A DNA stretch of 64,000 nt. Origin: Nannocystales bacterium (GTDB lineage: Bacteria; Myxococcota_A; Polyangia; Nannocystales; Nannocystaceae). The stretch lies in the NCBI GenBank assembly GCA_050633305.1, contig JBOEGF010000032.1:224001-288000 (forward strand), read 5' to 3'. A model generated the notes under the pieces. It was not told where the DNA came from. It saw nothing but the letters and a program-made list of their open reading frames with translations, and ran no database searches. Positions 1 to 64,000 of the stretch are shown here, piece by piece. Within the stretch, counting starts at the first letter, position 1; the number at the start of each line of letters is the position of its first letter. The position numbers were made by a program, and so were the translations under genes.

Positions 1-158
1 CGAGGTCCGCCGCGCCTGCAGCCGCGCGGATCACCGGGGCCAGTTTGACCGCCTCCGGTCGCGTGCCGACCACCACCAACACCCGCTTCACCCGCCCAGC
101 GTATCAACGAATTGCCGGCGCTTCGCATGGCAGTGGCGTCGAAGGTAGGGTTCCGCAG

Positions 159-2825
159 ATGCGCGCACGCTCCGTCACGCTTCTGACCGCCACCCTCGTG
201 GCTTCGGCGTGCGGCGATGGCCCTGAGCAGTCGCCGGCCAAGCCGACGGTCGCCGCGCCTTCAGCGGACTCCGCCTGCGACGAGCCCGCCCCCGCCCTGG
301 CCTGGACCCTCGAACCCCGTTCGGATGGTTCACTCGCCCTGAGCGTCGACCGGTCAACCTTCTTGGTGCTTCGACACGGTGCGCTGCGGGCCGCGGGAAG
401 CAACGCCAAGCCTTCGGTTCGCAAGCTCCCCTCCGAAGCGGACACCCTCGCCTTCGAGGTCACGTTCGAGTCCCTCCCGGTCGTGATCCGAGGGCTCGCG
501 AGCCTCCCCACGCCGTCCCAAGTCCGCCTCGAATACACGTTCGAGGCCCGGCAAGCGTTGCGAGATGTGCTGGGTGTCGGCCTTCAGGTCGACCTCGACG
601 CGCAGACCTGGTCGCTCCCCACCGACGCGCTGGAGATCATCGAGGGACGAGACCTCCGGGTCTCGAGTCCCGCCCTCGGCCAGGTGGAGGTCGCCTTTGA
701 TCGCGACGGAGCGGTTCCTCGCACCGCCCGCGATCACACTCGCCCGACCCGGGTTCGCTCGGCCTGGCTCGCTGGCGATAGCCCGGCGGGTACCACAACC
801 GCGGCGGTCACCCTCACGGTCCCTGGGACACTCGCCCTGCAGCCTCCGCTCGCCGCACGGTACGGCCCCCGAAACCTTGCGCAGTGGCACCGCGACGCCT
901 TGGTTCACGACGATTGGCCCGTCGACCTCAGCCACCTCAATGCCGCACACGGCCGTGCCGGAAGCCACGGCCCCGTGCGCGTCGACGGAGAGAGCCTGCG
1001 CTTCGAGGATGGAACAGAGGCGAGATTTTGGGGCACCAACCTCGCAGCATCCGCGCTGTTCAAGGCCGACGACGCAACGATCATTCGCGAGGCCAAACGG
1101 CTCTGTGCCCTCGGCTACAACCTCGTCCGGCTCCACCACCACGATGCAGCGTGGACGGATCGCAACGTCTTCGACACCTCCGAAGGCAACACCCAGAAGC
1201 TCGACGCCAAAGCGTTGGACCGCCTCGATTTTTGGATCGACACCCTGGCCTCCGAGGGCATCTATGTCTGGCTCGACCTGCACACCGGGCGCAGTTTCCT
1301 ACCTGGGGATGCGATCCCCGGATATGCCGACATGCTCTCGGGTCCCCACCCCAAGCAGGCACGAGGCTTCCAGTACATCAACCCACGGGTCGGAGCCCTG
1401 CTCGAAGGATTCGCGGAGTCGTATCTCCGCCGCAAGAACCCCTACACGGGACGTCCTTGGGCGCAGGAACCCGCGGTGGTCGGCCTCCTTCTCACCAATG
1501 AAAACGACCTGACGCATCATTTTGGTGTCGCATTTCGTCCAGAGACCGGCCGCGAGACCCACATCGCGCTGTTCGACGCGCTCGCGAAGGACATCACCGC
1601 CGAGCTCGGTCTCCCCAGGGACGCAGTGCGCAGCGTCCATCGACCTGGCCCAGGGAAAGTCCTGCTCGCTGAGATGCAACATCGTTGGGACGCACGCGCC
1701 CTAGCCCACCTACGCGGGCTTGGGGCCACGGCGCCCGCGGTGACTACGAATTTCTGGGGCTACGAGTCCTTGCTCAGCCTCCCGCCACTGGCCTCGGGGG
1801 ACATGCTCGATGCCCACAGCTACGGAAAAACGGAAGCGCTGAGCAAGAACCCGCACCGCACAGCGCACTGGCTGCACCACATCGCGGCGGCCCAGGTCTC
1901 GGGCAAACCGCTGACCGTGACCGAGTGGGCCGTCCCCAAACCGGCCGCCGATCGACACAGCGCGGGACTGTGGATCGCGGCGTTGGGCGGTCTTCAAGGT
2001 TGGGATGCCCTGCTGGCGTACAACTACGCCCAAACCCCCCTGGCTTCGGCCCCCACTCGTCAGACCCAGTGGGACCAGCGTGTCGATCCGGCGCAGCTGG
2101 GCCTGGCGCCCACCGCCGCGTTGATGTTCCGCCGGGGCGACATCGCCCTCGCGCGGACAACCACCGCGCTCGTGCCGTCGCTCGACGCCGTCTACGGTGC
2201 GCACACCAGCCCGAAACGTCAGGCTTCGCTGAGGACCGCGGCCGAGCAGACGCGGATGGTCATCGTGTTGCCCGACCATCCGCAACTCGACTGGGACACG
2301 GCAGGCACCGTGCCAAGCGGCGCCACCGTAGTCACCGACCTCGACGAAGACTTGCTCGATCCGTCCGCCACCTCGATCCGTTCGGACACCGGAGAGCTGG
2401 AACGAGACTGGACCCAAGGCGTTCTTCGCATCGACAGCCCACGAGTCCAGGCAGCGTCCGGATGGCTCGGCGGCAAGACCATCACCCTCGGAGACCTTCG
2501 GGTTCGGGTCGAGACCCCCACGGCAACCGTGTCGGCGATCTCCCTGGACGACGCCCCCCTCGCCGGAAGCCGGCGAATCCTCGTGACCGCGGTCGGCCGG
2601 GCCGAACCGCAGCCGGATGGGCACGTGCGGAGCGAGCCGATCTCCGGTGAGATCGCGCTTCGCACGCAGTCCAACGTGAAGATCGCGGCCCTGGGGGCCC
2701 GATCCCGAGCGTGGGATATCCCCGAGGACGCCGAAGCCATCCCCGGGACGCGGGAGGGCGCCTGGGTGCGCCTTCCCCTTCCCGATGCGCCCACGCACTG
2801 GTTCATCCTTGTTTTGGGCCCCTAA
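159..2825 (+). CDS. Secreted/lipoprotein glycoside hydrolase, clan GH-A (GH5-like), probably polysaccharide-associated (EpsB-like)
   Basis: Motifs RFWGTN, YNLVRLHH, GIYVWLDLH, NEN (putative acid/base Glu) and VTEW (putative nucleophile). The lipobox-like LVASAC follows ATG 159; the ORF track start at 45 is probably too long. Confidence 0.75.
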   Translation: MRARSVTLLTATLVASACGDGPEQSPAKPTVAAPSADSACDEPAPALAWTLEPRSDGSLALSVDRSTFLVLRHGALRAAGSNAKPSVRKLPSEADTLAFEVTFESLPVVIRGLASLPTPSQVRLEYTFEARQALRDVLGVGLQVDLDAQTWSLPTDALEIIEGRDLRVSSPALGQVEVAFDRDGAVPRTARDHTRPTRVRSAWLAGDSPAGTTTAAVTLTVPGTLALQPPLAARYGPRNLAQWHRDALVHDDWPVDLSHLNAAHGRAGSHGPVRVDGESLRFEDGTEARFWGTNLAASALFKADDATIIREAKRLCALGYNLVRLHHHDAAWTDRNVFDTSEGNTQKLDAKALDRLDFWIDTLASEGIYVWLDLHTGRSFLPGDAIPGYADMLSGPHPKQARGFQYINPRVGALLEGFAESYLRRKNPYTGRPWAQEPAVVGLLLTNENDLTHHFGVAFRPETGRETHIALFDALAKDITAELGLPRDAVRSVHRPGPGKVLLAEMQHRWDARALAHLRGLGATAPAVTTNFWGYESLLSLPPLASGDMLDAHSYGKTEALSKNPHRTAHWLHHIAAAQVSGKPLTVTEWAVPKPAADRHSAGLWIAALGGLQGWDALLAYNYAQTPLASAPTRQTQWDQRVDPAQLGLAPTAALMFRRGDIALARTTTALVPSLDAVYGAHTSPKRQASLRTAAEQTRMVIVLPDHPQLDWDTAGTVPSGATVVTDLDEDLLDPSATSIRSDTGELERDWTQGVLRIDSPRVQAASGWLGGKTITLGDLRVRVETPTATVSAISLDDAPLAGSRRILVTAVGRAEPQPDGHVRSEPISGEIALRTQSNVKIAALGARSRAWDIPEDAEAIPGTREGAWVRLPLPDAPTHWFILVLGP

Positions 2826-2917
2826 CGCACCGACCGGTTTGAATTCGGCCTGCAACGCACGCCTCTGGCCGTTTCAAACCGATCGCCGCTCTAGCCGATC
2901 TTGTGGTCGTCCTTTGC

Positions 2918-2946
2918 TTGGAAGCGGCGGGTGTACGACATAGAAT
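2918..2946 (+). promoter_or_regulatory. Putative sigma70-type promoter TTGGAA-N17-TAGAAT
   Basis: TTGGAA 2918-2923 and TAGAAT 2941-2946 with a 17-nt spacer. This favours GTG 2993 as the kinase start. Confidence 0.4.
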
Positions 2947-2992
2947 GGCGGGGTCGTACCCCCCCACTGGGCACGGCGGACGAGAGCAACGC

Positions 2993-5900
2993 GTGTCTGA
3001 CGAGCGGGCAGCCTTCGCAGGACAGATCACCGACCTCCCGGTGGTGGAACTCCTACGAACCATCTCCAATGGGAAAAAGACGGGAGTCGCCCGTTTTGAG
3101 ACGAACCTCGGCACGGCGACCGTGTGGTTTCGAGAGGGCACCCTCGTCGACGCCGACATGGGGCGGTTCCACATGGGCGACGCGGTCCGGCGACTGATCG
3201 CGACGGATGCAGGCTCGTTCGAGGTTGAGTTCAAGCCCGTCACCCGCCGCCGATTGATCCAAGAGAACACCTCGGATCTCCTCGCGCATACACCCCAGCC
3301 CGCGTCCAAACCCACAGCGAAACCCGCCCCCGCGACGGGGTCTAAGCGGGAGTCCAAGCCCAAGCTTCCGCCCTTGGCCGACGATGCCCGCACTGGGCCG
3401 AGACCTCGGACACGCGCCGCCGCGGGATGGAAACCGACCGCCGGTGGCACGGGTCGCGATGGTGGCGCGGGAGCGGCGTCGCCCGACATGCTGCGCCGCC
3501 TCGAGGCGCTCCGGCGGGCGGCCGATCGTCAGCCACCTCGCCCGGACGTCCTGAACACGACCGCGGCATTGGGGACCCGGAGCCCCGTGAAGTCCGAACC
3601 GACCGGGCGCTCCACGGGCGAGACCCCCCAAGCCGGCCTCGAAGCGCTCAACCGCCTCGCGCAGAAAGCTGCCAAGACCCAGGCAGATCCAGCGAGTTCA
3701 GCCACATCGCCCAACGCGCCGGAGCCCAAGGCTCCGCGGACGGAGCAGAACGGTCCCCCCGAGGCGGAGCGCCAAACAGATCGCGCCCAAGGCCGCGGCG
3801 GCCGCCTCGACGCCGTCCCCCCGGCCACACCGCACGCCACCCCGGCCACGCCGCCTCAGCCGATCGAAGTTGAGAGCGAGCTGGATCTCGAGATGGCCAC
3901 GCGAGCGGTTCAGGCACCCCAAGCACCCCAGGCGACCCCCGCCCCCGCGGCGGCCCCATCCACGCCGAGCCAGCCGGAGCCGGCCCCGCCTCCCCCCGCG
4001 ACGCCGCGCGAAGCCGTGACCGCGCGGCCGGGACGAAGTCGGGGTCCACGGCCGACCGCGGCGATCGAGTCCCGTCGAGCCAAACGAACCTCGTCCGGCA
4101 TTCCCGCGCAGTCAAGCGCTCGCACCGGCGAGACCACGACCCCCGGCCGGACCAAGAAGGACGCCAACGGTTGGACCTTCGTCGATCCCAACCTCGCGAA
4201 AGAGGCCCAGGTCGAAGAGGACCACCGGGCCGACCAGACGATGATGCGGATGGGTCCGCTTCAGCTCCCGCAGGCCGCGAGCAAACGTCCGGGCGGAAAG
4301 CGGAAGCCCCCACGCGCGCAACCGGCGAATCGCCAGGCACACCCGACCCGGGTCGATCCATCGGAGGACCTGAGCGACCCGCTGCCCATCGGGACATCCT
4401 GGTCTGCACCAGCACACGTCGCAGCACCGCGCAGCAAGCCGATCGACAGCGAGCGCAACGACTCCGCTGGCGGTGAGATCGGAAAGGGCAGCCGACCCAG
4501 CGCCGGAAAGACCGTCGTCGCGTTCGCCCCGGATGCGCCGTCCAACCCGGATCCCGGCGGCACCATGACCCACGGGTTCCGTCCGATCACCGACGCCGAG
4601 GGTCCCGACGGCCAGGTACCCGGGCCCAACGCCGCAGGGCTCGCCCCTCGCAGTCCTGCGGCCCCCAAGCGAAAGCCCAGCGGGACGACGCCGCCAGGAG
4701 ACGCGACGAGTGCCGGCGGTGGCGCGCAGGTGGGCCGCTACGAGGTCCTGCTGCGGATCGCCCGAGGCGGCATGGGCACCGTCTACCTGTGCCAGGTCAC
4801 CGGCACCGGGGGCTTCCGCCGCCTCTTCGCACTGAAGGTCATTCGCGACCATCTCAGTCGCAACGAAGAGTACGTGCGGATGCTGCTCCAAGAAGCACGC
4901 ATCGCCTCCCGGCTGCACCACCCCAACGTCGTCGGCATCGTCGACATCGGCAACCTCGCCAACCAGCACTACCTGGTGATGGACTACGTCGAGGGCTGCA
5001 CGCTCTCCGAGCTCCTCAAGGTTCACCGCAAGACACGACCTCCACACCTCATCATTCCAATCGTTCTCGATGCGCTCACGGGTCTACACGCAGCGCACTC
5101 GCTGACCGATGACGATGGCTCCCCGCTCACCCTCGTGCACTGCGACTTCTCTCCGCAGAACATGCTCGTGGGCACCAACGGGATCTGCCAGATCACCGAC
5201 TTCGGGATCGCGCGGGCCTCCAACGCGCTCCCCGAGCGGTCAAGCATCACCCGCGGCAAGCCGGCCTACCTCGCGCCGGAGCAGATCACGGGGCGGCCAT
5301 TCGATCATCGGGCCGACATCTTCGCGTCGGGTGTCGTGCTGTGGAACGCCCTCACCGGGGAGCAACTCTTCAAGGGCGACACGCCCGAGGAGGTGCTCGA
5401 CAAGGTGCTCAACATGCAGATCCCCGCGCCGAGCACGGTGGGCCTGCGCCCACCCAAGAAGCTGGACAAGGTCGTACTGCGCGCCCTTGAGCGCGACCCT
5501 GCCCGGCGCTACCAGAGCGCCGAGGAGATGCTGATCGAGCTCCGCAAAGTCGCGATCGGCAGCGACCTGCTCGCCCCGTCCAGCGAGGTGGCGCAGTGGG
5601 TCGCGGACACGTTCGGTGCCCAGCTCGAGCTTCGGCGCCAAGCGGCGGGGCTCTCCCCCAACAACACCGCGTCGGCAAAGCAACCCGCTGCACCCGCAGA
5701 GGTGACCGCGCTCGCCCTGCGAGACGACGCACCGGGGGCGGACGACTCCGCCACGCATGCGTTGCTCTCGCACCAAGGCCCGGCCTCCGATGCGTCGAAC
5801 ACGATGATGCTGCAGTCGGGCAAGGCCCCTGCTGCCGCTCCGACGGAACGGGCGAGCGATGCGGTGCTCGGCGACCGCGCGCGAAAGATCGTCATTGGGA

Positions 5901-6502
5901 TGGTCGTCTCCGCGTGCGCGACCCTCGTCGCGATCGCCGTCGTCCGTCCGGAACTCCTGACCGGCGGCATGCTCGACGAGGGCGGCGAGTACATCGACCT
6001 GGGCCCCTCGGAGGGCGACCCCAACTTCGACGAATCCCTCGATGATCCGGCTGTTGCCCCGAAGCCAGCGGCCAAGCCCGCGACACCCAATGATCCCAAG
6101 GCCCCCAAGGCCCCCGAGGCCCCCAAGGTCGGCGCCGAGGTCCCAACGCCCGGGACGGATGTCCCCGAGCCCCCCCCCGCCGACCTCGACCCGCTCCCCG
6201 AGTTGACGCCGGAGCCGGTCGAAGAACCCAGCACCCCGCGACCGGAAGCGCCGCGCAAACCGACGACGCCCAAGTCAGGCGACAAGCCGGCCAAACCCGC
6301 GACGCCCAAGCCCGGCAGCAAGCCGGCCAAGCCCAAGTCGGGCGGCGAGACCTCGAAGAAGCCCAAGGCTCAGGACAAGCCCGGGGCCCAAGGCAAGCCG
6401 AAGGCCGACGACAAACCCAAGGCCGACGACAAGCCCAAGTCCGACGACAAACCCAAGGCCGACGCGCCCGAGCTGCCCAGCGCGCCGAAGTTCGACTTCT
6501 GA
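2993..6502 (+). CDS. Membrane Ser/Thr (Hanks-type) protein kinase with N-terminal DUF4388/PATAN-like domain, long Pro-rich linker, one TM helix and a Pro/Lys-rich C-terminal tail
   Basis: Kinase motifs RGGMGTVY, FALK, HPNVV, HCDFSPQN (non-RD), DFG, YLAPEQ, DIFASG. The N-terminal FAGQITDLPVVELL...KKTG...WFREG pattern is DUF4388-like. TM segment IVIGMVVSACATLVAIAVV. Start uncertain (2903/2945/2993). Confidence 0.9.
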   Translation: MSDERAAFAGQITDLPVVELLRTISNGKKTGVARFETNLGTATVWFREGTLVDADMGRFHMGDAVRRLIATDAGSFEVEFKPVTRRRLIQENTSDLLAHTPQPASKPTAKPAPATGSKRESKPKLPPLADDARTGPRPRTRAAAGWKPTAGGTGRDGGAGAASPDMLRRLEALRRAADRQPPRPDVLNTTAALGTRSPVKSEPTGRSTGETPQAGLEALNRLAQKAAKTQADPASSATSPNAPEPKAPRTEQNGPPEAERQTDRAQGRGGRLDAVPPATPHATPATPPQPIEVESELDLEMATRAVQAPQAPQATPAPAAAPSTPSQPEPAPPPPATPREAVTARPGRSRGPRPTAAIESRRAKRTSSGIPAQSSARTGETTTPGRTKKDANGWTFVDPNLAKEAQVEEDHRADQTMMRMGPLQLPQAASKRPGGKRKPPRAQPANRQAHPTRVDPSEDLSDPLPIGTSWSAPAHVAAPRSKPIDSERNDSAGGEIGKGSRPSAGKTVVAFAPDAPSNPDPGGTMTHGFRPITDAEGPDGQVPGPNAAGLAPRSPAAPKRKPSGTTPPGDATSAGGGAQVGRYEVLLRIARGGMGTVYLCQVTGTGGFRRLFALKVIRDHLSRNEEYVRMLLQEARIASRLHHPNVVGIVDIGNLANQHYLVMDYVEGCTLSELLKVHRKTRPPHLIIPIVLDALTGLHAAHSLTDDDGSPLTLVHCDFSPQNMLVGTNGICQITDFGIARASNALPERSSITRGKPAYLAPEQITGRPFDHRADIFASGVVLWNALTGEQLFKGDTPEEVLDKVLNMQIPAPSTVGLRPPKKLDKVVLRALERDPARRYQSAEEMLIELRKVAIGSDLLAPSSEVAQWVADTFGAQLELRRQAAGLSPNNTASAKQPAAPAEVTALALRDDAPGADDSATHALLSHQGPASDASNTMMLQSGKAPAAAPTERASDAVLGDRARKIVIGMVVSACATLVAIAVVRPELLTGGMLDEGGEYIDLGPSEGDPNFDESLDDPAVAPKPAAKPATPNDPKAPKAPEAPKVGAEVPTPGTDVPEPPPADLDPLPELTPEPVEEPSTPRPEAPRKPTTPKSGDKPAKPATPKPGSKPAKPKSGGETSKKPKAQDKPGAQGKPKADDKPKADDKPKSDDKPKADAPELPSAPKFDF
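6395..6463 (+). repeat. 18-bp coding tandem repeat (KPKADD) in the kinase C-terminus
   Basis: aaggccgacgacaaaccc-like units, about 3.5 copies. Confidence 0.7.
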
Positions 6503-6563
6503 GCCGTCGCGCCCCCCGGGGTGCGCACGCGCGCCGTCCGTCAGCGGGTTGGGAGCCGGCGGC

Positions 6564-8033
6564 TCAGCTTGCGCCCTTGTGGAACAAAACCGTCGGCACG
6601 GTCTTCAGCAGGATCTTGATGTCGAGCCAGAAGCTCCAGCTGTCGATGTACTCGAGGTCCAGTTGCATCCACTCGTCGAAGTCGACCTGGTTGCGGCCAC
6701 TGACCTGCCACAGCCCCGTGAGTCCCGGTTTGACCGAGAGACGGCGACGCTGCCACGCCTCGTAGTCGTCCACCTCCGACGGCAACGGAGGCCTCGGTCC
6801 TACGAGACTCATGTCGCCCATCACGATGTTGAAGAACTGCGGAAGCTCGTCGATGCTCGTCTTGCGAATGAACCGACCGACCGCGGTGATTCGTGGATCC
6901 CGCTTGATCTTGAACACCGGCCCGCCCATTTCATTGAGGTGCATCAACGCGGCCTTCTTGGCCTCGGCGTCGATCACCATCGAGCGGAACTTGTACATGG
7001 TGAACTTGCGACCGCTGCGACCCGCGCGGACCTGCTTGAACAGTACCGGGCCCTTCGAGTCGAGCTTGATGGCCAGCGCCGCGACGATCATGATCGGGCC
7101 GGCGAGGACGATGCCGACCACACCGCCCAGGATGTCCAGCAGCCGCTTGCCCACCAACTGAGCCTCTGCCGTCGGCGTTCGGCGGAGTCCGATCATCGGC
7201 TGGTTCACGCCCGAGACGTTCGCCAGCTCCATCTTGCCGCTCGCCGGAACCTGGGGGGGAAGCGTGAGAAGCACGTCGACGCCTCGGTCGTCGCACGCGG
7301 AGAGCGCCTCGCGGAACGTGTCTGGAGACTTTCCGGGGACCGCGAAGACGACCTCATCCACTGGCATCCGGTCCAGCAGGGCATCCAAGGAGCCGACATA
7401 GCCCAAGCGGGGACGGGCCTGTGGGCTGCTCGACTCGCCCATCACGCCAACGAAGCCCTGAATCTCGAGCCGGATCGGGCTTGCTTCGCTGAGCTGTTGC
7501 GCGAACTCGACCGCCCGCGGGCCGGTTCCGACGATCACCACGCGGTGGGCGTCACCGCGCCGGCGCCGGGCCATACGCACGGCCTCCAACAGCAGCACCC
7601 GACCCGAGGTGAGCGCGATCAACTGAAGCACCGCGAACAGGATCACGAACGTCCGAGAAATGAACGTCAGCTTGAAGAGGAAGGCGAGCAGGATCAGCAT
7701 CCCGACGCCCATCGTGGCGGCCTGTAGGTATCGCCACGCGATGCGACGGTGCGCGATTCGGAAGTCGTAGGACTTCGTGTACTGGAGCGAGAGCGCCCAA
7801 AGCGGCAGCAATGCGAGCAGCAGGAGCTGGTAGTCCTCCGGCGCCAAAGGCGGGGGACGCTCCCCGTACCACGCAACCACGCGGCGCACGAAGCCCGACA
7901 CCTCGGCGGGATCGCGAGCGGCCTGTCCCACCCAACTACGGAGGAACAGAGCGAGAACGAAGGCCCCGGCGCTGACGATCGTATCGACCCCCAGGAGCAC
8001 GCGACGGACAAAGGTGGTTCTGCGACGCCACAT
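6564..8033 (-). CDS. Priming polyprenyl-phosphate hexose-1-phosphate transferase (WbaP/WcaJ/EpsZ-like)
   Basis: N-terminal TM helices, a CoA-binding-like VVIVGTG segment, and a C-terminal Bac_transf domain (KRLLD, YKFRSM, DPRIT, RKTSIDELPQ, GDMSLVGPRP, KPGLTGLWQVSGR). Confidence 0.95.
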   Translation of the reverse strand: MWRRRTTFVRRVLLGVDTIVSAGAFVLALFLRSWVGQAARDPAEVSGFVRRVVAWYGERPPPLAPEDYQLLLLALLPLWALSLQYTKSYDFRIAHRRIAWRYLQAATMGVGMLILLAFLFKLTFISRTFVILFAVLQLIALTSGRVLLLEAVRMARRRRGDAHRVVIVGTGPRAVEFAQQLSEASPIRLEIQGFVGVMGESSSPQARPRLGYVGSLDALLDRMPVDEVVFAVPGKSPDTFREALSACDDRGVDVLLTLPPQVPASGKMELANVSGVNQPMIGLRRTPTAEAQLVGKRLLDILGGVVGIVLAGPIMIVAALAIKLDSKGPVLFKQVRAGRSGRKFTMYKFRSMVIDAEAKKAALMHLNEMGGPVFKIKRDPRITAVGRFIRKTSIDELPQFFNIVMGDMSLVGPRPPLPSEVDDYEAWQRRRLSVKPGLTGLWQVSGRNQVDFDEWMQLDLEYIDSWSFWLDIKILLKTVPTVLFHKGAS

Positions 8034-8273
8034 AGGTGGGCAAGGCCAGACGAGCGCAACCGGGCGGCGGGACCGAGCGAAATGCGCAGCGACCGCGACC
8101 GAGGGGCATGGTGTCAGGTTTCGACGACCGTGAAAAGGCCGAGAACGCGCCTCATGCGTTCCCGATCGTGACCCGACGATGGGTCCCGCGGAAGCCCGCG
8201 GCGCGGTATGCTAACCACCTTCCCGAGCCCGATGGTCAACTCGAATCGAACTGGCCGAACTCTCGTTCCCGGC

Positions 8274-10277
8274 ATGCAACACGCCTCCCAGGGCACCGGC
8301 CACGGTCTCGGCGGCCCGGCTGGGGGCGCGGGCGGCAATGGAGCGGGCCTCGACGCCATGTTGGAGGTTGTCGGAGACAGCCCCGCGGCGGGATCGGCCC
8401 ACGCGTTCTTCCTCGTGATCAGTGGGTCCGAACCGGGCCGGCTTCACGTCCTGGAAAAACAGGAGCTGGTGATCGGTCGCAGCAAATACGCCGACATCCG
8501 CATCAGCGAGCGGGCGATGTCCCAGCAGCACGCCAAGGTCGTGCAAACCGCGGAAGGACATCGGCTCTACGACTTGGGCTCCACCAACGGGACGTTCGTC
8601 AACGACAACCAGATCGAGTCCGTCGACCTGCGTGCGGGCGACGTCGTCCGCACCGGTGAGACGGTGTTCACGTACATGGCCTCGGGCTCCGGCGCCCCGA
8701 TGGATGGTGGCGTTGGCGGACGTGGCGACAGCACCGTCGCCCTCCCCAACCGGCCACGAGGAGCCGCCCCGCCCCCCGCCGCAACACCCCTGATCGCTGC
8801 GCCACTGCCGGGCGCGCAGCCCACCGGCGGCGGTGCACTGGCCCTGCGTTCACAGGTTGCCCCCGCCGCGGTGGCGATGACGCCTCAGGTCATCGGTGTC
8901 CCCGCCGCCGCCCCCGTCGACGAGGAGAGCGATCCCATCGGGATGCTCATCAAGGTCCTCGACTTCGCGAAGCGGTATTGGCTGCAGATCGCGATCTTCA
9001 CAGTCCTCGGCGCCGGGTTGGGCGTCGCGAGTTACAAGTTCGCAAAGCCGCCGGCGGTCGCCACGTTCGAGGTGCAGCTCATCCAGCCGCCGACCGACAA
9101 CATGATGACCAAGGGCCGACGGATGAACTTCGAGTTCTTCCGGTCCGCCCAGAAGAGCTTCCGCCGCCCGGCGATCATTCGCGCATCGCTCGAGGCGCTC
9201 GGCGAAGAAGACTCCTCGCAGAACCGACTGCGGAAGGTCCGCGACTCCCTGGTCTTCAAGCAGGCCAACCGTCGGCAAGCCAAAGATGTCTACGAAGGCA
9301 GCTACAAGGCTGCAACGGCTGACGACGCGCTCGAGTACCTGCGCGTCCACCTCAAGATCTTCATCGATGCCGAGATCGACAAGGCCATGAAGGTCTTGCA
9401 CGTCGAGGTGGAGACGCTGGAGAAGAAGCTCAAGCAGGCGGACGAGGACCTCAGCGCCACCGAGCAGGCGGTGATGGCGTTCCGCCAAGAGCACAGCGAG
9501 GGCCTGCCCGAGCAAGCCCAAGCGATGTACCAGGAGTTGATGACCCTGCGCTCCGCGAAGGGAGCCACGGCGGGCGCCGTCACGCGGGCATCCGAGGAGC
9601 TTCGAAACCGACGCAAGCAGCTCAAGTCCAAGGCGCCCGAGTTGCAGACCCGCATCGACCTGGCGCGCCCCTACGAGGACTCGATCTCCGAGATCAACCG
9701 ATCCCTGGGAGAAGCCCGGGCAGCAGGGAAGGCCTCCCAGCACCCCGACGTCATCAAGCTCAAGCGACAAAAAGCCAGCCTCGAGAAACAGCGGGATCAG
9801 GTCCTCAAGAACGGCGGCAGCAAGATCGTTCGCGAGAGCAACCCGGCGTATGAGGGCCGACGTGAGGCCAAGGACTCGGCCGAGGCTGAACTCCGAATCG
9901 CACAGTCTCAGCTCGGTCGCCTGACCAACGACATGGACCGGGCCAAGAAACTGGTCGCGGCGCTGCCCAGGCTCCAGCGCGAGTACGCGGAGCTGACACG
10001 CAGCTACGAGGCCACCACCGCCGTCCGCAAGCGCGTGTTCGACAACCTCGAGTCGAGCCGGATCCAGCTCGACCTCGAGCGCGCGTCCGCTGCGACCCGG
10101 TACGACATCACGACGCCGCCGAACGTCGAGCCGGTCAAGAAGGTCAAGACGATCGTTACACGGGCGGGCGCGCTGGGCATCCTCGGGTTCGGGTTTGCGA
10201 TTTTCCTGGGCTTGCTGCGCGACCTCCGTCGGGTGCTCGCCACCCGCATGGCACAGCGCGGCTCCGGGCGCGCCTAG
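8274..10277 (+). CDS. FHA domain fused to a Wzc/GumC-like polysaccharide co-polymerase (EpsV-like), without a BY-kinase domain
   Basis: FHA motifs IGRS, SQQHA and GSTNGTFVN; TM1 WLQIAIFTVLGAGLGVASY; long coiled coil with FRQEH, HPDVIKL and LPRLQREYAELTRSY; TM2 near the C-terminus, then a tail of about 20 aa. Start uncertain (8208/8232/8274). Confidence 0.85.
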   Translation: MQHASQGTGHGLGGPAGGAGGNGAGLDAMLEVVGDSPAAGSAHAFFLVISGSEPGRLHVLEKQELVIGRSKYADIRISERAMSQQHAKVVQTAEGHRLYDLGSTNGTFVNDNQIESVDLRAGDVVRTGETVFTYMASGSGAPMDGGVGGRGDSTVALPNRPRGAAPPPAATPLIAAPLPGAQPTGGGALALRSQVAPAAVAMTPQVIGVPAAAPVDEESDPIGMLIKVLDFAKRYWLQIAIFTVLGAGLGVASYKFAKPPAVATFEVQLIQPPTDNMMTKGRRMNFEFFRSAQKSFRRPAIIRASLEALGEEDSSQNRLRKVRDSLVFKQANRRQAKDVYEGSYKAATADDALEYLRVHLKIFIDAEIDKAMKVLHVEVETLEKKLKQADEDLSATEQAVMAFRQEHSEGLPEQAQAMYQELMTLRSAKGATAGAVTRASEELRNRRKQLKSKAPELQTRIDLARPYEDSISEINRSLGEARAAGKASQHPDVIKLKRQKASLEKQRDQVLKNGGSKIVRESNPAYEGRREAKDSAEAELRIAQSQLGRLTNDMDRAKKLVAALPRLQREYAELTRSYEATTAVRKRVFDNLESSRIQLDLERASAATRYDITTPPNVEPVKKVKTIVTRAGALGILGFGFAIFLGLLRDLRRVLATRMAQRGSGRA

Positions 10278-10329
10278 AGAGCACCCTCGGCCCGCCCCCG
10301 CGGGTCCGGGGCGGCAAAGCCGGTCCGGC

Positions 10330-11694
10330 TCAGCGACGACCGCCGCTGGCGGCATCGGAGTTTCCGCGCGTCGACCGGGTGACCGCGCCCTGGCCACCGC
10401 CGCCAACCTCTTGCCCGCCGCGGGCTGTGCCGGCTCCGATTCGGTAGGCGACGTACAGCCAGGCTTCGGACTGGCCTAGGGAGAAGTCCTCCGCTGCGAG
10501 GTGGGGGGCGCGGGCCGTCGCCAGCAGTCCGAACTCGAACTGCTGCTCGTCCGAGATCTGGTACGTGACCGGGAGCGCGACCCGGAACTGGCTCTCCGTG
10601 ACCGGCCGAGTCGATTCCCCGTCCAAGCTCTCCCGCGGCGCTCGTGGATCCCGGGTGGCGTTGGTGATCGCCCCGACCATCCCGCGAATGGACCAACGCG
10701 GAGGCAGGGACACCTGGACCGATGCGTTGAGCGTCGCACGCGGGCTGAGGTCGATCTGAACGCGATCGAAGTAGGGGGTGAGACCAGCCGAGAGCGTCGC
10801 GTCCACGCTGTGGCTCGCGCTGCGAACGAGCCCGCCGGTCACCGATGCCAAAGCGACGGGCAGCACGGGCACGTCGTCGGTTCGAGTGTTGCCGAGCCCG
10901 GCCGATCCGAACACGCCCGCGCCCACCGTCGATTGCAGCGACGGACGGATGTCGCGGCGCCACTGTCCCACCGCTTGCGCGGTCATGAACTGCGTGTCGC
11001 CAGAGTTGTAGTCGAAGTAACCCGGGGTGACCTCGACCTCCACGGAGTCGGCTTGCGAGACTCGAGTGTCGAGCGACACCGCTCCATTGATGCTGAGCTG
11101 CTCGGGAATTCCTGCCGAGGACAACTGCTGGCTGTCGTCAGTGACCTCGGGGATGCCCAAGGGTGTCCGGTAGACGATGTCCGTTCGAAGCCCCAGCGTG
11201 TGGCGGCGGGTGAGTCGGCCCTCAGCGCTCAGGCCCGCCGAGCCCACCGCGATCTGAAGGACCGATGCCTCTGTCCGTGAGACGTTCGGAGCATCGGCTC
11301 CGTCGCCGATGATCTCCGGTGCCGCGTTGTACCCGACCTCCCCGACGCTGCCGCCGAGGTTCACGCCCAACGTCCAGCGAGCGTCCACAGGCTGCCGCAC
11401 GGTTGCGTACGCTTGATGCAGAAGCAACGGGAGGTCGGCATCGAGCAGGTTGGGTTCACGATGCTGAACCCGAGGCGTGTAGCCGAGATTGAACAAGGTT
11501 CCACGGCGGGACTCGACCTCCATGTCGACGTCGGGAGTCAGAATCACAAGGACCGTCGGGACCGCCGACTCTTGGGGGGCGGGTGGCGCCCAACCACCGC
11601 GAACCTCGATCGCCGCACCACCAGACACATCCACACGGGACGCGGCGGGGTCCGCTGCGAACCACAGCGCGGCGAGAAGGCTCAACGAACTCAT
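10330..11694 (-). CDS. Outer-membrane beta-barrel for polysaccharide export (EpsX/Wzp-like)
   Basis: Signal peptide and alternating amphipathic beta-strand pattern; lies directly downstream of the short OPX gene. Confidence 0.65.
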   Translation of the reverse strand: MSSLSLLAALWFAADPAASRVDVSGGAAIEVRGGWAPPAPQESAVPTVLVILTPDVDMEVESRRGTLFNLGYTPRVQHREPNLLDADLPLLLHQAYATVRQPVDARWTLGVNLGGSVGEVGYNAAPEIIGDGADAPNVSRTEASVLQIAVGSAGLSAEGRLTRRHTLGLRTDIVYRTPLGIPEVTDDSQQLSSAGIPEQLSINGAVSLDTRVSQADSVEVEVTPGYFDYNSGDTQFMTAQAVGQWRRDIRPSLQSTVGAGVFGSAGLGNTRTDDVPVLPVALASVTGGLVRSASHSVDATLSAGLTPYFDRVQIDLSPRATLNASVQVSLPPRWSIRGMVGAITNATRDPRAPRESLDGESTRPVTESQFRVALPVTYQISDEQQFEFGLLATARAPHLAAEDFSLGQSEAWLYVAYRIGAGTARGGQEVGGGGQGAVTRSTRGNSDAASGGRR

Positions 11695-11704
11695 CGGGGT
11701 CGAC

Positions 11705-12325
11705 CTACTCGACTACGAGGACATCGCCGTCACGCAACACGATCTTGCTCGGGCATTCCACGCCGCCAGCGAGGTCGTAGTAGTTGAACCGCACCCGGAC
11801 CCGCTGCGGGTACTTGCGCACGAGGTAGATGCTCTTCACGTCGGCGAACTCGGTCAGGCCACCGGCGAGGGCGAGGGCCGCGAGCAGCCCCTCTTCGTGC
11901 TCCATCGGGAACCGACCCGGGCTGCGAACTTCTCCGACCACCGACACATACGGAAAACGCTGGTTGACGACCGAGATGTTCGCGTCCGGGTTGACGACAA
12001 TGCCGTTGAGACGTGCGTTGAGTTTTCGCTCCGCCGCCTCGAGCGTCAGGTCGGCGACCTCGAGCGCACCGACGAGGGGCAGAATCACGCTTCCATCGGC
12101 GGTGACCGTGTAGGGATCCCGCGCCTGCAATTCTTCCATGCGCGGAACCGTGACCACCACCTGGTCGCCTGCGCGCAGCGGTGTATCGCCCACCGACACG
12201 TCGGCATCCGGGACGTCTTTGCACTGCACGTACGGATGTTGCGGCTTGCAGCCGGACAGGGCCAGGACGCCAGCGATGGCGAGAATCATCGTTCCAAGGG
12301 GTCGCGTGCCCACGAGCGCCATCAT
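11705..12325 (-). CDS. Short OPX polysaccharide export lipoprotein (Poly_export + SLBB; EpsY/Wza-like)
   Basis: Lipobox LSGC; motifs GDQVVVTV, DGSVILPLVG, VVGEVRSPG, ALALAGGLTEFA, LRDGDVLVV. No C-terminal helical outer-membrane-spanning domain. Confidence 0.9.
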   Translation of the reverse strand: MMALVGTRPLGTMILAIAGVLALSGCKPQHPYVQCKDVPDADVSVGDTPLRAGDQVVVTVPRMEELQARDPYTVTADGSVILPLVGALEVADLTLEAAERKLNARLNGIVVNPDANISVVNQRFPYVSVVGEVRSPGRFPMEHEEGLLAALALAGGLTEFADVKSIYLVRKYPQRVRVRFNYYDLAGGVECPSKIVLRDGDVLVVE

Positions 12326-12498
12326 CGACCCGAGGCGACCCAAGCGCAACCTGGTGGGAGACGAGGACACTCGCGCCCTGCAATTGTCCAGGATCGCGCC
12401 ATCGGGGCCATCCCCTGGCCCGTCCTAACACCTCGGGTTCGCCATGAAACCGTGGCCATCGGTACATCTGACGGTATGCTTGTATGGAGGGACCCACG

Positions 12499-12858
12499 AT
12501 GGACGAGACCGCCAACGACACGAGCGCCGCAGAGCGCCGCGAATTCCCGCGGATCCAGGCGCCCATCTACTGCAGGCCGGCACACCGCCGCTTGCGGCGT
12601 CGCAAGGTGGTCGACGTAGGGCTCGGAGGCATGCGGGTCTACAGCGACGAACCGTTCGCCATCGGCGCTCGGTTCGAAGTCGAGCTGTTCATGTCCGACG
12701 GGGACAGTGTCAATTGCCTCACCGAGGTCATGTGGACCCGGCCGATCCCCGGTGGCCAGCCCGCCCCCTTCGATGTCGGCCTGAAGTTCCTCCACGTCCC
12801 CGAAGCTGGGTACGCGAAGCTGACGGCCCTGCTCGAAGTCTCAGGCGACCGCAGCTAG
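12499..12858 (+). CDS. Stand-alone PilZ domain protein
   Basis: RREFPR (RxxxR) and DVGLGG (DxSxxG variant); EVMW...GLKF; GGAGGG RBS upstream of ATG 12499. Confidence 0.85.
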   Translation: MDETANDTSAAERREFPRIQAPIYCRPAHRRLRRRKVVDVGLGGMRVYSDEPFAIGARFEVELFMSDGDSVNCLTEVMWTRPIPGGQPAPFDVGLKFLHVPEAGYAKLTALLEVSGDRS

Positions 12859-12913
12859 ACAAACCCCGCCCCGTCGCCCGTCCCTCCTGAGGGGGCTCAG
12901 GGCGAAGCCAGCG

Positions 12914-13750
12914 CTACGACGTGAGCTGATCCAGCACCGCCGCAACGTTGTCGCGCCAGTGTGGCATCGGACCCAACAACGCCTCGGTCGGCGCGAGATC
13001 CAGGACCGAGTACGCCGGCCGCACCGCAGGCCTTGGAAAGGCCTCGGACGAACAGGGCTGGACGTCGCAGTCGGGGTTCACGGTGGCAATCACCGCCGCC
13101 GCAAACTCATGCCACGTGCACTCGCCACCATCGGTGACATGCAGCGTTCCCCGAGCACCCGCCTCGAGCAGGCCCAGCGACGCGGACGCAAGATGCTGCG
13201 CGCTGGTGGGTCGCCCTCGCTGGTCGTCGACGACCTGAAGGGTGTCCCGCTCGGCACCCAACTTGCGCATCGTGAGTACGAAGTTCTTTCCCCAGGGCGC
13301 ATACAGCCAGCTCGTGCGCAAGATGAGGTGCTCGGCATTCGACGCCCGGATGAGCGTCTCGCCATGCGCCTTGCCCCGACCGTATGCGTTGACCGGGTCG
13401 TGCGCGCCATCCGTCGGGTATGGGACGGTCGCATCGCCAGCAAAGACGTAGTCGGTGCTGTAGTGCACGAGCACGCTGCCTGCCTCCGCACAACAGGCCG
13501 CCAGCCGCCCGACCGCATCGCCGTTGAGCGCAGTGGCCTGCGCCTCTTGGGCCTCGGCACCATCGACGTCGGTCCAGGCAGCGCAGTTGATCACACGGCC
13601 GTACCCGCCCTCTGAAACGCGGGCCAGCGACGCCTCGGACGTGAGGTCGAAGTCTGGGAACGAGACCGACTCGAAGGGCAGCCCCTTCTCCTCGAGCAGG
13701 TTCTTCCACGCCTGGCCCAGCATCCCATCGGGGCTGATCAGTAGGTCCAT
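12914..13750 (-). CDS. rmlD: dTDP-4-dehydrorhamnose reductase
   Basis: GMLG, INCAAWTDVDGAE, STDYVF, YGRGK, VVDDQRGRPT, RPAYSVL. Confidence 0.95.
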   Translation of the reverse strand: MDLLISPDGMLGQAWKNLLEEKGLPFESVSFPDFDLTSEASLARVSEGGYGRVINCAAWTDVDGAEAQEAQATALNGDAVGRLAACCAEAGSVLVHYSTDYVFAGDATVPYPTDGAHDPVNAYGRGKAHGETLIRASNAEHLILRTSWLYAPWGKNFVLTMRKLGAERDTLQVVDDQRGRPTSAQHLASASLGLLEAGARGTLHVTDGGECTWHEFAAAVIATVNPDCDVQPCSSEAFPRPAVRPAYSVLDLAPTEALLGPMPHWRDNVAAVLDQLTS

Positions 13751-13751
13751 C

Positions 13752-14321
13752 TCAGCCGACCTCCGGCTCGGAAAACGGTGGAAGCGTGTCGGGGGGGATC
13801 GCAGAGAGTCGCGGATACACTTTGTCTTTCTCCGAGAGGGAGGGCTCCGCGACGGGCCATTCGATGCCGACCTCGGGGTCGTTCCACAACACCCCGTGTT
13901 CGCACTCCGGGTGGTATCCGTCGGTGCACTTGTACGAGAACAGCGCTTCGTCGGAGGTCACGCAAAAGCCGTGAGCAAACCCGGGGGGAACGTAGAACTG
14001 GCGGTGGTTGTCGGCGGAAAGCGTCACCCCGACCCATTGCCCGAACGTCGGGGATCCGCGCCGAACATCGACTGCGACGTCGAACACCTCGCCTTGCAGC
14101 ACTTGAACGAGCTTTCCTTGCCCGTGGGGATGCTGCAGATGCAACCCGCGCAGCACCCCTCGCGACGACTTGGAGAGGTTGTCCTGAACGAACGGAGCGG
14201 CGATGCCAGCCTCCGCGTACCGCTGTGTCGAGTATGTCTCCTTGAAGAAGCCGCGGCTGTCCCCGAACACCCGGGGTTCGATGATCACGAGCCCGGGGAT
14301 CTTGGTGGTCTCGACCTTCAC
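13752..14321 (-). CDS. rmlC: dTDP-4-dehydrorhamnose 3,5-epimerase
   Basis: [46 protein letters not shown]. Confidence 0.97.
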
Positions 14322-15217
14322 CGAAGTGACTCCGAGGCGTTGGCCAACCGCGCAAGGTACTGGCCGTACTCGGTCTTCTTGAGCGGGTCAGCCAACGCTG
14401 CGAGGGCCTCCGTGTCGATCCAGCCCGCGCGGTACGAGATTTCCTCGGGGCATGCGATCTGCAGCCCCTGGCGTTGCTCGATCGTCTGGATGAAGTTGGC
14501 CGCCTGCATGAGCGCGTCGGGGTTGCCAGTGTCGAGCCACGCGAACCCGCGGCCGAGTCGCTCGACCCGCAGCTTGTCCTGCTCGAGGTACCGACGGTTG
14601 AGGTCAGTGATCTCCAGCTCCCCACGAGGCGAGGGTTTGAGCGATGCCGCGAGGTCGCAGACCTGGTTGTCGTAGAAGTACAAGCCGGTGACGGCCCAGT
14701 TGGACTTGGGCTTGGCCGGTTTCTCCTCGAGGCTGAGGCAGCGCCCTTCCCCGTCGATTTCCGCCACGCCGTAGGCTTGTGGTTCCTTGACCCAGTAGCC
14801 AAACACCGTGGCACCCTCCTGAGTCGAGGCCGCCTTGCCCAGCAGCTCGGGCAGGCTCGCGCCGTAGAAGATGTTGTCGCCCAGGACCAGGCAGCACCCT
14901 TCGTCGCCAACGAAGTCCTTGCCGATGATGAACGCCTGCGCGAGCCCGTCGGGGCTGGGCTGAACGGCCCACTGGATGTTCATGCCCCACTGGCTTCCGT
15001 CGCCAAGCAGCCGCTGGAACATCTCTTGCTCGTGCGGAGTCGTGATGATCAGGACGTCCCGAATCCCCGACAGCATCAGCGTCGAGAGCGGGTAGTAGAT
15101 CATCGGCTTGTCGTACACCGGCATCAGCTGCTTGCTGACGCCCTTGGTGAGCGGATGCAACCGGGTTCCCGACCCGCCTGCGAGGATGATGCCCTTTGTG
15201 ATTCCAGTGCTGCTCAT
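14318..15217 (-). CDS. rmlA: Glucose-1-phosphate thymidylyltransferase
   Basis: [47 protein letters not shown]. Confidence 0.97.
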
Positions 15218-15275
15218 CGATTCGCTTCAACTGTTCGTCGGTTGACTGTCGGTCGGGCCGCGCGAGGCGGCCGGC

Positions 15276-16325
15276 CTAGTCGGCGCGGTTGGTGTAGTTC
15301 TTCTCGATCCAGTTGCGGTACTCGCCGCTGCGCACCTGCCCAATCCATTCGGGATTGTCGAGGTACCAGTGGACCGTCTTGCGGAATCCGGTCTCGAACG
15401 TCTCGGCCGGAGACCAGCTCAACTCGGTCTCGATCTTGGTGGCATCGATCGCGTAGCGAAGGTCGTGCCCGGGTCGGTCCTTGACGTAGGTGATCAGCGA
15501 CTCGAGTTCGCGGGTCGGCTTGCCTTGGCGCTCGGCGACCAGCTTGCAGATGATCTTCACCACGTCGATGTTGCGGACCTCGTTGTTCCCACCGATGTTG
15601 TACGTGTCGCCGACCTTGCCCTCGTTGACCACTTTCCAGATGGCTTCGCAGTGGTCGGTCACGTACAGCCAGTCGCGCACGTTGAGCCCCTCGCCATACA
15701 CCGGAAGCGGCTTGCCCTCGGCCGCGTTGAGCGTGATCACTGGGATGAGCTTCTCGGGGAACTGCAGCGGACCGTAGTTGTTGGAGCAGTTCGTGATCTT
15801 GACCGGGAGGCCATAGGTGCGGTGGTACGCACGCACCAGGTGATCGCTGGATGCTTTCGAGGCCGAGTACGGGCTCGAGGGGTCGTAACGGGTGTCCTCG
15901 ACGAACATCCCAGTCTCCCCCAGGGAACCGTAGACCTCGTCGGTGCTGACGTGATGGAACAGCCCGTTGTCCTTGCCCCACCGTTTGCGAGCCTCTTCCA
16001 GCAGGTTGAACGTGCCGATGATGTTGCTCTCGATGAAGGCGCGCGGGCCCTCGATCGACCGGTCGACATGGCTCTCGGCAGCGAAGTGCACGACCGCGTC
16101 GGGCTTGTGCTCCTCGAACGCTTCGGCGACGGCCTTCGCGTCCGCGATGTCGAGCTGGACGAAGCTGTAGTTCGCGGCGTCCGCGATACCCGCAAGGCTC
16201 CCGAGGTTGGCCGCGTACGTCAGCTTGTCGGCGTTGATGAAATGATGCTCGCCGTGCCGCGGCACGAGGAGATTGAGGAAGTTGGCGCCGATAAATCCCG
16301 CGCCTCCAGTGACCATGATCCGCAT
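15276..16325 (-). CDS. rmlB: dTDP-glucose 4,6-dehydratase
   Basis: [50 protein letters not shown]. Confidence 0.97.
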
Positions 16326-16415
16326 TGATTCGTTCCTCGCACCGTCGTTCTAACCGTCCGAGGGCGTCCTTCGCAATGGCCGTCGGCGTGATGCGGCGCC
16401 GACGTCACGGCGATT

Positions 16416-18377
16416 TCACAGCAGGTCCAAGAACGCAGCGAGCACGTCTTGGTCTTCGGAAGAGAGCGACTCGCCACCTTCGCCCCCGTGCACGCCATCC
16501 GTCCCCACACGAACCGCCGCGAGCACGTCCTGCACGTCCGAAGCACCACCTTGGGTGAGGTACGGCCGCTTCACCCACAAGCGCCGCAAGGACGGCACCC
16601 GAGCGCCATCCTCGTGCACGTAGGGCTGCACGCCGGTGCGGTACCGGTCCTCAGATGCCCACAACAACGTCCCTCCTCCGAAGATGTCGGACTCCCAGGC
16701 CGCCGCCGAGACCCGAGAGCCGGGGTCGTCCGCCACGGTTCGTGCTTGGTGGCAGGCCTCGCACAACGCCTCGAAGCGCGACGCGCCGCGGCGTTCCAGG
16801 GGTGTGAACGCGCTGCGCCCCTGCGCCGCGGGGTTGGGCTCGGGCGTGAAGGCGGCGAGAAACTCCAACACCGCCGCGCGCAGCTGCGCGGGATCATACC
16901 GCGGCGCCTGGGTCAGGGTCGCCAGCCACGGGAATTCAGCAGTCTCTAGTGCGAACCACGGATCCTGCGGCGTGTTGGCGTTGGCCACCCGGAACTCGTT
17001 GTGAATCATCCCGGTCGTCGTGCGATCGAGGGCGCGCGAGAAATGCGGTTGATTGCCCACCAATCCGCGAAGAGTCTTCGTGGTGGCATAGACCTCCCCA
17101 CGCCCCGTGAAGTGCACCCGGCCATCCACCGTTCCTTCGAAGTGGCAGGTCTCGCAGGTGAAGCGGCTGCCAGGACCGTCAGAGCTCGCCTGCGGGGCCA
17201 TCAACGTCGTGAACACGAGCGCCTCGCCGAGGCGAACGGCTTCCGTCCGCGGGTCGTGGGGACCGACGGGGAGTCCCGTCGCGTGCCGCTGGGCGTCGAG
17301 GTGGACCCATTGGTCCAAGAGAGGATCGGCGGCCAGGACCTCGGCGCCTCGCATCGAAAACGCGGTGAGCCCCGCCGGCACCGTCCACGTCTCCACCGCG
17401 GGCTCGTCTCCACCAACCCGCACGGCGGCCATCGAATCGGCCCCGGCCCCTGTCACCCACAGCGTGTCTTCATGCCAGGCGAGGTGCTTGGGGGTGACGA
17501 CCCCGTGCGCACCCACGTTGACCGCCGCAAGTCGGCGCAGCACCCCGTCCTCGAGGCGAACGTGAAACACGAACGAGTCGACGTAGCCGAATCCCCCAGC
17601 GCTGCGATCGAGAGGATGATCCTCCACCCCCGCGAGCCCCAGCTCCAAGGCGCCGGCAACCGTCCTCGGTGCGACCGCCCAGATCGGTCCGTCGTGTTGA
17701 ACCTGAGCCACCGTTCGGAGTTCGCTCGACGAGGACGGCTCGAGGGCAAACACGCGCACCGCGTGCTCGAGCAGGCAGTTGGCGATGATCCACGATCCGT
17801 GTCGCTGAACATCGATGGCCCCCTCGCACCGGATGGGCTCGCCCGTGCTCCCCTCGGGCGAGACGGTCAGGATCTGCCCACGGTGTCGATCGGCCACGAC
17901 CCAGCCGCCCTCGGGTCGAACGACCACCGCGCGGAGTGCCTGGACTCCCTCGACCGGAACTCGCTGCTGCACGACGAACTTCCCATCGACATCGCGGACA
18001 ACCACGACCTCGTTGGACCGCTCACCGACGATGTGCAACGTCTCGCCATCACGGTCCCAACCCACGGCCCCGTCAACGACCGCCAGACGCTCGCGCTCTT
18101 CCCCTTGGGGTCCGAGCCGCACAACCGCGCCGGGTCCGCGGAGCAGGCCCACGAACCCCTCGTCTGCCCAAGGGAGGACGAGGGTCGGGTCCGCGCCAGA
18201 GACCGAAGACCAGGCGGGCTGCGGCTGCGTCCGCAGCTCTCGTTCCCGAGCGCGCACAGGAGCCAATGCCGCCGAGACCGGGTTGTCGGACTCCGAATCA
18301 GCGTCACCGGGCCGGGGCGTGGCCTCGTCGTCACTGCAGGCACACAGGCACAGCACGAACGCGAGAAGCGTCCGCAC
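16416..18377 (-). CDS. Lipoprotein with beta-propeller-like N-terminus and di-heme cytochrome c (bCcP/MauG-superfamily-like) C-terminus
   Basis: Lipobox LCAC; two CxxCH motifs (CETCH, CEACH); CcP/MauG-like segments RLGEALVF, VPSLRRLW..PYL and LAAFL. Confidence 0.7.
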   Translation of the reverse strand: MRTLLAFVLCLCACSDDEATPRPGDADSESDNPVSAALAPVRARERELRTQPQPAWSSVSGADPTLVLPWADEGFVGLLRGPGAVVRLGPQGEERERLAVVDGAVGWDRDGETLHIVGERSNEVVVVRDVDGKFVVQQRVPVEGVQALRAVVVRPEGGWVVADRHRGQILTVSPEGSTGEPIRCEGAIDVQRHGSWIIANCLLEHAVRVFALEPSSSSELRTVAQVQHDGPIWAVAPRTVAGALELGLAGVEDHPLDRSAGGFGYVDSFVFHVRLEDGVLRRLAAVNVGAHGVVTPKHLAWHEDTLWVTGAGADSMAAVRVGGDEPAVETWTVPAGLTAFSMRGAEVLAADPLLDQWVHLDAQRHATGLPVGPHDPRTEAVRLGEALVFTTLMAPQASSDGPGSRFTCETCHFEGTVDGRVHFTGRGEVYATTKTLRGLVGNQPHFSRALDRTTTGMIHNEFRVANANTPQDPWFALETAEFPWLATLTQAPRYDPAQLRAAVLEFLAAFTPEPNPAAQGRSAFTPLERRGASRFEALCEACHQARTVADDPGSRVSAAAWESDIFGGGTLLWASEDRYRTGVQPYVHEDGARVPSLRRLWVKRPYLTQGGASDVQDVLAAVRVGTDGVHGGEGGESLSSEDQDVLAAFLDLL

Positions 18378-18382
18378 GCCGG

Positions 18383-18634
18383 CTACCAGCCGCCTTCGTC
18401 TTTCTTCTCAGCGCCGTCCTTGGCCTCTGGTTTGTCGGCCTTGGCGTCGTCCTTCTTGTCGTCGGCCTTGGCGTCGTCCTTCTTGTCGCCAGCCTTGGCG
18501 TCGTCCTTCTTGTCGCCAGCCTTGGCATCGTCCTTCTTGTCAGCCTTGGCGTCGTCCTTCTTGGCGTCGTCGCACGCGACAACGCCGAGGCACAGAGGGA
18601 GGGCGAGGAGTGTGGTGAGGATGCGGACGTTCAT
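18383..18634 (-). CDS. Small lipoprotein (83 aa) made of KKDDAKA(G)D repeats and ending in GGW
   Basis: Signal peptide with lipobox VVAC; ATG overlaps the upstream kinase stop codon (ATGA); GC-rich third positions. Confidence 0.75.
   Translation of the reverse strand: MNVRILTTLLALPLCLGVVACDDAKKDDAKADKKDDAKAGDKKDDAKAGDKKDDAKADDKKDDAKADKPEAKDGAEKKDEGGW
18432..18570 (-). repeat. 24-27-bp coding tandem repeat (KKDDAKAGD), about 5 copies
   Basis: ccttggcgtcgtccttcttgtc units repeated on the + strand. Confidence 0.85.
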
Positions 18635-20199
18635 GGAACTTCGGGCGCTGCGGGGTCGTCTTCGGAACTCGCCGCCGCAGCCCGAGCCGCGGCGACTGCC
18701 TTGAGCAGCGATGCCGAATCATAGGGTTTGTGCAGCAGCCCGTCGACACCCGCCTCTCGCAACGAACGCTCGCGATCCCCGTCGATGTAGCCCGAGCTGA
18801 TCAGGACCGGAACGTTCGGCGCCAGCGCGTGGAGCCGGTGGAACGCCTGTTCTCCGTCCATCTGCGGCATGTCGAGATCGAGGATGACCAGGTCAACCCG
18901 GTCGGCATTGCTGGAGTAGAGATCCACCGCCTGAGCACCGTCACAGGCTTCGAGGACCTCGAGGCCAGCATGTTGCAAGACCCGCCGAGTCGCGGCCCGT
19001 ATCAGGGACTCGTCGTCGGCCAGCAAGACCACCCCCCGCAGCCGGACCCCCGTCCGGGAGGTATGTCGTGGATCCACCTCGGGTCGGCTGGACCCGCACG
19101 GCATCAGGACCTCGAAGGTGGTCCCGCGGCCGGTCTCACTCTCGATCCGGATGTGCCCTCCGTGATCGCGCACGATCGCATGAACCGTCGCCAACCCGAG
19201 GCCGGTTCCCTTGCCTCGTGGCTTGGTCGTGAAAAACGGCTCGAAGACACGCGCTCGAACCCCGGCGTCCATCCCGACGCCCTCGTCGATCACCCGCAAC
19301 GACGCGACGTCGCCGTGGGTCAGCAGGTCCGTCCCGCCCAAGTCCACCTCTGGGTGGGACGCACGTCGCACCTCGATGCTCAGGCCACCCCCCTCGGGCA
19401 TCGCGTCGCCGGCGTTGATGCACAGGTTCATCAAGATCTGTAGCAGCTGCGAAGGATCACCGACCACCGTGATGTCCTCCTCGACCGCGGTCTCGAGCTC
19501 GATGGAGCGATGAAGGGTTCGGCGCAGCAGTCGCTCAGCATCCACCACAATGCTCGCCAAGGACACCGTCTCGTGGCGACGCTGACCGCTGCGGGCAAAC
19601 GCCAACAGCTGGCGCGTCAGATCCACCGCCCGTCGGGACGCGGTTTCGATATCAGCCAGCGAAGCCCGCAACCGCTCTTCTGTGACCGGGCCCAGCTTCT
19701 GGAGCCCCTGCAGGTGTGTGGTGTTGGCCAAGACCACCCCGAGCAGATTGTTGAAGTCATGGGCGATTCCCCCAGAGAGCTGCCCCAATGCCTGCAGCTT
19801 CTGAGCCTGGATGCGTTGGTCCTCGAACCGGTCCCGGTTCGCGAACAGCAACACCGTCCGTGACCCGACCGCAATCTTATCCCCGAAGTTCAGCGCCGAC
19901 TCTTCGATCCGCTCCCCGTTGACGAAGGTCCCGTTGCGGCTCCCGAGGTCCTCGATCGTGTATCCGCCGTCGGTGCGGCGCACCCGAGCGTGGTGTCGGG
20001 AGACCCCGTCGTCGAGAAGCTCGATCGGCGACCCGGAGCCTCGACCCAGCGTAATCTCGCCCCCGACCACGTACCTGCGACCCGAGGCGTGCCCGACGAG
20101 GACCACCAACTGCGCGTCCTCGACGGACGCGTCTCTCACACGTTCGAGCGCCGGGGTCCGCCGGATTCGAAGGGTCGAGTGGTCGAACGTCTCACCCAC
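18631..20199 (-). CDS. Hybrid histidine kinase: FHA - HisKA - HATPase - receiver
   Basis: FHA (LGRG, VSRHHA, GSRNGTFVNG); H-box GIAHDFNNLL; N-box NLCINAGDAM; FEPFFTTK, GTGLGL; receiver LLADDE, LDLDMP, KP. Start set at GTG 20199 because the track's extension to 20763 overlaps ppk1. Confidence 0.9.
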   Translation of the reverse strand: MGETFDHSTLRIRRTPALERVRDASVEDAQLVVLVGHASGRRYVVGGEITLGRGSGSPIELLDDGVSRHHARVRRTDGGYTIEDLGSRNGTFVNGERIEESALNFGDKIAVGSRTVLLFANRDRFEDQRIQAQKLQALGQLSGGIAHDFNNLLGVVLANTTHLQGLQKLGPVTEERLRASLADIETASRRAVDLTRQLLAFARSGQRRHETVSLASIVVDAERLLRRTLHRSIELETAVEEDITVVGDPSQLLQILMNLCINAGDAMPEGGGLSIEVRRASHPEVDLGGTDLLTHGDVASLRVIDEGVGMDAGVRARVFEPFFTTKPRGKGTGLGLATVHAIVRDHGGHIRIESETGRGTTFEVLMPCGSSRPEVDPRHTSRTGVRLRGVVLLADDESLIRAATRRVLQHAGLEVLEACDGAQAVDLYSSNADRVDLVILDLDMPQMDGEQAFHRLHALAPNVPVLISSGYIDGDRERSLREAGVDGLLHKPYDSASLLKAVAAARAAAASSEDDPAAPEVP

Positions 20200-20347
20200 G
20201 TCCTGAGCATTGTACGCGGCCCCGTAGCCCCCCCGCACCCCCGTTCCATGTCGCCAGCGCTCCGAATCGGGCCGGTTGAAACGCCACAGCCGCACGGCTG
20301 TCGACGCATTCTCGAGGGTCTGCCACACTCCCGGGCCAGACCTCATC

Positions 20348-22623
<2,276 letters not shown>

Positions 22624-22627
<4 letters not shown>

Positions 22628-23577
22628 CCAAGAACTCGAAGACCCACAAGCCAGCCTCCCGCCGTAGCGTCGATGACCTCGAGCATCCCGCCGGGCCCAC
22701 CAAGGATGCCTATGAGGAGGAACTGGCCGAGCTTCAGCTGCAGATGCTGAGGATTCAGTGCGCATACCGAGCCCAGGGTCGTCGCGCGATCCTTGCCTTC
22801 GAAGGCACGGACGCGGCAGGCAAGGGGGGCGCGATTCGTCGGATGACCGCACGTCTCGACCCCCGTGGCGTCAAGGTCCACGCAATCGGGGCACCGACGA
22901 AAGAGGAACAGGGACGTCACTACCTGTACCGTTTCTGGCGAGAACTACCCGTCCCCGGTCAGCTCGCGGTGTTCGACCGCTCCTGGTACGGGCGGGTGTT
23001 GGTCGAACGGGTCGAGGGCTTCTGCAAGGAAGAGGCGTGGAGCCGCGCCTACGATGAGATCAACGCCTTTGAGAAGATGCTCGTCGACGACGGGGCGGTC
23101 CTGATCAAAGTGCTGTTGTGCATCGACCGTGGAGAGCAACACGAGCGCTTCGCCGACCGACTCCACGACCCGGTCAAGCGCTGGAAGTTCACCCGCGATG
23201 ACCTGCGCAACCGCAACCGGTGGGACGACTACGTTTCCGCTTTCGACGAGATGCTGGTGCGTACCGACACGACCGACGCCCCCTGGGTCGTCATCGGCGC
23301 CAACACCAAGCGCCACGCTCGGCTCGCGACCCTGCGTGCCGTCACGCAGCGACTCTCCGCCGACGTGGACCTGACCGCACCGCTCGCACCGCACGCGTTG
23401 ATTCGCGAGGCCACGGCGAGCCTTGGGCTGCCACTCCCCCCCGACGTCGCGCCCGCGGACCCGAGCAAAGACGTCCGAGGCGAGGACGCCGAGGGGCCCA
23501 AGAAGAAGGCCCGAAAGAAGGACAAGAAGAAGCGGAAGAACGCCGGCAAGCCGGGGAAAGAGAAGAAGAAAAAGTAG
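22624..23577 (+). CDS. ppk2: Polyphosphate kinase 2 family protein (class II-like, polyP:AMP phosphotransferase) with Lys-rich tail
   Basis: Walker A EGTDAAGKGG, LDPRG, FDRSWYGRVLVERVEG, KRWK; ATG overlaps the ppk1 stop codon (ATGA). Confidence 0.93.
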
Positions 23578-23605
23578 CGTTCCGGTGCCGGGCCGAGCAC
23601 GGCCC

Positions 23606-24859
23606 TCACAGCGCTTGCTGCACGTCTTCTTTGCCGGAGTCTCGCTCGCGCGAGATGAAGGCTCCGATGCCGCTGTCGGCGCTGCGGGCCCGTGCGAAGT
23701 AGGCCTCAGCCCCCTCGGTCTCTCCACCGTCGAGCGCACACAGCCCGAGCCCCGCCAGGGCACGGGCGCGGATCTTGGCGTCGTCGTGATCGAGTAGACC
23801 CCGGTACACGGTCCGTGCCGGTCCGCACCGGCCCTTGCGACGATTTCCGTCCGCGGCGGCGAGCGACCCCGTAGGGGTCTCATCTGCGCCAGGGACAGCC
23901 GCCCCCCCGCTGGGGGCCTTGGACTTGGGCTTGGACTTCGTGGGCTTGGGCGCGGGGCCGGGCTGGGGTGCGGGCGCGTCCTGCTTCTTGCCCGACGAGC
24001 GCGACGGCGCGGTCTCGCTCGGCTTGGCTTGGCGCTCGTTGGCGGCCGGGCGAGCGCCCCCTTTGGACTTCTCGTAGATCACCTTGTCCGAAGGATCGAG
24101 CGCGCTCTTCGACTCCGACGGCCCCGCTCCAGCCGAGGGGGAACTCGGAATCACCGCAGACTCAGACTCAGACTCAGGTTCGGGTTCGGGTTCGGGCTCA
24201 GCGTTGAGTTCTTCCTCGATCGACCGCTCGCCCGCACCCACGCCCCGGTCGAGGGCCGCGGAGCCACGAAGTCGGCCCCGGGTCAGGCCCCTATCTCCAC
24301 CGAGACGCTCGTCGTCCTCGTCGGCCAACGCAACCGGCTCGGCCGCGGCCCGCAGTTCACTTCCACGCTCGAGGAGCGCTCCGTCGTTGGCGAAGGCCTG
24401 CTTGTCATCGTCCTTGCCCTGCTCGGCCTCTGCCGTTTCCGCCTGGGCAACGGTCGCGGTGCCCGGCTCGGCGTCGCGGAGCGTGCCTTGGACCATCACC
24501 AAGACCAGTGCTGCGCTCGCGCCGACGGCCAACGTCGGAACCCACAGCGAAAGCCGCTTCCACCACGGGGTATCGGAGGTATCGGGGGTCGTGGACCCCG
24601 CCGCTCCGTCGCGGGGCGTCGCCGACAGGGCGGGCAACGCGGCTTCGTCGCGGGCGACGGCCAACACCGAGTCGAGTACACCCGCAGGGACGTCGACCGG
24701 TGGGAGCGCCTCACGGGACAGCTGCAACAGATCGCGATACTCGGAGAGTCGGCTCGAGACGGCGACGTCGTCCTCGAACTCGAGCGGGATCCCCGAGAGT
24801 TCCAGGTCTTCGAGCGCGTCCTCGAGCGCGTCGAGTTGAACCGGGGAGAACTCGCCCAT
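23606..24859 (-). CDS. Putative membrane anti-sigma factor with C-terminal TPR-like domain
   Basis: Coupled to the ECF sigma gene; single TM segment (WVPTLAVGASAALVLVMV); low-complexity linker; TPR-like ALAGLGLCAL...AEAYFARA. Confidence 0.6.
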   Translation of the reverse strand: MGEFSPVQLDALEDALEDLELSGIPLEFEDDVAVSSRLSEYRDLLQLSREALPPVDVPAGVLDSVLAVARDEAALPALSATPRDGAAGSTTPDTSDTPWWKRLSLWVPTLAVGASAALVLVMVQGTLRDAEPGTATVAQAETAEAEQGKDDDKQAFANDGALLERGSELRAAAEPVALADEDDERLGGDRGLTRGRLRGSAALDRGVGAGERSIEEELNAEPEPEPEPESESESAVIPSSPSAGAGPSESKSALDPSDKVIYEKSKGGARPAANERQAKPSETAPSRSSGKKQDAPAPQPGPAPKPTKSKPKSKAPSGGAAVPGADETPTGSLAAADGNRRKGRCGPARTVYRGLLDHDDAKIRARALAGLGLCALDGGETEGAEAYFARARSADSGIGAFISRERDSGKEDVQQAL

Positions 24860-25599
24860 CAGCTCTGGCCTCCGGCGGGTGTCTGGCCTCCGGCGGGTGT
24901 CTGGCCTCCGGCGGGTGTCTTGCCTCCAGCGGGTGTCTTGCCTCCGTCGGGTGTCTTGCCTCCGTCAGAAGCAGGGGCCGCATGGTGGAGGTCGCCCAGT
25001 TCGCTGCGCAGCTTCTCCAGCGCGTAGCGCATGCGGCTCTTGACCGTGTTCTCTGGGATCTCGACGGTCTCGGAGATCTCTCGGAACGAAAGCCCACTGA
25101 CCTGGCGCAGGAGGAAGACTTCGCGCTGCTCCACGGGGAGCTTGGCCACGGCCTCCTTCAACCGCTTGCGGATCGTCGGAGCCTCGGCAGCCTCATCGGT
25201 CGGCACCTCGTTGGAGGGGATGCTGGAGATCATGGCCGACCCCGCATCGCCGTCTGAGCCCTTCCGTGGGGCGTCGAGGGACTGATGTCGACGGAACTTG
25301 GCTCGACGACTCTCGTCCACGCAGAGGTTGCGAGCAATCGAGTACAGCCACGTCGTGAACTTCGCCGAGGGCGTGTAGCGTTCCTTCGCGCGAACCACTC
25401 GCAAGAAGACCTCTTGGAGGAGTTCCTCGGCCCGAGGTTGAAGCCGGACGCTCCGAAGCAGGAAGTTGTAGACGCCGCGCTGGTGCCGAGCGACCAACGT
25501 CTCGAACGCGGAAGCATCTCCGGCACAGAACGCCTGCATGAGCGCTTCGTCACCGGTGGTGTCCACGGCTGGGGCGTGTGCGCTTGAGGAGGCGTCCAT
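24859..25599 (-). CDS. ECF RNA polymerase sigma-70 factor with C-terminal repeat extension
   Basis: GDASAFETLV, AEELLQEVF, FTTWLYSIARN, LPVEQREVF, GLSFREI, NTVKSRMRYALEKLR. Confidence 0.95.
   Translation of the reverse strand: MDASSSAHAPAVDTTGDEALMQAFCAGDASAFETLVARHQRGVYNFLLRSVRLQPRAEELLQEVFLRVVRAKERYTPSAKFTTWLYSIARNLCVDESRRAKFRRHQSLDAPRKGSDGDAGSAMISSIPSNEVPTDEAAEAPTIRKRLKEAVAKLPVEQREVFLLRQVSGLSFREISETVEIPENTVKSRMRYALEKLRSELGDLHHAAPASDGGKTPDGGKTPAGGKTPAGGQTPAGGQTPAGGQS
24864..24966 (-). repeat. 18-bp tandem repeat (about 5.7 copies) encoding (A/D)GG(K/Q)TP
   Basis: tctggcctccggcgggtg three times exactly, then degenerate copies. Confidence 0.9.
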
Positions 25600-25860
25600 C
25601 GAGACAGAACTCCGTACCTGTCACACGGACAGGGACGGTCGGCAAAGTGTGCCGCCCGGGCGGGCCCCGCTGCAAGCGGCACCGACGATTGGGGCGACGG
25701 CATGCTGCCGCGAGGGCTCCCCGACGCGCGCACGCGACGGCTCAGCCCTCGGGTGAGGACGCGGGTTCTCATGGCGCTCGATGTCCGCCAGTACGGACGA
25801 AGCGCACAAAACGGTCTGCGGCCGACGGCCCCGTGCCGCGCGTGTTCCTCTGAAGCGCTC

Positions 25861-26685
25861 TCAGGCCTCTTCGAGGGCCCGGGCGCGGCTGTTGGCGCCC
25901 GAACGGGCCATGACCCAGCGCAAGATAAAGCGCGGGATCACCGAGGTGATCCGCATCAGGATCCGGTTGAGACGCCCCGGATAGACAACCGCGCGACCGC
26001 GCCGAAATCCCCGAAGGGCTTCGTCTGCGCAGGTGTCGGCGTCGATCCTCAACACGCCCGGCGATGCCTTCACCCCGCCCCTTGCCCCGGCGATCTCCCG
26101 GAACTCGGTCGCCACCGGTCCCGGACACACCTCCGTCACGGTCACTCCCGCCGATGCCACCTCCGCCCGCAACGCGTCCGTGAAGCCCGCGACGAAGTGC
26201 TTGGTCCCGGCATAGGTGGCCACGCCCGGTTGGTAGAGGTGGCCGAGAACCGAGCCGACGTTGAGCACGCCTCCGTGCCCGCGCTCGACCATGCCAAGCA
26301 CCAGTCTGGTGGTGAGCTGAACGACCGCGGTCACATTGACCGCGATCATCTGTCGGAGCTTGCTCAGGTCCGCATCTTCGAGACGGGCCCGGTCGCCAAA
26401 CCCCGCGTTGTTGATGAGCACATCGACGCCCCCCTCTTCCACCAACCGATCGCACAGCGCGTCCACGGCTTCCGCGTCCGCCAGGTCGCAGGTCACGACG
26501 TCGACCTCGAGCCCGATCCTCACCCGGAGAAGCTCGTCGGCAAGGGCTTCGAGCCGGTCGGTGCGGCGTGCGACGAGGATGATGCGACGAGCCTCGACAC
26601 AGACTCGGCGTGCAAGTGCACGTCCGATTCCCGCCGAGGCTCCCGTGATGAGCACCGTGCCCGACAAGGGCGGTCGCTCGGTCAC
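25861..26685 (-). CDS. Short-chain dehydrogenase/reductase
   Basis: ITGASAGIG, LINNAG, YAGTK (YxxxK), CPGPVATEF. Confidence 0.93.
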   Translation of the reverse strand: MTERPPLSGTVLITGASAGIGRALARRVCVEARRIILVARRTDRLEALADELLRVRIGLEVDVVTCDLADAEAVDALCDRLVEEGGVDVLINNAGFGDRARLEDADLSKLRQMIAVNVTAVVQLTTRLVLGMVERGHGGVLNVGSVLGHLYQPGVATYAGTKHFVAGFTDALRAEVASAGVTVTEVCPGPVATEFREIAGARGGVKASPGVLRIDADTCADEALRGFRRGRAVVYPGRLNRILMRITSVIPRFILRWVMARSGANSRARALEEA

Positions 26686-27347
26686 GATTGAATCAGGACG
26701 CCGGAGGCCGTGAGAACGTGCTCGGTGCGCTCGCCCGAGACCTTGTCCGGGTCACCGCCGCCGTCCTTCTCCAGGTGCTTGACCTGATCTTCGTTGAACG
26801 TCCGGGAGGTGAGCGTGCCCTCGACCTGGACCTTCTTGCCGCGGCTGTCCATCGGGACGTTGAAGCCGTGATCCTTCATCAGGATCCGAGCGGAGACGTC
26901 GCCGTCCTTGACGACCATCCAGCAGCCCTTTTTCTGACAGACCGCTTCGACCTCACCGGAGACGAGGATGCCGTCCTTGGACTTGGCCGCGACCGCCTTC
27001 GCCAGAGGAACAGGGTCGGTGGTGTTGGTGAACGGCTCGCCAAAGTGGCCGCCGGACTTGGCGGCCAGCGTGCCTTCACCGTCGGCTTGCTCGCCGTGCG
27101 GGCACCCTTCCTCGGCCTCGGCATCCGCGGCGTCCTTTTCGCCCTCGGCGTAGATGCAGCCGTTGGCCTCCCCGTCCTCGGCCTTCTCGGGCTCAGCGGC
27201 GGCGACCTTGCCGGCCGCCTTGTCGCCGGCCTTCTCGGACGCCTCGGTCTTCGCCTTGGCCGCATCCGCCGTCTTGTCGGCCGCGGGCTTGTTGCTATCG
27301 CAAGCCGTGACCGCGAGGATGCAGGAGATCAGCGCAAGCTTCTTCAT
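26682..27347 (-). CDS. DUF4920-like lipoprotein
   Basis: Lipobox VTAC; the VSGEVEAVCQKKGCWM...KDHGFNVP pattern is typical of DUF4920. Confidence 0.75.
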   Translation of the reverse strand: MKKLALISCILAVTACDSNKPAADKTADAAKAKTEASEKAGDKAAGKVAAAEPEKAEDGEANGCIYAEGEKDAADAEAEEGCPHGEQADGEGTLAAKSGGHFGEPFTNTTDPVPLAKAVAAKSKDGILVSGEVEAVCQKKGCWMVVKDGDVSARILMKDHGFNVPMDSRGKKVQVEGTLTSRTFNEDQVKHLEKDGGGDPDKVSGERTEHVLTASGVLIQS

Positions 27348-27383
27348 CGCTCGGAATGTTCCCCGAAATGCGCACGAGCGCAA

Positions 27384-27408
27384 CGCGACCGGGCTCACAC
27401 CGGTCGCG
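27384..27408. terminator. Intergenic 9-bp inverted repeat (possible terminator or operator)
   Basis: CGCGACCGG-N7-CCGGTCGCG between the Cys-rich gene stop and the DUF4920 start. Confidence 0.3.
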
Positions 27409-27432
27409 CGATATACTGCATGACGACCGGTT

Positions 27433-28728
27433 TCAACCGGCCGAGGCAGAACCGCCCGCAGAACCGCCCGCGGAGGCGCTCGCAGAGGCTTTCACCTCCA
27501 CAGAGACATTGACATTCGCTTTCACGCTGGTCGCTGCATCGAATGCAGCCTTGAACGGCGCTGCCACGCACGCGGTCACCCGCGCACCGATGGCCGGAGA
27601 CGCCTTGAGTTGGCCGACTGTCGCCTGCACGCCGTCGACGACAGCCTTGGCGTTCGCCGCCACCGACAACGCTTGGTCCTTCATGCCGATGGCGATGTTG
27701 AGGACAGCGGGCAGGTTGGCCTCGAGCGCGGCTTTGTACTGGGCGGCCAGCTTGGCATCGGCGGCGCCATCGATCCGCACGGCGATGCGCGGTGGCGTGC
27801 ACTCGACCTCGGCTTGAACCGACGCGTCACAGTGCGCATTGCACTCTGCGCTGGCCTTGGGTGGCGTCATTTCGCCCTCGCACTTGGGCGCTTTCATCTC
27901 CACCGAACAGTCACCACGGCAGGTGCCTTCGCATGAAGCAGCCGCCGCCATCTCGCAGCTTCCGCCGCACTCTCCGCCGCACGACCCTTCGGCCCCGGCG
28001 CTGCAAGAACCCTTGCATTTGCCCTCGCAAGCGGCGCCGTCGACCTTTTTGCCGTCGCACTTCCCGGTGCATTCCCCCGCGCAGGACCCCTTGAACTTGG
28101 CCGAACAGCTGCCGCTGCAGGTTCCCTCGCAGCTCGCAGCCGCGGACATGTCACAGGTTCCCGAGCATTCCGCTTCGCACGATCCCGAGAGTTTTCCGGC
28201 CTCGCACTCCACCTTCACGCTGCCCGGCTCGATCGACGCGTCGCACTCCGCGGCGCAGTCCGCCATCGCGTCCATGGAAGCGGCGCAATGGGGTGGCTGC
28301 ACGTCGAGGACGACCTTGAACCCGCCGCCGAGCTTGCCCTTAATGTCGACCATCGCCTTCATCGCCGCGTCGCAGGCCGCCTTGCCTGTCGCAAAATCGC
28401 CGCTGGCACCAAGATCGTTCGCCAACCCACCACAGGCGGCCTTGAGGTCAGCGTCGAGTTTCTTCGCGAACCCGTCGAGACTGACCGCCGCCATGACGCC
28501 GGACTTCAGCTTCGCGCCGACGGCCGCATCGATGCCGAACTCGGCAGCCCAGTCGACCTTGGCGATGGCGGCCGCCGAGGTCACGTTGGGGCAAGACCCC
28601 GCAGCCTTCGCCGCTCCCGCGACGTCCTTGGGGATGGCGGAGCCCCCGGCACTGAGGTCGCAGGAAGCGACGAGTGCAGCTGGAGCAAGGGTGGCGAGGA
28701 AAAGCGTAGCGGTCTGGAGTCGCACCAT
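27433..28728 (-). CDS. Cys-rich secreted lipoprotein (myxobacterial type, C-x3-C repeats)
   Basis: Lipobox VASC; long run of CEGTCSGSC/CGGECGGSC units; Ala/Ser-rich C-terminus. Confidence 0.8.
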   Translation of the reverse strand: MVRLQTATLFLATLAPAALVASCDLSAGGSAIPKDVAGAAKAAGSCPNVTSAAAIAKVDWAAEFGIDAAVGAKLKSGVMAAVSLDGFAKKLDADLKAACGGLANDLGASGDFATGKAACDAAMKAMVDIKGKLGGGFKVVLDVQPPHCAASMDAMADCAAECDASIEPGSVKVECEAGKLSGSCEAECSGTCDMSAAASCEGTCSGSCSAKFKGSCAGECTGKCDGKKVDGAACEGKCKGSCSAGAEGSCGGECGGSCEMAAAASCEGTCRGDCSVEMKAPKCEGEMTPPKASAECNAHCDASVQAEVECTPPRIAVRIDGAADAKLAAQYKAALEANLPAVLNIAIGMKDQALSVAANAKAVVDGVQATVGQLKASPAIGARVTACVAAPFKAAFDAATSVKANVNVSVEVKASASASAGGSAGGSASAG

Positions 28729-29013
28729 GGTCGTTTCCGGCGCCGAGCGTAACAGGCGCCTCCGAACGCGAGTAGCGGCCAAGTAGCCGTAGGTGGGCCT
28801 TCCTGCTGCGCGCTCCTACCCTCTTGGCCCCTGTCTGCGTCACCGTTGGTTATGGGGTGCGCTCGCAGGCCCCTCGGTGGAATACTGACCTCCACGCAAG
28901 CCGTCTTGGCCGGGACGACCTCCGGCAAGACCCCTGCCCCGGGTCCGTGCGTTGGAGGCGGCGGGACTTTTTCGCCCACCCCCTCGGTCCCCACGGCGAA
29001 GACCTCGACTCCG

Positions 29014-30780
29014 ATGCCCTCCCCCTCCCCCACTTCCGAGGTTCAGGTCGAACCGCAACTCGGCCGCTGGGCCGCGGCGTCCAACGTACGCCGCGTCGTC
29101 GAGGAGAGCCTCACGTTGACCGCCATCCTCGGCGCCGCGACGCTCGTCGCAATCGGACTACGGAGACTCCCCGACGCCGTGACCCACATCGGTCTCGACT
29201 GGCGGTCCGCCCAAGATGGCCTGGAGACCGCCGGCCTCGCCCTCATCGCCACGGTGGGGTGCGGCATGATCCTCCGCGCCTATCTCCGATACCGACAGCG
29301 ACGAACCGACTCGGGGATGATCGCGAGACGACTCGACCAGCGGCACGAAACCCGCGACCTCTTCACCACGGCGCTCGCCGTCGAGCGAGGCCAAGTCCAC
29401 GGAAACGCAGGCCTCGAAGGCGTGGTCACGGCCCGTGCGCGCACCGTCTTGCCCGAGATGGCCGCGCCGATCGAGCGATTCGAAGCCCCGGCCTCGGCGT
29501 TCGCAGCGATGGGCCTCGCCGCCGCGCTCGTGGCGTTGCTGCCGATGGACGCGGCCGCCGACGCGGCTGGGGTCGACCAAGCGGCCGAGGCCGTCGACGT
29601 GGTTGTGGCCCCTCCCCTCCCTGAGGATGTCCTCGAGTCCCTACGGGCCCGCGCAAAATCCCTCGAGCGGCTCGAGTACACGCCGGGGCTCAAGGACGAC
29701 GCTCGCGAGGCGATGGCACAGGCCCGAAAGCGTTTGGAGGCGCTCAGCGAGGACCCGGACCGCAGTTTGTCCGAACTTGCCCGAGCTCAAAAAGCGCTCG
29801 AAGATCTGGAGCGACAGGCGCGAGAGCAAGGCCTGCACGACAAGGAAAAGCTCAAGAGCATGAACGACGCGGAGCTGGCCGAGCAGCTCGCGAAGTCCAT
29901 GCAGCGTGGCGAGACGGACACCGCCGCCGAGATGGCCGAGGAGTTCTCACGGCGTCTGGATGAAGCCTCGACCGCAGAACAGGAGCGCATCGCCCGGGCG
30001 CTGGAACGAGCACTGAGGCGCAACCCCGAGTCGTCCTCAAGCGGTGAGAAAGGACCGTCACGTGCCGAATCTGAGGCGCGTGCACGCGATCGCAACCGGC
30101 TCGACGAGCTGGCGGAGAACCTGGCCGATGGGGACACTGGGTCCGCACGCGCTGGCCTCGACAACCTCGCCGAAGAGATGCGGGAGAGGGGGGGCAGCGA
30201 GAGCCTCGAAGAGTCGCTGGGGGATGCTGCAGAAGAGGTCCGCGAAGCCCGGGAACGCCAACTCGACGAGATGAACGGCGAGGGCGAAGGCGAAGGCGAA
30301 GGCGAAGGCGAAGGCGAAGGCGAAGGCGAAGGCGAAGGCGCCGGAGCAGGGCAAGCGCCAGGAAGCGCTCCTGGGGCAGCCCCCGGAGAAGGTGAGGGCG
30401 AAGGCGCCGGCAAGGGCAAAGCACCCGGCGGAAAGGACGGCGACAAGGCCCCCGGGATGAGCTCCCCACTGGGCCCCCCCGGCGGAAAACCAGGCCCTGG
30501 GGGCGGCGATGGCAAGGCCGACACCAAAGGCACCGTCCAACCCAGCACCGAAGCCAGCGGCCTCGCCCCGCAGCGTGTGCAAGCGCGTCCGCGCGGCCCA
30601 GCGCAGGGGTCCGTTCGAGCCATCCGGCGCTACTCGGAGGGTTACCGCGACACCCGCGAGTACAAGGACCTGCACGACAAATACTCCTCCGTCGCGGAGT
30701 CCGCGGTCCGACGCGAAGAGATTCCGCTGACTCGCCGCGACTACATTCGAAGCTACTTCCAGGCCGTCCGCGGCCGCTGA
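29014..30780 (+). CDS. Membrane protein with coiled coil and Gly/Glu-rich region, first gene of the MoxR operon
   Basis: N-terminal TM helices, coiled coil, and C-terminal EEIPLTRRDYIRSYF, a pattern typical of proteins preceding MoxR. Start uncertain. Confidence 0.7.
   Translation: MPSPSPTSEVQVEPQLGRWAAASNVRRVVEESLTLTAILGAATLVAIGLRRLPDAVTHIGLDWRSAQDGLETAGLALIATVGCGMILRAYLRYRQRRTDSGMIARRLDQRHETRDLFTTALAVERGQVHGNAGLEGVVTARARTVLPEMAAPIERFEAPASAFAAMGLAAALVALLPMDAAADAAGVDQAAEAVDVVVAPPLPEDVLESLRARAKSLERLEYTPGLKDDAREAMAQARKRLEALSEDPDRSLSELARAQKALEDLERQAREQGLHDKEKLKSMNDAELAEQLAKSMQRGETDTAAEMAEEFSRRLDEASTAEQERIARALERALRRNPESSSSGEKGPSRAESEARARDRNRLDELAENLADGDTGSARAGLDNLAEEMRERGGSESLEESLGDAAEEVREARERQLDEMNGEGEGEGEGEGEGEGEGEGEGAGAGQAPGSAPGAAPGEGEGEGAGKGKAPGGKDGDKAPGMSSPLGPPGGKPGPGGGDGKADTKGTVQPSTEASGLAPQRVQARPRGPAQGSVRAIRRYSEGYRDTREYKDLHDKYSSVAESAVRREEIPLTRRDYIRSYFQAVRGR
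30277..30336 (+). repeat. Hexamer microsatellite (GGCGAA)9 plus one GGCGAG, encoding (GE)10
   Basis: Direct reading of the sequence. Confidence 0.95.
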
Positions 30781-30788
30781 TTCCCCCC

Positions 30789-31802
30789 ATGAGCCAGACC
30801 GTCACTCCGATCACCGAACAACAACTCGTCGCCGCCGCGGAGAGCCTGGGCGCACTCAAGACCGAGATCGAGCGGCGGGTGTTTGGCCAGAGCGACCTGG
30901 TCCTCCAGGCGATTGTAGGGCTGCTGGCGCGCGGCAACATCCTCATCGAAGGACAGCCTGGCCTGGGGAAGACGCTTCTCGTCAAGGTGCTCTCCGAAGC
31001 ATTGGCGATGCAGTTCTCCCGGATTCAGTTCACGCCAGACCTGATGCCCGCCGACATCACAGGCAGTCAGACCCTCGCGCATGACGAGCATGGACGGGCA
31101 AATCTCGAGTTCCGCGCCGGACCGATCTTCGCAAACATGGTCCTGGCCGACGAGGTCAACCGGGCAACCCCCAAGACCCAATCGGCCCTGCTCGAGGCCA
31201 TGCAGGAGCACTCCGTCACCGTCGCAGGGCAGAAACGCGACCTTCCTGCCCCGTTTATCGTCGCCGCAACCCAGAACCCCATCGAGATGGAGGGCACCTA
31301 CCCGCTCCCCGAAGCGCAGCTCGACCGGTTCCTCCTCAAGCTCGAGGTTCAGTTCCCAAAGTTCGAAGACCTCCGCGAGATCGGGCTGCGCACCACAGGG
31401 TCGGCCGAGGCCACGACCAACGTCGTGATGACCCGGCAGCAGCTGCTGGACCTCCAGGCGCTCACCCGCGAGATCGTCGTCGCCCCACACGTCGCCGAGT
31501 ACTGCGCTCAGGTCACGATGGCGACGCACCCAAGTTCGCCGCAGGCACCCGAGCAGGTGCGCCGTTTCGTCCGCTACGGCGCGAGTCCTCGCGCCATGCA
31601 AGCCCTCATTCTCGCGGGGCGGGCCTATGCACTCCTGTCCGGGCGAGGCTGGGTGAGCGAAGACGATGTCCGCGCGGTCGCCCACCCCGTGCTCCGCCAC
31701 CGTATGATTCCAACCTTCGACGCCAAACTCGAAAGCGTCACCAACAACGATCTGGTCGACGTGCTGCTCGGCTCGATCGCCCCCGTACGCGCCGCCGGAT
31801 GA
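30789..31802 (+). CDS. moxR: MoxR family AAA+ ATPase
   Basis: GQPGLGKT, RIQFTPDLMPADITG, LADEVNRATPKTQSALLEAMQE, TQNPIEMEGTYPLPEAQLDRF, GASPRA. Confidence 0.95.
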   Translation: MSQTVTPITEQQLVAAAESLGALKTEIERRVFGQSDLVLQAIVGLLARGNILIEGQPGLGKTLLVKVLSEALAMQFSRIQFTPDLMPADITGSQTLAHDEHGRANLEFRAGPIFANMVLADEVNRATPKTQSALLEAMQEHSVTVAGQKRDLPAPFIVAATQNPIEMEGTYPLPEAQLDRFLLKLEVQFPKFEDLREIGLRTTGSAEATTNVVMTRQQLLDLQALTREIVVAPHVAEYCAQVTMATHPSSPQAPEQVRRFVRYGASPRAMQALILAGRAYALLSGRGWVSEDDVRAVAHPVLRHRMIPTFDAKLESVTNNDLVDVLLGSIAPVRAAG

Positions 31803-32695
31803 GAGTTGACCGCACCGCATTGGCGCGCTTCGCCGAGCTTCGCCTGCACGCCCCAAGCGTGGCGACCTCGCTGCAACAGGGCGACCGGCGTTCGCCCTTC
31901 TTGGGTCGTGGGCTGGAGTTCGCGGACTACCGTGAGTACGATCCCGGCGACGATATCCGCCTGATCGACTGGAACGTCTACCTGCGCCTGGGACAGGTGC
32001 TGGTCCGCCAGTTCAACGAAGAGCGCAGCCTCTCGATCAAGATCTGTCTCGACGTCAGCGGGTCGATGGACTTCGGCGAGCCGCGCAAGGCCGACCGTGC
32101 TGCCGAAGTCGCCGCAGCCCTCGCGACGATCGCTCTCGTGCACCGTGACCCCGTGGGCCTGATCTGTTTCGGCGGCGACCGCCCGCCGGTCCGGGCCAAG
32201 GCCGTGAACTTCGACGGAATGGCGGAGCTGGTCCACGTGCTCGAGCGCGTCGAGCCCTCCGGCACTGGCGATGCGTACAAGCAACTTGCGGGGCAACTCG
32301 GCGGCGGGCGCACCGACCGGCTGTTCCTCGTCTCCGATCTCTTGTGCGAGTCCGACGCCCGCGAGCAACAGCTCCGCCTGCTCGCGGCGTCCAGCCTCCA
32401 CCCGGTCCTCGTCCACACCCTCAGTGCCCAAGAGCTCGAGCCCGACCTCCGTGACGTCTCCGAGGTCGTCGACGCGGAGACCGGGGAGACCTTGGTGCTC
32501 CGGGACGGAAGCGACGCACAAGATGCCTACGCCGAAGGACTGCAGGCATGGCTCGAAGAGATCGAAGCCCGCTGCAAGGCGCTGGGAATCCGATACCTCC
32601 GCTTGCCCCCGGAGGGGTCGAGCCTGATCGGCTTCGTCGAGGGCGAGCTCCGTCGCGCTCATGTCGTCGAACACGTGGCCGGGGGCAACCAGTGA
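31799..32695 (+). CDS. DUF58 domain protein
   Basis: GLEFADYREYDPGDDIRLIDWN, LDVSGSM; coupled to moxR. Confidence 0.92.
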   Translation: MRVDRTALARFAELRLHAPSVATSLQQGDRRSPFLGRGLEFADYREYDPGDDIRLIDWNVYLRLGQVLVRQFNEERSLSIKICLDVSGSMDFGEPRKADRAAEVAAALATIALVHRDPVGLICFGGDRPPVRAKAVNFDGMAELVHVLERVEPSGTGDAYKQLAGQLGGGRTDRLFLVSDLLCESDAREQQLRLLAASSLHPVLVHTLSAQELEPDLRDVSEVVDAETGETLVLRDGSDAQDAYAEGLQAWLEEIEARCKALGIRYLRLPPEGSSLIGFVEGELRRAHVVEHVAGGNQ

Positions 32696-34386
32696 GCGCT
32701 GCGACACCATGGTTGCTCGGGTTGGCTGTGCTGGCGCTCCCTGTGATCGCCGCCTACTTGCATCGCCAACGCCGACGCAAGCAGCCCGTCTCCAGCGCTC
32801 TGCTCTTCCGTGTCATCGCCGGAGAGAACACCCCAACGAAGCGCGCGCTCGCCCGGCCGCGACACCTGGCCTCGCTCGTGGTCATCCTGCTCGCACTGTT
32901 GACGATGGTCGCGGCTGCGGCCGACTTTCGGGAAGAGACCGCCAAACCTCGGGACTGGATCGTGGTCCTCGATACCTCGGCGAGCATGGGAGCGACCGTG
33001 CTCGGCTCCGACGAATCTCGACTCGACGAAGGCCGCGAGGCCCTGCGCAGTGCCCTGTCGACGATGGGACCCGGAGACCGCGTCGCGCTCATCACCGCGG
33101 GCGAGTCGACCGCGGTCCAAATCGGGCTCACCGAAGATCACGAGACGATCATCACTCTCGCCGCCGAGCTCAGTGCAAACGGAAGCAGCGAGGCCCTCCC
33201 GAGGGCGCTGACGATCGCCGATGCGATGGCGCAAGGCGAGGATGCGGAGATCGTCCTGATCACCGACGGTGTCGGGGTCTCCCTCCCGCAGATGAAGCGC
33301 GCCCCTGAGATCGTCACGGTGGGCAGCCCCGGACCGAACCTCGGCATCAACGCGCTCGCGATCCGTGAGGCCGACGCCCTGGGCCTGGCCGAGGTGTTCC
33401 TGTCCGTCTCCTCGAACGTCGGCTCCGATCGCGAGGTGGAGCTCGTCCTCGAGGTCGATGACACCGTCGTGGACGTTCTGCCGTTGACCGTTCCCAGCCG
33501 GAGCGCCGTGGAGAGCTTGCACCGCGTCGCGCTTCCGGAGGGGGAGCGGGTCAAAGCCACCCTGCAAAACCACGGAGACGACGTACTCGCGGTCGACGAC
33601 GTCGCAAGCACGCCGCGCAACGAGGGGGAGCGAGTCAGCGTCGTTCTCGTCACCAGGACTCGGGTGTCCTTCACCGCGGAGGCACTTCGCCTCCACCCGC
33701 GGGTCGACCTTCGCATCCTCGGCCCCTTCGACGCCGCGCCGACGGAAACGGCCGACCTCCTGTTGCTCGAGTCCGACTACCGTGCCGGCCCCCTACCTCC
33801 CGCACGCGCCGTGCTCGCCATGGGCGTCGACCCAACCGCGTTGGGCGTCGAACTCGGTCCATCGGTCCCTGCACCCGACATCATGCGCTGGAGCTTCGAC
33901 GACCCCCTGTTCCGCTTCGTGGACCTGGAGTCGATCGAGTTGCCGCGTGCCAACACCCTCCGACTTCGCGAGGGCATGCGCTCCCTGCTCGACAGCGAAC
34001 AAGGCCCGCTCGCGATCCACGTGCGAGAACCCAAGCGAGACGTCGTCGTGTTCGGATTTGCGCCCCACGACTCGGACCTGGTGTTGCGGGTGGGCTTCGT
34101 GAACCTGATTGCCAACGCCGTTGAATGGGCCGCCCCGGCCGCCCCGGACGACCCGGGGGCCCTGCCCGCGCAGGTGCTGCCCGCCACGGAATCCCAACTC
34201 GATCCCGTCCGGGCGATTCCAGGCGCGCTCCAGGGACACTTCGCCGAGCACACCGCACCGCAACGTCCGCTGTGGCGCACGCTCGCGTGGCTCGCCTTGG
34301 CGCTGCTCGTTCTCGAGGGACTGCTGCCGTGGGGGACACGCGGCTGGACGTGGGTCCGGAGCCGAATGCGCAGGGGCACCGCATGA
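32692..34386 (+). CDS. BatA-like N-terminal TM domain plus VWA domain protein
   Basis: PWLLGLAVLALPVIAAYL..R..VSSALLF, MIDAS-like VLDTSASM, LITDG, C-terminal TM; GTG overlaps the DUF58 stop codon. Confidence 0.85.
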   Translation: MSAATPWLLGLAVLALPVIAAYLHRQRRRKQPVSSALLFRVIAGENTPTKRALARPRHLASLVVILLALLTMVAAAADFREETAKPRDWIVVLDTSASMGATVLGSDESRLDEGREALRSALSTMGPGDRVALITAGESTAVQIGLTEDHETIITLAAELSANGSSEALPRALTIADAMAQGEDAEIVLITDGVGVSLPQMKRAPEIVTVGSPGPNLGINALAIREADALGLAEVFLSVSSNVGSDREVELVLEVDDTVVDVLPLTVPSRSAVESLHRVALPEGERVKATLQNHGDDVLAVDDVASTPRNEGERVSVVLVTRTRVSFTAEALRLHPRVDLRILGPFDAAPTETADLLLLESDYRAGPLPPARAVLAMGVDPTALGVELGPSVPAPDIMRWSFDDPLFRFVDLESIELPRANTLRLREGMRSLLDSEQGPLAIHVREPKRDVVVFGFAPHDSDLVLRVGFVNLIANAVEWAAPAAPDDPGALPAQVLPATESQLDPVRAIPGALQGHFAEHTAPQRPLWRTLAWLALALLVLEGLLPWGTRGWTWVRSRMRRGTA

Positions 34387-37019
34387 GCGCCCTTTCGACA
34401 TGGTTTCTCAGTCCCGGCTGGCTGCTGCTGCTGCTGCTTGCGCTCCTCTTTGTCGTCGCCGACGCGGTACGCAGCTGGGGCACAACGCCGCCGCTCGCCC
34501 GGGTCGGCGCTGGGGCGCTCCGTTTCCTGGCGCTCGCAGGCGTCGTCGTGGCGCTGGCCGACCCGCGGTGGCACGAGCGCGAGGACGTTGCCCATGTTGT
34601 CTTTGTCGTGGATCGCTCGGCGTCGATTCCCGACGCGGTGCTCGACGAAGCCCTGGCCCGCGCGGACGAGCTCGCACGAGCCGTGCCCGACGGCACCCGG
34701 ACGGCCCTCGTTCTGTTCGACTCGACGGCAGAGGTTGTCCTGGCGCCTGGCCAACCATGGTCGGTCCCCGGCCCGCCGCGGACCCAAGCCGTGGACGCGA
34801 CCGATGTGGATGCTGCCCTTCGCCTCGCACTCGGGCTCATCCCAGCCGCCGACGGCGGAGAGGTCGTCCTGCTCACCGACGGCCGACGCACCCAGCGCGA
34901 CACTTCGGGCGCCGTGGCCCAAGCCAAGGCGCGCGGCGTCGCCATCCACACGATCGCCATCGAGCCGTCCAAGGGCGACCCAGCGGTCGGCGCAGTGGTG
35001 TTGGCGAGTGAAGAGGCCCGGCCGGGCTCGTCCGTCTCCGGAACGATCGAAGTCGACGGCGCGAGCGAAGCCGTCCGGGGCACGTTGAAGGTCAGTGTTG
35101 GCGGCAAGCTCGTGCAAACCTCCTCGGTCGAGCTCCCCGCGGGGACCACGACCGCGGTGCCCTTCTCGCACGACCTCGATGCGAAAACCGACCCCGGACC
35201 CCTCGAGGTTTCCGCCGAGTTCATACCCAACCGCGCCGACGCGGATCCAGCCAACAACGTCTCCAGCGCAACCGTCCTCGTCGGCGACCCGCCTCTGGTC
35301 CGGGTCTTCACAGGCGAAGAGCACGATGGAACCGCACTCGCCCGCGCCTTGAGAGCCGAGCGCATGGACGTCCAGGTCGTCCCCCTTCAAACACTTCAGC
35401 CCCAGCACGAGAAGCTCGACGACGTCGATCTGGTCGTGTTGGCCAATGCCCCGGCGGCATCGATCGGCGGCGCAGCGGCGCTGCAGCCCCCGTTTCTGCG
35501 CGAACTGGCCCGCTATGTCGACAACGGCGGAGGCCTACTCGTCCTCGGCGGGCCCCAAGCGTACGACATGGGGGGCTACGGACAATCCGAGCTCGACCGT
35601 GTCCTTCCCGTCAAGATCGACCCGATCGACCCCGAGATCCAAGCCGGCGCCACCATCATCATCATCCTCGATCGCTCCGGGTCGATGTCCGCGATGGTGG
35701 GCTGGTCGAAGACCAAGATGGAGCTCGCCGACGAAGGTGCAGCGGCATCGATCAACCTCCTGCGCCCGTTCGACAGCGTGGGCGTGATGTCCGTGACGGA
35801 GACCGTCCGGTGGGAGATCAAGACCCAGCCGGTCCGCGATCCATCCGCCCTCAAGCGCAAGGTCATGCGCATCCGGGCCGACGGCGGCGGCATCTTCGTC
35901 TACACCGCGCTCGACGCCGCGTACGAGGCGATGCGCAAGACGAATACCCCGCTCAAGCACGTCATCTTGTTCTCCGACGCCGCCGACAGCGAGGAGAAGG
36001 TTAAAGGCGTTCCCTTTGGCACCGGCCCGGGCACCACGTCCCAAGACCTCGCCAAGCGGTTCAAGGCGGCGGGTATCACCACCTCGGTCATCGGCATCGG
36101 CACGGACGACGACGTCGACACCCCCTTCCTCAAAGACCTGGCCAAGGCCGGCGGGGGCCGCTTCTATCTCACCGCCGACGCAACGAAGCTGAGGGGATTG
36201 TTCGTCGAGGAGACCGAACGACTGGTGGATACCTCCCTTCACGAGGACCCCTTCCGCCCCGTCGCCGACCGCGGGCACCCGATCATCGAAGGCATCGACT
36301 ACGGTCGCGCGCCCAAACTTGGCGGTTACCAAGAGGTCGAAGCACGGCCCACCGCCGAGGTGGTGCTCCGTGGACCCGAGGACCACCCCATTCTCACGAC
36401 CTGGCGATACGGACTGGGGCACGTCGTCGCGTGGGCCTCCGACGCAGGACCGCGGTGGTCCGAGTCTTGGCTAACCTGGCCTGGCTTCGCCAAGCAGTGG
36501 ACACAGGCCGCTCGGTTCGCGCTGCGCTCGCGTGCCGGGGACGAGACCGCCGTGGAGGTGGAAGTCGCCGGAGGCCAGGCCCAGCTCCGCATCGCGCGAC
36601 GCGACACCGCGGGTCTGAGCCTGGACGAAGGCTCCATCCGGGCCCGCATCAAGGGTCGGTCCCCCGCAACCCCCGTGCCGCTGCACAGCCTCGAGCCAGG
36701 CCTGTGGGGGGGCCATGCTCCCGTCGAACCGGGTGAGGTCTACACCGTCGAGGTCCTTGGAGACGACGACGAAGTCTTGGCAACACACACGTTCACGCCG
36801 CCCCCGTCCTCCGAACGTCGGTTCCGAACCGCCGACCGAGCGTGGCTGAGCGCGGTCTCCGAGGCCACCGCAGGGAACATCGATCCGCAGGCGGTTGCGC
36901 CGACGGCGACGGCGGGAGTGACGACCGACGTCCACCGCCTGTGGCCCTGGGCCCTCGTGTTCTCGCTGCTGGTCCTGCCCTTCGACGCACTTCTCCGCAG
37001 AACCGCGCGGACCGTGTAG
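34383..37019 (+). CDS. Double-VWA membrane protein with glutamine amidotransferase-like domain
   Basis: VDRSASI and LDRSGSM MIDAS motifs; GATase-like segments GGGLLVLGGP and WRYGLGHVVAW; C-terminal TM. Confidence 0.85.
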   Translation: MSALSTWFLSPGWLLLLLLALLFVVADAVRSWGTTPPLARVGAGALRFLALAGVVVALADPRWHEREDVAHVVFVVDRSASIPDAVLDEALARADELARAVPDGTRTALVLFDSTAEVVLAPGQPWSVPGPPRTQAVDATDVDAALRLALGLIPAADGGEVVLLTDGRRTQRDTSGAVAQAKARGVAIHTIAIEPSKGDPAVGAVVLASEEARPGSSVSGTIEVDGASEAVRGTLKVSVGGKLVQTSSVELPAGTTTAVPFSHDLDAKTDPGPLEVSAEFIPNRADADPANNVSSATVLVGDPPLVRVFTGEEHDGTALARALRAERMDVQVVPLQTLQPQHEKLDDVDLVVLANAPAASIGGAAALQPPFLRELARYVDNGGGLLVLGGPQAYDMGGYGQSELDRVLPVKIDPIDPEIQAGATIIIILDRSGSMSAMVGWSKTKMELADEGAAASINLLRPFDSVGVMSVTETVRWEIKTQPVRDPSALKRKVMRIRADGGGIFVYTALDAAYEAMRKTNTPLKHVILFSDAADSEEKVKGVPFGTGPGTTSQDLAKRFKAAGITTSVIGIGTDDDVDTPFLKDLAKAGGGRFYLTADATKLRGLFVEETERLVDTSLHEDPFRPVADRGHPIIEGIDYGRAPKLGGYQEVEARPTAEVVLRGPEDHPILTTWRYGLGHVVAWASDAGPRWSESWLTWPGFAKQWTQAARFALRSRAGDETAVEVEVAGGQAQLRIARRDTAGLSLDEGSIRARIKGRSPATPVPLHSLEPGLWGGHAPVEPGEVYTVEVLGDDDEVLATHTFTPPPSSERRFRTADRAWLSAVSEATAGNIDPQAVAPTATAGVTTDVHRLWPWALVFSLLVLPFDALLRRTARTV

Positions 37020-37242
37020 CCGACGCCCCTGTGACGTCTAGGCGCCGCGCTCGGGCGGCGTCGGCACCCCTCTCGAGCGTGCTCCGCTCTCGCTGCGGAG
37101 TTCGGCACGCGACCCAACGCGGCATGCACCGCGGTCTGCCGAGCCGCCGGAACCTGGCTCGGAGGTGCCAATCTGGGAAGGGAATGGGCCAACGCGCGAC
37201 CCAATCGGCGCAAGCCCGCTGCGCTGGGATTCGGGTTTTCGT

Positions 37243-37258
37243 TGGCCCGAGACTTGCT
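37243..37258 (+). promoter_or_regulatory. Putative sigma54 (-24/-12) promoter
   Basis: TGGCCCG-AGAC-TTGCT matches TGGCACG-N4-TTGCW with exact GG-N10-GC spacing. Confidence 0.6.
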
Positions 37259-37271
37259 CAGTCAGGCAAGC

Positions 37272-38039
37272 ATGGCGCACTGCCACCGCCCGCCGCTCAC
37301 ACTCCTACTCGTCGCTTGGACTGCCTGCGGGGGTCCCAACGTCGATGGGGAGCCCAACCCGACGGAGGGCACCGCCGACACGACCCCGCAAGACCCCGAT
37401 TCGAACGGTGGCAGCTCGGAGTCCGGGACGCCCGCGACGGGAAGCTCCGGCGCCGAGACGAGTACGAGTACGAGTACCGGCATGGGCGCGCACGAGGGGA
37501 CCAGCACCGGCACACAGGACAGCGGCAGCAGCGGAGATGAGCCCCCGCCCGACTATGTGACGCCGCACTTTCCGTTGCAGGTCGGTCTCCAATGGTCCTA
37601 CCGACTGACGCGCACCGACGGCACACTCGGCGTCGACTGCCTCGACAACGGCGACATCCATCTGATGACCATCGCCACCGAGAACGCCGGTGTGTTCACC
37701 CGAACCGAAGCGCCCACGTGTTACTTCGACGTCCTCGAGTTCCGCATCGACCCACCGTACGTCGACGTGAACAGCGGCGCGTGGTACCGGCAACTCCTGC
37801 TCCCGCCTGCAGACGGGGCGACGTGGGCCGCGGGCGGAGCTTCCGGCGCCACATACATTTGGGATGAGCACCACCCAAGCTACAGCGTCGAGGCGGGCAC
37901 GTTCGACGACTGCTGGCGACGCAAACAGCAGGGCTACGACGTCTGGGAGATCTACTGCCGAGACGTCGGCATGGTCGAGTCCTACTACGACGCCTGGGGC
38001 AGCAACTCCCGCAGCGAGTTGGTGAGCTTCGCAGGCTGA
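37272..38039 (+). CDS. Hypothetical lipoprotein (Ser/Thr/Gly linker plus beta-rich C-terminal domain)
   Basis: Lipobox WTAC; S/T-rich linker; FPLQVGLQWSY...VEAGTFDDCW...YCRDVGMV pattern. Confidence 0.7.
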   Translation: MAHCHRPPLTLLLVAWTACGGPNVDGEPNPTEGTADTTPQDPDSNGGSSESGTPATGSSGAETSTSTSTGMGAHEGTSTGTQDSGSSGDEPPPDYVTPHFPLQVGLQWSYRLTRTDGTLGVDCLDNGDIHLMTIATENAGVFTRTEAPTCYFDVLEFRIDPPYVDVNSGAWYRQLLLPPADGATWAAGGASGATYIWDEHHPSYSVEAGTFDDCWRRKQQGYDVWEIYCRDVGMVESYYDAWGSNSRSELVSFAG

Positions 38040-38079
38040 GTGTTCGACCCACGCCGGCGCTTGGGGTAGCCTGCTCCGA

Positions 38080-39573
38080 ATGGACTGCGTGACGTTTCAC
38101 GTCAACGGTCGGGAAACCACGCTTCGCGACGTTTCCCCTACCACGACGCTGTTGCAGTACCTGCGCGGGCCCATGCGGCTGCCGGGTACCAAGGAGGGTT
38201 GTGCCGAGGGGGACTGTGGAGCGTGCACCGTCGTCGTCCTCGACGGCCAAGCTCCCGGCGGACCCCGATGGCGAGCCGTGAACAGCTGCCTGCTGCTCGT
38301 GCCGCTGCTGCACGGCAAACAGATTTTCACGGTCGAGGGGCTTCGGGACAAGCCCGGGGACGAGGGTCTTCATCCTGTACAGCGCGCGCTCGTCGATGCC
38401 CTGGGCTCGCAGTGTGGCTACTGCACCCCCGGCGTGGTGATGTCGATGGTCGAGGCCTGTCATCGCCCTGATCTCGATGCCGACTGGAAGCTCGACGATC
38501 AGATGTGCGGCAACCTCTGCCGCTGCACCGGCTACCGCCCCATCCTGGAGGCCACCCGCAACGTCGCAGGCCTCAGCCCAAGCGATCGCCTCAGCGCTGC
38601 ACGGGATGAGACGCCCAAGACCCAGCCTGCGCTCGACTACGGCACGGACAGTGCCCGAGGCGCACAACGGTTCTGGATTCCGACGTCCTGGGAGGCGCTG
38701 TTCGGGATCATCAGCGCGCACCCAGGAGGCCCCGAGAAGGTTCGTTTCATCCAAGGCGCCACCGATCTTGGCCTCGACGTCACCAAACACGGCACCCACT
38801 TCGAGGCGTTGATCTCCCTGCAGGGGATCGAGGAACTGCGAACGCTCGAGGTCGTCGGTACCCGATGGTCCGTGGGCGCCGGGGTCAAGCTGGCCGACCT
38901 CGAAGACGCCACCGACGACACACTGCCTCCGCTGTCTCGGATGCTGCGGTTCTTCGGGTCGCGGCAGATCAAGAACAGCGCAACCGTGGGAGGCAACGTG
39001 TGCAATGCGTCGCCGATCGGCGACCTGGCCCCGGTCTTCCTCGCGCTCAACGCCACATTCATCGCGCGAGGGGTCACCGGAGAGCGCCCCATCGCGGCGG
39101 ACGATTTCTTCACCGGGTACCGTACGACAGCACTGCAGCGTGGAGAGCTTCTGGCGCGGATCGAGTTCGACGCCCCGACGACATCATCGCGTTTCGCCTC
39201 CTACAAGGTCAGTAAACGGCGCGAGATGGACATCAGCGCGGTCGCGGCCGCGCTTCGTGTCGAAGTGGACGAGGACGACATCATCACGGACGCCCGGTTT
39301 GTCTACGGCGGCATGGCGGCAACACCGGCCCGAGCCCACAGCGCCGAAGCTGCCGCGATCGGCAGTCCATTCGTCGAGGCCACGTTCGAGGCGTGCGCCG
39401 CTGCCATGACCTCGGACTTCACCCCGATGAGCGATCACCGTGGCTCCGCCTGGTACCGCAGCACCGTCGCGGCGAACCTGATGCGCGGGTTCTATCTCGA
39501 GGTCTGCGGCACCCCGATGCCCCGCCTCAGCGACCGCCCCAGCGGCACTGTGCTCGGAGGGTCCCCCTCATGA
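38080..39573 (+). CDS. xdhA: Xanthine dehydrogenase small subunit (two 2Fe-2S clusters plus FAD)
   Basis: GTKEGCAEGDCGACTV, QCGYCTPG, GNLCRCTGYRPI, QIKNSATVGGN, ASPIGD, YKVSKR. Confidence 0.95.
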   Translation: MDCVTFHVNGRETTLRDVSPTTTLLQYLRGPMRLPGTKEGCAEGDCGACTVVVLDGQAPGGPRWRAVNSCLLLVPLLHGKQIFTVEGLRDKPGDEGLHPVQRALVDALGSQCGYCTPGVVMSMVEACHRPDLDADWKLDDQMCGNLCRCTGYRPILEATRNVAGLSPSDRLSAARDETPKTQPALDYGTDSARGAQRFWIPTSWEALFGIISAHPGGPEKVRFIQGATDLGLDVTKHGTHFEALISLQGIEELRTLEVVGTRWSVGAGVKLADLEDATDDTLPPLSRMLRFFGSRQIKNSATVGGNVCNASPIGDLAPVFLALNATFIARGVTGERPIAADDFFTGYRTTALQRGELLARIEFDAPTTSSRFASYKVSKRREMDISAVAAALRVEVDEDDIITDARFVYGGMAATPARAHSAEAAAIGSPFVEATFEACAAAMTSDFTPMSDHRGSAWYRSTVAANLMRGFYLEVCGTPMPRLSDRPSGTVLGGSPS

Positions 39574-41882
39574 AGACACAACCGAATCCCAGCTCCCCGT
39601 TGCACCAGCCCGCGCTGCACGAGAGCGGGGTCCGCCACGTCACCGGGGAGGCACGCTATGTCGACGACTGGCCGCTGCCCCCCGGAGCCCTACACGGTGC
39701 GGTCGTCACCTCCGCCCATGCCCACGGCCGCATCATCCGGCGCGACGCGGCTGCAGCGCGCGCAGTGGAAGGAGTCGCCGCCGTGTTCTTCGCCGAGGAT
39801 ATCCCGGGCACCAACCTCATCGGTCCCATCGTCCATGACGAGGAACTCCTCGCGTCCGCCAGCGTCCACTACGTGGGTCAACCGGTGGCCGTCGTGTTTG
39901 CAGCCGACCTGGAGACCGCGCAGCGAGCCGCAGCCTTGGTCGAGGTTGAAGTCGACCCCCTCCCCTCGCTCCAGAGCATCGACGCCGCGATCGAAGCCGA
40001 GAGCTACCTCGCGCCGCCGCATGTCATCGCGCGCGGCGACGTGGACACCGCACTCGGAGCATCGCACGCGTGTGTTCGCGGTGAAGTTCGGGTCGGCGGT
40101 CAGGACCACTTCTACCTGGAGACGCAGGCGGCCCTCGCCCTTCCGGAGGAGAACGGTTGCGTGACGGTCCTCAGCTCCACGCAACACCCGACAGAGGTGC
40201 AGAACGAGGTCGCGACGATCCTCGGCGTCGGCTCCCACGCCGTGGTCTGCGAGGTCCCGCGCATGGGCGGAGGCTTTGGCGGAAAGGAGTCCCAGGCCAC
40301 GCCCATGGCCTGCATGGCTGCGCTCGGCGTTCATCACACCGGGGCTGCCTGCAAGGTTTGGCTCGACCGCGACGCCGACATGCGTATCACCGGAAAGCGA
40401 CACCCCTTCCTGGGTCGCTACGAGGCGGGCTTCACCGAAGACGGGCAACTCACCGGCCTGAAGGTGGAGCTGTACTCGGACGCAGGCTGGTCTGCGGACC
40501 TCTCGCTCCCGGTCCTCGATCGAGCCCTGTTCCACCTCGACAACGCCTACTTCGTTCCCACGCTGCGTTTTCAGGGCTTGGCCTGCCGTACGCATCGTCC
40601 GTCCAACACCGCCTTCCGGGGCTTTGGCGGCCCGCAGGGCATGGTCGTGTTGGAGGAGGCGATGAACCACGGCGCCCGCGAGCTTGGGCTGGACCCCGCC
40701 CACCTGCGAGCCCAGAACTTCTACGGCGCCGCGCCGCGGGACCGCGCGCCCTATGGCCAAGAGGTCCCCTCCGAGCACAATCGCCTGCAAACGATCCACG
40801 ACTCGTTGATGGACACCAGCGACTACGCTGCCCGCAGAGCCGAGATCGAGGCGTTCAACGCCGGGTCCCGGTGGGTCAAGCGCGGCTTGGGCTACCAACC
40901 GATCAAGTTCGGCATCTCGTTCACCAAGAGCATCCTCAACCAGGCCGGCGCCCTGGTGCTCATCTACGCCGATGGCACGGTTCAGCTCAACCACGGCGGC
41001 ACCGAGATGGGACAAGGCCTGCACACCAAGATGCTCACCGTGTGCGCGCACGAGCTCGGCGTCACACCACAGAGCGTACGGGTGATGACGACCGCGACCG
41101 ACAAGGTGCCCAACACCTCGGCCACCGCGGCCAGCAGTGGCTCCGACCTCAACGGTCAAGCCGTCGCCTCCGCATCGGCACAGCTTCGAGAGCGCATGCG
41201 CCCGGTCGCCGCTGGCTTGCTCAAGCTCGACGCAACCGAGGCTGCCGAGCTTCGCTTCGAGGGCGGCGTCGTCACGCATCCCCCGAGCGCCAAGAGTGTG
41301 CCATTCGCCGAAGTCGCGACTCAGGCCTGGGTCGAGCGCGTCTCACTCTCGGCGACGGGGTTCTACGCGACCCCCGGCGTGGGCTACGACCACGCGACGG
41401 GATCCGGAACCCCGTTCTACTACTACGCGTACGGCGCCGTGGTGTGTGAAGTCGAGGTCAACGGGCTGACCGGCGAGCACCGCATGACCCGAGCGGACAT
41501 CCTCCATGATGTCGGGACTTCGCTCGTCCCGACGATCGACCGCGGCCAGGTCGAGGGCGGGTTCGTGCAGGGCGTGGGGTGGTTGACGTGCGAAGAGGTC
41601 CTCTTCCGCGACGATGGAAGCCCGGTGACCACGGGACCGAGCACCTACAAGATCCCGGCCGTGGGCGACGTCCCGCTCGACTTGCGTGTCGACCTCTTGC
41701 CCAAGGCACCGCAACCCGGCGTCGTCCACGGCAGCAAAGCCGTGGGAGAGCCACCGTTCATGCTCGCGATCGGGGTCGTCACCGCGCTCCGGCATGCTCT
41801 TGGTGGATTTGGCCGCGCCGACGCGACGCTCGTCCTCCCCGCCACACCCGAGTCCATCCTCAGAGCGGTCAGCGGAGCCTAG
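39570..41882 (+). CDS. xdhB: Xanthine dehydrogenase molybdopterin-binding subunit
   Basis: GGQDHFYLE, MGGGFGGKESQ, AFRGFGGPQG, GGTEMGQGL, TAASSGSDLNG, SKAVGEPPF; ATGA overlap with xdhA. Confidence 0.95.
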   Translation: MKTQPNPSSPLHQPALHESGVRHVTGEARYVDDWPLPPGALHGAVVTSAHAHGRIIRRDAAAARAVEGVAAVFFAEDIPGTNLIGPIVHDEELLASASVHYVGQPVAVVFAADLETAQRAAALVEVEVDPLPSLQSIDAAIEAESYLAPPHVIARGDVDTALGASHACVRGEVRVGGQDHFYLETQAALALPEENGCVTVLSSTQHPTEVQNEVATILGVGSHAVVCEVPRMGGGFGGKESQATPMACMAALGVHHTGAACKVWLDRDADMRITGKRHPFLGRYEAGFTEDGQLTGLKVELYSDAGWSADLSLPVLDRALFHLDNAYFVPTLRFQGLACRTHRPSNTAFRGFGGPQGMVVLEEAMNHGARELGLDPAHLRAQNFYGAAPRDRAPYGQEVPSEHNRLQTIHDSLMDTSDYAARRAEIEAFNAGSRWVKRGLGYQPIKFGISFTKSILNQAGALVLIYADGTVQLNHGGTEMGQGLHTKMLTVCAHELGVTPQSVRVMTTATDKVPNTSATAASSGSDLNGQAVASASAQLRERMRPVAAGLLKLDATEAAELRFEGGVVTHPPSAKSVPFAEVATQAWVERVSLSATGFYATPGVGYDHATGSGTPFYYYAYGAVVCEVEVNGLTGEHRMTRADILHDVGTSLVPTIDRGQVEGGFVQGVGWLTCEEVLFRDDGSPVTTGPSTYKIPAVGDVPLDLRVDLLPKAPQPGVVHGSKAVGEPPFMLAIGVVTALRHALGGFGRADATLVLPATPESILRAVSGA

Positions 41883-41966
41883 TGTCCCTGTCACCAGCAG
41901 CCCCCGCTCGGGGTCACGCACGACGGCGCGCGTTCGGTCGCTGCCCGTGCGCGTCCTAGAGCGGGC

Positions 41967-43628
41967 TCAGCTCGAGCTCGACTGCTGAGCCCGGCACAGG
42001 GCCTCGGCGACGGCCCGGCCGCCGCGAAGAGGGTCGGAGGCGAGCGCGTCCCCGCATCCGCTGGCCTCGAGCGCGGCCAGGACGGTCGCCCGTCGCAGGG
42101 GTGCACCCCGTCGAGCGAGTTGTCCGAGGGCGTGCTCAACCACACTCACGCTCGCGTTCCGGGTGGGGACAGCCTCGAATCCTTGCAGACTGGCACCCGC
42201 ACGCTGGACGAGTTGGTCGTCGCCTGGCCAAGGCTCGGCGGCCTCCGGCTGGGAGACGCGTGGGTCTCCGGATCTTCGGGGCAGCGGTGCAGACTCGGAC
42301 GCGGTCCACACATCATCGTCCTGGAGCCCGGCGACAAAGGCTTCGTAGCTCTCGTTCGCGAACACTTCGAGGACGTTGATGCTCGCCTCAGGGACGCGTC
42401 GCCCGTCTTGGTCAACGCACAGTCGGATGCCCCGACCGATCTCCTGTCGTTTGCGAACCGCAGAGTCCGAGCGCCCGAGCGTGCAGATCTGAAACACGTT
42501 GGGGTTGTCCCAGCCTTCGCGTAGGGCGGAGTGAGAGAAGACGAACGAAACCGGCTCGTCAAATGAGAGCAAGCGAGGCTTGTCGCGTAGGATCAGCTCG
42601 TACGCCTCGGCATCGGCGACCGCCCGGCCTGTCTTGGTGTCGACGGCTCGGCCAGCGCGGGTCGCAAAGTATCCCGACCGCACCGCGCTCGCGGGCAAGG
42701 CCGCGAACTCGGGCACCGCGTGCTTGAGTTCGTCGAAGTGTTGGTCGAAGAGGTTGCGAGCCAGGCCGTCCTCCTCCGCGTACGCCGAAACGCGATCGAG
42801 GAAGAATAGGGAGAGGACCTTGATCCCCAGCGGGCGAAGCGCGGCCGCGCGCTCCAGATGGGCCGCGATCGTACTGCGGATCTGCGAGGCGTACCCATCA
42901 CCGCCCCCCGCCGCCCGAACGATGATCGACTTCACCAAGCCGAGCCGGTGTGCTTCCGCGGGCGTCAGACGGTGCACGACGGGCCCCTCCCACCGTCCCA
43001 GCGTCGCGCCATACCCCAGCACCATCCCAGGGCACAGATCCGCCAGCGCGCCGGCCCGGAGTCCCGTCTGCATACGGTGCGGCTCGTCGACGATGACCAC
43101 AGCACGGGTGGCCGCGACCGCCGCGAGCGGGGACTGTCCTCCGAACGCATCGCAGGGCCGGCGAAGCACGTTGGTGTCTTTGGTGAACGCATCGATGGTC
43201 ACCACCATGAACTCCACCGTCGTCGCCCGCACGAACTGCCGCAGCCGCCCGAGGCGGTCCCGCTGGTAGGCAAAGAAGCGCGGCGACAGCCTCGGGAACA
43301 GCCGGGCGAAGTGCTCCCGAGTTCCTCGAAGGGTGGCCATGACCCCTTCCCGAATCGCGACCGAGGGCACCACGATGATGAACTTTCTGACCCCATGCAG
43401 GGCCGCCAGCTCGAGGGCGGTTCGCAAGAACACATACGTCTTGCCGGTACCCGTCTCCATCTCGACGGCCACTCGCGCGGGCAGCCCTATGGGGTTCGCA
43501 TGGGCGACAAGTCCCTGGGCATCGATACGCATCCCCGCCTCGCGTACCGAACCTGGTTCGACCGATCGAAGCACCGCGTCGATCGCAGCGCGCTGATGCG
43601 GCAGGTCCGACTCGAATCGAAGCTTCAC
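41967..43628 (-). CDS. res: Type III restriction-modification Res-like SF2 ATPase, shortened and lacking the endonuclease domain
   Basis: EMETGTGKTYV, KFIIVVPSVAIREG, DEPH, KVLSLFF, FSHSALREGWDNPNVFQIC, QEIGRGIRL, ANESY; only 553 aa. Confidence 0.85.
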   Translation of the reverse strand: MKLRFESDLPHQRAAIDAVLRSVEPGSVREAGMRIDAQGLVAHANPIGLPARVAVEMETGTGKTYVFLRTALELAALHGVRKFIIVVPSVAIREGVMATLRGTREHFARLFPRLSPRFFAYQRDRLGRLRQFVRATTVEFMVVTIDAFTKDTNVLRRPCDAFGGQSPLAAVAATRAVVIVDEPHRMQTGLRAGALADLCPGMVLGYGATLGRWEGPVVHRLTPAEAHRLGLVKSIIVRAAGGGDGYASQIRSTIAAHLERAAALRPLGIKVLSLFFLDRVSAYAEEDGLARNLFDQHFDELKHAVPEFAALPASAVRSGYFATRAGRAVDTKTGRAVADAEAYELILRDKPRLLSFDEPVSFVFSHSALREGWDNPNVFQICTLGRSDSAVRKRQEIGRGIRLCVDQDGRRVPEASINVLEVFANESYEAFVAGLQDDDVWTASESAPLPRRSGDPRVSQPEAAEPWPGDDQLVQRAGASLQGFEAVPTRNASVSVVEHALGQLARRGAPLRRATVLAALEASGCGDALASDPLRGGRAVAEALCRAQQSSSS

Positions 43629-43661
43629 CCCTGGCGCCTCCCCATCGTGAACCGGAGCGTA

Positions 43662-45299
43662 TCAGGCGGACTCGACACGAAAACGGGCCGCCAGCTCGAT
43701 CCTCTGCGCGTTGGACCACGCATCGTCCGGTACCACGATCGCCGCTCCTTCGGGCAAGCCCAACGCCTCGACGGCGACCGGATCACCGGGTTCCATCGAC
43801 CACGCGAATGCCTGCGATCCGTCTCGCAGAACCTTCCAGCTCCCGGCCCGTTCGAGCCGAGCGTGGAGCCCGACCCCGCACAGAAGCGCCCGAACAAACG
43901 GGTCGAACACCTTGTGACGGTTCGCCTCCGCCGCGCGAACCGCCTCCAGCGTTCCAACCTCAGCGTGCAGCGCAGCCTCCAAGGAGAACACCCGCACCCC
44001 GCCGCATTGCTGCGACACGCGGGTCCGGGTCACATCGCAGATCGTCTCGAACTCAGGGTCGTCGAGCGGCTCGGGCCACTGACCCAGCACACATGCCCGG
44101 TCACCGCCGTCCGACTCGTTCGCGCGGCCCACCGCCTCCGCAGTGGTCCCCGATCCGGCGAATGGGTCGAGCACGAGGCCGCTTCGGTCCGTCGCAAGCT
44201 GGACACAGCGTTGGACCAACGCCACAGGCTTGGGATGGTCGAACACTGGACGACCCAGCGCCTCGCGGAGATCGATGGTCCCCTGCTCGGTCCGCATCTG
44301 CGGCTCGTCCCACAGCCCTTTGGCCTTGGACGTATCCTTGCGGTGTTTCTCGTAGACGTTGAAACCACCGTCGCGGCGACGCTTGGCGACGACCTGAGAC
44401 AGCACCGGGTCATCGTCCACGACGGCGCCCTCGGCCTTGGGCTGCCCCCAGCGCCACACGCTGCCCGCCCCTGCCGCGTTCCGCGGCTCGACCACGACGT
44501 CGTATCCCGGACGCGGCTTCAGACTCACCGCGAGTCCGCCGTTGCCGTCCTCCCGCGAGGGATCCACGTAGAACGGATAGTACAGGTTGGGGCGATTGCC
44601 CGGGTGAAACCGCGGGTTTCGGTTGCGAAGCTCCCGCAAGACGTACGGACCGATCGCATCGCATCGCGCGTCCTTCGGCGGCGGCTTGGGCAGCTCCCGT
44701 ATCCGCGCCTGCGGGGTGGCCCCGTACACGAGCAAGTACTCGTGCCCGGTCGCGATGCGCAGGTAGTCACGCCCGCCGCGGTTGGTCACGACGACCACCT
44801 GCGCGATGAAGCAGTCCTCTCCAAAGACTTCATCGAGCAGCAGTCGAAGGTGATGCACCTCGTGGTCATCGATGCTCACGCACAACACCCCCTCAGGGGC
44901 GAGCAACGAGCGTGCGTGCCACAGCCGCGGGTACATCATCGACAGCCACGCGGAGTGGTAGCGCCCCTCCGAGCGCGGGTTGGCCCGCAGCGGTGTGCCC
45001 GTGTCGTCGACCTGCCCGGTCCTTCGCAAGAACCCGTCGTGCGTCTCGCCGAACCGGTCCCGATACACAAAGTCGCGCCCGGTGTTGTAGGGCGGATCCA
45101 TGTAGATGAGCTGTGCACGCTCGGCGTACCCCGGGCGAAGCAACTTGAGCATGTCGAGGTTGTCGCCCTCGACGAGTACGGTCCGCGCAGCGTCGAATCC
45201 CACGCTCCGGTCGAGTTGGGTACGCAGGCAGGTCTGCGGGGGCGCCCCCAGCGAGGCGAGCACCTGCGGCTTGTCGGTGAACTGCAGGCCGAAGCTCAT
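43662..45299 (-). CDS. mod: Type III R-M Mod subunit, N6-adenine DNA methyltransferase (beta class)
   Basis: EGDNLDMLK, IYMDPPYNTG, GRYHSAWLSMMYPRL, SIDDHE, FDHPKP, LDPFAGSGTT. Confidence 0.92.
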   Translation of the reverse strand: MSFGLQFTDKPQVLASLGAPPQTCLRTQLDRSVGFDAARTVLVEGDNLDMLKLLRPGYAERAQLIYMDPPYNTGRDFVYRDRFGETHDGFLRRTGQVDDTGTPLRANPRSEGRYHSAWLSMMYPRLWHARSLLAPEGVLCVSIDDHEVHHLRLLLDEVFGEDCFIAQVVVVTNRGGRDYLRIATGHEYLLVYGATPQARIRELPKPPPKDARCDAIGPYVLRELRNRNPRFHPGNRPNLYYPFYVDPSREDGNGGLAVSLKPRPGYDVVVEPRNAAGAGSVWRWGQPKAEGAVVDDDPVLSQVVAKRRRDGGFNVYEKHRKDTSKAKGLWDEPQMRTEQGTIDLREALGRPVFDHPKPVALVQRCVQLATDRSGLVLDPFAGSGTTAEAVGRANESDGGDRACVLGQWPEPLDDPEFETICDVTRTRVSQQCGGVRVFSLEAALHAEVGTLEAVRAAEANRHKVFDPFVRALLCGVGLHARLERAGSWKVLRDGSQAFAWSMEPGDPVAVEALGLPEGAAIVVPDDAWSNAQRIELAARFRVESA

Positions 45300-46600
45300 G
45301 CCACGCCCACGCGCTGCCCACCCTCGCGCAAGACGCTGATCCGCCCGCGCTGCCCGACCTCGAGGTCACCGCGCACCAGGGGCACGCGCACGTAGTTGTC
45401 GGCGAGCGCCATCGGATGCTCATGCCGGCCATGCTCGATCACCGCGTCCAGCGTCTCACCCACGACGCTCTCCGAGAATGCTTCGGTCTGGGCGTGGGAC
45501 AGATCGCGAAGCGCCTTGTTGCGGGCAGCCTTGACCTGCGGCGGCACCTGGTCCGGCATGCTCGCCGCGCTGGTGCCCTTGCGAATCGAGTACGTGAAGA
45601 CGTGGTGGTAGGCCACCGGAGCATCCCGCAACAGCGCGTAGGTGTTCTCAAACGCGGCGTCGGTCTCCCCGGGGAACCCGACGATCACGTCCGTGCCCAA
45701 GCCGACGCCGGGGACGCGTGCAGCCAGCTTTGCGGTGAGTTCTGCGAAGTCATCCGCCGTGTGCCCGCGCCGCATCGCGCGGAGCACATCGGGGTCTCCG
45801 CTCTGTACGGGCAGGTGCAGATAGCGGCAGAGCTTCGGCGCGTTCTCCGCCATCAGGGTGATGAGGTCGTCGTCGACTTCGTGCGGATCGAGGGAGCTGA
45901 GCCGAAGTCGAGCGTCCCCCAACACGGGAAGGACCGCCTCCACCAGATCGGCGAGCCGGACGCGCGGACGCAGGTCCCGCCCGAAGGTTCCAAGGTGGAT
46001 TCCGGTGAGCACCACCTCCGGCGCTCCGGCGTCGACCAGGCCACGCGCCTGAGAGACAACATCGGCCACGGCGAGGCTGCGCGACCCCCCACGGACCTGG
46101 GGGACGATGCAGAACGAGCACCGGTAGTTGCAGCCGTCTTGCACCTTGAGCAACGAACGTGTGCGTTGCCGGGGCGCGGCCGCGGTCAACGGCGTGAAGC
46201 TCTTGCGTCGCTTGAGCGCCGTCACCTGGACAAAGGGTGCCGTCGGTGCTGCGCCGGGATTGGGCGTCATCCCCTCGAGGACGCTCTGCAGCTCGCCCTT
46301 CTCGCCGTTGCCGAGCACCGCATCCACCTCGGGCATCGCCGCGACCAGCTCGGGCTCGGCGTTCGCGTAGCACCCGGTGACGAGCACGCGCACCGCGGGA
46401 TTGCGACGCTTGGCGCGACGGATCTGGGCCCGAGCGTCGGCGTCGGCCTGGTGGGTGATCGTGCACGAGTTGAGCACGAACACCTCGGCATCCTCGGGGC
46501 CCGACGCGATGTCGTGACCCGAGGCGACCAGGGCAGCCTCCATCGCATCCGTCTCCGACTGGTTGAGCCGGCAGCCGTGCGTGGCCAGAGCAACGCGCAT
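45296..46600 (-). CDS. mtaB: tRNA t6A37 methylthiotransferase (radical SAM)
   Basis: THGCRLNQSE, NSCTIT, KVQDGCNYRCSFCIVP, LTGIHLG, GTDVIVGFPGET. Confidence 0.88.
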   Translation of the reverse strand: MRVALATHGCRLNQSETDAMEAALVASGHDIASGPEDAEVFVLNSCTITHQADADARAQIRRAKRRNPAVRVLVTGCYANAEPELVAAMPEVDAVLGNGEKGELQSVLEGMTPNPGAAPTAPFVQVTALKRRKSFTPLTAAAPRQRTRSLLKVQDGCNYRCSFCIVPQVRGGSRSLAVADVVSQARGLVDAGAPEVVLTGIHLGTFGRDLRPRVRLADLVEAVLPVLGDARLRLSSLDPHEVDDDLITLMAENAPKLCRYLHLPVQSGDPDVLRAMRRGHTADDFAELTAKLAARVPGVGLGTDVIVGFPGETDAAFENTYALLRDAPVAYHHVFTYSIRKGTSAASMPDQVPPQVKAARNKALRDLSHAQTEAFSESVVGETLDAVIEHGRHEHPMALADNYVRVPLVRGDLEVGQRGRISVLREGGQRVGVA

Positions 46601-46693
46601 CGGCTGGAGATATCACAGCCGTGCAAGGCCGGCCACGGGCGACCGCGGTGGGTGTGAGCTGAAGATGCGACCGCTGCGCGCCCCGCCCCGGGC

Positions 46694-48118
46694 TCAGGGT
46701 TCAGGCCGGGCGTTCGAACTCGCCCCCCACCACGCGAGGGCGAACGCGAGCGCAAACGGAGCGACCCGCTCCCAGGCGGTCCCCGCGGTCGCAGGTACGG
46801 AGTAGGCCGCCACCGCCGTGCCAAACCCCACGACGATGGAAGCGAGCCGCTGCTGCCAACGAACCGAGCCGCGCAGGACGTGGACCAGCAGCACGGGACC
46901 GAACGCTGCGCCCATGGCCGTCCAAGCGAACAACACCTTGTCGAAAATAGACTTGTCCCCGACGAGCGCGGCGAGCACCGCGACCGCGCTGAGGACCACG
47001 ACGACGATCCGGGAGCGCCGAACCATCCGTTTGGGATCGCCATCCTCTTCGTCGGGAAGATCGTGGACCACCGCCGAGGCCGCGACGAGCAGCTGCGAGT
47101 CCGCCGTCGACATGATCGCCGAGAGCACCGAAGCGAGCACCACTCCGGCAACCACCGGAGGCAACAGGTGACGAGCTGCGGCGACGAAGGCGACCTCTCC
47201 ATCTCCCAGCGCTGGCAGCAACGCGCGTGCGCTCAAGCCGAGGATGATCATCCCCGTGTACAAGACGACGGCCCAACCCATCGCGATCACACGCGCCTGC
47301 CGAAGCGCCGCATCGTCCCGCACGGCCATGAAACGGTTGACGACGTGCGGCTGTCCTGGATACCCCAGGCCGATTCCAAGCAAGCCGAAGACGAACCCCA
47401 GCGCCGCCGCAGCGGGCATGTCTTGAGTGAGGCTGTTGAAGCCCGGGGTCGAAACGGCGGAGAGACGCTCGAGGAGCGCGCCGGGCCCCCCCACGGCGAG
47501 GAGCGCCGCCACCGGGAGGATGACCGAGGCGAGCGCCATCACGAACCCTTGCAACGTGTCCGTGAGACTGACAGCCAGGAACCCGCCCAACATCGTGTAG
47601 ACGACCACCACCGCGCTGCCCAGCAACACAGCTTCGGTCATCGGCATCGCGAACGTCTCCGCGAACGTCTTGCCGGCCCCCTGGAACTGGGAGGCCACGT
47701 AGGCCATCAACGACACCAACACGATCGCGGTGCACACCCGGCGGATCACTGCCGAGCCCGGCGCATCTCGGGTGCCCGCGAGCATCCCGGTCACCGTGAG
47801 CGCCCCGTCGGCGAGACTCCGTCGCCGCAACGCGGGCGCGAGGACATACCAGTTGAGCCAAAACCCCCCGACACACGCAGGGAAGAGCCACAGCGCGCTG
47901 ATGCCCTTCGCATACGCGAACCCGCTGACACCCAGGAGCGACCACGCCGAACTGCTGGACGCCGACGCGGAAAGGCCCGCGACCCACGGCCCGAGCGTCC
48001 GGCCCCCCAGGAAGAAATCGTCCGCGCCCTGGGTCCGGCGCTGCGCGACGAACCCGATGCCCAGGAGCGCCACCTTGTACAAGACGAGCGTGACGACGAT
48101 GGCGGTGGTTTCCGACAT
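46694..48118 (-). CDS. putP: Sodium/proline (SSS family) symporter
   Basis: DFFLGGR, LSASAS..SAWSLLG, GGFLAVSLTD, LGYPGQPH, SAIMSTADSQLL; about 13 TM helices. Confidence 0.85.
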   Translation of the reverse strand: MSETTAIVVTLVLYKVALLGIGFVAQRRTQGADDFFLGGRTLGPWVAGLSASASSSSAWSLLGVSGFAYAKGISALWLFPACVGGFWLNWYVLAPALRRRSLADGALTVTGMLAGTRDAPGSAVIRRVCTAIVLVSLMAYVASQFQGAGKTFAETFAMPMTEAVLLGSAVVVVYTMLGGFLAVSLTDTLQGFVMALASVILPVAALLAVGGPGALLERLSAVSTPGFNSLTQDMPAAAALGFVFGLLGIGLGYPGQPHVVNRFMAVRDDAALRQARVIAMGWAVVLYTGMIILGLSARALLPALGDGEVAFVAAARHLLPPVVAGVVLASVLSAIMSTADSQLLVAASAVVHDLPDEEDGDPKRMVRRSRIVVVVLSAVAVLAALVGDKSIFDKVLFAWTAMGAAFGPVLLVHVLRGSVRWQQRLASIVVGFGTAVAAYSVPATAGTAWERVAPFALAFALAWWGASSNARPEP

Positions 48119-48169
48119 GGGCAGGGCGCGCCGTTGACCCGGTGCGAGGCCGCACCATAGCCTGAGGAC

Positions 48170-49234
48170 ATGCGCACCACGTATGCCGCCGTCGTTGCCC
48201 TGTGCGTGGCTTGCGGGACGCCCGAGGAGACCGGCGAAGAGAGCAGCCCTCCGTCATCGACCAGCGAGTCCCCGTCGGGGGCCGTGAGTACGGAAAGCTC
48301 GGCGCAGAGCACCACCGACGCCACGGAGACGACCGCGGACCCATCCAGCTCCGGAAACGCGGGGACCGCCGAAGCCACCACCGACGCCACGAACTCCACG
48401 GGCCCCACCGACTGCGCGCCGCCTCCCGATGCCAGCCCCGCGTGGCTGCGGGGTTACCTCGATGAGGTCGTCGCTCGGATGACGGGGGCGATGGAACTCT
48501 CGCCAGGTGTGACGCTTGCCGAACGCTCTACACCCGCGAACCGGGCCGCCACCGCGGACTGGCTGGACGCGGAGTTTGGTGCGCTGGGTCTCGAGGTCGA
48601 ACGCCACGCCTACTCCGCACAGGGGACGAACATCGTGGGGCGATTGCCTGCGACCGAGCCCGGAGGACGGACCCTGGTCGTGGGTGCGCACTTCGACAGC
48701 GTCCCCGGATCGCCGGGCGCGAACGACAACGCCACCGGCGTCGCGTTCGTCCTCGCGCTGGCCCGCTACTCGAGTTCAATCGAGTGCCGCAGCCATGACG
48801 TGCTGTTCGTGGGTTTCGACCAAGAGGAGGTCGGGTTGGTGGGCAGCGAGGCGTACGCCGCGTTTCTCGTGGACCAGGGCGAGGACATCCTGGCGGTCCA
48901 CACGATCGACCAGATGGGCTGGGACCAAGACGGGGACCGAGCGATCGAGTTGGAACGCGCCGACGAAGGCCTGTACGAGGTCTACGAAGCCGCCAACGCC
49001 TCGCTCGGCACCCCGATCACCCTGCACTCGACCGGGACCGGCTTCACCGACCACGTGTCCTTTCGTCCGTACGGGTTCGCAGCCGTGGGTCTGACCGAAG
49101 AGTTCGTCAACGGTGACACCACGCCGCACTACCACCTCTCCACCGACAGCTACGAGACGGTGAACTTCGACCTGCTCGCCTCGACCTGCGTGTTGGGCAA
49201 CACCGCGTTCGCGATGCTCATCGACGCCGGCTGA
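48170..49234 (+). CDS. M28 family metallopeptidase lipoprotein
   Basis: Lipobox CVAC; VGAHFDS, GANDNATG, EEVGLVGS, TDH, YH..TD. Confidence 0.88.
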   Translation: MRTTYAAVVALCVACGTPEETGEESSPPSSTSESPSGAVSTESSAQSTTDATETTADPSSSGNAGTAEATTDATNSTGPTDCAPPPDASPAWLRGYLDEVVARMTGAMELSPGVTLAERSTPANRAATADWLDAEFGALGLEVERHAYSAQGTNIVGRLPATEPGGRTLVVGAHFDSVPGSPGANDNATGVAFVLALARYSSSIECRSHDVLFVGFDQEEVGLVGSEAYAAFLVDQGEDILAVHTIDQMGWDQDGDRAIELERADEGLYEVYEAANASLGTPITLHSTGTGFTDHVSFRPYGFAAVGLTEEFVNGDTTPHYHLSTDSYETVNFDLLASTCVLGNTAFAMLIDAG

Positions 49235-49574
49235 TCCGTCGACGCAAGCGCCGGCCGATGCTCCGCAACGAGGGGCGAGTCGGCGCGTCCGACTCTCTGG
49301 CTGGGAGCTCGCCGCGCGGTGGCCGAAGAAGCAACGGGAGCGACACCAGGCTCCGTGTGAGCTTGCCCAGCAAGGCGGCGGGGGACTCCGCTTCGACAGA
49401 GATCGCCACGTCCTGCCCGGCCACCGCGTCCTCCAGCGCTCCTCGCGCGACCGTTCTCGTGCCGTCGGAGCGGATCTCCACCACCAATCGCGCCACAACC
49501 GGGGGAAGTGCTTCCGCCCCTTTCGGCGCCACAGGCTCACCAAGGGCCGGCTTGGGGGCGTCGGAGTCGTCCAC
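49218..49574 (-). CDS. Hypothetical protein
   Basis: Compact ORF (VVARLVVEIRSDGTRTVARGALED) divergent from the DsbA gene; 17-bp convergent overlap with the peptidase. Confidence 0.5.
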   Translation of the reverse strand: MDDSDAPKPALGEPVAPKGAEALPPVVARLVVEIRSDGTRTVARGALEDAVAGQDVAISVEAESPAALLGKLTRSLVSLPLLLRPPRGELPARESDAPTRPSLRSIGRRLRRRISRRR

Positions 49575-49725
49575 AGCGTCAGGGTGCCCTCGTAGGGACC
49601 TTTCGTCACGCCCGTTCCCCGTCGATGGAAAATATCGATATAGTCCGCCGACTCAAACCGTTGAGTCGATGCCGGGCATCCGCTTGGCTTTCCGGCACAA
49701 CCACTAGGTAGGAGAAACCATTCAC

Positions 49726-50568
49726 ATGACACGGAAACGACCGAGCCTCCCAGGGCTTGGCGCAGCCGCCATGGCAGCCCTCATGATTGTGGGTTGTCAG
49801 GGGTCCGGGTCCTTCGCGCAGATGCAAGAGCAGCTCGCAGCGATCGACCAGAAGCAGGACAACATCTTGGCCAAGCTCGGTGAGCTTGAAGGCAAGATTG
49901 GCAAAGCAGGCCCCGCCGCGCCCCCCTCGAAAGCAAAAGGCCCTCGTCCGGGCCGTCCCGACCCGAAAGCCACCTACAAAGTGGCGGTTGCCCCCGACGA
50001 CGCGGCCAAAGGCCCCGCCGACGCCAAGGTGACCATCGTCGAGTGGTCGGACTTTCAATGACCCTTCTGTAAGAGAGTCGGTCCGACTCTCGCCAAAATC
50101 TCAGAGACGTACAAAGACGACGTACGCATCATCTTCAAACAGAACCCTCTGCCGATGCACAACCGTGCGATGCCGGCAGCGATGGCCTCCGAGGCCGCCG
50201 GCAAGCAGGGCAAGTTCTGGGAGATGCATGACAAGCTCTTCCAAGATCCCCGCGCACTCACCGATGAGAACATCGAGAAGTACGCGACGGAAATTGGCCT
50301 CGACATGGCCAAGTTCAAGGAAGATCTCAAAGACAAGAAGCTCGAAGCCAAGATCAAGAAGCAGCAGTCGCAGGGTTCCACCCTCGGCGCTCGGGGTACC
50401 CCGGCATTCTTCGTGAACGGTCGCTTCCTGTCCGGCGCTCAGCCCTTCGAGGCCTTCAAGGCCATCATCGACGAAGAGATGAAGAAGGCCGACGCGTTGC
50501 TCGCCAAGGGCACGCCGAAGGACAAGCTGTACGACGCGATCATCGCCAAGGGCAAAACCAAGCCCTAG
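49726..50568 (+). CDS. DsbA/DsbG-family thioredoxin-fold lipoprotein, predicted selenoprotein (in-frame UGA = Sec at 50059-50061, active site U-P-F-C), 280 aa
   Basis: Track ORFs 49726-50061 and 50155-50568 share one frame, broken only by TGA: KGPADAKVTIVEWSDFQ-U-PFCKRV...PLPMH...QGKFWEMHDKLF...GTPAFFVNG. RBS GGAGA and lipobox IVGC. Confidence 0.9.
50073..50091 (+). promoter_or_regulatory. Putative bacterial SECIS element
   Basis: Perfect 8-bp stem GAGAGTCG/CGACTCTC with a GTC loop, starting 11 nt after the UGA. Confidence 0.8.
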
Positions 50569-50708
50569 CTGACAGCTCCAGCTCGCGCTGGAACTTGCCG
50601 TCCTAGACGGCTTGCAGGCCGCGTTCCGGACCCCCGGAGCGCGGCTTTGTCGTCGGCGAAGACCCTGCCCACGGCGCGCAAGGAGATGCGATGAACGGGA
50701 GCCGTGGC

Positions 50709-51803
50709 TCACCCCGCCTCGGGTGCGGCTGCGGCCTCGCCCGCCGTGTCGTCCCCCGTCAGCGACCCCGCGCTGGTCAGCGCCTGAGCTTGTTCCACCG
50801 TTGCAGCACAGCGGAACCCGAAGTGGTGAAAGTGCGGTCCGTTGCTGGGGAAGTGCGCGCGTCGGTACGTCCCCGTCGCCCGCGTCTCGTCCCAGTACCA
50901 GGAGCCTCCCCGGATGATCTTTTGCGAGTGGCCTTTGCAGGTCTCGTCTCCGTCGCATGGACCGCGCGGGTCGACGCCGACGCACGCGTCGCCGCACGCC
51001 TCATAGCTCCGGCTGTACCAATCGTAGACCCACTCCCACGAGTTCCCGACCATGTCGTACAGCCCGTAGCGTCCGACCGGTCGGGAGCCGACGTCCCACG
51101 GCCGACCAGTCTCCGGCTTGCTGATCGCTTTTTTGAGCCCGCAACTCCGCCCACTGCCGTCCTTGATGATGGCCTTGTCGCAGTCGGCGGGGTCATCGCC
51201 CCAGGGGTAGATCTCTCCGTCGGGACCGCGGGCTGCTTTTTCCCACTGCGCCTCGGTGGGCAACGTCTTCCCGTGGGCTTCGCAGTAGGCCAGCGAGTCG
51301 AACCAGCTCACCCCTTGGATCGGCATGTCGGGATGGTCGAAATCGGTGTAGCGGGGACCTGAGCGTGGGCAGCGTTTCTCTTTTTGACAGGCCTTGTACT
51401 CGGCGTACGTCACCTCGTACTGGTCCATGTAGAAGGTCTGGGCCCAGATCGTCGCCGAGGGCATCTCGTTGCTGCGTTCCGCCTCATCCCGCCCCCGGAC
51501 GAACGGGCCGGCCGGGATACAAGACATCCGCTCGGGTGCCGAGGCACACGCGATCGCCTCGGTCCCGTCGGGTGCGCTTTCGAGGGCCGGCGGCGGCGCG
51601 GGTTCCGGCTTGGGCTTGGTATCGGGGGCTTTTGTGCCGCCCTCTGCAGCATCCTCCGACGGGGCATCTTGCACCGCCTCCGGGGCCGGCTCCAGGGCCG
51701 CTGACTCGAAGTTAGACGTTTTTTGGGTCTCGGGGGCCGGAGGCGACGGGTTGCCGGCGCAACCAAGGAAACACGTACTCACAAGGAGCGCTCGCGACCG
51801 CAT
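50709..51803 (-). CDS. FGE-sulfatase (SUMF1-like) domain lipoprotein
   Basis: IPAGPFVRG, FYMDQYEVT, LPTEAQWEKAARG, YPWG, GLYDMVGNSWEW, IRGGSW, FGFRC; lipobox FLGC. Confidence 0.88.
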   Translation of the reverse strand: MRSRALLVSTCFLGCAGNPSPPAPETQKTSNFESAALEPAPEAVQDAPSEDAAEGGTKAPDTKPKPEPAPPPALESAPDGTEAIACASAPERMSCIPAGPFVRGRDEAERSNEMPSATIWAQTFYMDQYEVTYAEYKACQKEKRCPRSGPRYTDFDHPDMPIQGVSWFDSLAYCEAHGKTLPTEAQWEKAARGPDGEIYPWGDDPADCDKAIIKDGSGRSCGLKKAISKPETGRPWDVGSRPVGRYGLYDMVGNSWEWVYDWYSRSYEACGDACVGVDPRGPCDGDETCKGHSQKIIRGGSWYWDETRATGTYRRAHFPSNGPHFHHFGFRCAATVEQAQALTSAGSLTGDDTAGEAAAAPEAG

Positions 51804-52036
51804 GCGGGCTTGATACCTGGTCATTCGGCAACCGCCAAGCGACCGATCTCGGGCCGTAGGGCGTGAGCGGACCCTTCCGAGCAGACGGCAGCTCCACGGC
51901 GTGCGGCGTACGCCCATAAGCCGGCGACTTCCGTGCAATGCGAACAACCGTCGAAGCGTTTGGGGTTGAGGTAGGAGCCAGGTACACTTCTCCATCCCCG
52001 CTGGGGTCGTCGAGCGACGACGACGCCCGTGCCTTC

Positions 52037-53563
52037 ATGTCTGAACGACCCACAGGGATTCCCAAGACCCGCCGGCTCGACACCGGACAGTCCCGCGAAG
52101 AGCGGGGCGCATCCGCACCGTCGAGCCCGACGTCGCCCCCCGCACCGTCCGCGTCCGCGTCCGATATGGAGCTGACGTTCACGCGTGACGTGGGGAAGAA
52201 AATCGCGGGCCGCTACAAGATCACCGACGTCATCGGTGAGGGCGGAATGGGCGTGGTCTACGAGGCGTGGGACACCCAGGTCGAGCGCAAGGTCGCGATC
52301 AAGCTCGTCCGCTCGGACACCACCGACCGCAAGTTCCTCAGTCGCTTCCGGCGCGAGCTCGAGATCACGAGCAAGCTGCGACACCCCTCGACGATCCGCG
52401 TGTTCGAACACGGGGAGACCAAGGACGGCCGGCCGTACATGGTCATGGAGCTCCTCACGGGGGAGAGCCTGGCCGACCGCCTCGAGCAAGGGCCGCTCGA
52501 CGAGATGGAAGCCCTGCAGATCGCCCGACAGGCGGCCGAGTCGCTGTCCGAGGCGCACGAGCACGGCGTCTTCCACCGAGATCTCAAGCCGGACAACATC
52601 TTCATCGAGACCGTCGGCGTCTCCAAAGTCGTCAAGGTCCTCGACTTCGGCATCGCCGGTGGTGTCGACGCGACCCGGCTGACGCAAGCCGGCGAGGTGT
52701 TCGGGACGCCGCAGTACATGTCTCCCGAGCAGTGCAACGGTCTGCCGCTCGACCACCGCACCGACATCTACTCGCTCGGGTGCATCCTCTACGAAATGCT
52801 CGAGGGTCGCCCGCCCTTCGCAGCCGAGACCCCGATGGCCACGATGCTCAAGCACGTGCGCGCCAAGGTCCCCACCCCGCGACATGCCTCGAAGGAGACG
52901 GCCAAAGTCGTGCTGATGGGGCTCCGCAAGGATCGCTCCAAGCGCATCCAGACCGCGGGACGGCTGGCGGAACTCGTCGGTCAGTGCATCGGATACCTGC
53001 GGACCGGCGGCGACAGCCGCAGCAACCGTCTGGACTCTGGGCCCTCCAGCGCCCAACTCGTCGCCTCGGGCGCCGTGTCGACGGGGCACTCGGCGATCGC
53101 CCGCGGCGGTCTCTCGGGCGGAACCTCCACGTTGCCCTCGACCACCGGCCCCGTTCCGGGGTTTGCGGAGGACAGCCGGGGACGCACGATCGCGATCGGG
53201 TTGGGCCTGCTCGCGATCGGCCTGGTCATCGCCATGTTCTTTGGCGACATGAGCTCTGGCCCCAGCGGCGAAGCGGACAACGACAGCAAGGCGAGCGAAT
53301 CGGGCTCGGGCTCCAGCGCGAGCAGCCCCGAGAAGCTGCCGATGAACCGCGCGCTGGTGCAGACCAACGTCGAGGGTGCCCAAGTCTACGTCGACGAGAA
53401 GTACCAGTGCGACACCCCGTGTGAGGTCAAGGTCCCCGTTGGCGACGGCCTCTCCCATGAGATTCGGGCCAAGAAAGAGGGCTACATAGACCTGGTGAAG
53501 GTCTGGAAGCCCAAGAGCGTTGCCGAGCCGCTGCCCAAGCTCGCACCGATGGAAAAGCTATGA
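52037..53563 (+). CDS. Membrane Ser/Thr protein kinase with C-terminal PEGA domain
   Basis: IGEGGMGVVY, VAIK, HRDLKPDN, DFG, GTPQYMSPEQ, DIYSLG; one TM helix; PEGA-like GAQVYVD...TP...KKEGY. Confidence 0.93.
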   Translation: MSERPTGIPKTRRLDTGQSREERGASAPSSPTSPPAPSASASDMELTFTRDVGKKIAGRYKITDVIGEGGMGVVYEAWDTQVERKVAIKLVRSDTTDRKFLSRFRRELEITSKLRHPSTIRVFEHGETKDGRPYMVMELLTGESLADRLEQGPLDEMEALQIARQAAESLSEAHEHGVFHRDLKPDNIFIETVGVSKVVKVLDFGIAGGVDATRLTQAGEVFGTPQYMSPEQCNGLPLDHRTDIYSLGCILYEMLEGRPPFAAETPMATMLKHVRAKVPTPRHASKETAKVVLMGLRKDRSKRIQTAGRLAELVGQCIGYLRTGGDSRSNRLDSGPSSAQLVASGAVSTGHSAIARGGLSGGTSTLPSTTGPVPGFAEDSRGRTIAIGLGLLAIGLVIAMFFGDMSSGPSGEADNDSKASESGSGSSASSPEKLPMNRALVQTNVEGAQVYVDEKYQCDTPCEVKVPVGDGLSHEIRAKKEGYIDLVKVWKPKSVAEPLPKLAPMEKL

Positions 53564-54816
53564 GTCAAGACGAGTCCTTCTCCGCCCTGTTCGAATCAAA
53601 CACCTCCGGACAGGGTGGGCAGCGTACGGAACTTCGCGCGGGTCAGCGCATCACAGGCACTGTCGTCGCCATCACCGCCGATACGGTCTTTGTCGACGTC
53701 GGCGGTCGTGTCGAGGGGCACCTTGCCCGCAACGAGATCCTCGGAGACGACGGTGAGCCCAAGCTGTCCATCGGGGACAGTGTCAAGGCGACGGTCGTCC
53801 AAGCCGGCCGCGGTGCGCCTGTGCTCCGTGTTGCCTTGGGCCGCGGCGAAGCTGGCACCGCCGAACTCGAGCTGGCCGCCGAGAGCGGAACCCCGGTCGA
53901 GGGAACCTTCAGCAAAGCGGTCAAGGCTGGCCTCGAGGTCGACATCTCGGGCAAGCGTGCGTTCTGCCCCGCGTCCCAAGTCGACGTCCAGTTCGTGCAA
54001 GACCTGGAAACGTTCGTTGGACAGACGAACTTCTTCAAGGTGCTCGAGGTTCGTGACAACGGGCGCTCGATCGTCGTCAGTCGACGCGCCCTGCTCGAGG
54101 CGGAGCGGGCCGAAAAAGCCCAGGAGCTGCTGGGCCGCCTCGAAGCTGGCGCTGAGCTCGAAGGCATCGTGCAGTCGCTGCAAGCCTACGGCGCGTTTGT
54201 CGACATCGGCGGGATCCAAGGCCTGCTGCACGTCTCCGAGATCAGCACCGCGCGCGTCACCAGTCCTTCGGACGTCCTGTCCGTCGGCGAGAGCGTCCGG
54301 GTCTTGGTCAAGAGCATCGAGTCCCAGGCCGACGGCAAACCGCCGAAGATCAGCCTGTCGATGAAGGCGCTGATGCAGGGCGGCGATGCACCTGCCCCCA
54401 AGCAGAACGAGGTCGTCACGGCCACCGTCGACAAGATCGAAAACTTCGGCGTGCTGGTCACCACCGAGGGCGGCTCGGGCCTCATCCCCACCTCCGAACT
54501 CGACCTCCCCCTCAACTCCGACCCGCGTCGGCGCTACAAAGTGGGCTCCGAGGTCGAGGTTGTTCAGATGCGTGGCGGCGCCCAGGGCAAGCTGCGGTTC
54601 TCGGTCCGCGCCGTCGCCCAGGCTGAGGAGCGCAACGCGTTTGCGAACTTCCGGCAGTCCCAAGGCAAGGGCAAAGGCGGCGGAAAGCAGAAGGCGGGCA
54701 AGCTTGGCTCGCTCGGCGACCTGCTCGCCGGGATCGATCTCGGCGGGGGCGGCTCCCAATCCCAATCCCAATCCAAGTCCAAGCCCAAGTCCAAGTCCAA
54801 GTCCAAGTCCAAGTAG
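53560..54816 (+). CDS. Multi-S1-domain RNA-binding protein (RpsA paralog, about 4 S1 domains)
   Basis: VFVDVG, RAFCPASQVD, NIV-like SIVVSRRALLE, YGAFVDIGGIQGLLHVSEIS, LGSLGDLL. Confidence 0.88.
   Translation: MSQDESFSALFESNTSGQGGQRTELRAGQRITGTVVAITADTVFVDVGGRVEGHLARNEILGDDGEPKLSIGDSVKATVVQAGRGAPVLRVALGRGEAGTAELELAAESGTPVEGTFSKAVKAGLEVDISGKRAFCPASQVDVQFVQDLETFVGQTNFFKVLEVRDNGRSIVVSRRALLEAERAEKAQELLGRLEAGAELEGIVQSLQAYGAFVDIGGIQGLLHVSEISTARVTSPSDVLSVGESVRVLVKSIESQADGKPPKISLSMKALMQGGDAPAPKQNEVVTATVDKIENFGVLVTTEGGSGLIPTSELDLPLNSDPRRRYKVGSEVEVVQMRGGAQGKLRFSVRAVAQAEERNAFANFRQSQGKGKGGGKQKAGKLGSLGDLLAGIDLGGGGSQSQSQSKSKPKSKSKSKSK
54754..54813 (+). repeat. Hexamer repeat (TCCCAA/TCCAAG), 10 units, encoding SQSQSQSKSKPKSKSKSKSK
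   Basis: Direct reading of the sequence. Confidence 0.9.
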
Positions 54817-54858
54817 GCCGTCTGCCTGTGTGGCGAGGCCAGCGGCGATGCTGGCCCA

Positions 54859-54894
54859 AAAGACCCTCTGCTGCACTCGCAGTCGAGGGTCTTT
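54859..54894. terminator. Probable bidirectional intrinsic terminator between convergent genes
   Basis: 10-bp stem AAAGACCCTC...GAGGGTCTTT with an inner CTGC/GCAG stem. Confidence 0.6.
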
Positions 54895-54932
54895 GTGATC
54901 CCGCAGCTGGCCCACCGCCGCCGCGCAACACC

Positions 54933-55796
54933 TCAGAACTGAAACTGGACGCTCAGACTCCCCGCAACGTTGAAGTCGCGCTTGGGGGTGACGGGGAGCT
55001 GCAGGTTCGCTGCGAGCAGACCCCAGGAGGCGAAGCTATAGCTGACGCCGCTGAGGTGTGCGATGCGAACCGAGCCAACCTGACGCTCGGTCTCCGTCGC
55101 ACGGTTGCCGCTGCAATACGACGACCCGCCGCCAACCTCAGCACACAGGTTCGCTACCCGCACGTCGGCAAGCGCCCCGAGGCTCAACCCCAGCTTGCCG
55201 AACGCCCGGTACCCGACTTGGCCGCTGGCCGTCACGTCGAACGCCGTCCCGGCGGGACGATGCTCGGCCGTCCCCAAGAGCATCACCTGCCAATACGTCC
55301 GCAGGTGCGTCCGCGTGAACATGACCATCGGAGACACGGTCCAGCCCCGGCCGGGGTCGGCCTCGAACCGAAGCGAACGTGTGGGCACGGAGATGTTGAC
55401 GCCCGTGGTGACGACGCGGTGGATCAGCTTGTCCGCGTGGGGGGTCAGCCGGAAAAATGCCCTCGTGTCGCCGTACCCGACCTTGCGCGGTGCGGAGTCC
55501 TCATCGACGATAAGCACTGGGGCCTGCGCACCCAACGAAATCCACGGATGCGGCGCGTACTCGCCGAGCAACGACGTGTTGTACGTGGTCGCCGGGTTGA
55601 GACTGGTGGAGTTGCGGCTGTACTCCTGGAGGAGCATGAGCCGGGAAGTCGCCTGGCCAGAACCGCCACCAAGACTGTTCAGGTTGCGAACTCCCTCCGA
55701 GGCCCCATGCCCCGGGACATGGTGGGCCCGTGCGAGACCCGGGGCCGCCACGCATGTGCACAGCGCGGCGAGGGCCGAGGCGCGAACGGCCTTCAT
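54933..55796 (-). CDS. Putative outer-membrane beta-barrel/transporter with His-rich mature N-terminus
   Basis: Signal peptide ending ARA, then HHVPGHG; GYGD motif; amphipathic strands; C-terminal VQFQF beta-signal. Confidence 0.7.
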   Translation of the reverse strand: MKAVRASALAALCTCVAAPGLARAHHVPGHGASEGVRNLNSLGGGSGQATSRLMLLQEYSRNSTSLNPATTYNTSLLGEYAPHPWISLGAQAPVLIVDEDSAPRKVGYGDTRAFFRLTPHADKLIHRVVTTGVNISVPTRSLRFEADPGRGWTVSPMVMFTRTHLRTYWQVMLLGTAEHRPAGTAFDVTASGQVGYRAFGKLGLSLGALADVRVANLCAEVGGGSSYCSGNRATETERQVGSVRIAHLSGVSYSFASWGLLAANLQLPVTPKRDFNVAGSLSVQFQF

Positions 55797-56116
55797 CGAA
55801 GCCCCCGTCGGGGGACATGGCATCCCACGCAAGTCCGTTCGTCATCCAGCATCCACTGGGCGACGAGCGACGCTCCCCCACCCTGCATCCGTTGATGAAT
55901 CGACGCTTCCCGCCTCCGCGGCGACATCGCGGCCAACCCGTCGAGCACGCGTTGTTCGGCCTCGTGACAACTCATGCACGTGTCATCGCCAGCGGTTTCG
56001 GTCAGCCCCGCGTGGTGCTGAACCGGCCGAATCCCAGGTGCCAACGCCGGCAAGCAGGCACCCAGCGTCGCCGCCATCAGGGGCGCGAACGCCAGTGATC
56101 GGACGCGGAAAGACAC
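55793..56116 (-). CDS. Small di-heme c-type cytochrome (lipoprotein-like)
   Basis: Two CxxCH motifs (CMSCH, CVGCH); LGAC lipobox; stop codon overlaps the start of the barrel gene. Confidence 0.75.
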   Translation of the reverse strand: MSFRVRSLAFAPLMAATLGACLPALAPGIRPVQHHAGLTETAGDDTCMSCHEAEQRVLDGLAAMSPRRREASIHQRMQGGGASLVAQWMLDDERTCVGCHVPRRGLR

Positions 56117-56150
56117 GCCCCTGGACTACGGGATGGCCTCTGCGCGTGCT

Positions 56151-56184
56151 GCGACCGACCGTCGCAGTCGCGACACCCTGTCGC
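56151..56184. promoter_or_regulatory. Two tandem RegA/RegR/PrrA-type boxes (GCGAC-N5-GTCGC)
   Basis: GCGAC-CGACC-GTCGC at 56151-56165 and GCGAC-ACCCT-GTCGC at 56170-56184, in the divergent intergenic region next to a RegA-like gene. Confidence 0.75.
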
Positions 56185-56224
56185 ACGTGGCCGAGCACGA
56201 TGCTCGTGGCACACTGCCCTCGCG

Positions 56225-57517
56225 TTGAGCGCTCCCAAACCCAGCCTCGCTCCGGCCGCCCTGACCCAACGGGGACTCGTCACCGCGCGGTGGGTGACGG
56301 TCGCCTTGATGGGTGCTGCCGCCTCTCTAATGGCGTTCGCGCCGCAGTTGGTGGCCCCCGTGCTGAGCTGGGTGCCCACGTCGGGAACGATCGCCGGGTT
56401 CGTCGCGATCCTCGTCGCACTCGCGATGTTCAACGTCTACGTCGCTCGTGTGGTCCTGCCGACCGGCCGCGCAACCGTCACGTTCGCGGGCCTCCAGCTG
56501 CTCGCCGACTCCGCCGCGCTCACATTGCTGCTTGGCCTGACCGGAGGCGCGACCAACCCGTTCACGACGCTGTACTTCGTCCCGATCACGCTCGCGACGC
56601 AGGTCTCGCCCCGCTGGACGTGGGCCGTCGCCGGGGCATCCCTCGCGGGCTTCGGTCTGCTGTACCTCCTGGGGCCGCTCCCCCAGGGACCGCCTGGCCA
56701 TGAGCACCACTTCGCAGGGCACCTGCAGGGGATGTGGTTCTCGTTCGGAGTCACCGGTGCGCTCATCACCTACTTTGTGCACAGCATCGCGATGTCCGTC
56801 GCCCGACAGCGGGCCGAGCTCACGCGGCTGCGAGACCAGGCGCTCGAAGACCGACACCTCGCAAGCTTGGGGAGCCTCGCAGCCGGGGCTGCCCACGAGC
56901 TCGGAACCCCGCTGGGTACGATCGCGGTGCTCGCCTCCGAACTCCCGCACATGGAAGACGCGGAGCGGGACGATGCATCCGACTCGATTCGGCACGAGGT
57001 CTCGCGCTGCAAGAAGATCGTCCAGCGGATGTCGACCCCGGACGCCCGCGTGCACGCGCTCGGGGCCGATGCGGAGCCATGGGCCCTGCATGATCTCCAC
57101 AGCGAGCAACATGCCGCGGGCGAGGTCCCGGTCGAGGTCAGCTTCGACGGGGCCAGTGCAGACGCCGCATGCGACCTGCCCCGCGACGCTCTCGGGCAGA
57201 TCCTCCGCGAACTGTTGGCGAACGCCGCCGAGGCCTGCCGACGCCGGAAAGGAGAGCATGGCATCCGCGTCAGAATCTCAGCCGCCGACGCGATGGCCCA
57301 CGTCCAGGTCGAAGACGACGGAGAAGGCATGGACGCCGCCCTCGCGGGCGCCGCGTTCGATCCCTTCTTCTCCACCAAACCCGAAGGGTCCGGAATGGGC
57401 CTGGGCCTGTACCTCACCCGCGCCCAACTCCGTCAGCTCGGCGGTAGCATATCGGCAGAGTCCGAACCCGGCCGCGGCACAACCGTCACCATCACCTTCC
57501 CGCTCGCCTCGACATGA
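56225..57517 (+). CDS. regB: RegB/PrrB/ActS-family sensor histidine kinase
   Basis: About 6 TM helices; GGATNPF (GGxxNPF); HLQGMW; H-box AAGAAHELGTPL; SRCKKIV (conserved Cys position); PFFSTK, GMGLGLYL. Confidence 0.85.
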   Translation: MSAPKPSLAPAALTQRGLVTARWVTVALMGAAASLMAFAPQLVAPVLSWVPTSGTIAGFVAILVALAMFNVYVARVVLPTGRATVTFAGLQLLADSAALTLLLGLTGGATNPFTTLYFVPITLATQVSPRWTWAVAGASLAGFGLLYLLGPLPQGPPGHEHHFAGHLQGMWFSFGVTGALITYFVHSIAMSVARQRAELTRLRDQALEDRHLASLGSLAAGAAHELGTPLGTIAVLASELPHMEDAERDDASDSIRHEVSRCKKIVQRMSTPDARVHALGADAEPWALHDLHSEQHAAGEVPVEVSFDGASADAACDLPRDALGQILRELLANAAEACRRRKGEHGIRVRISAADAMAHVQVEDDGEGMDAALAGAAFDPFFSTKPEGSGMGLGLYLTRAQLRQLGGSISAESEPGRGTTVTITFPLAST

Positions 57518-58095
57518 ACAGCCCCAGCGACATCAACCCGGACGGCGAAACCATCCTCATCACCGACGATGACAAGGCGTTCTGTGCCGCGCTCACCGGA
57601 GCGTTCCGGCGGCGGGGCTTCAAGGTGGTCGTGGCGCACGACTACGATGACGCGATTACGGAGGCCGAGGCGTGGAGTCCAGGACGCGCCGTGGTCGACC
57701 TGCGCATGCCCGGCCGCGGTGGACTCGAGGTCGTGGGCGAACTCCACGGCAAACACCCGAACATGAAGATCGTGGTGCTCACGGGGTACGGCAGTATCGC
57801 GACCGCCGTCGAAGCGATGAAGCTCGGTGCGGTCCACTACCTGACCAAACCCGCAGAGCCCGACGAGGTCCTCGCCGCGTTCGAGCGTACCGAGCCGGCC
57901 ACCGATGTCACCGAGGAGTCGGCCAACCCTCGCTCGCTCGAAGAGGTGGAGTGGGAGCACCTGCAACGGGTGCTCACCGACTGCGCTGGCAACATCTCGG
58001 AGGCCGCGAGGCGACTCGGCATGCACCGGCGGAGCTTGCAACGGAAACTCGCACGCGGTCGGCCGGGCGAAGGCCTTGGGCCGGCCGAAGAGTGA
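57514..58095 (+). CDS. regA: RegA/PrrA/ActR-family response regulator
   Basis: VVDLRMP, LTGYGSIATAVEAMKLGA.HYLTKP, WEHLQRVL..C.GNISEAARRLGMHRRSLQRKL. Confidence 0.92.
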   Translation: MNSPSDINPDGETILITDDDKAFCAALTGAFRRRGFKVVVAHDYDDAITEAEAWSPGRAVVDLRMPGRGGLEVVGELHGKHPNMKIVVLTGYGSIATAVEAMKLGAVHYLTKPAEPDEVLAAFERTEPATDVTEESANPRSLEEVEWEHLQRVLTDCAGNISEAARRLGMHRRSLQRKLARGRPGEGLGPAEE

Positions 58096-58643
58096 TGTCC
58101 TCAAAGACCAGCCGCCTGTTCGTCGGACTCCCGCTCCCGCCGATGCTCGCCCAGCAACTGGCGCTGCTCGGCGGCGGGATTGAAGGCGCTCGGTGGGAGG
58201 CCCCTGAGAAGCTCCATCTCACGCTTCGGTACCTGGGGGACGTGGACGGAGGACAGCGTGCCGCACTCGACGAATGCCTCCGCTCGGTTCGTGCGCCTTC
58301 GTTCTCGCTCACGGTCCGTGGCTGCGGTCACTTTCCACCGCGGGGAGAACCGCGGTCGCTGTGGCTCGGGCTCGCGGATTCACCCGCCCTCCAACGCCTT
58401 CACGATCAGTTGGAGAGCGCGATACGCAGCGCGGGCTTCGAGGCGGATGCTCGGGGGTTCGTGCCACACATCACCCTGGCGCGACTCAAACGCTCGCCCA
58501 GCAAGAAGGTCGCCGCGTGGCTGGGAATGCACGCGTTGTGGGACGCGCCCCCTTTCGAGGTCGAGTCCTTCACCCTGTACTCGAGCATCCTCCGCGCCAC
58601 CGGTTCCCGCTACACGCCCGAGGCGCACTATCCTCTGGCCTGA
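58095..58643 (+). CDS. thpR: RNA 2',3'-cyclic phosphodiesterase (2H family)
   Basis: RLFVGL, two HxT motifs (LHLTLRYLG, PHITLAR), LYSS. Confidence 0.92.
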   Translation: MSSKTSRLFVGLPLPPMLAQQLALLGGGIEGARWEAPEKLHLTLRYLGDVDGGQRAALDECLRSVRAPSFSLTVRGCGHFPPRGEPRSLWLGLADSPALQRLHDQLESAIRSAGFEADARGFVPHITLARLKRSPSKKVAAWLGMHALWDAPPFEVESFTLYSSILRATGSRYTPEAHYPLA

Positions 58644-58723
58644 GCCCGACACCCCCGACACCCGCCGGGTTTCTTTTTCTTCGCGGAATGCGGCGCCCGG
58701 CAGCACGGTCCAACCTGCCGACC

Positions 58724-58945
58724 ATGTCACGGCTCTACCGTTCCAACGACCAGCGCATCTTTCTCGGCGTCTGCGGCGGCCTCGCCCAACGCTACGGCTG
58801 GGACCCGGTGTGGGTCCGACTCGCCTTTGTCGCTGGCGTCCTGTTGGGCGGCCCCGGAATTCTGGCCTACGCGGTGATGGCACTGGTCGTCCCTCGAAAT
58901 CCCGCCCTGAGCGGTCGGACGATGCGTGCGCTCGACTCCGCGTAG
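58724..58945 (+). CDS. PspC domain protein
   Basis: RLYRS...GVCGGLA..YG.DP.WVRL...LAY..MALVVP. Confidence 0.88.
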   Translation: MSRLYRSNDQRIFLGVCGGLAQRYGWDPVWVRLAFVAGVLLGGPGILAYAVMALVVPRNPALSGRTMRALDSA

Positions 58946-58975
58946 GCCGGCGACCTCGAGGGCCGCTCGCCGGGT

Positions 58976-59377
58976 TCAGGCGGTGACGCGACGCTTCGGG
59001 CCGGCCACTTCGGACAACGCGGGGTCGACGATATCGTTGTCGTCGTTGACCAGTACCACCGTCGGACTCCAGCCCTCAGCCTCCTCGGCGGGGACCTCGG
59101 CAAACGTCGCCACGATCACGCGGTCGCCGGGCTTCATGAGATGGGCCGCCGCCCCGTTCATGCACATGATCTTGGAGTCGCGCTCGCCCCGAAGGGCGTA
59201 GGTGGTGAGCCGGGTTCCGCGAGTCACATTCCAGACGTGAATCTGCTCGTGCTCGTGGATGCCGGCCGCGTCCATGAGGGTGCCGCAGATGGTCATGCTT
59301 CCCTCGTACTCGAGGTCGGCGTGCGTGACGATGGCGCGATGGATCTTGGATTTGAAGAGATGAAGTCGAACGGACAT
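58976..59377 (-). CDS. panD: Aspartate 1-decarboxylase
   Basis: [17 protein letters not shown] (G-S cleavage site), GTRLTTY, NGAAAHL, GDRVI. Confidence 0.96.
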
Positions 59378-59513
59378 GACGAACCTCGTCCCGGCCCCGC
59401 GCTGCGAGGTCCAGGCGACGCCGCGACGCTACCGGAGCGTGCGCAGAGATCAAGCCGAACGATCGCAGTCCAGCGCCGCAAGGCACCGGCCGACAACGGG
59501 ACTCGCGCGCGAC

Positions 59514-60467
59514 TCAGGTCGAGGGCGCTGGCGGAGGCGCGTAGATCCACCCATCGGTGACCCAAGCGTCGCCCAGCGCGACCGCTGCATCGGTCAGCGG
59601 AATGCCCGACGCGGTGTCCGCTTGTTCGAACTCCCGCGGGCCCCGCCAGCCGGCTCGGCTCCACAGGAACCCGGTGTAGGCGCAAAGCACCGCGCCAAAG
59701 ACATGTGTGTTGCGGACGACGACCTCGGGCCACACGTACGCGTAGTCGATGCCTTCACGGAGGCCGGCGAGCACCTCTTTTCGGGTGTCCCACACACGTT
59801 GGGTTTCGCCATGCCGAGTCCGTCTCTCCGTGGTGCTCCCGAAGAGTTGCGTGAGCGTGGCACGCGGGTAAACCTCGAGCAGATTCTCGTGGAGGCGAAG
59901 CTGCGGGGAGAGCACGCGCCGCAGATAGGTTGCTCGTGCCGCCAACGGCCCTGTGCCCTGCCCCAACGCCTCGCGCGGGCGCGCGCCCAGAGAGGTCCAG
60001 AGCACCTCGGTGGCCCGCTGTGTATACGGGGTGACAGCGGGTTTGGACGGATCGCTCTTGCCACGGGGTAGCAACCGCGGTGCCCACGTCCGCATCCAAG
60101 CCACAGAGGGTACGTCGCACACCGTCAGTCCGGGGCACGGCAGCGTGCACCGAACACACGGCGGCAGCGTGAGGGGAGCATTGATTGCGACGACGGTCTC
60201 ATCGTCAGTCCACCGACGCAGATACTCCACGAGCACCTCGTCACGAAACAGCGCGTCGCCTTCGTGGTTGCCCGTCCCGCGATGTCCCTGGCGGATCGTG
60301 GCCTCGGCCACAGTGAGACCCGCCCCCCCCTCGGGAAGCTCGAGCCGAGCGATTGCCGTGTTCTTGCCGCGACCGCCGCCGAGGTCCACGCCGATGAAGC
60401 GCCGAAAGGGCCGCGCAGCTGCGGGCCCTTTCGTGTCGGAAGCTTCCGGTTGTTGCGCGTCGCTCAC
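59514..60467 (-). CDS. DUF429-like RNase H-fold protein with a Cys4 insert
   Basis: FIGVDLGG, VAINAPLTLPPCVRCTLPCPGLTVC, YTQRATE, LEVYP; GTG overlaps the UPF0158 stop codon. Confidence 0.7.
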   Translation of the reverse strand: MSDAQQPEASDTKGPAAARPFRRFIGVDLGGGRGKNTAIARLELPEGGAGLTVAEATIRQGHRGTGNHEGDALFRDEVLVEYLRRWTDDETVVAINAPLTLPPCVRCTLPCPGLTVCDVPSVAWMRTWAPRLLPRGKSDPSKPAVTPYTQRATEVLWTSLGARPREALGQGTGPLAARATYLRRVLSPQLRLHENLLEVYPRATLTQLFGSTTERRTRHGETQRVWDTRKEVLAGLREGIDYAYVWPEVVVRNTHVFGAVLCAYTGFLWSRAGWRGPREFEQADTASGIPLTDAAVALGDAWVTDGWIYAPPPAPST

Positions 60468-61129
60468 TCGGTCGCGGGGGATTCGAGATCGTCGGGGTGG
60501 TGCACCGGCGGCGATTTTTCCCGGAGGAAGTTGAGGTACGCGATCAGCGAGGGCAACTCGAGGGCAGGCATCGAGTCGATGAGCTCGCGGGCTTGGCGAC
60601 GCAGCGCCTCCGTTGGTCCCTCGCCCCGAGTCCCGGTGGGTTTCTCCAACGGGATGTCGGGCTCTTGCGGTTGGTCGGGGTCGCCCCACGGCGGCTCCTC
60701 CCCAAGCTCGAAGTCGTGCGCGGTGAGCCACCCATTGATGTAGATGTGCAGCAGGTTGGATCGGTATTGGAACCACCGGTCCCGCTCGACGGGGTAGGAC
60801 AGCAACACGTCCTTGAAGCGGCGAAACGCGCCCTTACCGTCGATTGCCAACACCAGACGCTCGGAGAGCGAAGGGTCTTCGACCGACTGAACGAAGCGCT
60901 CCATCCACCGGTACTGCTCCCGCGAAGACGCGGGATCGAGATGCACGTACCGCCCGGTGGTGGTGCGGATCTGCCGGCGCTTTTCGTCGTCCTCGGGACG
61001 CGAGTCCACGATGGTCAGCACTTGGCCGGTGTGAAGGTCGAGATAACTGTGAGTTTCGGGGGCGTTGTGCTCGAAAGCAGTTTCCAAGGCCGGCCAATCC
61101 GGCTTGGACGCAGTGGGTGAGACTCGCAT
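60464..61129 (-). CDS. UPF0158 family protein
   Basis: YLDLHTGQV, YRWMERFV, AIDGKGAFRRFKDVL...W; RBS AGGAG. Confidence 0.88.
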   Translation of the reverse strand: MRVSPTASKPDWPALETAFEHNAPETHSYLDLHTGQVLTIVDSRPEDDEKRRQIRTTTGRYVHLDPASSREQYRWMERFVQSVEDPSLSERLVLAIDGKGAFRRFKDVLLSYPVERDRWFQYRSNLLHIYINGWLTAHDFELGEEPPWGDPDQPQEPDIPLEKPTGTRGEGPTEALRRQARELIDSMPALELPSLIAYLNFLREKSPPVHHPDDLESPATE

Positions 61130-61275
61130 GGAGCGCTCCTAGGTTTTTAGCCATCCGCAGGGTTCGCCCGGGCCTGGTCAGGGCTCGAGTCCGGTGGTCA
61201 GCCGGGCTGTGGACGGGGTCGATGAACAAGTACAGCTTTTGAATGAGGCACCTGGGTAGGGTGCCGGGTGCAACC

Positions 61276-61305
61276 ATTCTAGTCCGCCGCGCCAGTCCCC
61301 GGCAA
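61276..61305 (-). promoter_or_regulatory. Putative sigma70 promoter TTGCCG-N18-TAGAAT for the UPF0158 operon
   Basis: Reverse complement of cggcaa (61300-61305) and attcta (61276-61281). Confidence 0.35.
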
Positions 61306-61403
61306 GCACGACCGGCGCGGGCCATCGTCTCGCCCCATTCGACGGGTGTGTACATCCGTCGAGTGCGAGCCGAAACGCGCCCCCGGCTCGGGATGAGACC
61401 GCG

Positions 61404-62801
61404 CTAACTCGGGGGCGTGCGGAGCCGGCGGGCGACGCTCGCGAGCGCCCGGCGGAGCGCCAGAACGCCGATACCGCCCCGTTCGAGCCGTTGCACCAAC
61501 CCATTGAGCTGGGCTGCGAGCACCCGATCCCGGGCCTCATCGGCGACCACGAGGACGACCGATTCTTCGGGGACCTCGTCCGAGGGGCTCGGTCGCGGCG
61601 AACCCGGAGCTTCTGGCAGTGCCTCCGGCGATGGCTCCATCTGCGCGGCGGAGGCCGATTCCTGCGCGGAGATGCCCGCTTCAAAGTCACCGGAGATCGG
61701 TGCCTGGGAGGGCGGCGGGAGCATGGAGAGCCGGGCCACCTCGGCTTCGAGGTCCTCGACGGGTCTCGCCACGGCCTTGCTGAGTTGGTGCTCGAGACCC
61801 GTGACCTTCCACTTCAAGGCCTGCTCCCGCGCCATCGAAGCCTCGAGCGCCTCGTCCCGGGCCAGCGCGTCGAAGGGGTCGGGGCCCGCTTCGACGGCCT
61901 CGCGAAGCTCCCGATTCTCGCGCTGCAGGGCGTCGAGGCGATCGAGCAACCGCTGCTGTTCGACCTCCGACCGCTGTGCCCGCTGCTGGGCGGAGTGCAG
62001 CTGCGCCCGCAACCCCGACGGCTGGCCCGACGCGGCGGGGGGAAGCTCGATGAGGCCGAGGCCCTCGGGCAGCGGTGCGGCAGAGCACACGCCGATCAGC
62101 TCGTCGATCGGAGGTTCCTGCGCCCCAAGGCTGTTGTCGAAGTACAGCGGAACGTCTTGCTCTTCATCGTCGTCGCGAAGCTCGCTCGGACGAACGCTGA
62201 TCGTGATCTCCAGGTCCGCCTCGGCGCCATCGATCTCGAGTGACTCGCCGAAGTCGACGATCGCGGCCATCGGTGGGCGGTACAAGCCGAAGATTCGCTG
62301 CGTGCAGCCGCGGGTCCCAAGCTGCTCGAGCATCGCCTCGGCGAGGTCTTCGTAGCCGAGGCCCTCGTCTCCCGAAGCACCCCACAACACGATGCTTCGC
62401 GCGATGCTGGGTTTGAGGTTCAACCCCGCGATCGCATCGAGTGCTTCGTTGTCGTGGCTCCCCGATCGCGGCGCGGCGTCGAGATCGATCAGCGCGACCT
62501 CCCAAGCATCCTGACTGAGGACCTCGGCGAGACGCGAGCGCGCGACGAAGCTCGTCCCGGGGCGAAGCCGACTCAAGCGTGCGGCGACCGAGTCGTCGGA
62601 GACCCCAACCCACACCGATGCATCATCGCCGGGCCGGGCCGGGAGCAGCGCGTCCACGAGTTCACGCAGCGACTCCGCGTCTTCGCCGACGGGAATTCCC
62701 GACAGCAACGCGTCTTCGAGCGCCGGGTCGAGGACCACGCGGGCTCTCGAACGCCAGAGATCCTCCGAGAAGGCATAGCGGGCAGCCCAGCGCAGGCTCA
62801 T
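61404..62801 (-). CDS. Hypothetical protein with C-terminal coiled coil
   Basis: Long ORF with coding-like composition; coiled coil LRAQLHSAQQRAQRSE...; divergent from prfA. Confidence 0.6.
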   Translation of the reverse strand: MSLRWAARYAFSEDLWRSRARVVLDPALEDALLSGIPVGEDAESLRELVDALLPARPGDDASVWVGVSDDSVAARLSRLRPGTSFVARSRLAEVLSQDAWEVALIDLDAAPRSGSHDNEALDAIAGLNLKPSIARSIVLWGASGDEGLGYEDLAEAMLEQLGTRGCTQRIFGLYRPPMAAIVDFGESLEIDGAEADLEITISVRPSELRDDDEEQDVPLYFDNSLGAQEPPIDELIGVCSAAPLPEGLGLIELPPAASGQPSGLRAQLHSAQQRAQRSEVEQQRLLDRLDALQRENRELREAVEAGPDPFDALARDEALEASMAREQALKWKVTGLEHQLSKAVARPVEDLEAEVARLSMLPPPSQAPISGDFEAGISAQESASAAQMEPSPEALPEAPGSPRPSPSDEVPEESVVLVVADEARDRVLAAQLNGLVQRLERGGIGVLALRRALASVARRLRTPPS

Positions 62802-62914
62802 CGCCGCGAGTCTTATCCCGCCCTGGTGCCGGCCGCAATGACCGGCGCCCTTGTTTCGTCTACACTGCGCGCTTTGGGTAAGGCCCTGTGGGCCGCGCAA
62901 GCCCGAGGAACCCC

Positions 62915-64000
62915 ATGGAAGCCTCCATCCGCGCCAAGCTCGAGACCCTCAGCGAGCGATACGAAGAACTCGGCGACATGCTGTGTGACCCCGAAATTAC
63001 GGGGAACAAGAACGAGTTTCTCAAACTCTCGCGCGAACACGCCGAGATCAAGCCCGTCGTCGACGCCTGGACTCAGTTCCAGGAGCTTCACACCGCCCTC
63101 GAAGAGGCCCGGGAGCTTCTGGACGATCCCGACATGAAGGAGCTCGCCCAGGACGACATCGGACGGCTCCAAGGCGAGCTGGCTGAACTCGAGGTCAGCC
63201 TACAAAAGCTCCTGCTGCCGAAGGACCCCAACGACTCCAAGAACGTCATCTTGGAGATCCGCGGCGGGACGGGCGGCGAAGAAGCTGCGCTGTTCGCAGG
63301 CGACCTGTGGCGCATGTACTCCCGTTTCGCCGAGCGGCGGGGCTGGAAGCTCACGCCGATGTCGATGAACGAAGCCGACGCCGGGGGACTCAAGGAGGTC
63401 AGCGGGTTGCTCGAGGGTAAGGACGTGTACGCGATGCTCAAGTTCGAGAGTGGCGTGCACCGCGTCCAGCGCGTCCCCGCCACCGAATCCCAAGGCCGCA
63501 TCCACACCTCGGCCGCGACCGTCGCGATCATGCCGGAGGCCGAGGAGATCGATTTCGAGATCCGCGACGCCGACATCAAGTTCGAGAAGATGCGGGCCTC
63601 GGGCGCAGGTGGGCAACACGTCAACACCACCGACTCCAAGGTCCGGCTGACCCACATCCCAACCGGTCTCGCCGTCGAATCGCAGCAAGAGAAGTCGCAG
63701 ACCAAGAACCGCGACATCGCGATGGCGCTTCTGCGCTCGCGCCTGCTCGACCGCGAGATCCAAAAGGCCGAGAAGGCCCGCTCCGCCGAGCGTAAGTCGC
63801 AGGTCGGCAGCGGTGATCGCTCGGAGAAGATCCGGACCTACAACTACCCGCAGGACCGTGTGAGCGACCACCGCATCAAGCTCACGCGCCACAACCTGGA
63901 CGGCTTCATGGACGGCGACATCGAGGATGTCATCCAAGCGTTGCGTGCGCACGACGAGGCCGAGCGACTCAACGACCTCGAGCGGCGCGACGACGACGAC
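62915..64000 (+). CDS. prfA: Peptide chain release factor 1 (runs off the window end; absent from the ORF track)
   Basis: ATG 62915; LEIRGGTGGEEAALF, ESGVHRVQRVPATESQGRIHTS (PxT is RF1-type), GAGGQHVN, GDRSEKIRTYNYPQ. Confidence 0.97.
   Translation, partial: MEASIRAKLETLSERYEELGDMLCDPEITGNKNEFLKLSREHAEIKPVVDAWTQFQELHTALEEARELLDDPDMKELAQDDIGRLQGELAELEVSLQKLLLPKDPNDSKNVILEIRGGTGGEEAALFAGDLWRMYSRFAERRGWKLTPMSMNEADAGGLKEVSGLLEGKDVYAMLKFESGVHRVQRVPATESQGRIHTSAATVAIMPEAEEIDFEIRDADIKFEKMRASGAGGQHVNTTDSKVRLTHIPTGLAVESQQEKSQTKNRDIAMALLRSRLLDREIQKAEKARSAERKSQVGSGDRSEKIRTYNYPQDRVSDHRIKLTRHNLDGFMDGDIEDVIQALRAHDEAERLNDLERRDDDD

Follow-up and report, generated by a model that had tools for sequence, protein, structure and literature searches.

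The window, a stretch of 64,000 nucleotides from a Nannocystales bacterium, encodes a polysaccharide co-polymerase that carries an N-terminal FHA domain, keeps no tyrosine kinase, and lies near the gene for a membrane Hanks-type kinase. The protein family to which it belongs likely represents a mode of secretion control for polysaccharides that has not been described before, one in which the dedicated Hanks-type kinase likely replaces the tyrosine-kinase cycle. In the reading that we favor, to which we give a probability of roughly 0.55, the kinase would place phosphothreonine (pThr) on a cytoplasmic segment of the co-polymerase itself, where the FHA domain would read it, in place of the Tyr-tail cycle. 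The co-polymerase gene comprises the following features:

8232..10277, + strand: FHA-fused polysaccharide co-polymerase, 681 aa from its likely start; TIGR03007 E 4.6e-28, below cut-off
8247..8273, + strand: N-terminal arm with a conserved R-T-G-[RKH]-T-x-x-P-G motif, candidate phospho-site
8472..8591, + strand: FHA pocket signature (G-R at 8472-8483, S-x-x-H at 8520-8531, N-G at 8580-8591)
8727..8747, + strand: linker motif [DE]-x-T-x-x-[LVIM] that follows the FHA domain and is a candidate for its ligand
8976..9032, + strand: TM1, from hydropathy and the AF2 model
10152..10217, + strand: TM2, from hydropathy and the AF2 model
10218..10274, + strand: basic helical tail of 19 aa, which lacks the (L)PV[LI][GA] segment for docking of a BY kinase or EcpK

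An open frame of 667 aa with a GC3 of 0.85 extends from 8274 to 10277 (+). The earlier note had placed a Wzc-like co-polymerase within these limits; its identity and architecture hold, but the protein likely begins with the ATG at 8232, not at 8274. Four congeners start at the matching ATG, and in three of them the frame is closed six codons upstream. Because 8274 lies downstream of 8232, the earlier start had cut off the conserved Thr-bearing arm. Hydropathy analysis identified two hydrophobic helices, and an AF2 model (pLDDT 80) orders the protein as FHA domain, ~80 disordered residues, TM1, a small alpha/beta domain, long helices, TM2, and a helical tail. The best NCBIfam match of the periplasmic part is the chain-length-determinant model TIGR03007, with a score of 97.7 that lies below its cut-off of 278.85. 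A Foldseek search with the model placed the Wza-Wzc structures 9r68 and 9r64 on top, followed by the FHA domains of OdhI, GarA, and DgcB. The succession of FHA domain, TM1, periplasmic coiled coil, TM2, and short tail that had been proposed from the DNA is thus borne out by PF00498, hydropathy, AF2, and Foldseek, with a tail of 19 residues.

The FHA domain matches PF00498 with an E value of 1.6e-15 and forms a beta-sandwich in the model that superimposes on the FHA domains of switches that bind their own tails at an rmsd of 0.9-2.7 Å. Its G-R, S-x-x-H, and N-G residues are invariant across a 50-row alignment and present in 106 of the 108 homologue records among the matches listed, the remaining two being fragments without the FHA domain. 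Retention of the phosphothreonine-binding residues, first noted for this single protein, is confirmed by both data sets, and on the strength of these residues the domain is predicted to bind phosphothreonine.

A protein search returned 215 matches, of which the best 120 contained 108 co-polymerase homologues. The named homologues among the matches listed are Nannocystaceae, Myxococcota, or Deltaproteobacteria MAG proteins; no cultured carrier appears among the names shown, and the hosts are mostly uncultured myxobacteria. A profile search found the protein family in 72 of 400 genomes of the class: 28 of 65 in its own taxonomic family plus the source genome, 40 of 75 in family f77, 2 of 2 in f86, and 1 of 34 in f2. 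Within the order, 30 of 72 genomes and 8 of 17 genera contain the co-polymerase part. Across 401 genomes of the phylum we found one FHA fusion outside the family, all other matches being co-polymerases without FHA. Generic FHA matches dominated a contig scan with the full alignment, which yielded one family member among 80 loci.

The co-polymerase gene is accompanied by genes for polysaccharide synthesis and export:

6564..8033, - strand: priming phosphoglycosyl transferase (WcaJ/EpsZ-like); PF02397 and TIGR03025 over cut-off
10330..11694, - strand: putative outer-membrane beta-barrel partner of OPX; conserved synteny, pairwise E 0.002 to a protein in the EpsX position
11705..12370, - strand: short OPX lipoprotein (EpsY-like, with lipobox), start probably at 12325; NF041843 E 8.8e-23, below cut-off
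12484..12858, + strand: single-domain PilZ protein with RxxxR and DxGxxG motifs; PF07238 E 2.8e-13
12914..16325, - strand: rmlB, rmlA, rmlC, and rmlD for dTDP-rhamnose synthesis

The earlier note had located the gene between a priming glycosyltransferase and an OPX/beta-barrel pair, near a kinase. The positions, the transferase, the OPX, and the kinase stand; the barrel candidate, which matches nothing in Pfam or NCBIfam, is the weakly supported part. The locus is not one operon here, since the glycosyltransferase gene is divergent and those for the barrel and OPX are convergent. The OPX protein (206-221 aa, with lipobox) is of the short type that lacks a pore helix. It fits the OPX of the short OPX/beta-barrel translocon EpsY/EpsX as outlined in PMC9601211; the adjacent 18-stranded barrel of that system may correspond, by conserved synteny and the pairwise E of 0.002, to our candidate. 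A search for EpsZ across the 401 phylum genomes gave nothing over threshold. Loci of relatives additionally hold Wzy, Wzx, and glycosyltransferases, and in the source genome the closest homologues to the Wzy and Wzx genes of one relative sit together on contig C24. A Wzx/Wzy pathway with a short OPX is the one in which the co-polymerase likely acts.

Two neighboring sets of genes deserve separate mention. The PilZ gene is conserved in 24 of the 34 f1/f2 loci listed, those of the kinase-less genus g7 included, and found no match in 40 f77/f86 loci; it represents a second candidate control input. Genes for an LMW tyrosine phosphatase and a PP2C, which lie 10-15 kb before the window start, were considered and set aside as belonging to a separate kinase cluster that was seen in three loci.

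Co-polymerases of the PCP-2 type that lack a kinase domain are already known: EpsV/EcpK of Myxococcus xanthus and HfsA/HfsB of Caulobacter, which work with a BY pseudokinase (PMC12004946). In the models presented there, a kinase-less PCP-2 docks its pseudokinase through ~25 C-terminal residues, and EpsV docks EcpK in this manner. Absence of a kinase is therefore not new in itself; what is new is the FHA fusion together with the lost docking tail. Among the matches listed, none of 106 family records contains a Walker-A-like motif after the FHA domain and all 106 have 0 or 1 Tyr within the last 25 residues, which bears out for the family the earlier description of a tail without Walker motifs or Tyr cluster. 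Their tails, with a median length of 19 aa, also lack the (L)PV[LI][GA] docking segment in 106 of 106 records among the matches listed. The AF2 model shows this tail as a plain helix, and the alignment of the co-polymerase to EpsV stops just after TM2 (HHalign 91%). The docking segment is visible in three proteins in the EpsV position, in the Wzc encoded on contig C19 of the source genome, and in several relatives without FHA.

We searched for a kinase partner of the tyrosine type elsewhere. We obtained EcpK genes from the genomes to which three named Myxococcales loci belong and tied them to PMC12004946 through its two numbered Glu residues and a basic C-terminus. The resulting 12-row Myxococcaceae profile found a distant positive control at 8.6e-30 and nothing credible in the source genome, although it is narrow enough that a very divergent EcpK could escape it. 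Over 72 genomes of the order, in a scan without a positive control of its own, it found none (0/72). Neither a BY kinase nor EcpK was matched in the 40 f77/f86 loci, and no standalone BY kinase lies beside any FHA fusion in the loci examined. Genera without the fusion yielded no sister locus in which a BY kinase occupies this position, and the OPX orthologue is missing there as well. The BY-kinase matches in the source genome consist of two fused Wzc and of ParA/MinD/Mrp-like ATPases, as judged by score and motif, with one ATPase sequence inspected. This genome carries two complete Wzc genes elsewhere; one orphan Wzc lies on C19. Three OPX genes accompany the three co-polymerases, which fits three separate pathways. 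The earlier note had allowed that a cognate BY kinase encoded elsewhere might account for regulation; neither a standalone BY kinase nor EcpK turned up, the tail for docking is missing, and the two full Wzc genes exist.

These comparisons separate the fusion from its nearest relatives. Like EpsV/EcpK and HfsA/HfsB, it is a two-TM co-polymerase without kinase domain that has long periplasmic helices and a short OPX and priming transferase nearby; unlike them, it has an N-terminal FHA domain and no EcpK-docking segment, EcpK was not found, and a Hanks-type kinase accompanies it. E. coli Wzc (PCP-2a; PDB 9r68, 9r64, and 9r62) provides the best fold matches for the membrane and periplasmic parts, whereas the fusion has no BY-kinase domain, Walker motifs, or Tyr cluster and is paired with a short OPX instead of Wza. 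The bipartite PCP-2b systems (CapA/CapB; TIGR03007 with TIGR03018) resemble it in that TIGR03007 is its best match and its nearest relatives without FHA are of the PCP-2b or Wzc kind, but the fusion has neither an adjacent BY kinase nor a docking tail and scores below the TIGR03007 cut-off. Going by its sequence, the fusion falls outside PCP-2a, PCP-2b, and the EcpK subfamily as these are defined.

The Hanks-type kinase and a gene conserved beside it are encoded as follows:

45..2825, + strand: GH5-like glycoside hydrolase whose place next to the kinase is conserved in genera g1 and g17
2993..6502, + strand: membrane Hanks-type kinase with DUF4388, a low-complexity region, a non-RD kinase domain, and a Pro/Lys-rich periplasmic tail
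5138-5161, + strand: H-C-D catalytic loop of the kinase
5744-5815, + strand: juxtamembrane T-x-x-L motifs of the kinase
5888-5944, + strand: single TM of the kinase

All 22 kinases compared retain the catalytic Lys, helix-C Glu, Asp, Asn, and DFG unchanged. H-R-D marks kinases of the RD type, and the Lys of the H-R-D-x-K loop is the usual mark of Ser/Thr kinases. The catalytic loop here reads H-C-D-F-S-P, with D-x-S-P-x-N in place of H-R-D-x-K; because the usual Ser/Thr Lys is missing, we only infer that the kinase is specific for Thr. The D-x-S-P-x-N pattern is common to 28 of 265 kinases in the source genome, 26 of which also have G-K-x-x-Y.

This genome has 8776 called genes, 265 of them for kinases, and a kinase lies no more than two genes away from 956 of 8511 genes (11%). 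A single case of adjacency therefore means little, and only its conservation gives it meaning. An orthologue of the kinase is present in 24 of the 30 order genomes that bear the fusion and in 0 of the 42 that do not; it is adjacent to the fusion in 17, split from it at contig ends in two, and moved away in five (genomes of g15). The OPX orthologue co-occurs with the fusion even better (29/30), and in a quick rpoB tree most f1 carriers form one clade, so that presence and absence partly mirror inheritance of the whole locus and these counts are not independent. In G009 and G347 the transferase, kinase, and fusion genes stand in a row; the kinase gene is directly upstream of the fusion in G009 and G011 and overlaps its start by 4 bp in G347. 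The kinase is also encoded in 18 of 40 f77/f86 loci, 17 times upstream and on the same strand; these loci come from 37 of 42 genomes, five partial matches having been left out. Quick trees place the locus kinases of f1, f2, and f77 in one non-RD clade (SH-aLRT 87-90). The pairing seen at the original locus is thus conserved, in 24/30 versus 0/42 genomes and with one kinase clade across three families. Another kinase, on contig C45 of G009 (58% identity), was rejected as a partner: it has H-R-D, is sister to the clade, and lies outside any sugar locus. Complex predictions of the kinase (385 aa) with the arm, FHA domain, and linker (180 aa), made without phosphate and without folded controls, scored 0.30, 0.33, and 0.23 against a mark of 0.32.

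Two conserved threonines in segments that are disordered in an AF2 model of the cytoplasmic part are candidate substrates. The arm motif R-T-G-[RKH]-T occurs in 64 of the 78 records among the matches listed that are long enough to show the N-terminus. The linker motif [DE]-x-T-x-x-[LVIM] occurs in 61 of 83 records among the matches listed, compared with a mean of 5.3 and a maximum of 12 in shuffled linkers. It fits the acidic -2/aliphatic +3 pattern of the DgcB tail, whereas the arm does not. No single Thr is universal, because the arm motif is absent from f77, whose kinase-bearing copies also have the linker motif, and the linker motif is missing from several g15 copies. A looser T-x-x-hydrophobic count in the linker gave 20 of 25 copies with the kinase versus 8 of 16 without, with 23 rows unparsed.

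Natural variants that lack the kinase allow a comparison of pocket state with kinase presence. We scored the pocket in 64 of 74 copies, leaving out 10 that were partial, frameshifted, near-duplicate, or redundant. All 36 copies that have the kinase keep an intact pocket, and in 22 of the 28 that lack one in the locus it is altered or absent. Among those 22, three have no FHA domain, 10 lack the Arg and/or Ser, and nine have only an Asn to Glu replacement, a change after which the pocket may still bind. Genome-wide, we found no kinase orthologue in 16 of 16 f77/f86 genomes with an altered pocket, nor in either g7 genome. Two of three intact-pocket genomes with short contigs have a kinase orthologue, and the third is ambiguous. 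G048 (95% complete) and G031 (71%) have an intact pocket and no kinase orthologue that we could find; in G046 the kinase occurs together with a second, decayed copy of the co-polymerase. The pocket changes state four times on the tree, and independent pairs were concordant in 3 of 4 cases when four ambiguous rows were left out (p 0.25) and in 1.3 of 5 on average when all rows were included (p 1). The FHA pocket is thus kept with the kinase and mostly decayed without it, a suggestive pattern that is not significant, with 3-5 independent contrasts where significance would take six or more. Lineages without the kinase retain the co-polymerase in intact polysaccharide loci with a decayed or lost FHA domain, so export seems possible without the FHA module, and in these lineages the co-polymerase is often fused to OPX, whose lipobox is then internal.

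The mechanism that we favor would begin with the kinase phosphorylating a conserved Thr in the cytoplasmic part of the co-polymerase, either in the post-FHA linker motif or in the N-terminal arm. This pThr would be bound by the FHA domain, either of the same protomer or of the next one, as in GarA, OdhI, and DgcB. Binding, whether it acts as an on or an off signal, would make the ring change from assembled to relaxed or back, as phosphorylation of the Tyr tail does for Wzc; the shift would tune polymerization and hand-over to the OPX and barrel. DgcB of Bdellovibrio, whose tail binds its own FHA domain (PMC6733907), as well as GarA and OdhI share with the fusion the FHA fold and a conserved Thr that the same chain carries in a disordered stretch. 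They differ in that the output of the fusion would be an export ring in the membrane, its better-fitting motif lies C-terminal to the FHA domain, and its self-binding is a prediction. By its model, then, the fusion would work like Wzc in structure and, by analogy, likely like DgcB and GarA in control.

There are precedents for the pairing itself. Envelope machines are gated by a membrane kinase together with an FHA reader in PknB-MviN-FhaA and, for type VI secretion, in PpkA-Fha1, but the FHA domain there is a protein of its own and neither machine is a polysaccharide co-polymerase. The PknB-MviN-FhaA structure (PDB 3oun) was among our fold matches. Stk1-CcpS-CpsB of the Streptococcus suis capsule is similar in that a Wzx/Wzy pathway is influenced by a Ser/Thr kinase via pThr, but the system acts through the BY-kinase cycle CpsBCD, which is absent here, and the abstract names no FHA (PMC10148854). 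We found no description of an FHA-fused co-polymerase in the open literature, where supplementary figures of myxobacterial gene clusters could show one; the term "FHA" is absent from the main texts of PMC12004946, PMC12802240, PMC9601211, and PMC9603273. Signaling by a Hanks-type kinase and FHA in place of, or alongside, the BY-kinase cycle, as the earlier note proposed, is favored by the conserved kinase, the absence of a detected BY kinase or EcpK, and the missing docking tail; the implied novelty of a PCP-2 without tyrosine kinase does not stand.

The FHA domain might instead bind pThr on the autophosphorylated kinase and only tether it, so that the substrate would be another protein, such as the priming transferase or Wzy, and the ring would remain unswitched. 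We regard this as unlikely. Most kinase orthologues have an S-x-T-x-x-L-R-like motif between the kinase domain and the TM, the kinase gene often adjoins the transferase gene, no self-site is universal on the co-polymerase, and a tyrosine kinase that phosphorylates the priming transferase CapM is known (PMC12802240). The juxtamembrane motif, however, is not specific, because a looser version occurs in 83 of 228 kinases of the source genome, and the conserved Thr motifs of the co-polymerase would need another role. A control input of a different kind would be c-di-GMP acting through PilZ as the real switch, the kinase and FHA domain being co-inherited passengers or serving localization (e.g. polar secretion). 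The PilZ protein has the motifs and the f1/f2 distribution given above, kinase-less g7 included, and the single-domain regulator EpsW activates the priming transferase in M. xanthus (PMC12802240). Yet the kinase-FHA pairing persists in f77/f86 loci that have no PilZ, and decay of the pocket would be left unexplained; we consider this the least probable of the readings.

Function free of phosphorylation, as in Wzz or EpsV, would assign the FHA domain the role of a structural spacer, with help from an undetected pseudokinase or from mixing with a full Wzc. The intact loci with decayed FHA point in this direction, BY pseudokinases diverge fast enough that TIGR03018 missed the EcpK genes in G650 and G651, and the source genome does have its orphan Wzc on C19 and two full Wzc genes. 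Against it stand the missing docking tail, the intact pocket in all 36 kinase-bearing copies, and the three OPX genes for three co-polymerases, and we judge it quite improbable. Returning to the reading in which the FHA domain reads a pThr on its own co-polymerase, it is tempting to speculate, at somewhat less than even odds, that the family represents a fourth class of PCP-2 control in which the tyrosine autokinase and docking tail were swapped for a Hanks-kinase/FHA module. The pThr of the linker would be gripped by the FHA domain of the next protomer, recreating the ring switch of Wzc by other chemistry and under a signal-sensing membrane kinase; lineages without the kinase would have let the FHA domain decay and often fused OPX to the co-polymerase, forming a likely unregulated one-gene export conduit.

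The role of co-polymerase phosphorylation in Wzx/Wzy polymerization and export is still argued from Wzc alone, and EpsV/EcpK already showed that tyrosine phosphorylation is dispensable. The apparent swap to pThr and FHA, the natural variants with and without the kinase, and the PCP-OPX fusion offer a test of whether the cycle of the ring or the chemistry of the kinase matters. The cytoplasmic parts are small, so that an in vitro assay is possible without culturing the hosts. Such a control system would tie the large and mostly unassigned set of myxobacterial kinases, 265 in the source genome, to a defined output at the cell envelope.

In 13 of the 40 loci from families f77 and f86, the co-polymerase continues in frame into OPX, the short lipoprotein exporter. 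All 13 of these loci (L306, L310, L312, L314, L318, L320, L321, L322, L324, L328, L329, L330, and L335) lack a gene for the DUF4388 membrane Hanks-type kinase. TM2 of the fused proteins is followed by a short basic segment, then a signal-like helix, and finally a G/P-G-C lipobox that is kept ahead of OPX. The protein may form a tethered PCP-OPX conduit or, alternatively, a polyprotein that is processed by signal peptidase II.

Variants in which the asparagine of the predicted phosphothreonine-binding pocket of the FHA domain is changed to glutamate (L312, L321, L322, L324, L328, L330, and L335) contain an N-terminal motif resembling E-T-L-S/N-F/Y, which is similar to the tails of GarA and DgcB. 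These pockets are not necessarily dead and may act in reading via a different kinase.

Co-polymerases of approximately 660 amino acids are found in genus g20 of family f3 (L154, L157, L162, L163, L164, and L168). Their C-terminal extension begins like a BY-kinase domain and has no Walker A match, and these proteins are possibly fused pseudokinases. The source genome also encodes a complete Wzc on contig C19. Another Hanks kinase gene lies immediately 5' of it in the same orientation, and no sugar genes were found among the annotated neighbors of this Wzc. Second copies of the FHA fusion lie outside recognizable polysaccharide loci, and the pocket has decayed in two of the three.

L192:10399-15350, complete Wzc
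L143:9112-11787, second copy of the fusion
L144:1669-4020, second copy of the fusion
L142:53-2002, second copy of the fusion

Several additional genes lie in or near the locus.

Window 12484-12858, + strand, single-domain PilZ gene
Window 16416-18377, - strand, protein of ~610-650 amino acids
Window 18631-20763, - strand, FHA-bearing hybrid histidine kinase, EspA/EspC-like
L190:218-10711, 10-20 kb ahead of the window start, three kinase-like genes, PP2C phosphatase, LMW tyrosine phosphatase, and fructosamine kinase

The PilZ gene is present in 24 of 34 loci from families f1 and f2, and no match was detected across the 40 f77 and f86 loci. By analogy with the Myxococcus eps cluster, its product possibly takes the role of EpsW, a single-domain regulator. 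The ~610-650-amino acid protein, for which no family match was found, is encoded directly upstream of rmlB and conserved in 14 loci. The histidine kinase gene follows the dTDP-rhamnose (rml) genes in many f1 loci. The kinase/phosphatase cluster is kept in part in two other genomes (G001 and G066), and its genes are possible candidates for erasers of the phosphothreonine mark.

Follow-up and report, generated by a model that had tools for sequence, protein, structure and literature searches.

Known relatives of the locus

Selenoproteins of a DsbA-like and a DsbG-like kind with UxxC have been catalogued by several surveys. The DsbA-like ones were first set out in the Sargasso Sea catalogue of 2005, where the set is assigned to COG2761 (PMC1088965), and a bacterial survey of 2006 lists a DsbA-like selenoprotein for Anaeromyxobacter dehalogenans (PMC1794560). 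A 2026 review treats the DsbA-like and DsbG-like selenoproteins with a UxxC motif as predicted families, and its table gives DsbA-like form 1 as never assayed (PMC13188914). Among the enzymes with cysteine (Cys) in place of selenocysteine (Sec), the ScsC proteins are described as isomerases that form trimers via their N-terminal helices, are kept reduced by ScsB and contain a Thr-cis-Pro motif (PMC8900818).

The gene described here lies in a 64,000-nucleotide stretch of DNA from a Nannocystales bacterium (the window) and is a further member of this catalogued kind of bacterial selenoprotein, not a new kind. It can be likened by domain and motif to DsbA-like form 1 in Table 1 of the 2026 review, sharing a PF01323 match above cut-off, the UxxC motif, a single Sec and an in-frame bacterial SECIS element, whereas PF13462 (Thioredoxin_4) scores slightly higher here and the lipoprotein anchor, coiled-coil stalk and Cys twin of the present gene do not figure in the descriptions of that form that were consulted (PMC13188914). 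The best NCBIfam match is NF041057 (DsbG-like, Rcas_1661 (seleno)lipoprotein), likewise a UxxC lipoprotein, with residues 15-250 aligned to model positions 3-246; at 102.2 bits against a cut-off of 190 the protein is not a member of this equivalog, and its Cys twin scores the same (102 bits).

The closest solved sequence is DsbA/TsdA of C. diphtheriae (4PWO, 4PWP, 7UNN; E 6e-25, 34-37% identity), which shares the S-D-F-x-C-P-F-C and G-T-P motifs but is an actinobacterial Cys enzyme whose match is confined to residues 89-257, the N-terminal helix not being shared. The trimeric disulfide isomerases ScsC of Proteus mirabilis and Caulobacter crescentus (4XVW, 5IDR, 7RGV) and Wolbachia alpha-DsbA2 (6EEZ) resemble the present protein in their DsbA-type domain, their CxxC motif with Thr-cis-Pro and their long N-terminal helix, but they are only 20-27% identical to it and carry Cys instead of Sec, and in comparison with ScsC a proline-rich linker of about 25 residues here parts the helix from the catalytic domain. 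No scs operon or ScsB gene was found beside the Sec gene at the locus. A literature search found no study of the coiled-coil lipoprotein subfamily, although supplements or subscription journals may list one.

A single reading frame with an internal UGA codon

The region 49726-50568 on the forward strand is one frame of 280 residues whose sole internal TGA is codon 112, reading DFQ-U-PFC, and ORF calling with table 11 splits it into pieces of 111 residues (49726-50061) and 137 residues (50155-50568). The original prediction, that these two ORFs are one frame broken only by a TGA at the position of the first active-site Cys, is borne out by the translation, and the split that it anticipated in annotation is found in public protein sets, where the 111- and 137-residue halves are stored as separate nameless proteins. 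Correction of this annotation would recover an envelope redox enzyme that is now stored as two hypothetical fragments. The features of the gene are as follows.

49710-49714, forward strand: AGGAG, Shine-Dalgarno-like, 11 nt 5′ of the ATG and likewise present ahead of the 6 orthologs shown from the genus
49726-50568, forward strand: whole gene for a predicted 280-residue Sec-containing DsbA-fold lipoprotein, terminator TAG (translation, Pfam)
49726-49797, forward strand: lipoprotein signal peptide with basic n-region, hydrophobic core and lipobox I-V-G-C24 (sequence; lipidation predicted)
49807-49902, forward strand: amphipathic heptad helix, residues 28-59, a likely oligomerisation stalk (AlphaFold2 model, heptad register)
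49999-50475, forward strand: thioredoxin-fold domain with inserted helical domain of the DsbA/ScsC type, residues 92-250 (Pfam, model, Foldseek)
50059-50061, forward strand: in-frame UGA for the predicted Sec112, which takes the attacking position in U-P-F-C (alignment, conservation)
50068-50070, forward strand: resolving Cys115, invariant in 25/25 alignment rows
50073-50091, forward strand: predicted SECIS hairpin with an 8-bp stem and a GUC loop (N1-G-U-N-N2), encoding R-V-G-P-T-L (folding, conservation)
50398-50403, forward strand: Thr225-Pro226, the cis-Pro loop of the thioredoxin fold, invariant in 25/25 rows

In the alignment, the Sec112 column is where 87 homologous Cys domains have the first Cys of their CxxC. 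With a UGA at this active site, a conserved hairpin of the SECIS type and a full set of Sec machinery in the genome, the in-frame UGA of the DsbA fold almost certainly codes for selenocysteine, giving one selenoprotein of 280 residues with a predicted mass of 30.3 kDa for the precursor and 28.0 kDa from Cys24 before lipidation. Judging from conservation and bacterial Sec biology, SelB-GTP with Sec-tRNA would bind the GUC-looped hairpin and decode UGA112, a reading with an estimated probability of about 0.96.

A search at the gene found neither a sigma-70-type promoter nor a convincing terminator. Contigs from three RNA libraries (2 studies) cover essentially this gene alone within 18 kb, which is at most a weak hint at its expression since the runs were chosen by containing the gene and one DNA run also covers the neighbours poorly.

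The SECIS hairpin and its association with TGA

The predicted 8-bp stem, starting 11 nt after the UGA and closed by a loop that begins with GU, is present exactly as described: the arms at 50073-50080 and 50084-50091 pair perfectly around a GTC loop that starts 19 nt past the TGA, and the stem alone has a folding energy of -10.6 kcal/mol. The published bacterial SECIS (bSECIS) consensus comprises a loop of 3-9 nt, a stem of 4-16 bp, a G in the first two loop positions, a UGA-to-loop distance of 16-37 nt and an MFE of -7.5 kcal/mol or lower (PMC13188914). The hairpin falls within every one of these bounds with its loop of 3 nt and stem of 8 bp, as scored with an own implementation of the published constraints. 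The general bSECIS model by itself is permissive, being passed by 39 of 87 Cys domains (15 of 87 with a G[GU] loop), and was rejected as a discriminator on that ground. In this genome, 37 of 30,000 random TGA codons are followed by a perfect stem of 8 bp or longer whose loop starts with G[GT] 16-37 nt downstream, as are 9 of the 1,449 TGAs that end coding-like frames, nine sites that may themselves include other Sec sites. The folding z-score is -4.23 for a 32-nt piece and an unremarkable -1.1 to -1.5 over three longer pieces of 52-102 nt.

The distribution of the hairpin over 108 distinct homologous domains (21 with TGA, 87 with Cys) agrees with the conservation that had been expected of it, with at least seven of the eight pairs retained in 19 of the 21 TGA domains, the window's own included, and in none of the 87 Cys domains. 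Covariation was assessed over 52 TGA sites, 21 from relatives and 31 picked by an [RK]VG motif from the collection scan described below; 93.5% of cells pair, as against 61% at most in slid controls, and three of the eight pairs show two-sided changes. As the relatives are not independent, these figures are not to be read as probabilities. The original prediction had also drawn on an excess of A/T-ending codons around the TGA, an argument that stands only in part: such codons make up 6 of the 14 near the TGA as against 55 of the 265 others in the gene (p=0.06), or p=0.025 when the comparison is restricted to the part downstream. TGT, AAA and TCA lie outside the 8-bp stem, while the rare codons AGA and ACT, which genome-wide account for 2% of Arg and 5% of Thr codons respectively, are both within the stem and are informative. 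In view of the p=0.06 over the whole gene, codon bias is not used here as support.

Conservation and other readings of the UGA

The TGA occupies the Sec112 column in all six same-genus genomes and in nine more of 39 relatives, namely six non-genus family members (G010, G012, G014, G015, G018 and G020) and three genomes of the same class. The exact TGA and SECIS pattern was recovered from 24 of the 72 genomes of the family and from 12 of 301 across the phylum, with 0 matches for a reversed-pattern control. In the 168 codons that follow the TGA, synonymous codon differences number 22-33 in five orthologs and non-synonymous ones 5-11, indicating that this part of the frame is under purifying selection. 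The decay of the downstream frame that would have spoken against the original prediction is thus not seen, and the relatives conserve the TGA, the hairpin and the frame alike.

These observations bear on two other readings of the locus. Were the TGA a true stop, the products would be a 111-residue coiled-coil lipoprotein and a separate 137-residue protein started at a downstream ATG, both of which are indeed held in public protein sets, the shorter one within a cluster of 14 members; some truncated product is moreover to be expected, as termination generally competes with Sec insertion at UGA. The 137-residue piece, however, has neither an active site nor a signal peptide. The stretch of 31 codons that parts the two ORFs is conserved and includes the invariant Cys115, the hairpin goes with TGA and not with Cys, and Cys homologues of full length align colinearly along the whole 280 residues. 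These points leave termination as the normal outcome very improbable. A pseudogene, or a sequencing error at a Cys codon, is less probable still. The gene could be dispensable given the intact Cys paralogues that the genome also carries, but this explanation is refuted by the presence of the TGA throughout the genus, by the purifying selection downstream and by the contigs of five independent public runs (4 studies), in which the TGA is unchanged; the gene contains no other stop or frameshift.

The collection scan covered species genomes with a SECIS-blind coding pattern, S-D-F-Q-TGA-P-[F/Y]-C, and returned at least 123 loci. Among the matches listed, the 80 titled loci include Chloroflexota, Desulfobacterota, Acidobacteriota, Myxococcota and Planctomycetota. 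Of 124 scan sites, 122 keep the frame open for 70 codons or more past the TGA, and the bSECIS model fits 101 of those 122. The spread over phyla, the open frames and the bSECIS fits together indicate that Sec-bearing DsbA-fold genes are common and use several SECIS types. Near copies of the present gene are found in metagenomes of algal, marine, protist, mat and ice origin. Across loci L088-L190, lineages differ in the SECIS hairpin behind the same UPxC motif and each has fixed its own peptide there (RVGPTL, xxPLLEQV, FATxAGRQ and VRETxP among the matches listed), an instance in which RNA structure can be seen to shape the helix behind an active site.

By domain search, the neighbours of the gene are a solute symporter, an M28 peptidase, an FGE-sulfatase-domain protein and a Ser/Thr kinase. 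The neighbourhood is conserved, with at least two neighbours each, at all 11 Sec-bearing loci tested in the genus and family, and these conserved neighbours do not point to a substrate. Directly 5′ of the Sec gene, at 49218-49574 on the reverse strand of the window, is an ORF of 118 codons with no Pfam or NCBIfam match, the first 70 residues of which are 57-79% conserved at every Sec-bearing genus or family locus compared.

Sec machinery and further selenoproteins of the genome

The search for Sec machinery that the original prediction proposed as a check found all components in the 11.0 Mb genome (65.9% GC), with selA at 397 bits, selB at 265 bits, selD at 367 bits and a tRNA-Sec with TCA anticodon at 67 bits, each above its curated cut-off. 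Among the TGA-bearing relatives, no selA match was found in G001, where selB and tRNA-Sec were found, or in G025, where selB was found, and G014, a genome that is 71% complete, gave no selA, selB or tRNA-Sec.

Family HMM searches of the source genome found an in-frame TGA in 7 of 34 AhpC/TSA matches, 1 of 6 GPx matches and 1 of 11 molybdopterin matches, and selD carries one of its own. Ten further TGA-containing redox genes, SelD included, have hairpins in the SECIS position, that of selD being the least clear, so that the genome encodes at least 11 selenoprotein genes together with the Sec-DsbA gene, in a count limited to sites confirmed by family HMMs. A genome-wide TGA scan with 682 candidates was discarded as a list of selenoproteins because it is mostly noise. 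Two heme-copper oxidase subunits I suggest that the source organism is likely an aerobe, and a likely aerobe with this number of selenoproteins contrasts with the statement of the 2026 review that aerobes rarely retain them (PMC13188914).

The further selenoprotein genes include four of the AhpC/TSA type with UxxC, a GPx (UxxT), a formate-dehydrogenase-like molybdoenzyme (UHxP) and SelD, at sites C20:61257, C43:106110, C10:198930, C5:271923, C24:25172, C23 near 30170 and C4:134092 of the genome (G000). Three more AhpC/TSA-type UxxC domains (G000 C5:196987 and C5:195152, both on the reverse strand, and C18:115685 on the forward strand) end long open frames in which about 500-570 codons precede the TGA; all of their SECIS loops are GUU, and two of the genes stand in tandem.

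Protein architecture and probable role

The exported, lipid-anchored protein with an N-terminal coiled coil that had been predicted is reflected in the lipobox IVG-C24 and the heptad helix 28-59. The lipoprotein assignment is based on the match to the lipobox consensus, [LVI][ASTVI][GAS]C, and on the conservation of its Cys, which is aligned in 21 of 25 rows. The helix spans residues 28-59 in the AlphaFold2 model at a local pLDDT of about 60-70, with F30, L37, Q44, L51 and I58 in heptad position a and M33, I40, I47 and L54 in position d. The domain that follows the linker matches PF13462 at 102.6 bits (cut-off 23.2) and PF01323 at 96.8 bits (cut-off 25.6). The model as a whole has a pLDDT of 85 and a pTM of 0.72, rising to pLDDT 93-98 in the blocks from residue 81, and Foldseek aligns it with 3GYK (E 3e-11, rmsd 1.9 Å) and 4PWP (rmsd 2.4 Å). 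A (C/U)xxC motif at the start of helix 1 and a cis-Pro loop, both features of the DsbA fold, are present.

Judging from the lipobox, the precursor is very probably exported and lipidated at Cys24. By the chemistry of the family, it can be expected with still greater confidence that the Sec112 selenolate attacks substrate disulfides and that Cys115 resolves the intermediate via a selenenylsulfide. The most likely job of the protein is that of an oligomeric, ScsC-like disulfide isomerase or reductase, an assignment that is somewhat more probable than its alternatives. The long N-terminal heptad helix and the Thr-cis-Pro motif point in this direction, as does the occurrence of ScsC and Wolbachia DsbA2 among the Foldseek matches. 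So does the equipment of the genome, in which no match to DsbB was found, while two VKOR-thioredoxin-fold fusions and one DsbD-type protein are encoded. Helix 28-59 would, on the same balance of odds against an oxidase, bundle several catalytic domains, and the reduced enzyme would rearrange or mend incorrect disulfides. With Sec in it, a CxxC pair has a lower redox potential, which favours reduction and shuffling. A DsbD-type protein perhaps keeps the enzyme reduced; one unlinked candidate is encoded (C4:224654, L208), with a membrane domain and a C-terminal thioredoxin domain only, and as an N-terminal alpha domain is not evident in its frame this partner is uncertain.

The same selenoprotein could instead serve as a dithiol oxidase of the DsbA/BdbD/TsdA type, in which case it would pass its Se-S bond to proteins just exported and be re-oxidised by VKOR, with the helix as a mere spacer from the membrane; this is a serious but distinctly less probable alternative. 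Its best solved-structure sequence matches are to C. diphtheriae DsbA/TsdA, an oxidase-type enzyme, TsdA, Wolbachia DsbA1 and BdbD rank among the top Foldseek matches, and Thr-cis-Pro is also present in Gram-positive oxidases. The genome of this likely aerobe contains two VKOR domains, and its 22 DsbA-like matches (E up to 1e-20) suggest a heavy disulfide load. Both VKOR domains, however, are already joined to thioredoxin-fold domains of their own (G000 C8:345988-347127, L206, and C76, L207), and these fusions could carry out oxidation unaided. In general, an Se-S bond oxidises less strongly than S-S. Conservation of the heptad helix extends through the single-domain lipoproteins, and this, with the co-variation of the helix between the tandem Sec and Cys copies of the sister genus g10, fits an interaction surface better than a spacer. 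A further point against the isomerase or reductase assignment, which is kept as the favoured one, is that motifs alone do not settle the redox role of such proteins (PMC8405906).

Cys twins of the Sec gene

The genome also carries, unlinked on C14, a Cys twin that is 64% identical to the Sec gene and has no hairpin, and such a twin was found in 6 of 7 genomes of the genus. Under selenium shortage, ribosomes would stop at the UGA and the unlinked twin could supply the activity. In g10, a tandem Cys twin follows the Sec gene at 7 of 8 loci examined; the tandem loci are L197-L203 and L066, and in genome G067 (L196) the order is Sec-Sec-Cys in a row. The Sec-gene neighbourhood was found at none of the 8 unlinked Cys-twin loci tested. 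Since Sec and Cys twins that are 64-75% identical share a genome, they offer a clean natural experiment on selenium in a DsbA fold in an oxidising compartment. In the same genome, more than 20 DsbA-like domains are present, of which the one in the Sec gene alone contains a TGA, and five domains of this type, all with Cys, lie within 3.5 kb at G000 C7:250035-253559.

In a 40-row tree, limited to lipoproteins of the CQG type and built without the Sec and SECIS-coded columns, the Cys copies fall into three clades, every one of them placed next to or within the Sec copies of its own genera, and the starred branches force 3 changes. A single Cys origin is narrowly rejected on these 40 rows (p-AU 0.039) and escapes rejection on a set of 25 that includes four long-branch Cys rows (p-AU 0.141), and on account of this difference repeated reversion from Sec to Cys is suggestive only. 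The direction of the change is likewise suggestive, resting on synteny, on near-identical SECIS elements in distant Sec genes and on self-chosen outgroups; a 75-row tree, computed as a quick tree only, gave no root state. Reversion from Sec to Cys in bacteria is described as rare outside FdhA and SelD (PMC13188914).

The stalks of the Sec and Cys copies in g10 are 93% identical within a genome and 82% across genomes (2 of 5,040 permutations), and synonymous identity is no higher within a genome (0.67 vs 0.66), so that the co-variation of the stalks is a possible sign of mixed Sec/Cys oligomers. No co-variation of the coil was seen in the Sec gene's own genus (0.67 vs 0.66; 72 of 720 permutations), and mixed oligomers are therefore not supported for the source organism. 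A joint reading of these data would have an ancestral Sec gene keep its locus through at least three duplications, in each of which one copy turned to Cys and lost the SECIS element, with mixed oligomers in g10 and with the module elsewhere chained into proteins with three or four Sec residues. This scenario is tentative and, taken as a whole, unlikely; if it were true, the make-up of the Sec/Cys oligomers would follow the selenium supply.

Tandem multi-Sec relatives

Both the twin system and the tandem relatives are leads, not proofs. In the same-class genome G025, a frame of 878 residues (L032:904-3537 on the reverse strand, on contig C117; also L063) contains four tandem DsbA-type domains, with a TGA at all four attacking Cys positions, each followed by a SECIS hairpin with 8 of 8 pairs. 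This four-Sec form exceeds the maximum of three Sec per protein in the catalogue of the 2026 review (PMC13188914). A second frame, of 693 residues (L040:742-2820 on the forward strand; G036, C169), joins three tandem Sec-DsbA domains with a SECIS element each. Tandems of three and four Sec residues offer a test of the bacterial ribosome on several in-frame SECIS elements per mRNA. Among the matches listed, there are also two-Sec forms (L070, L091 and L110) and mixed two-domain forms with one Cys and one Sec domain (L077, L092 and L117).
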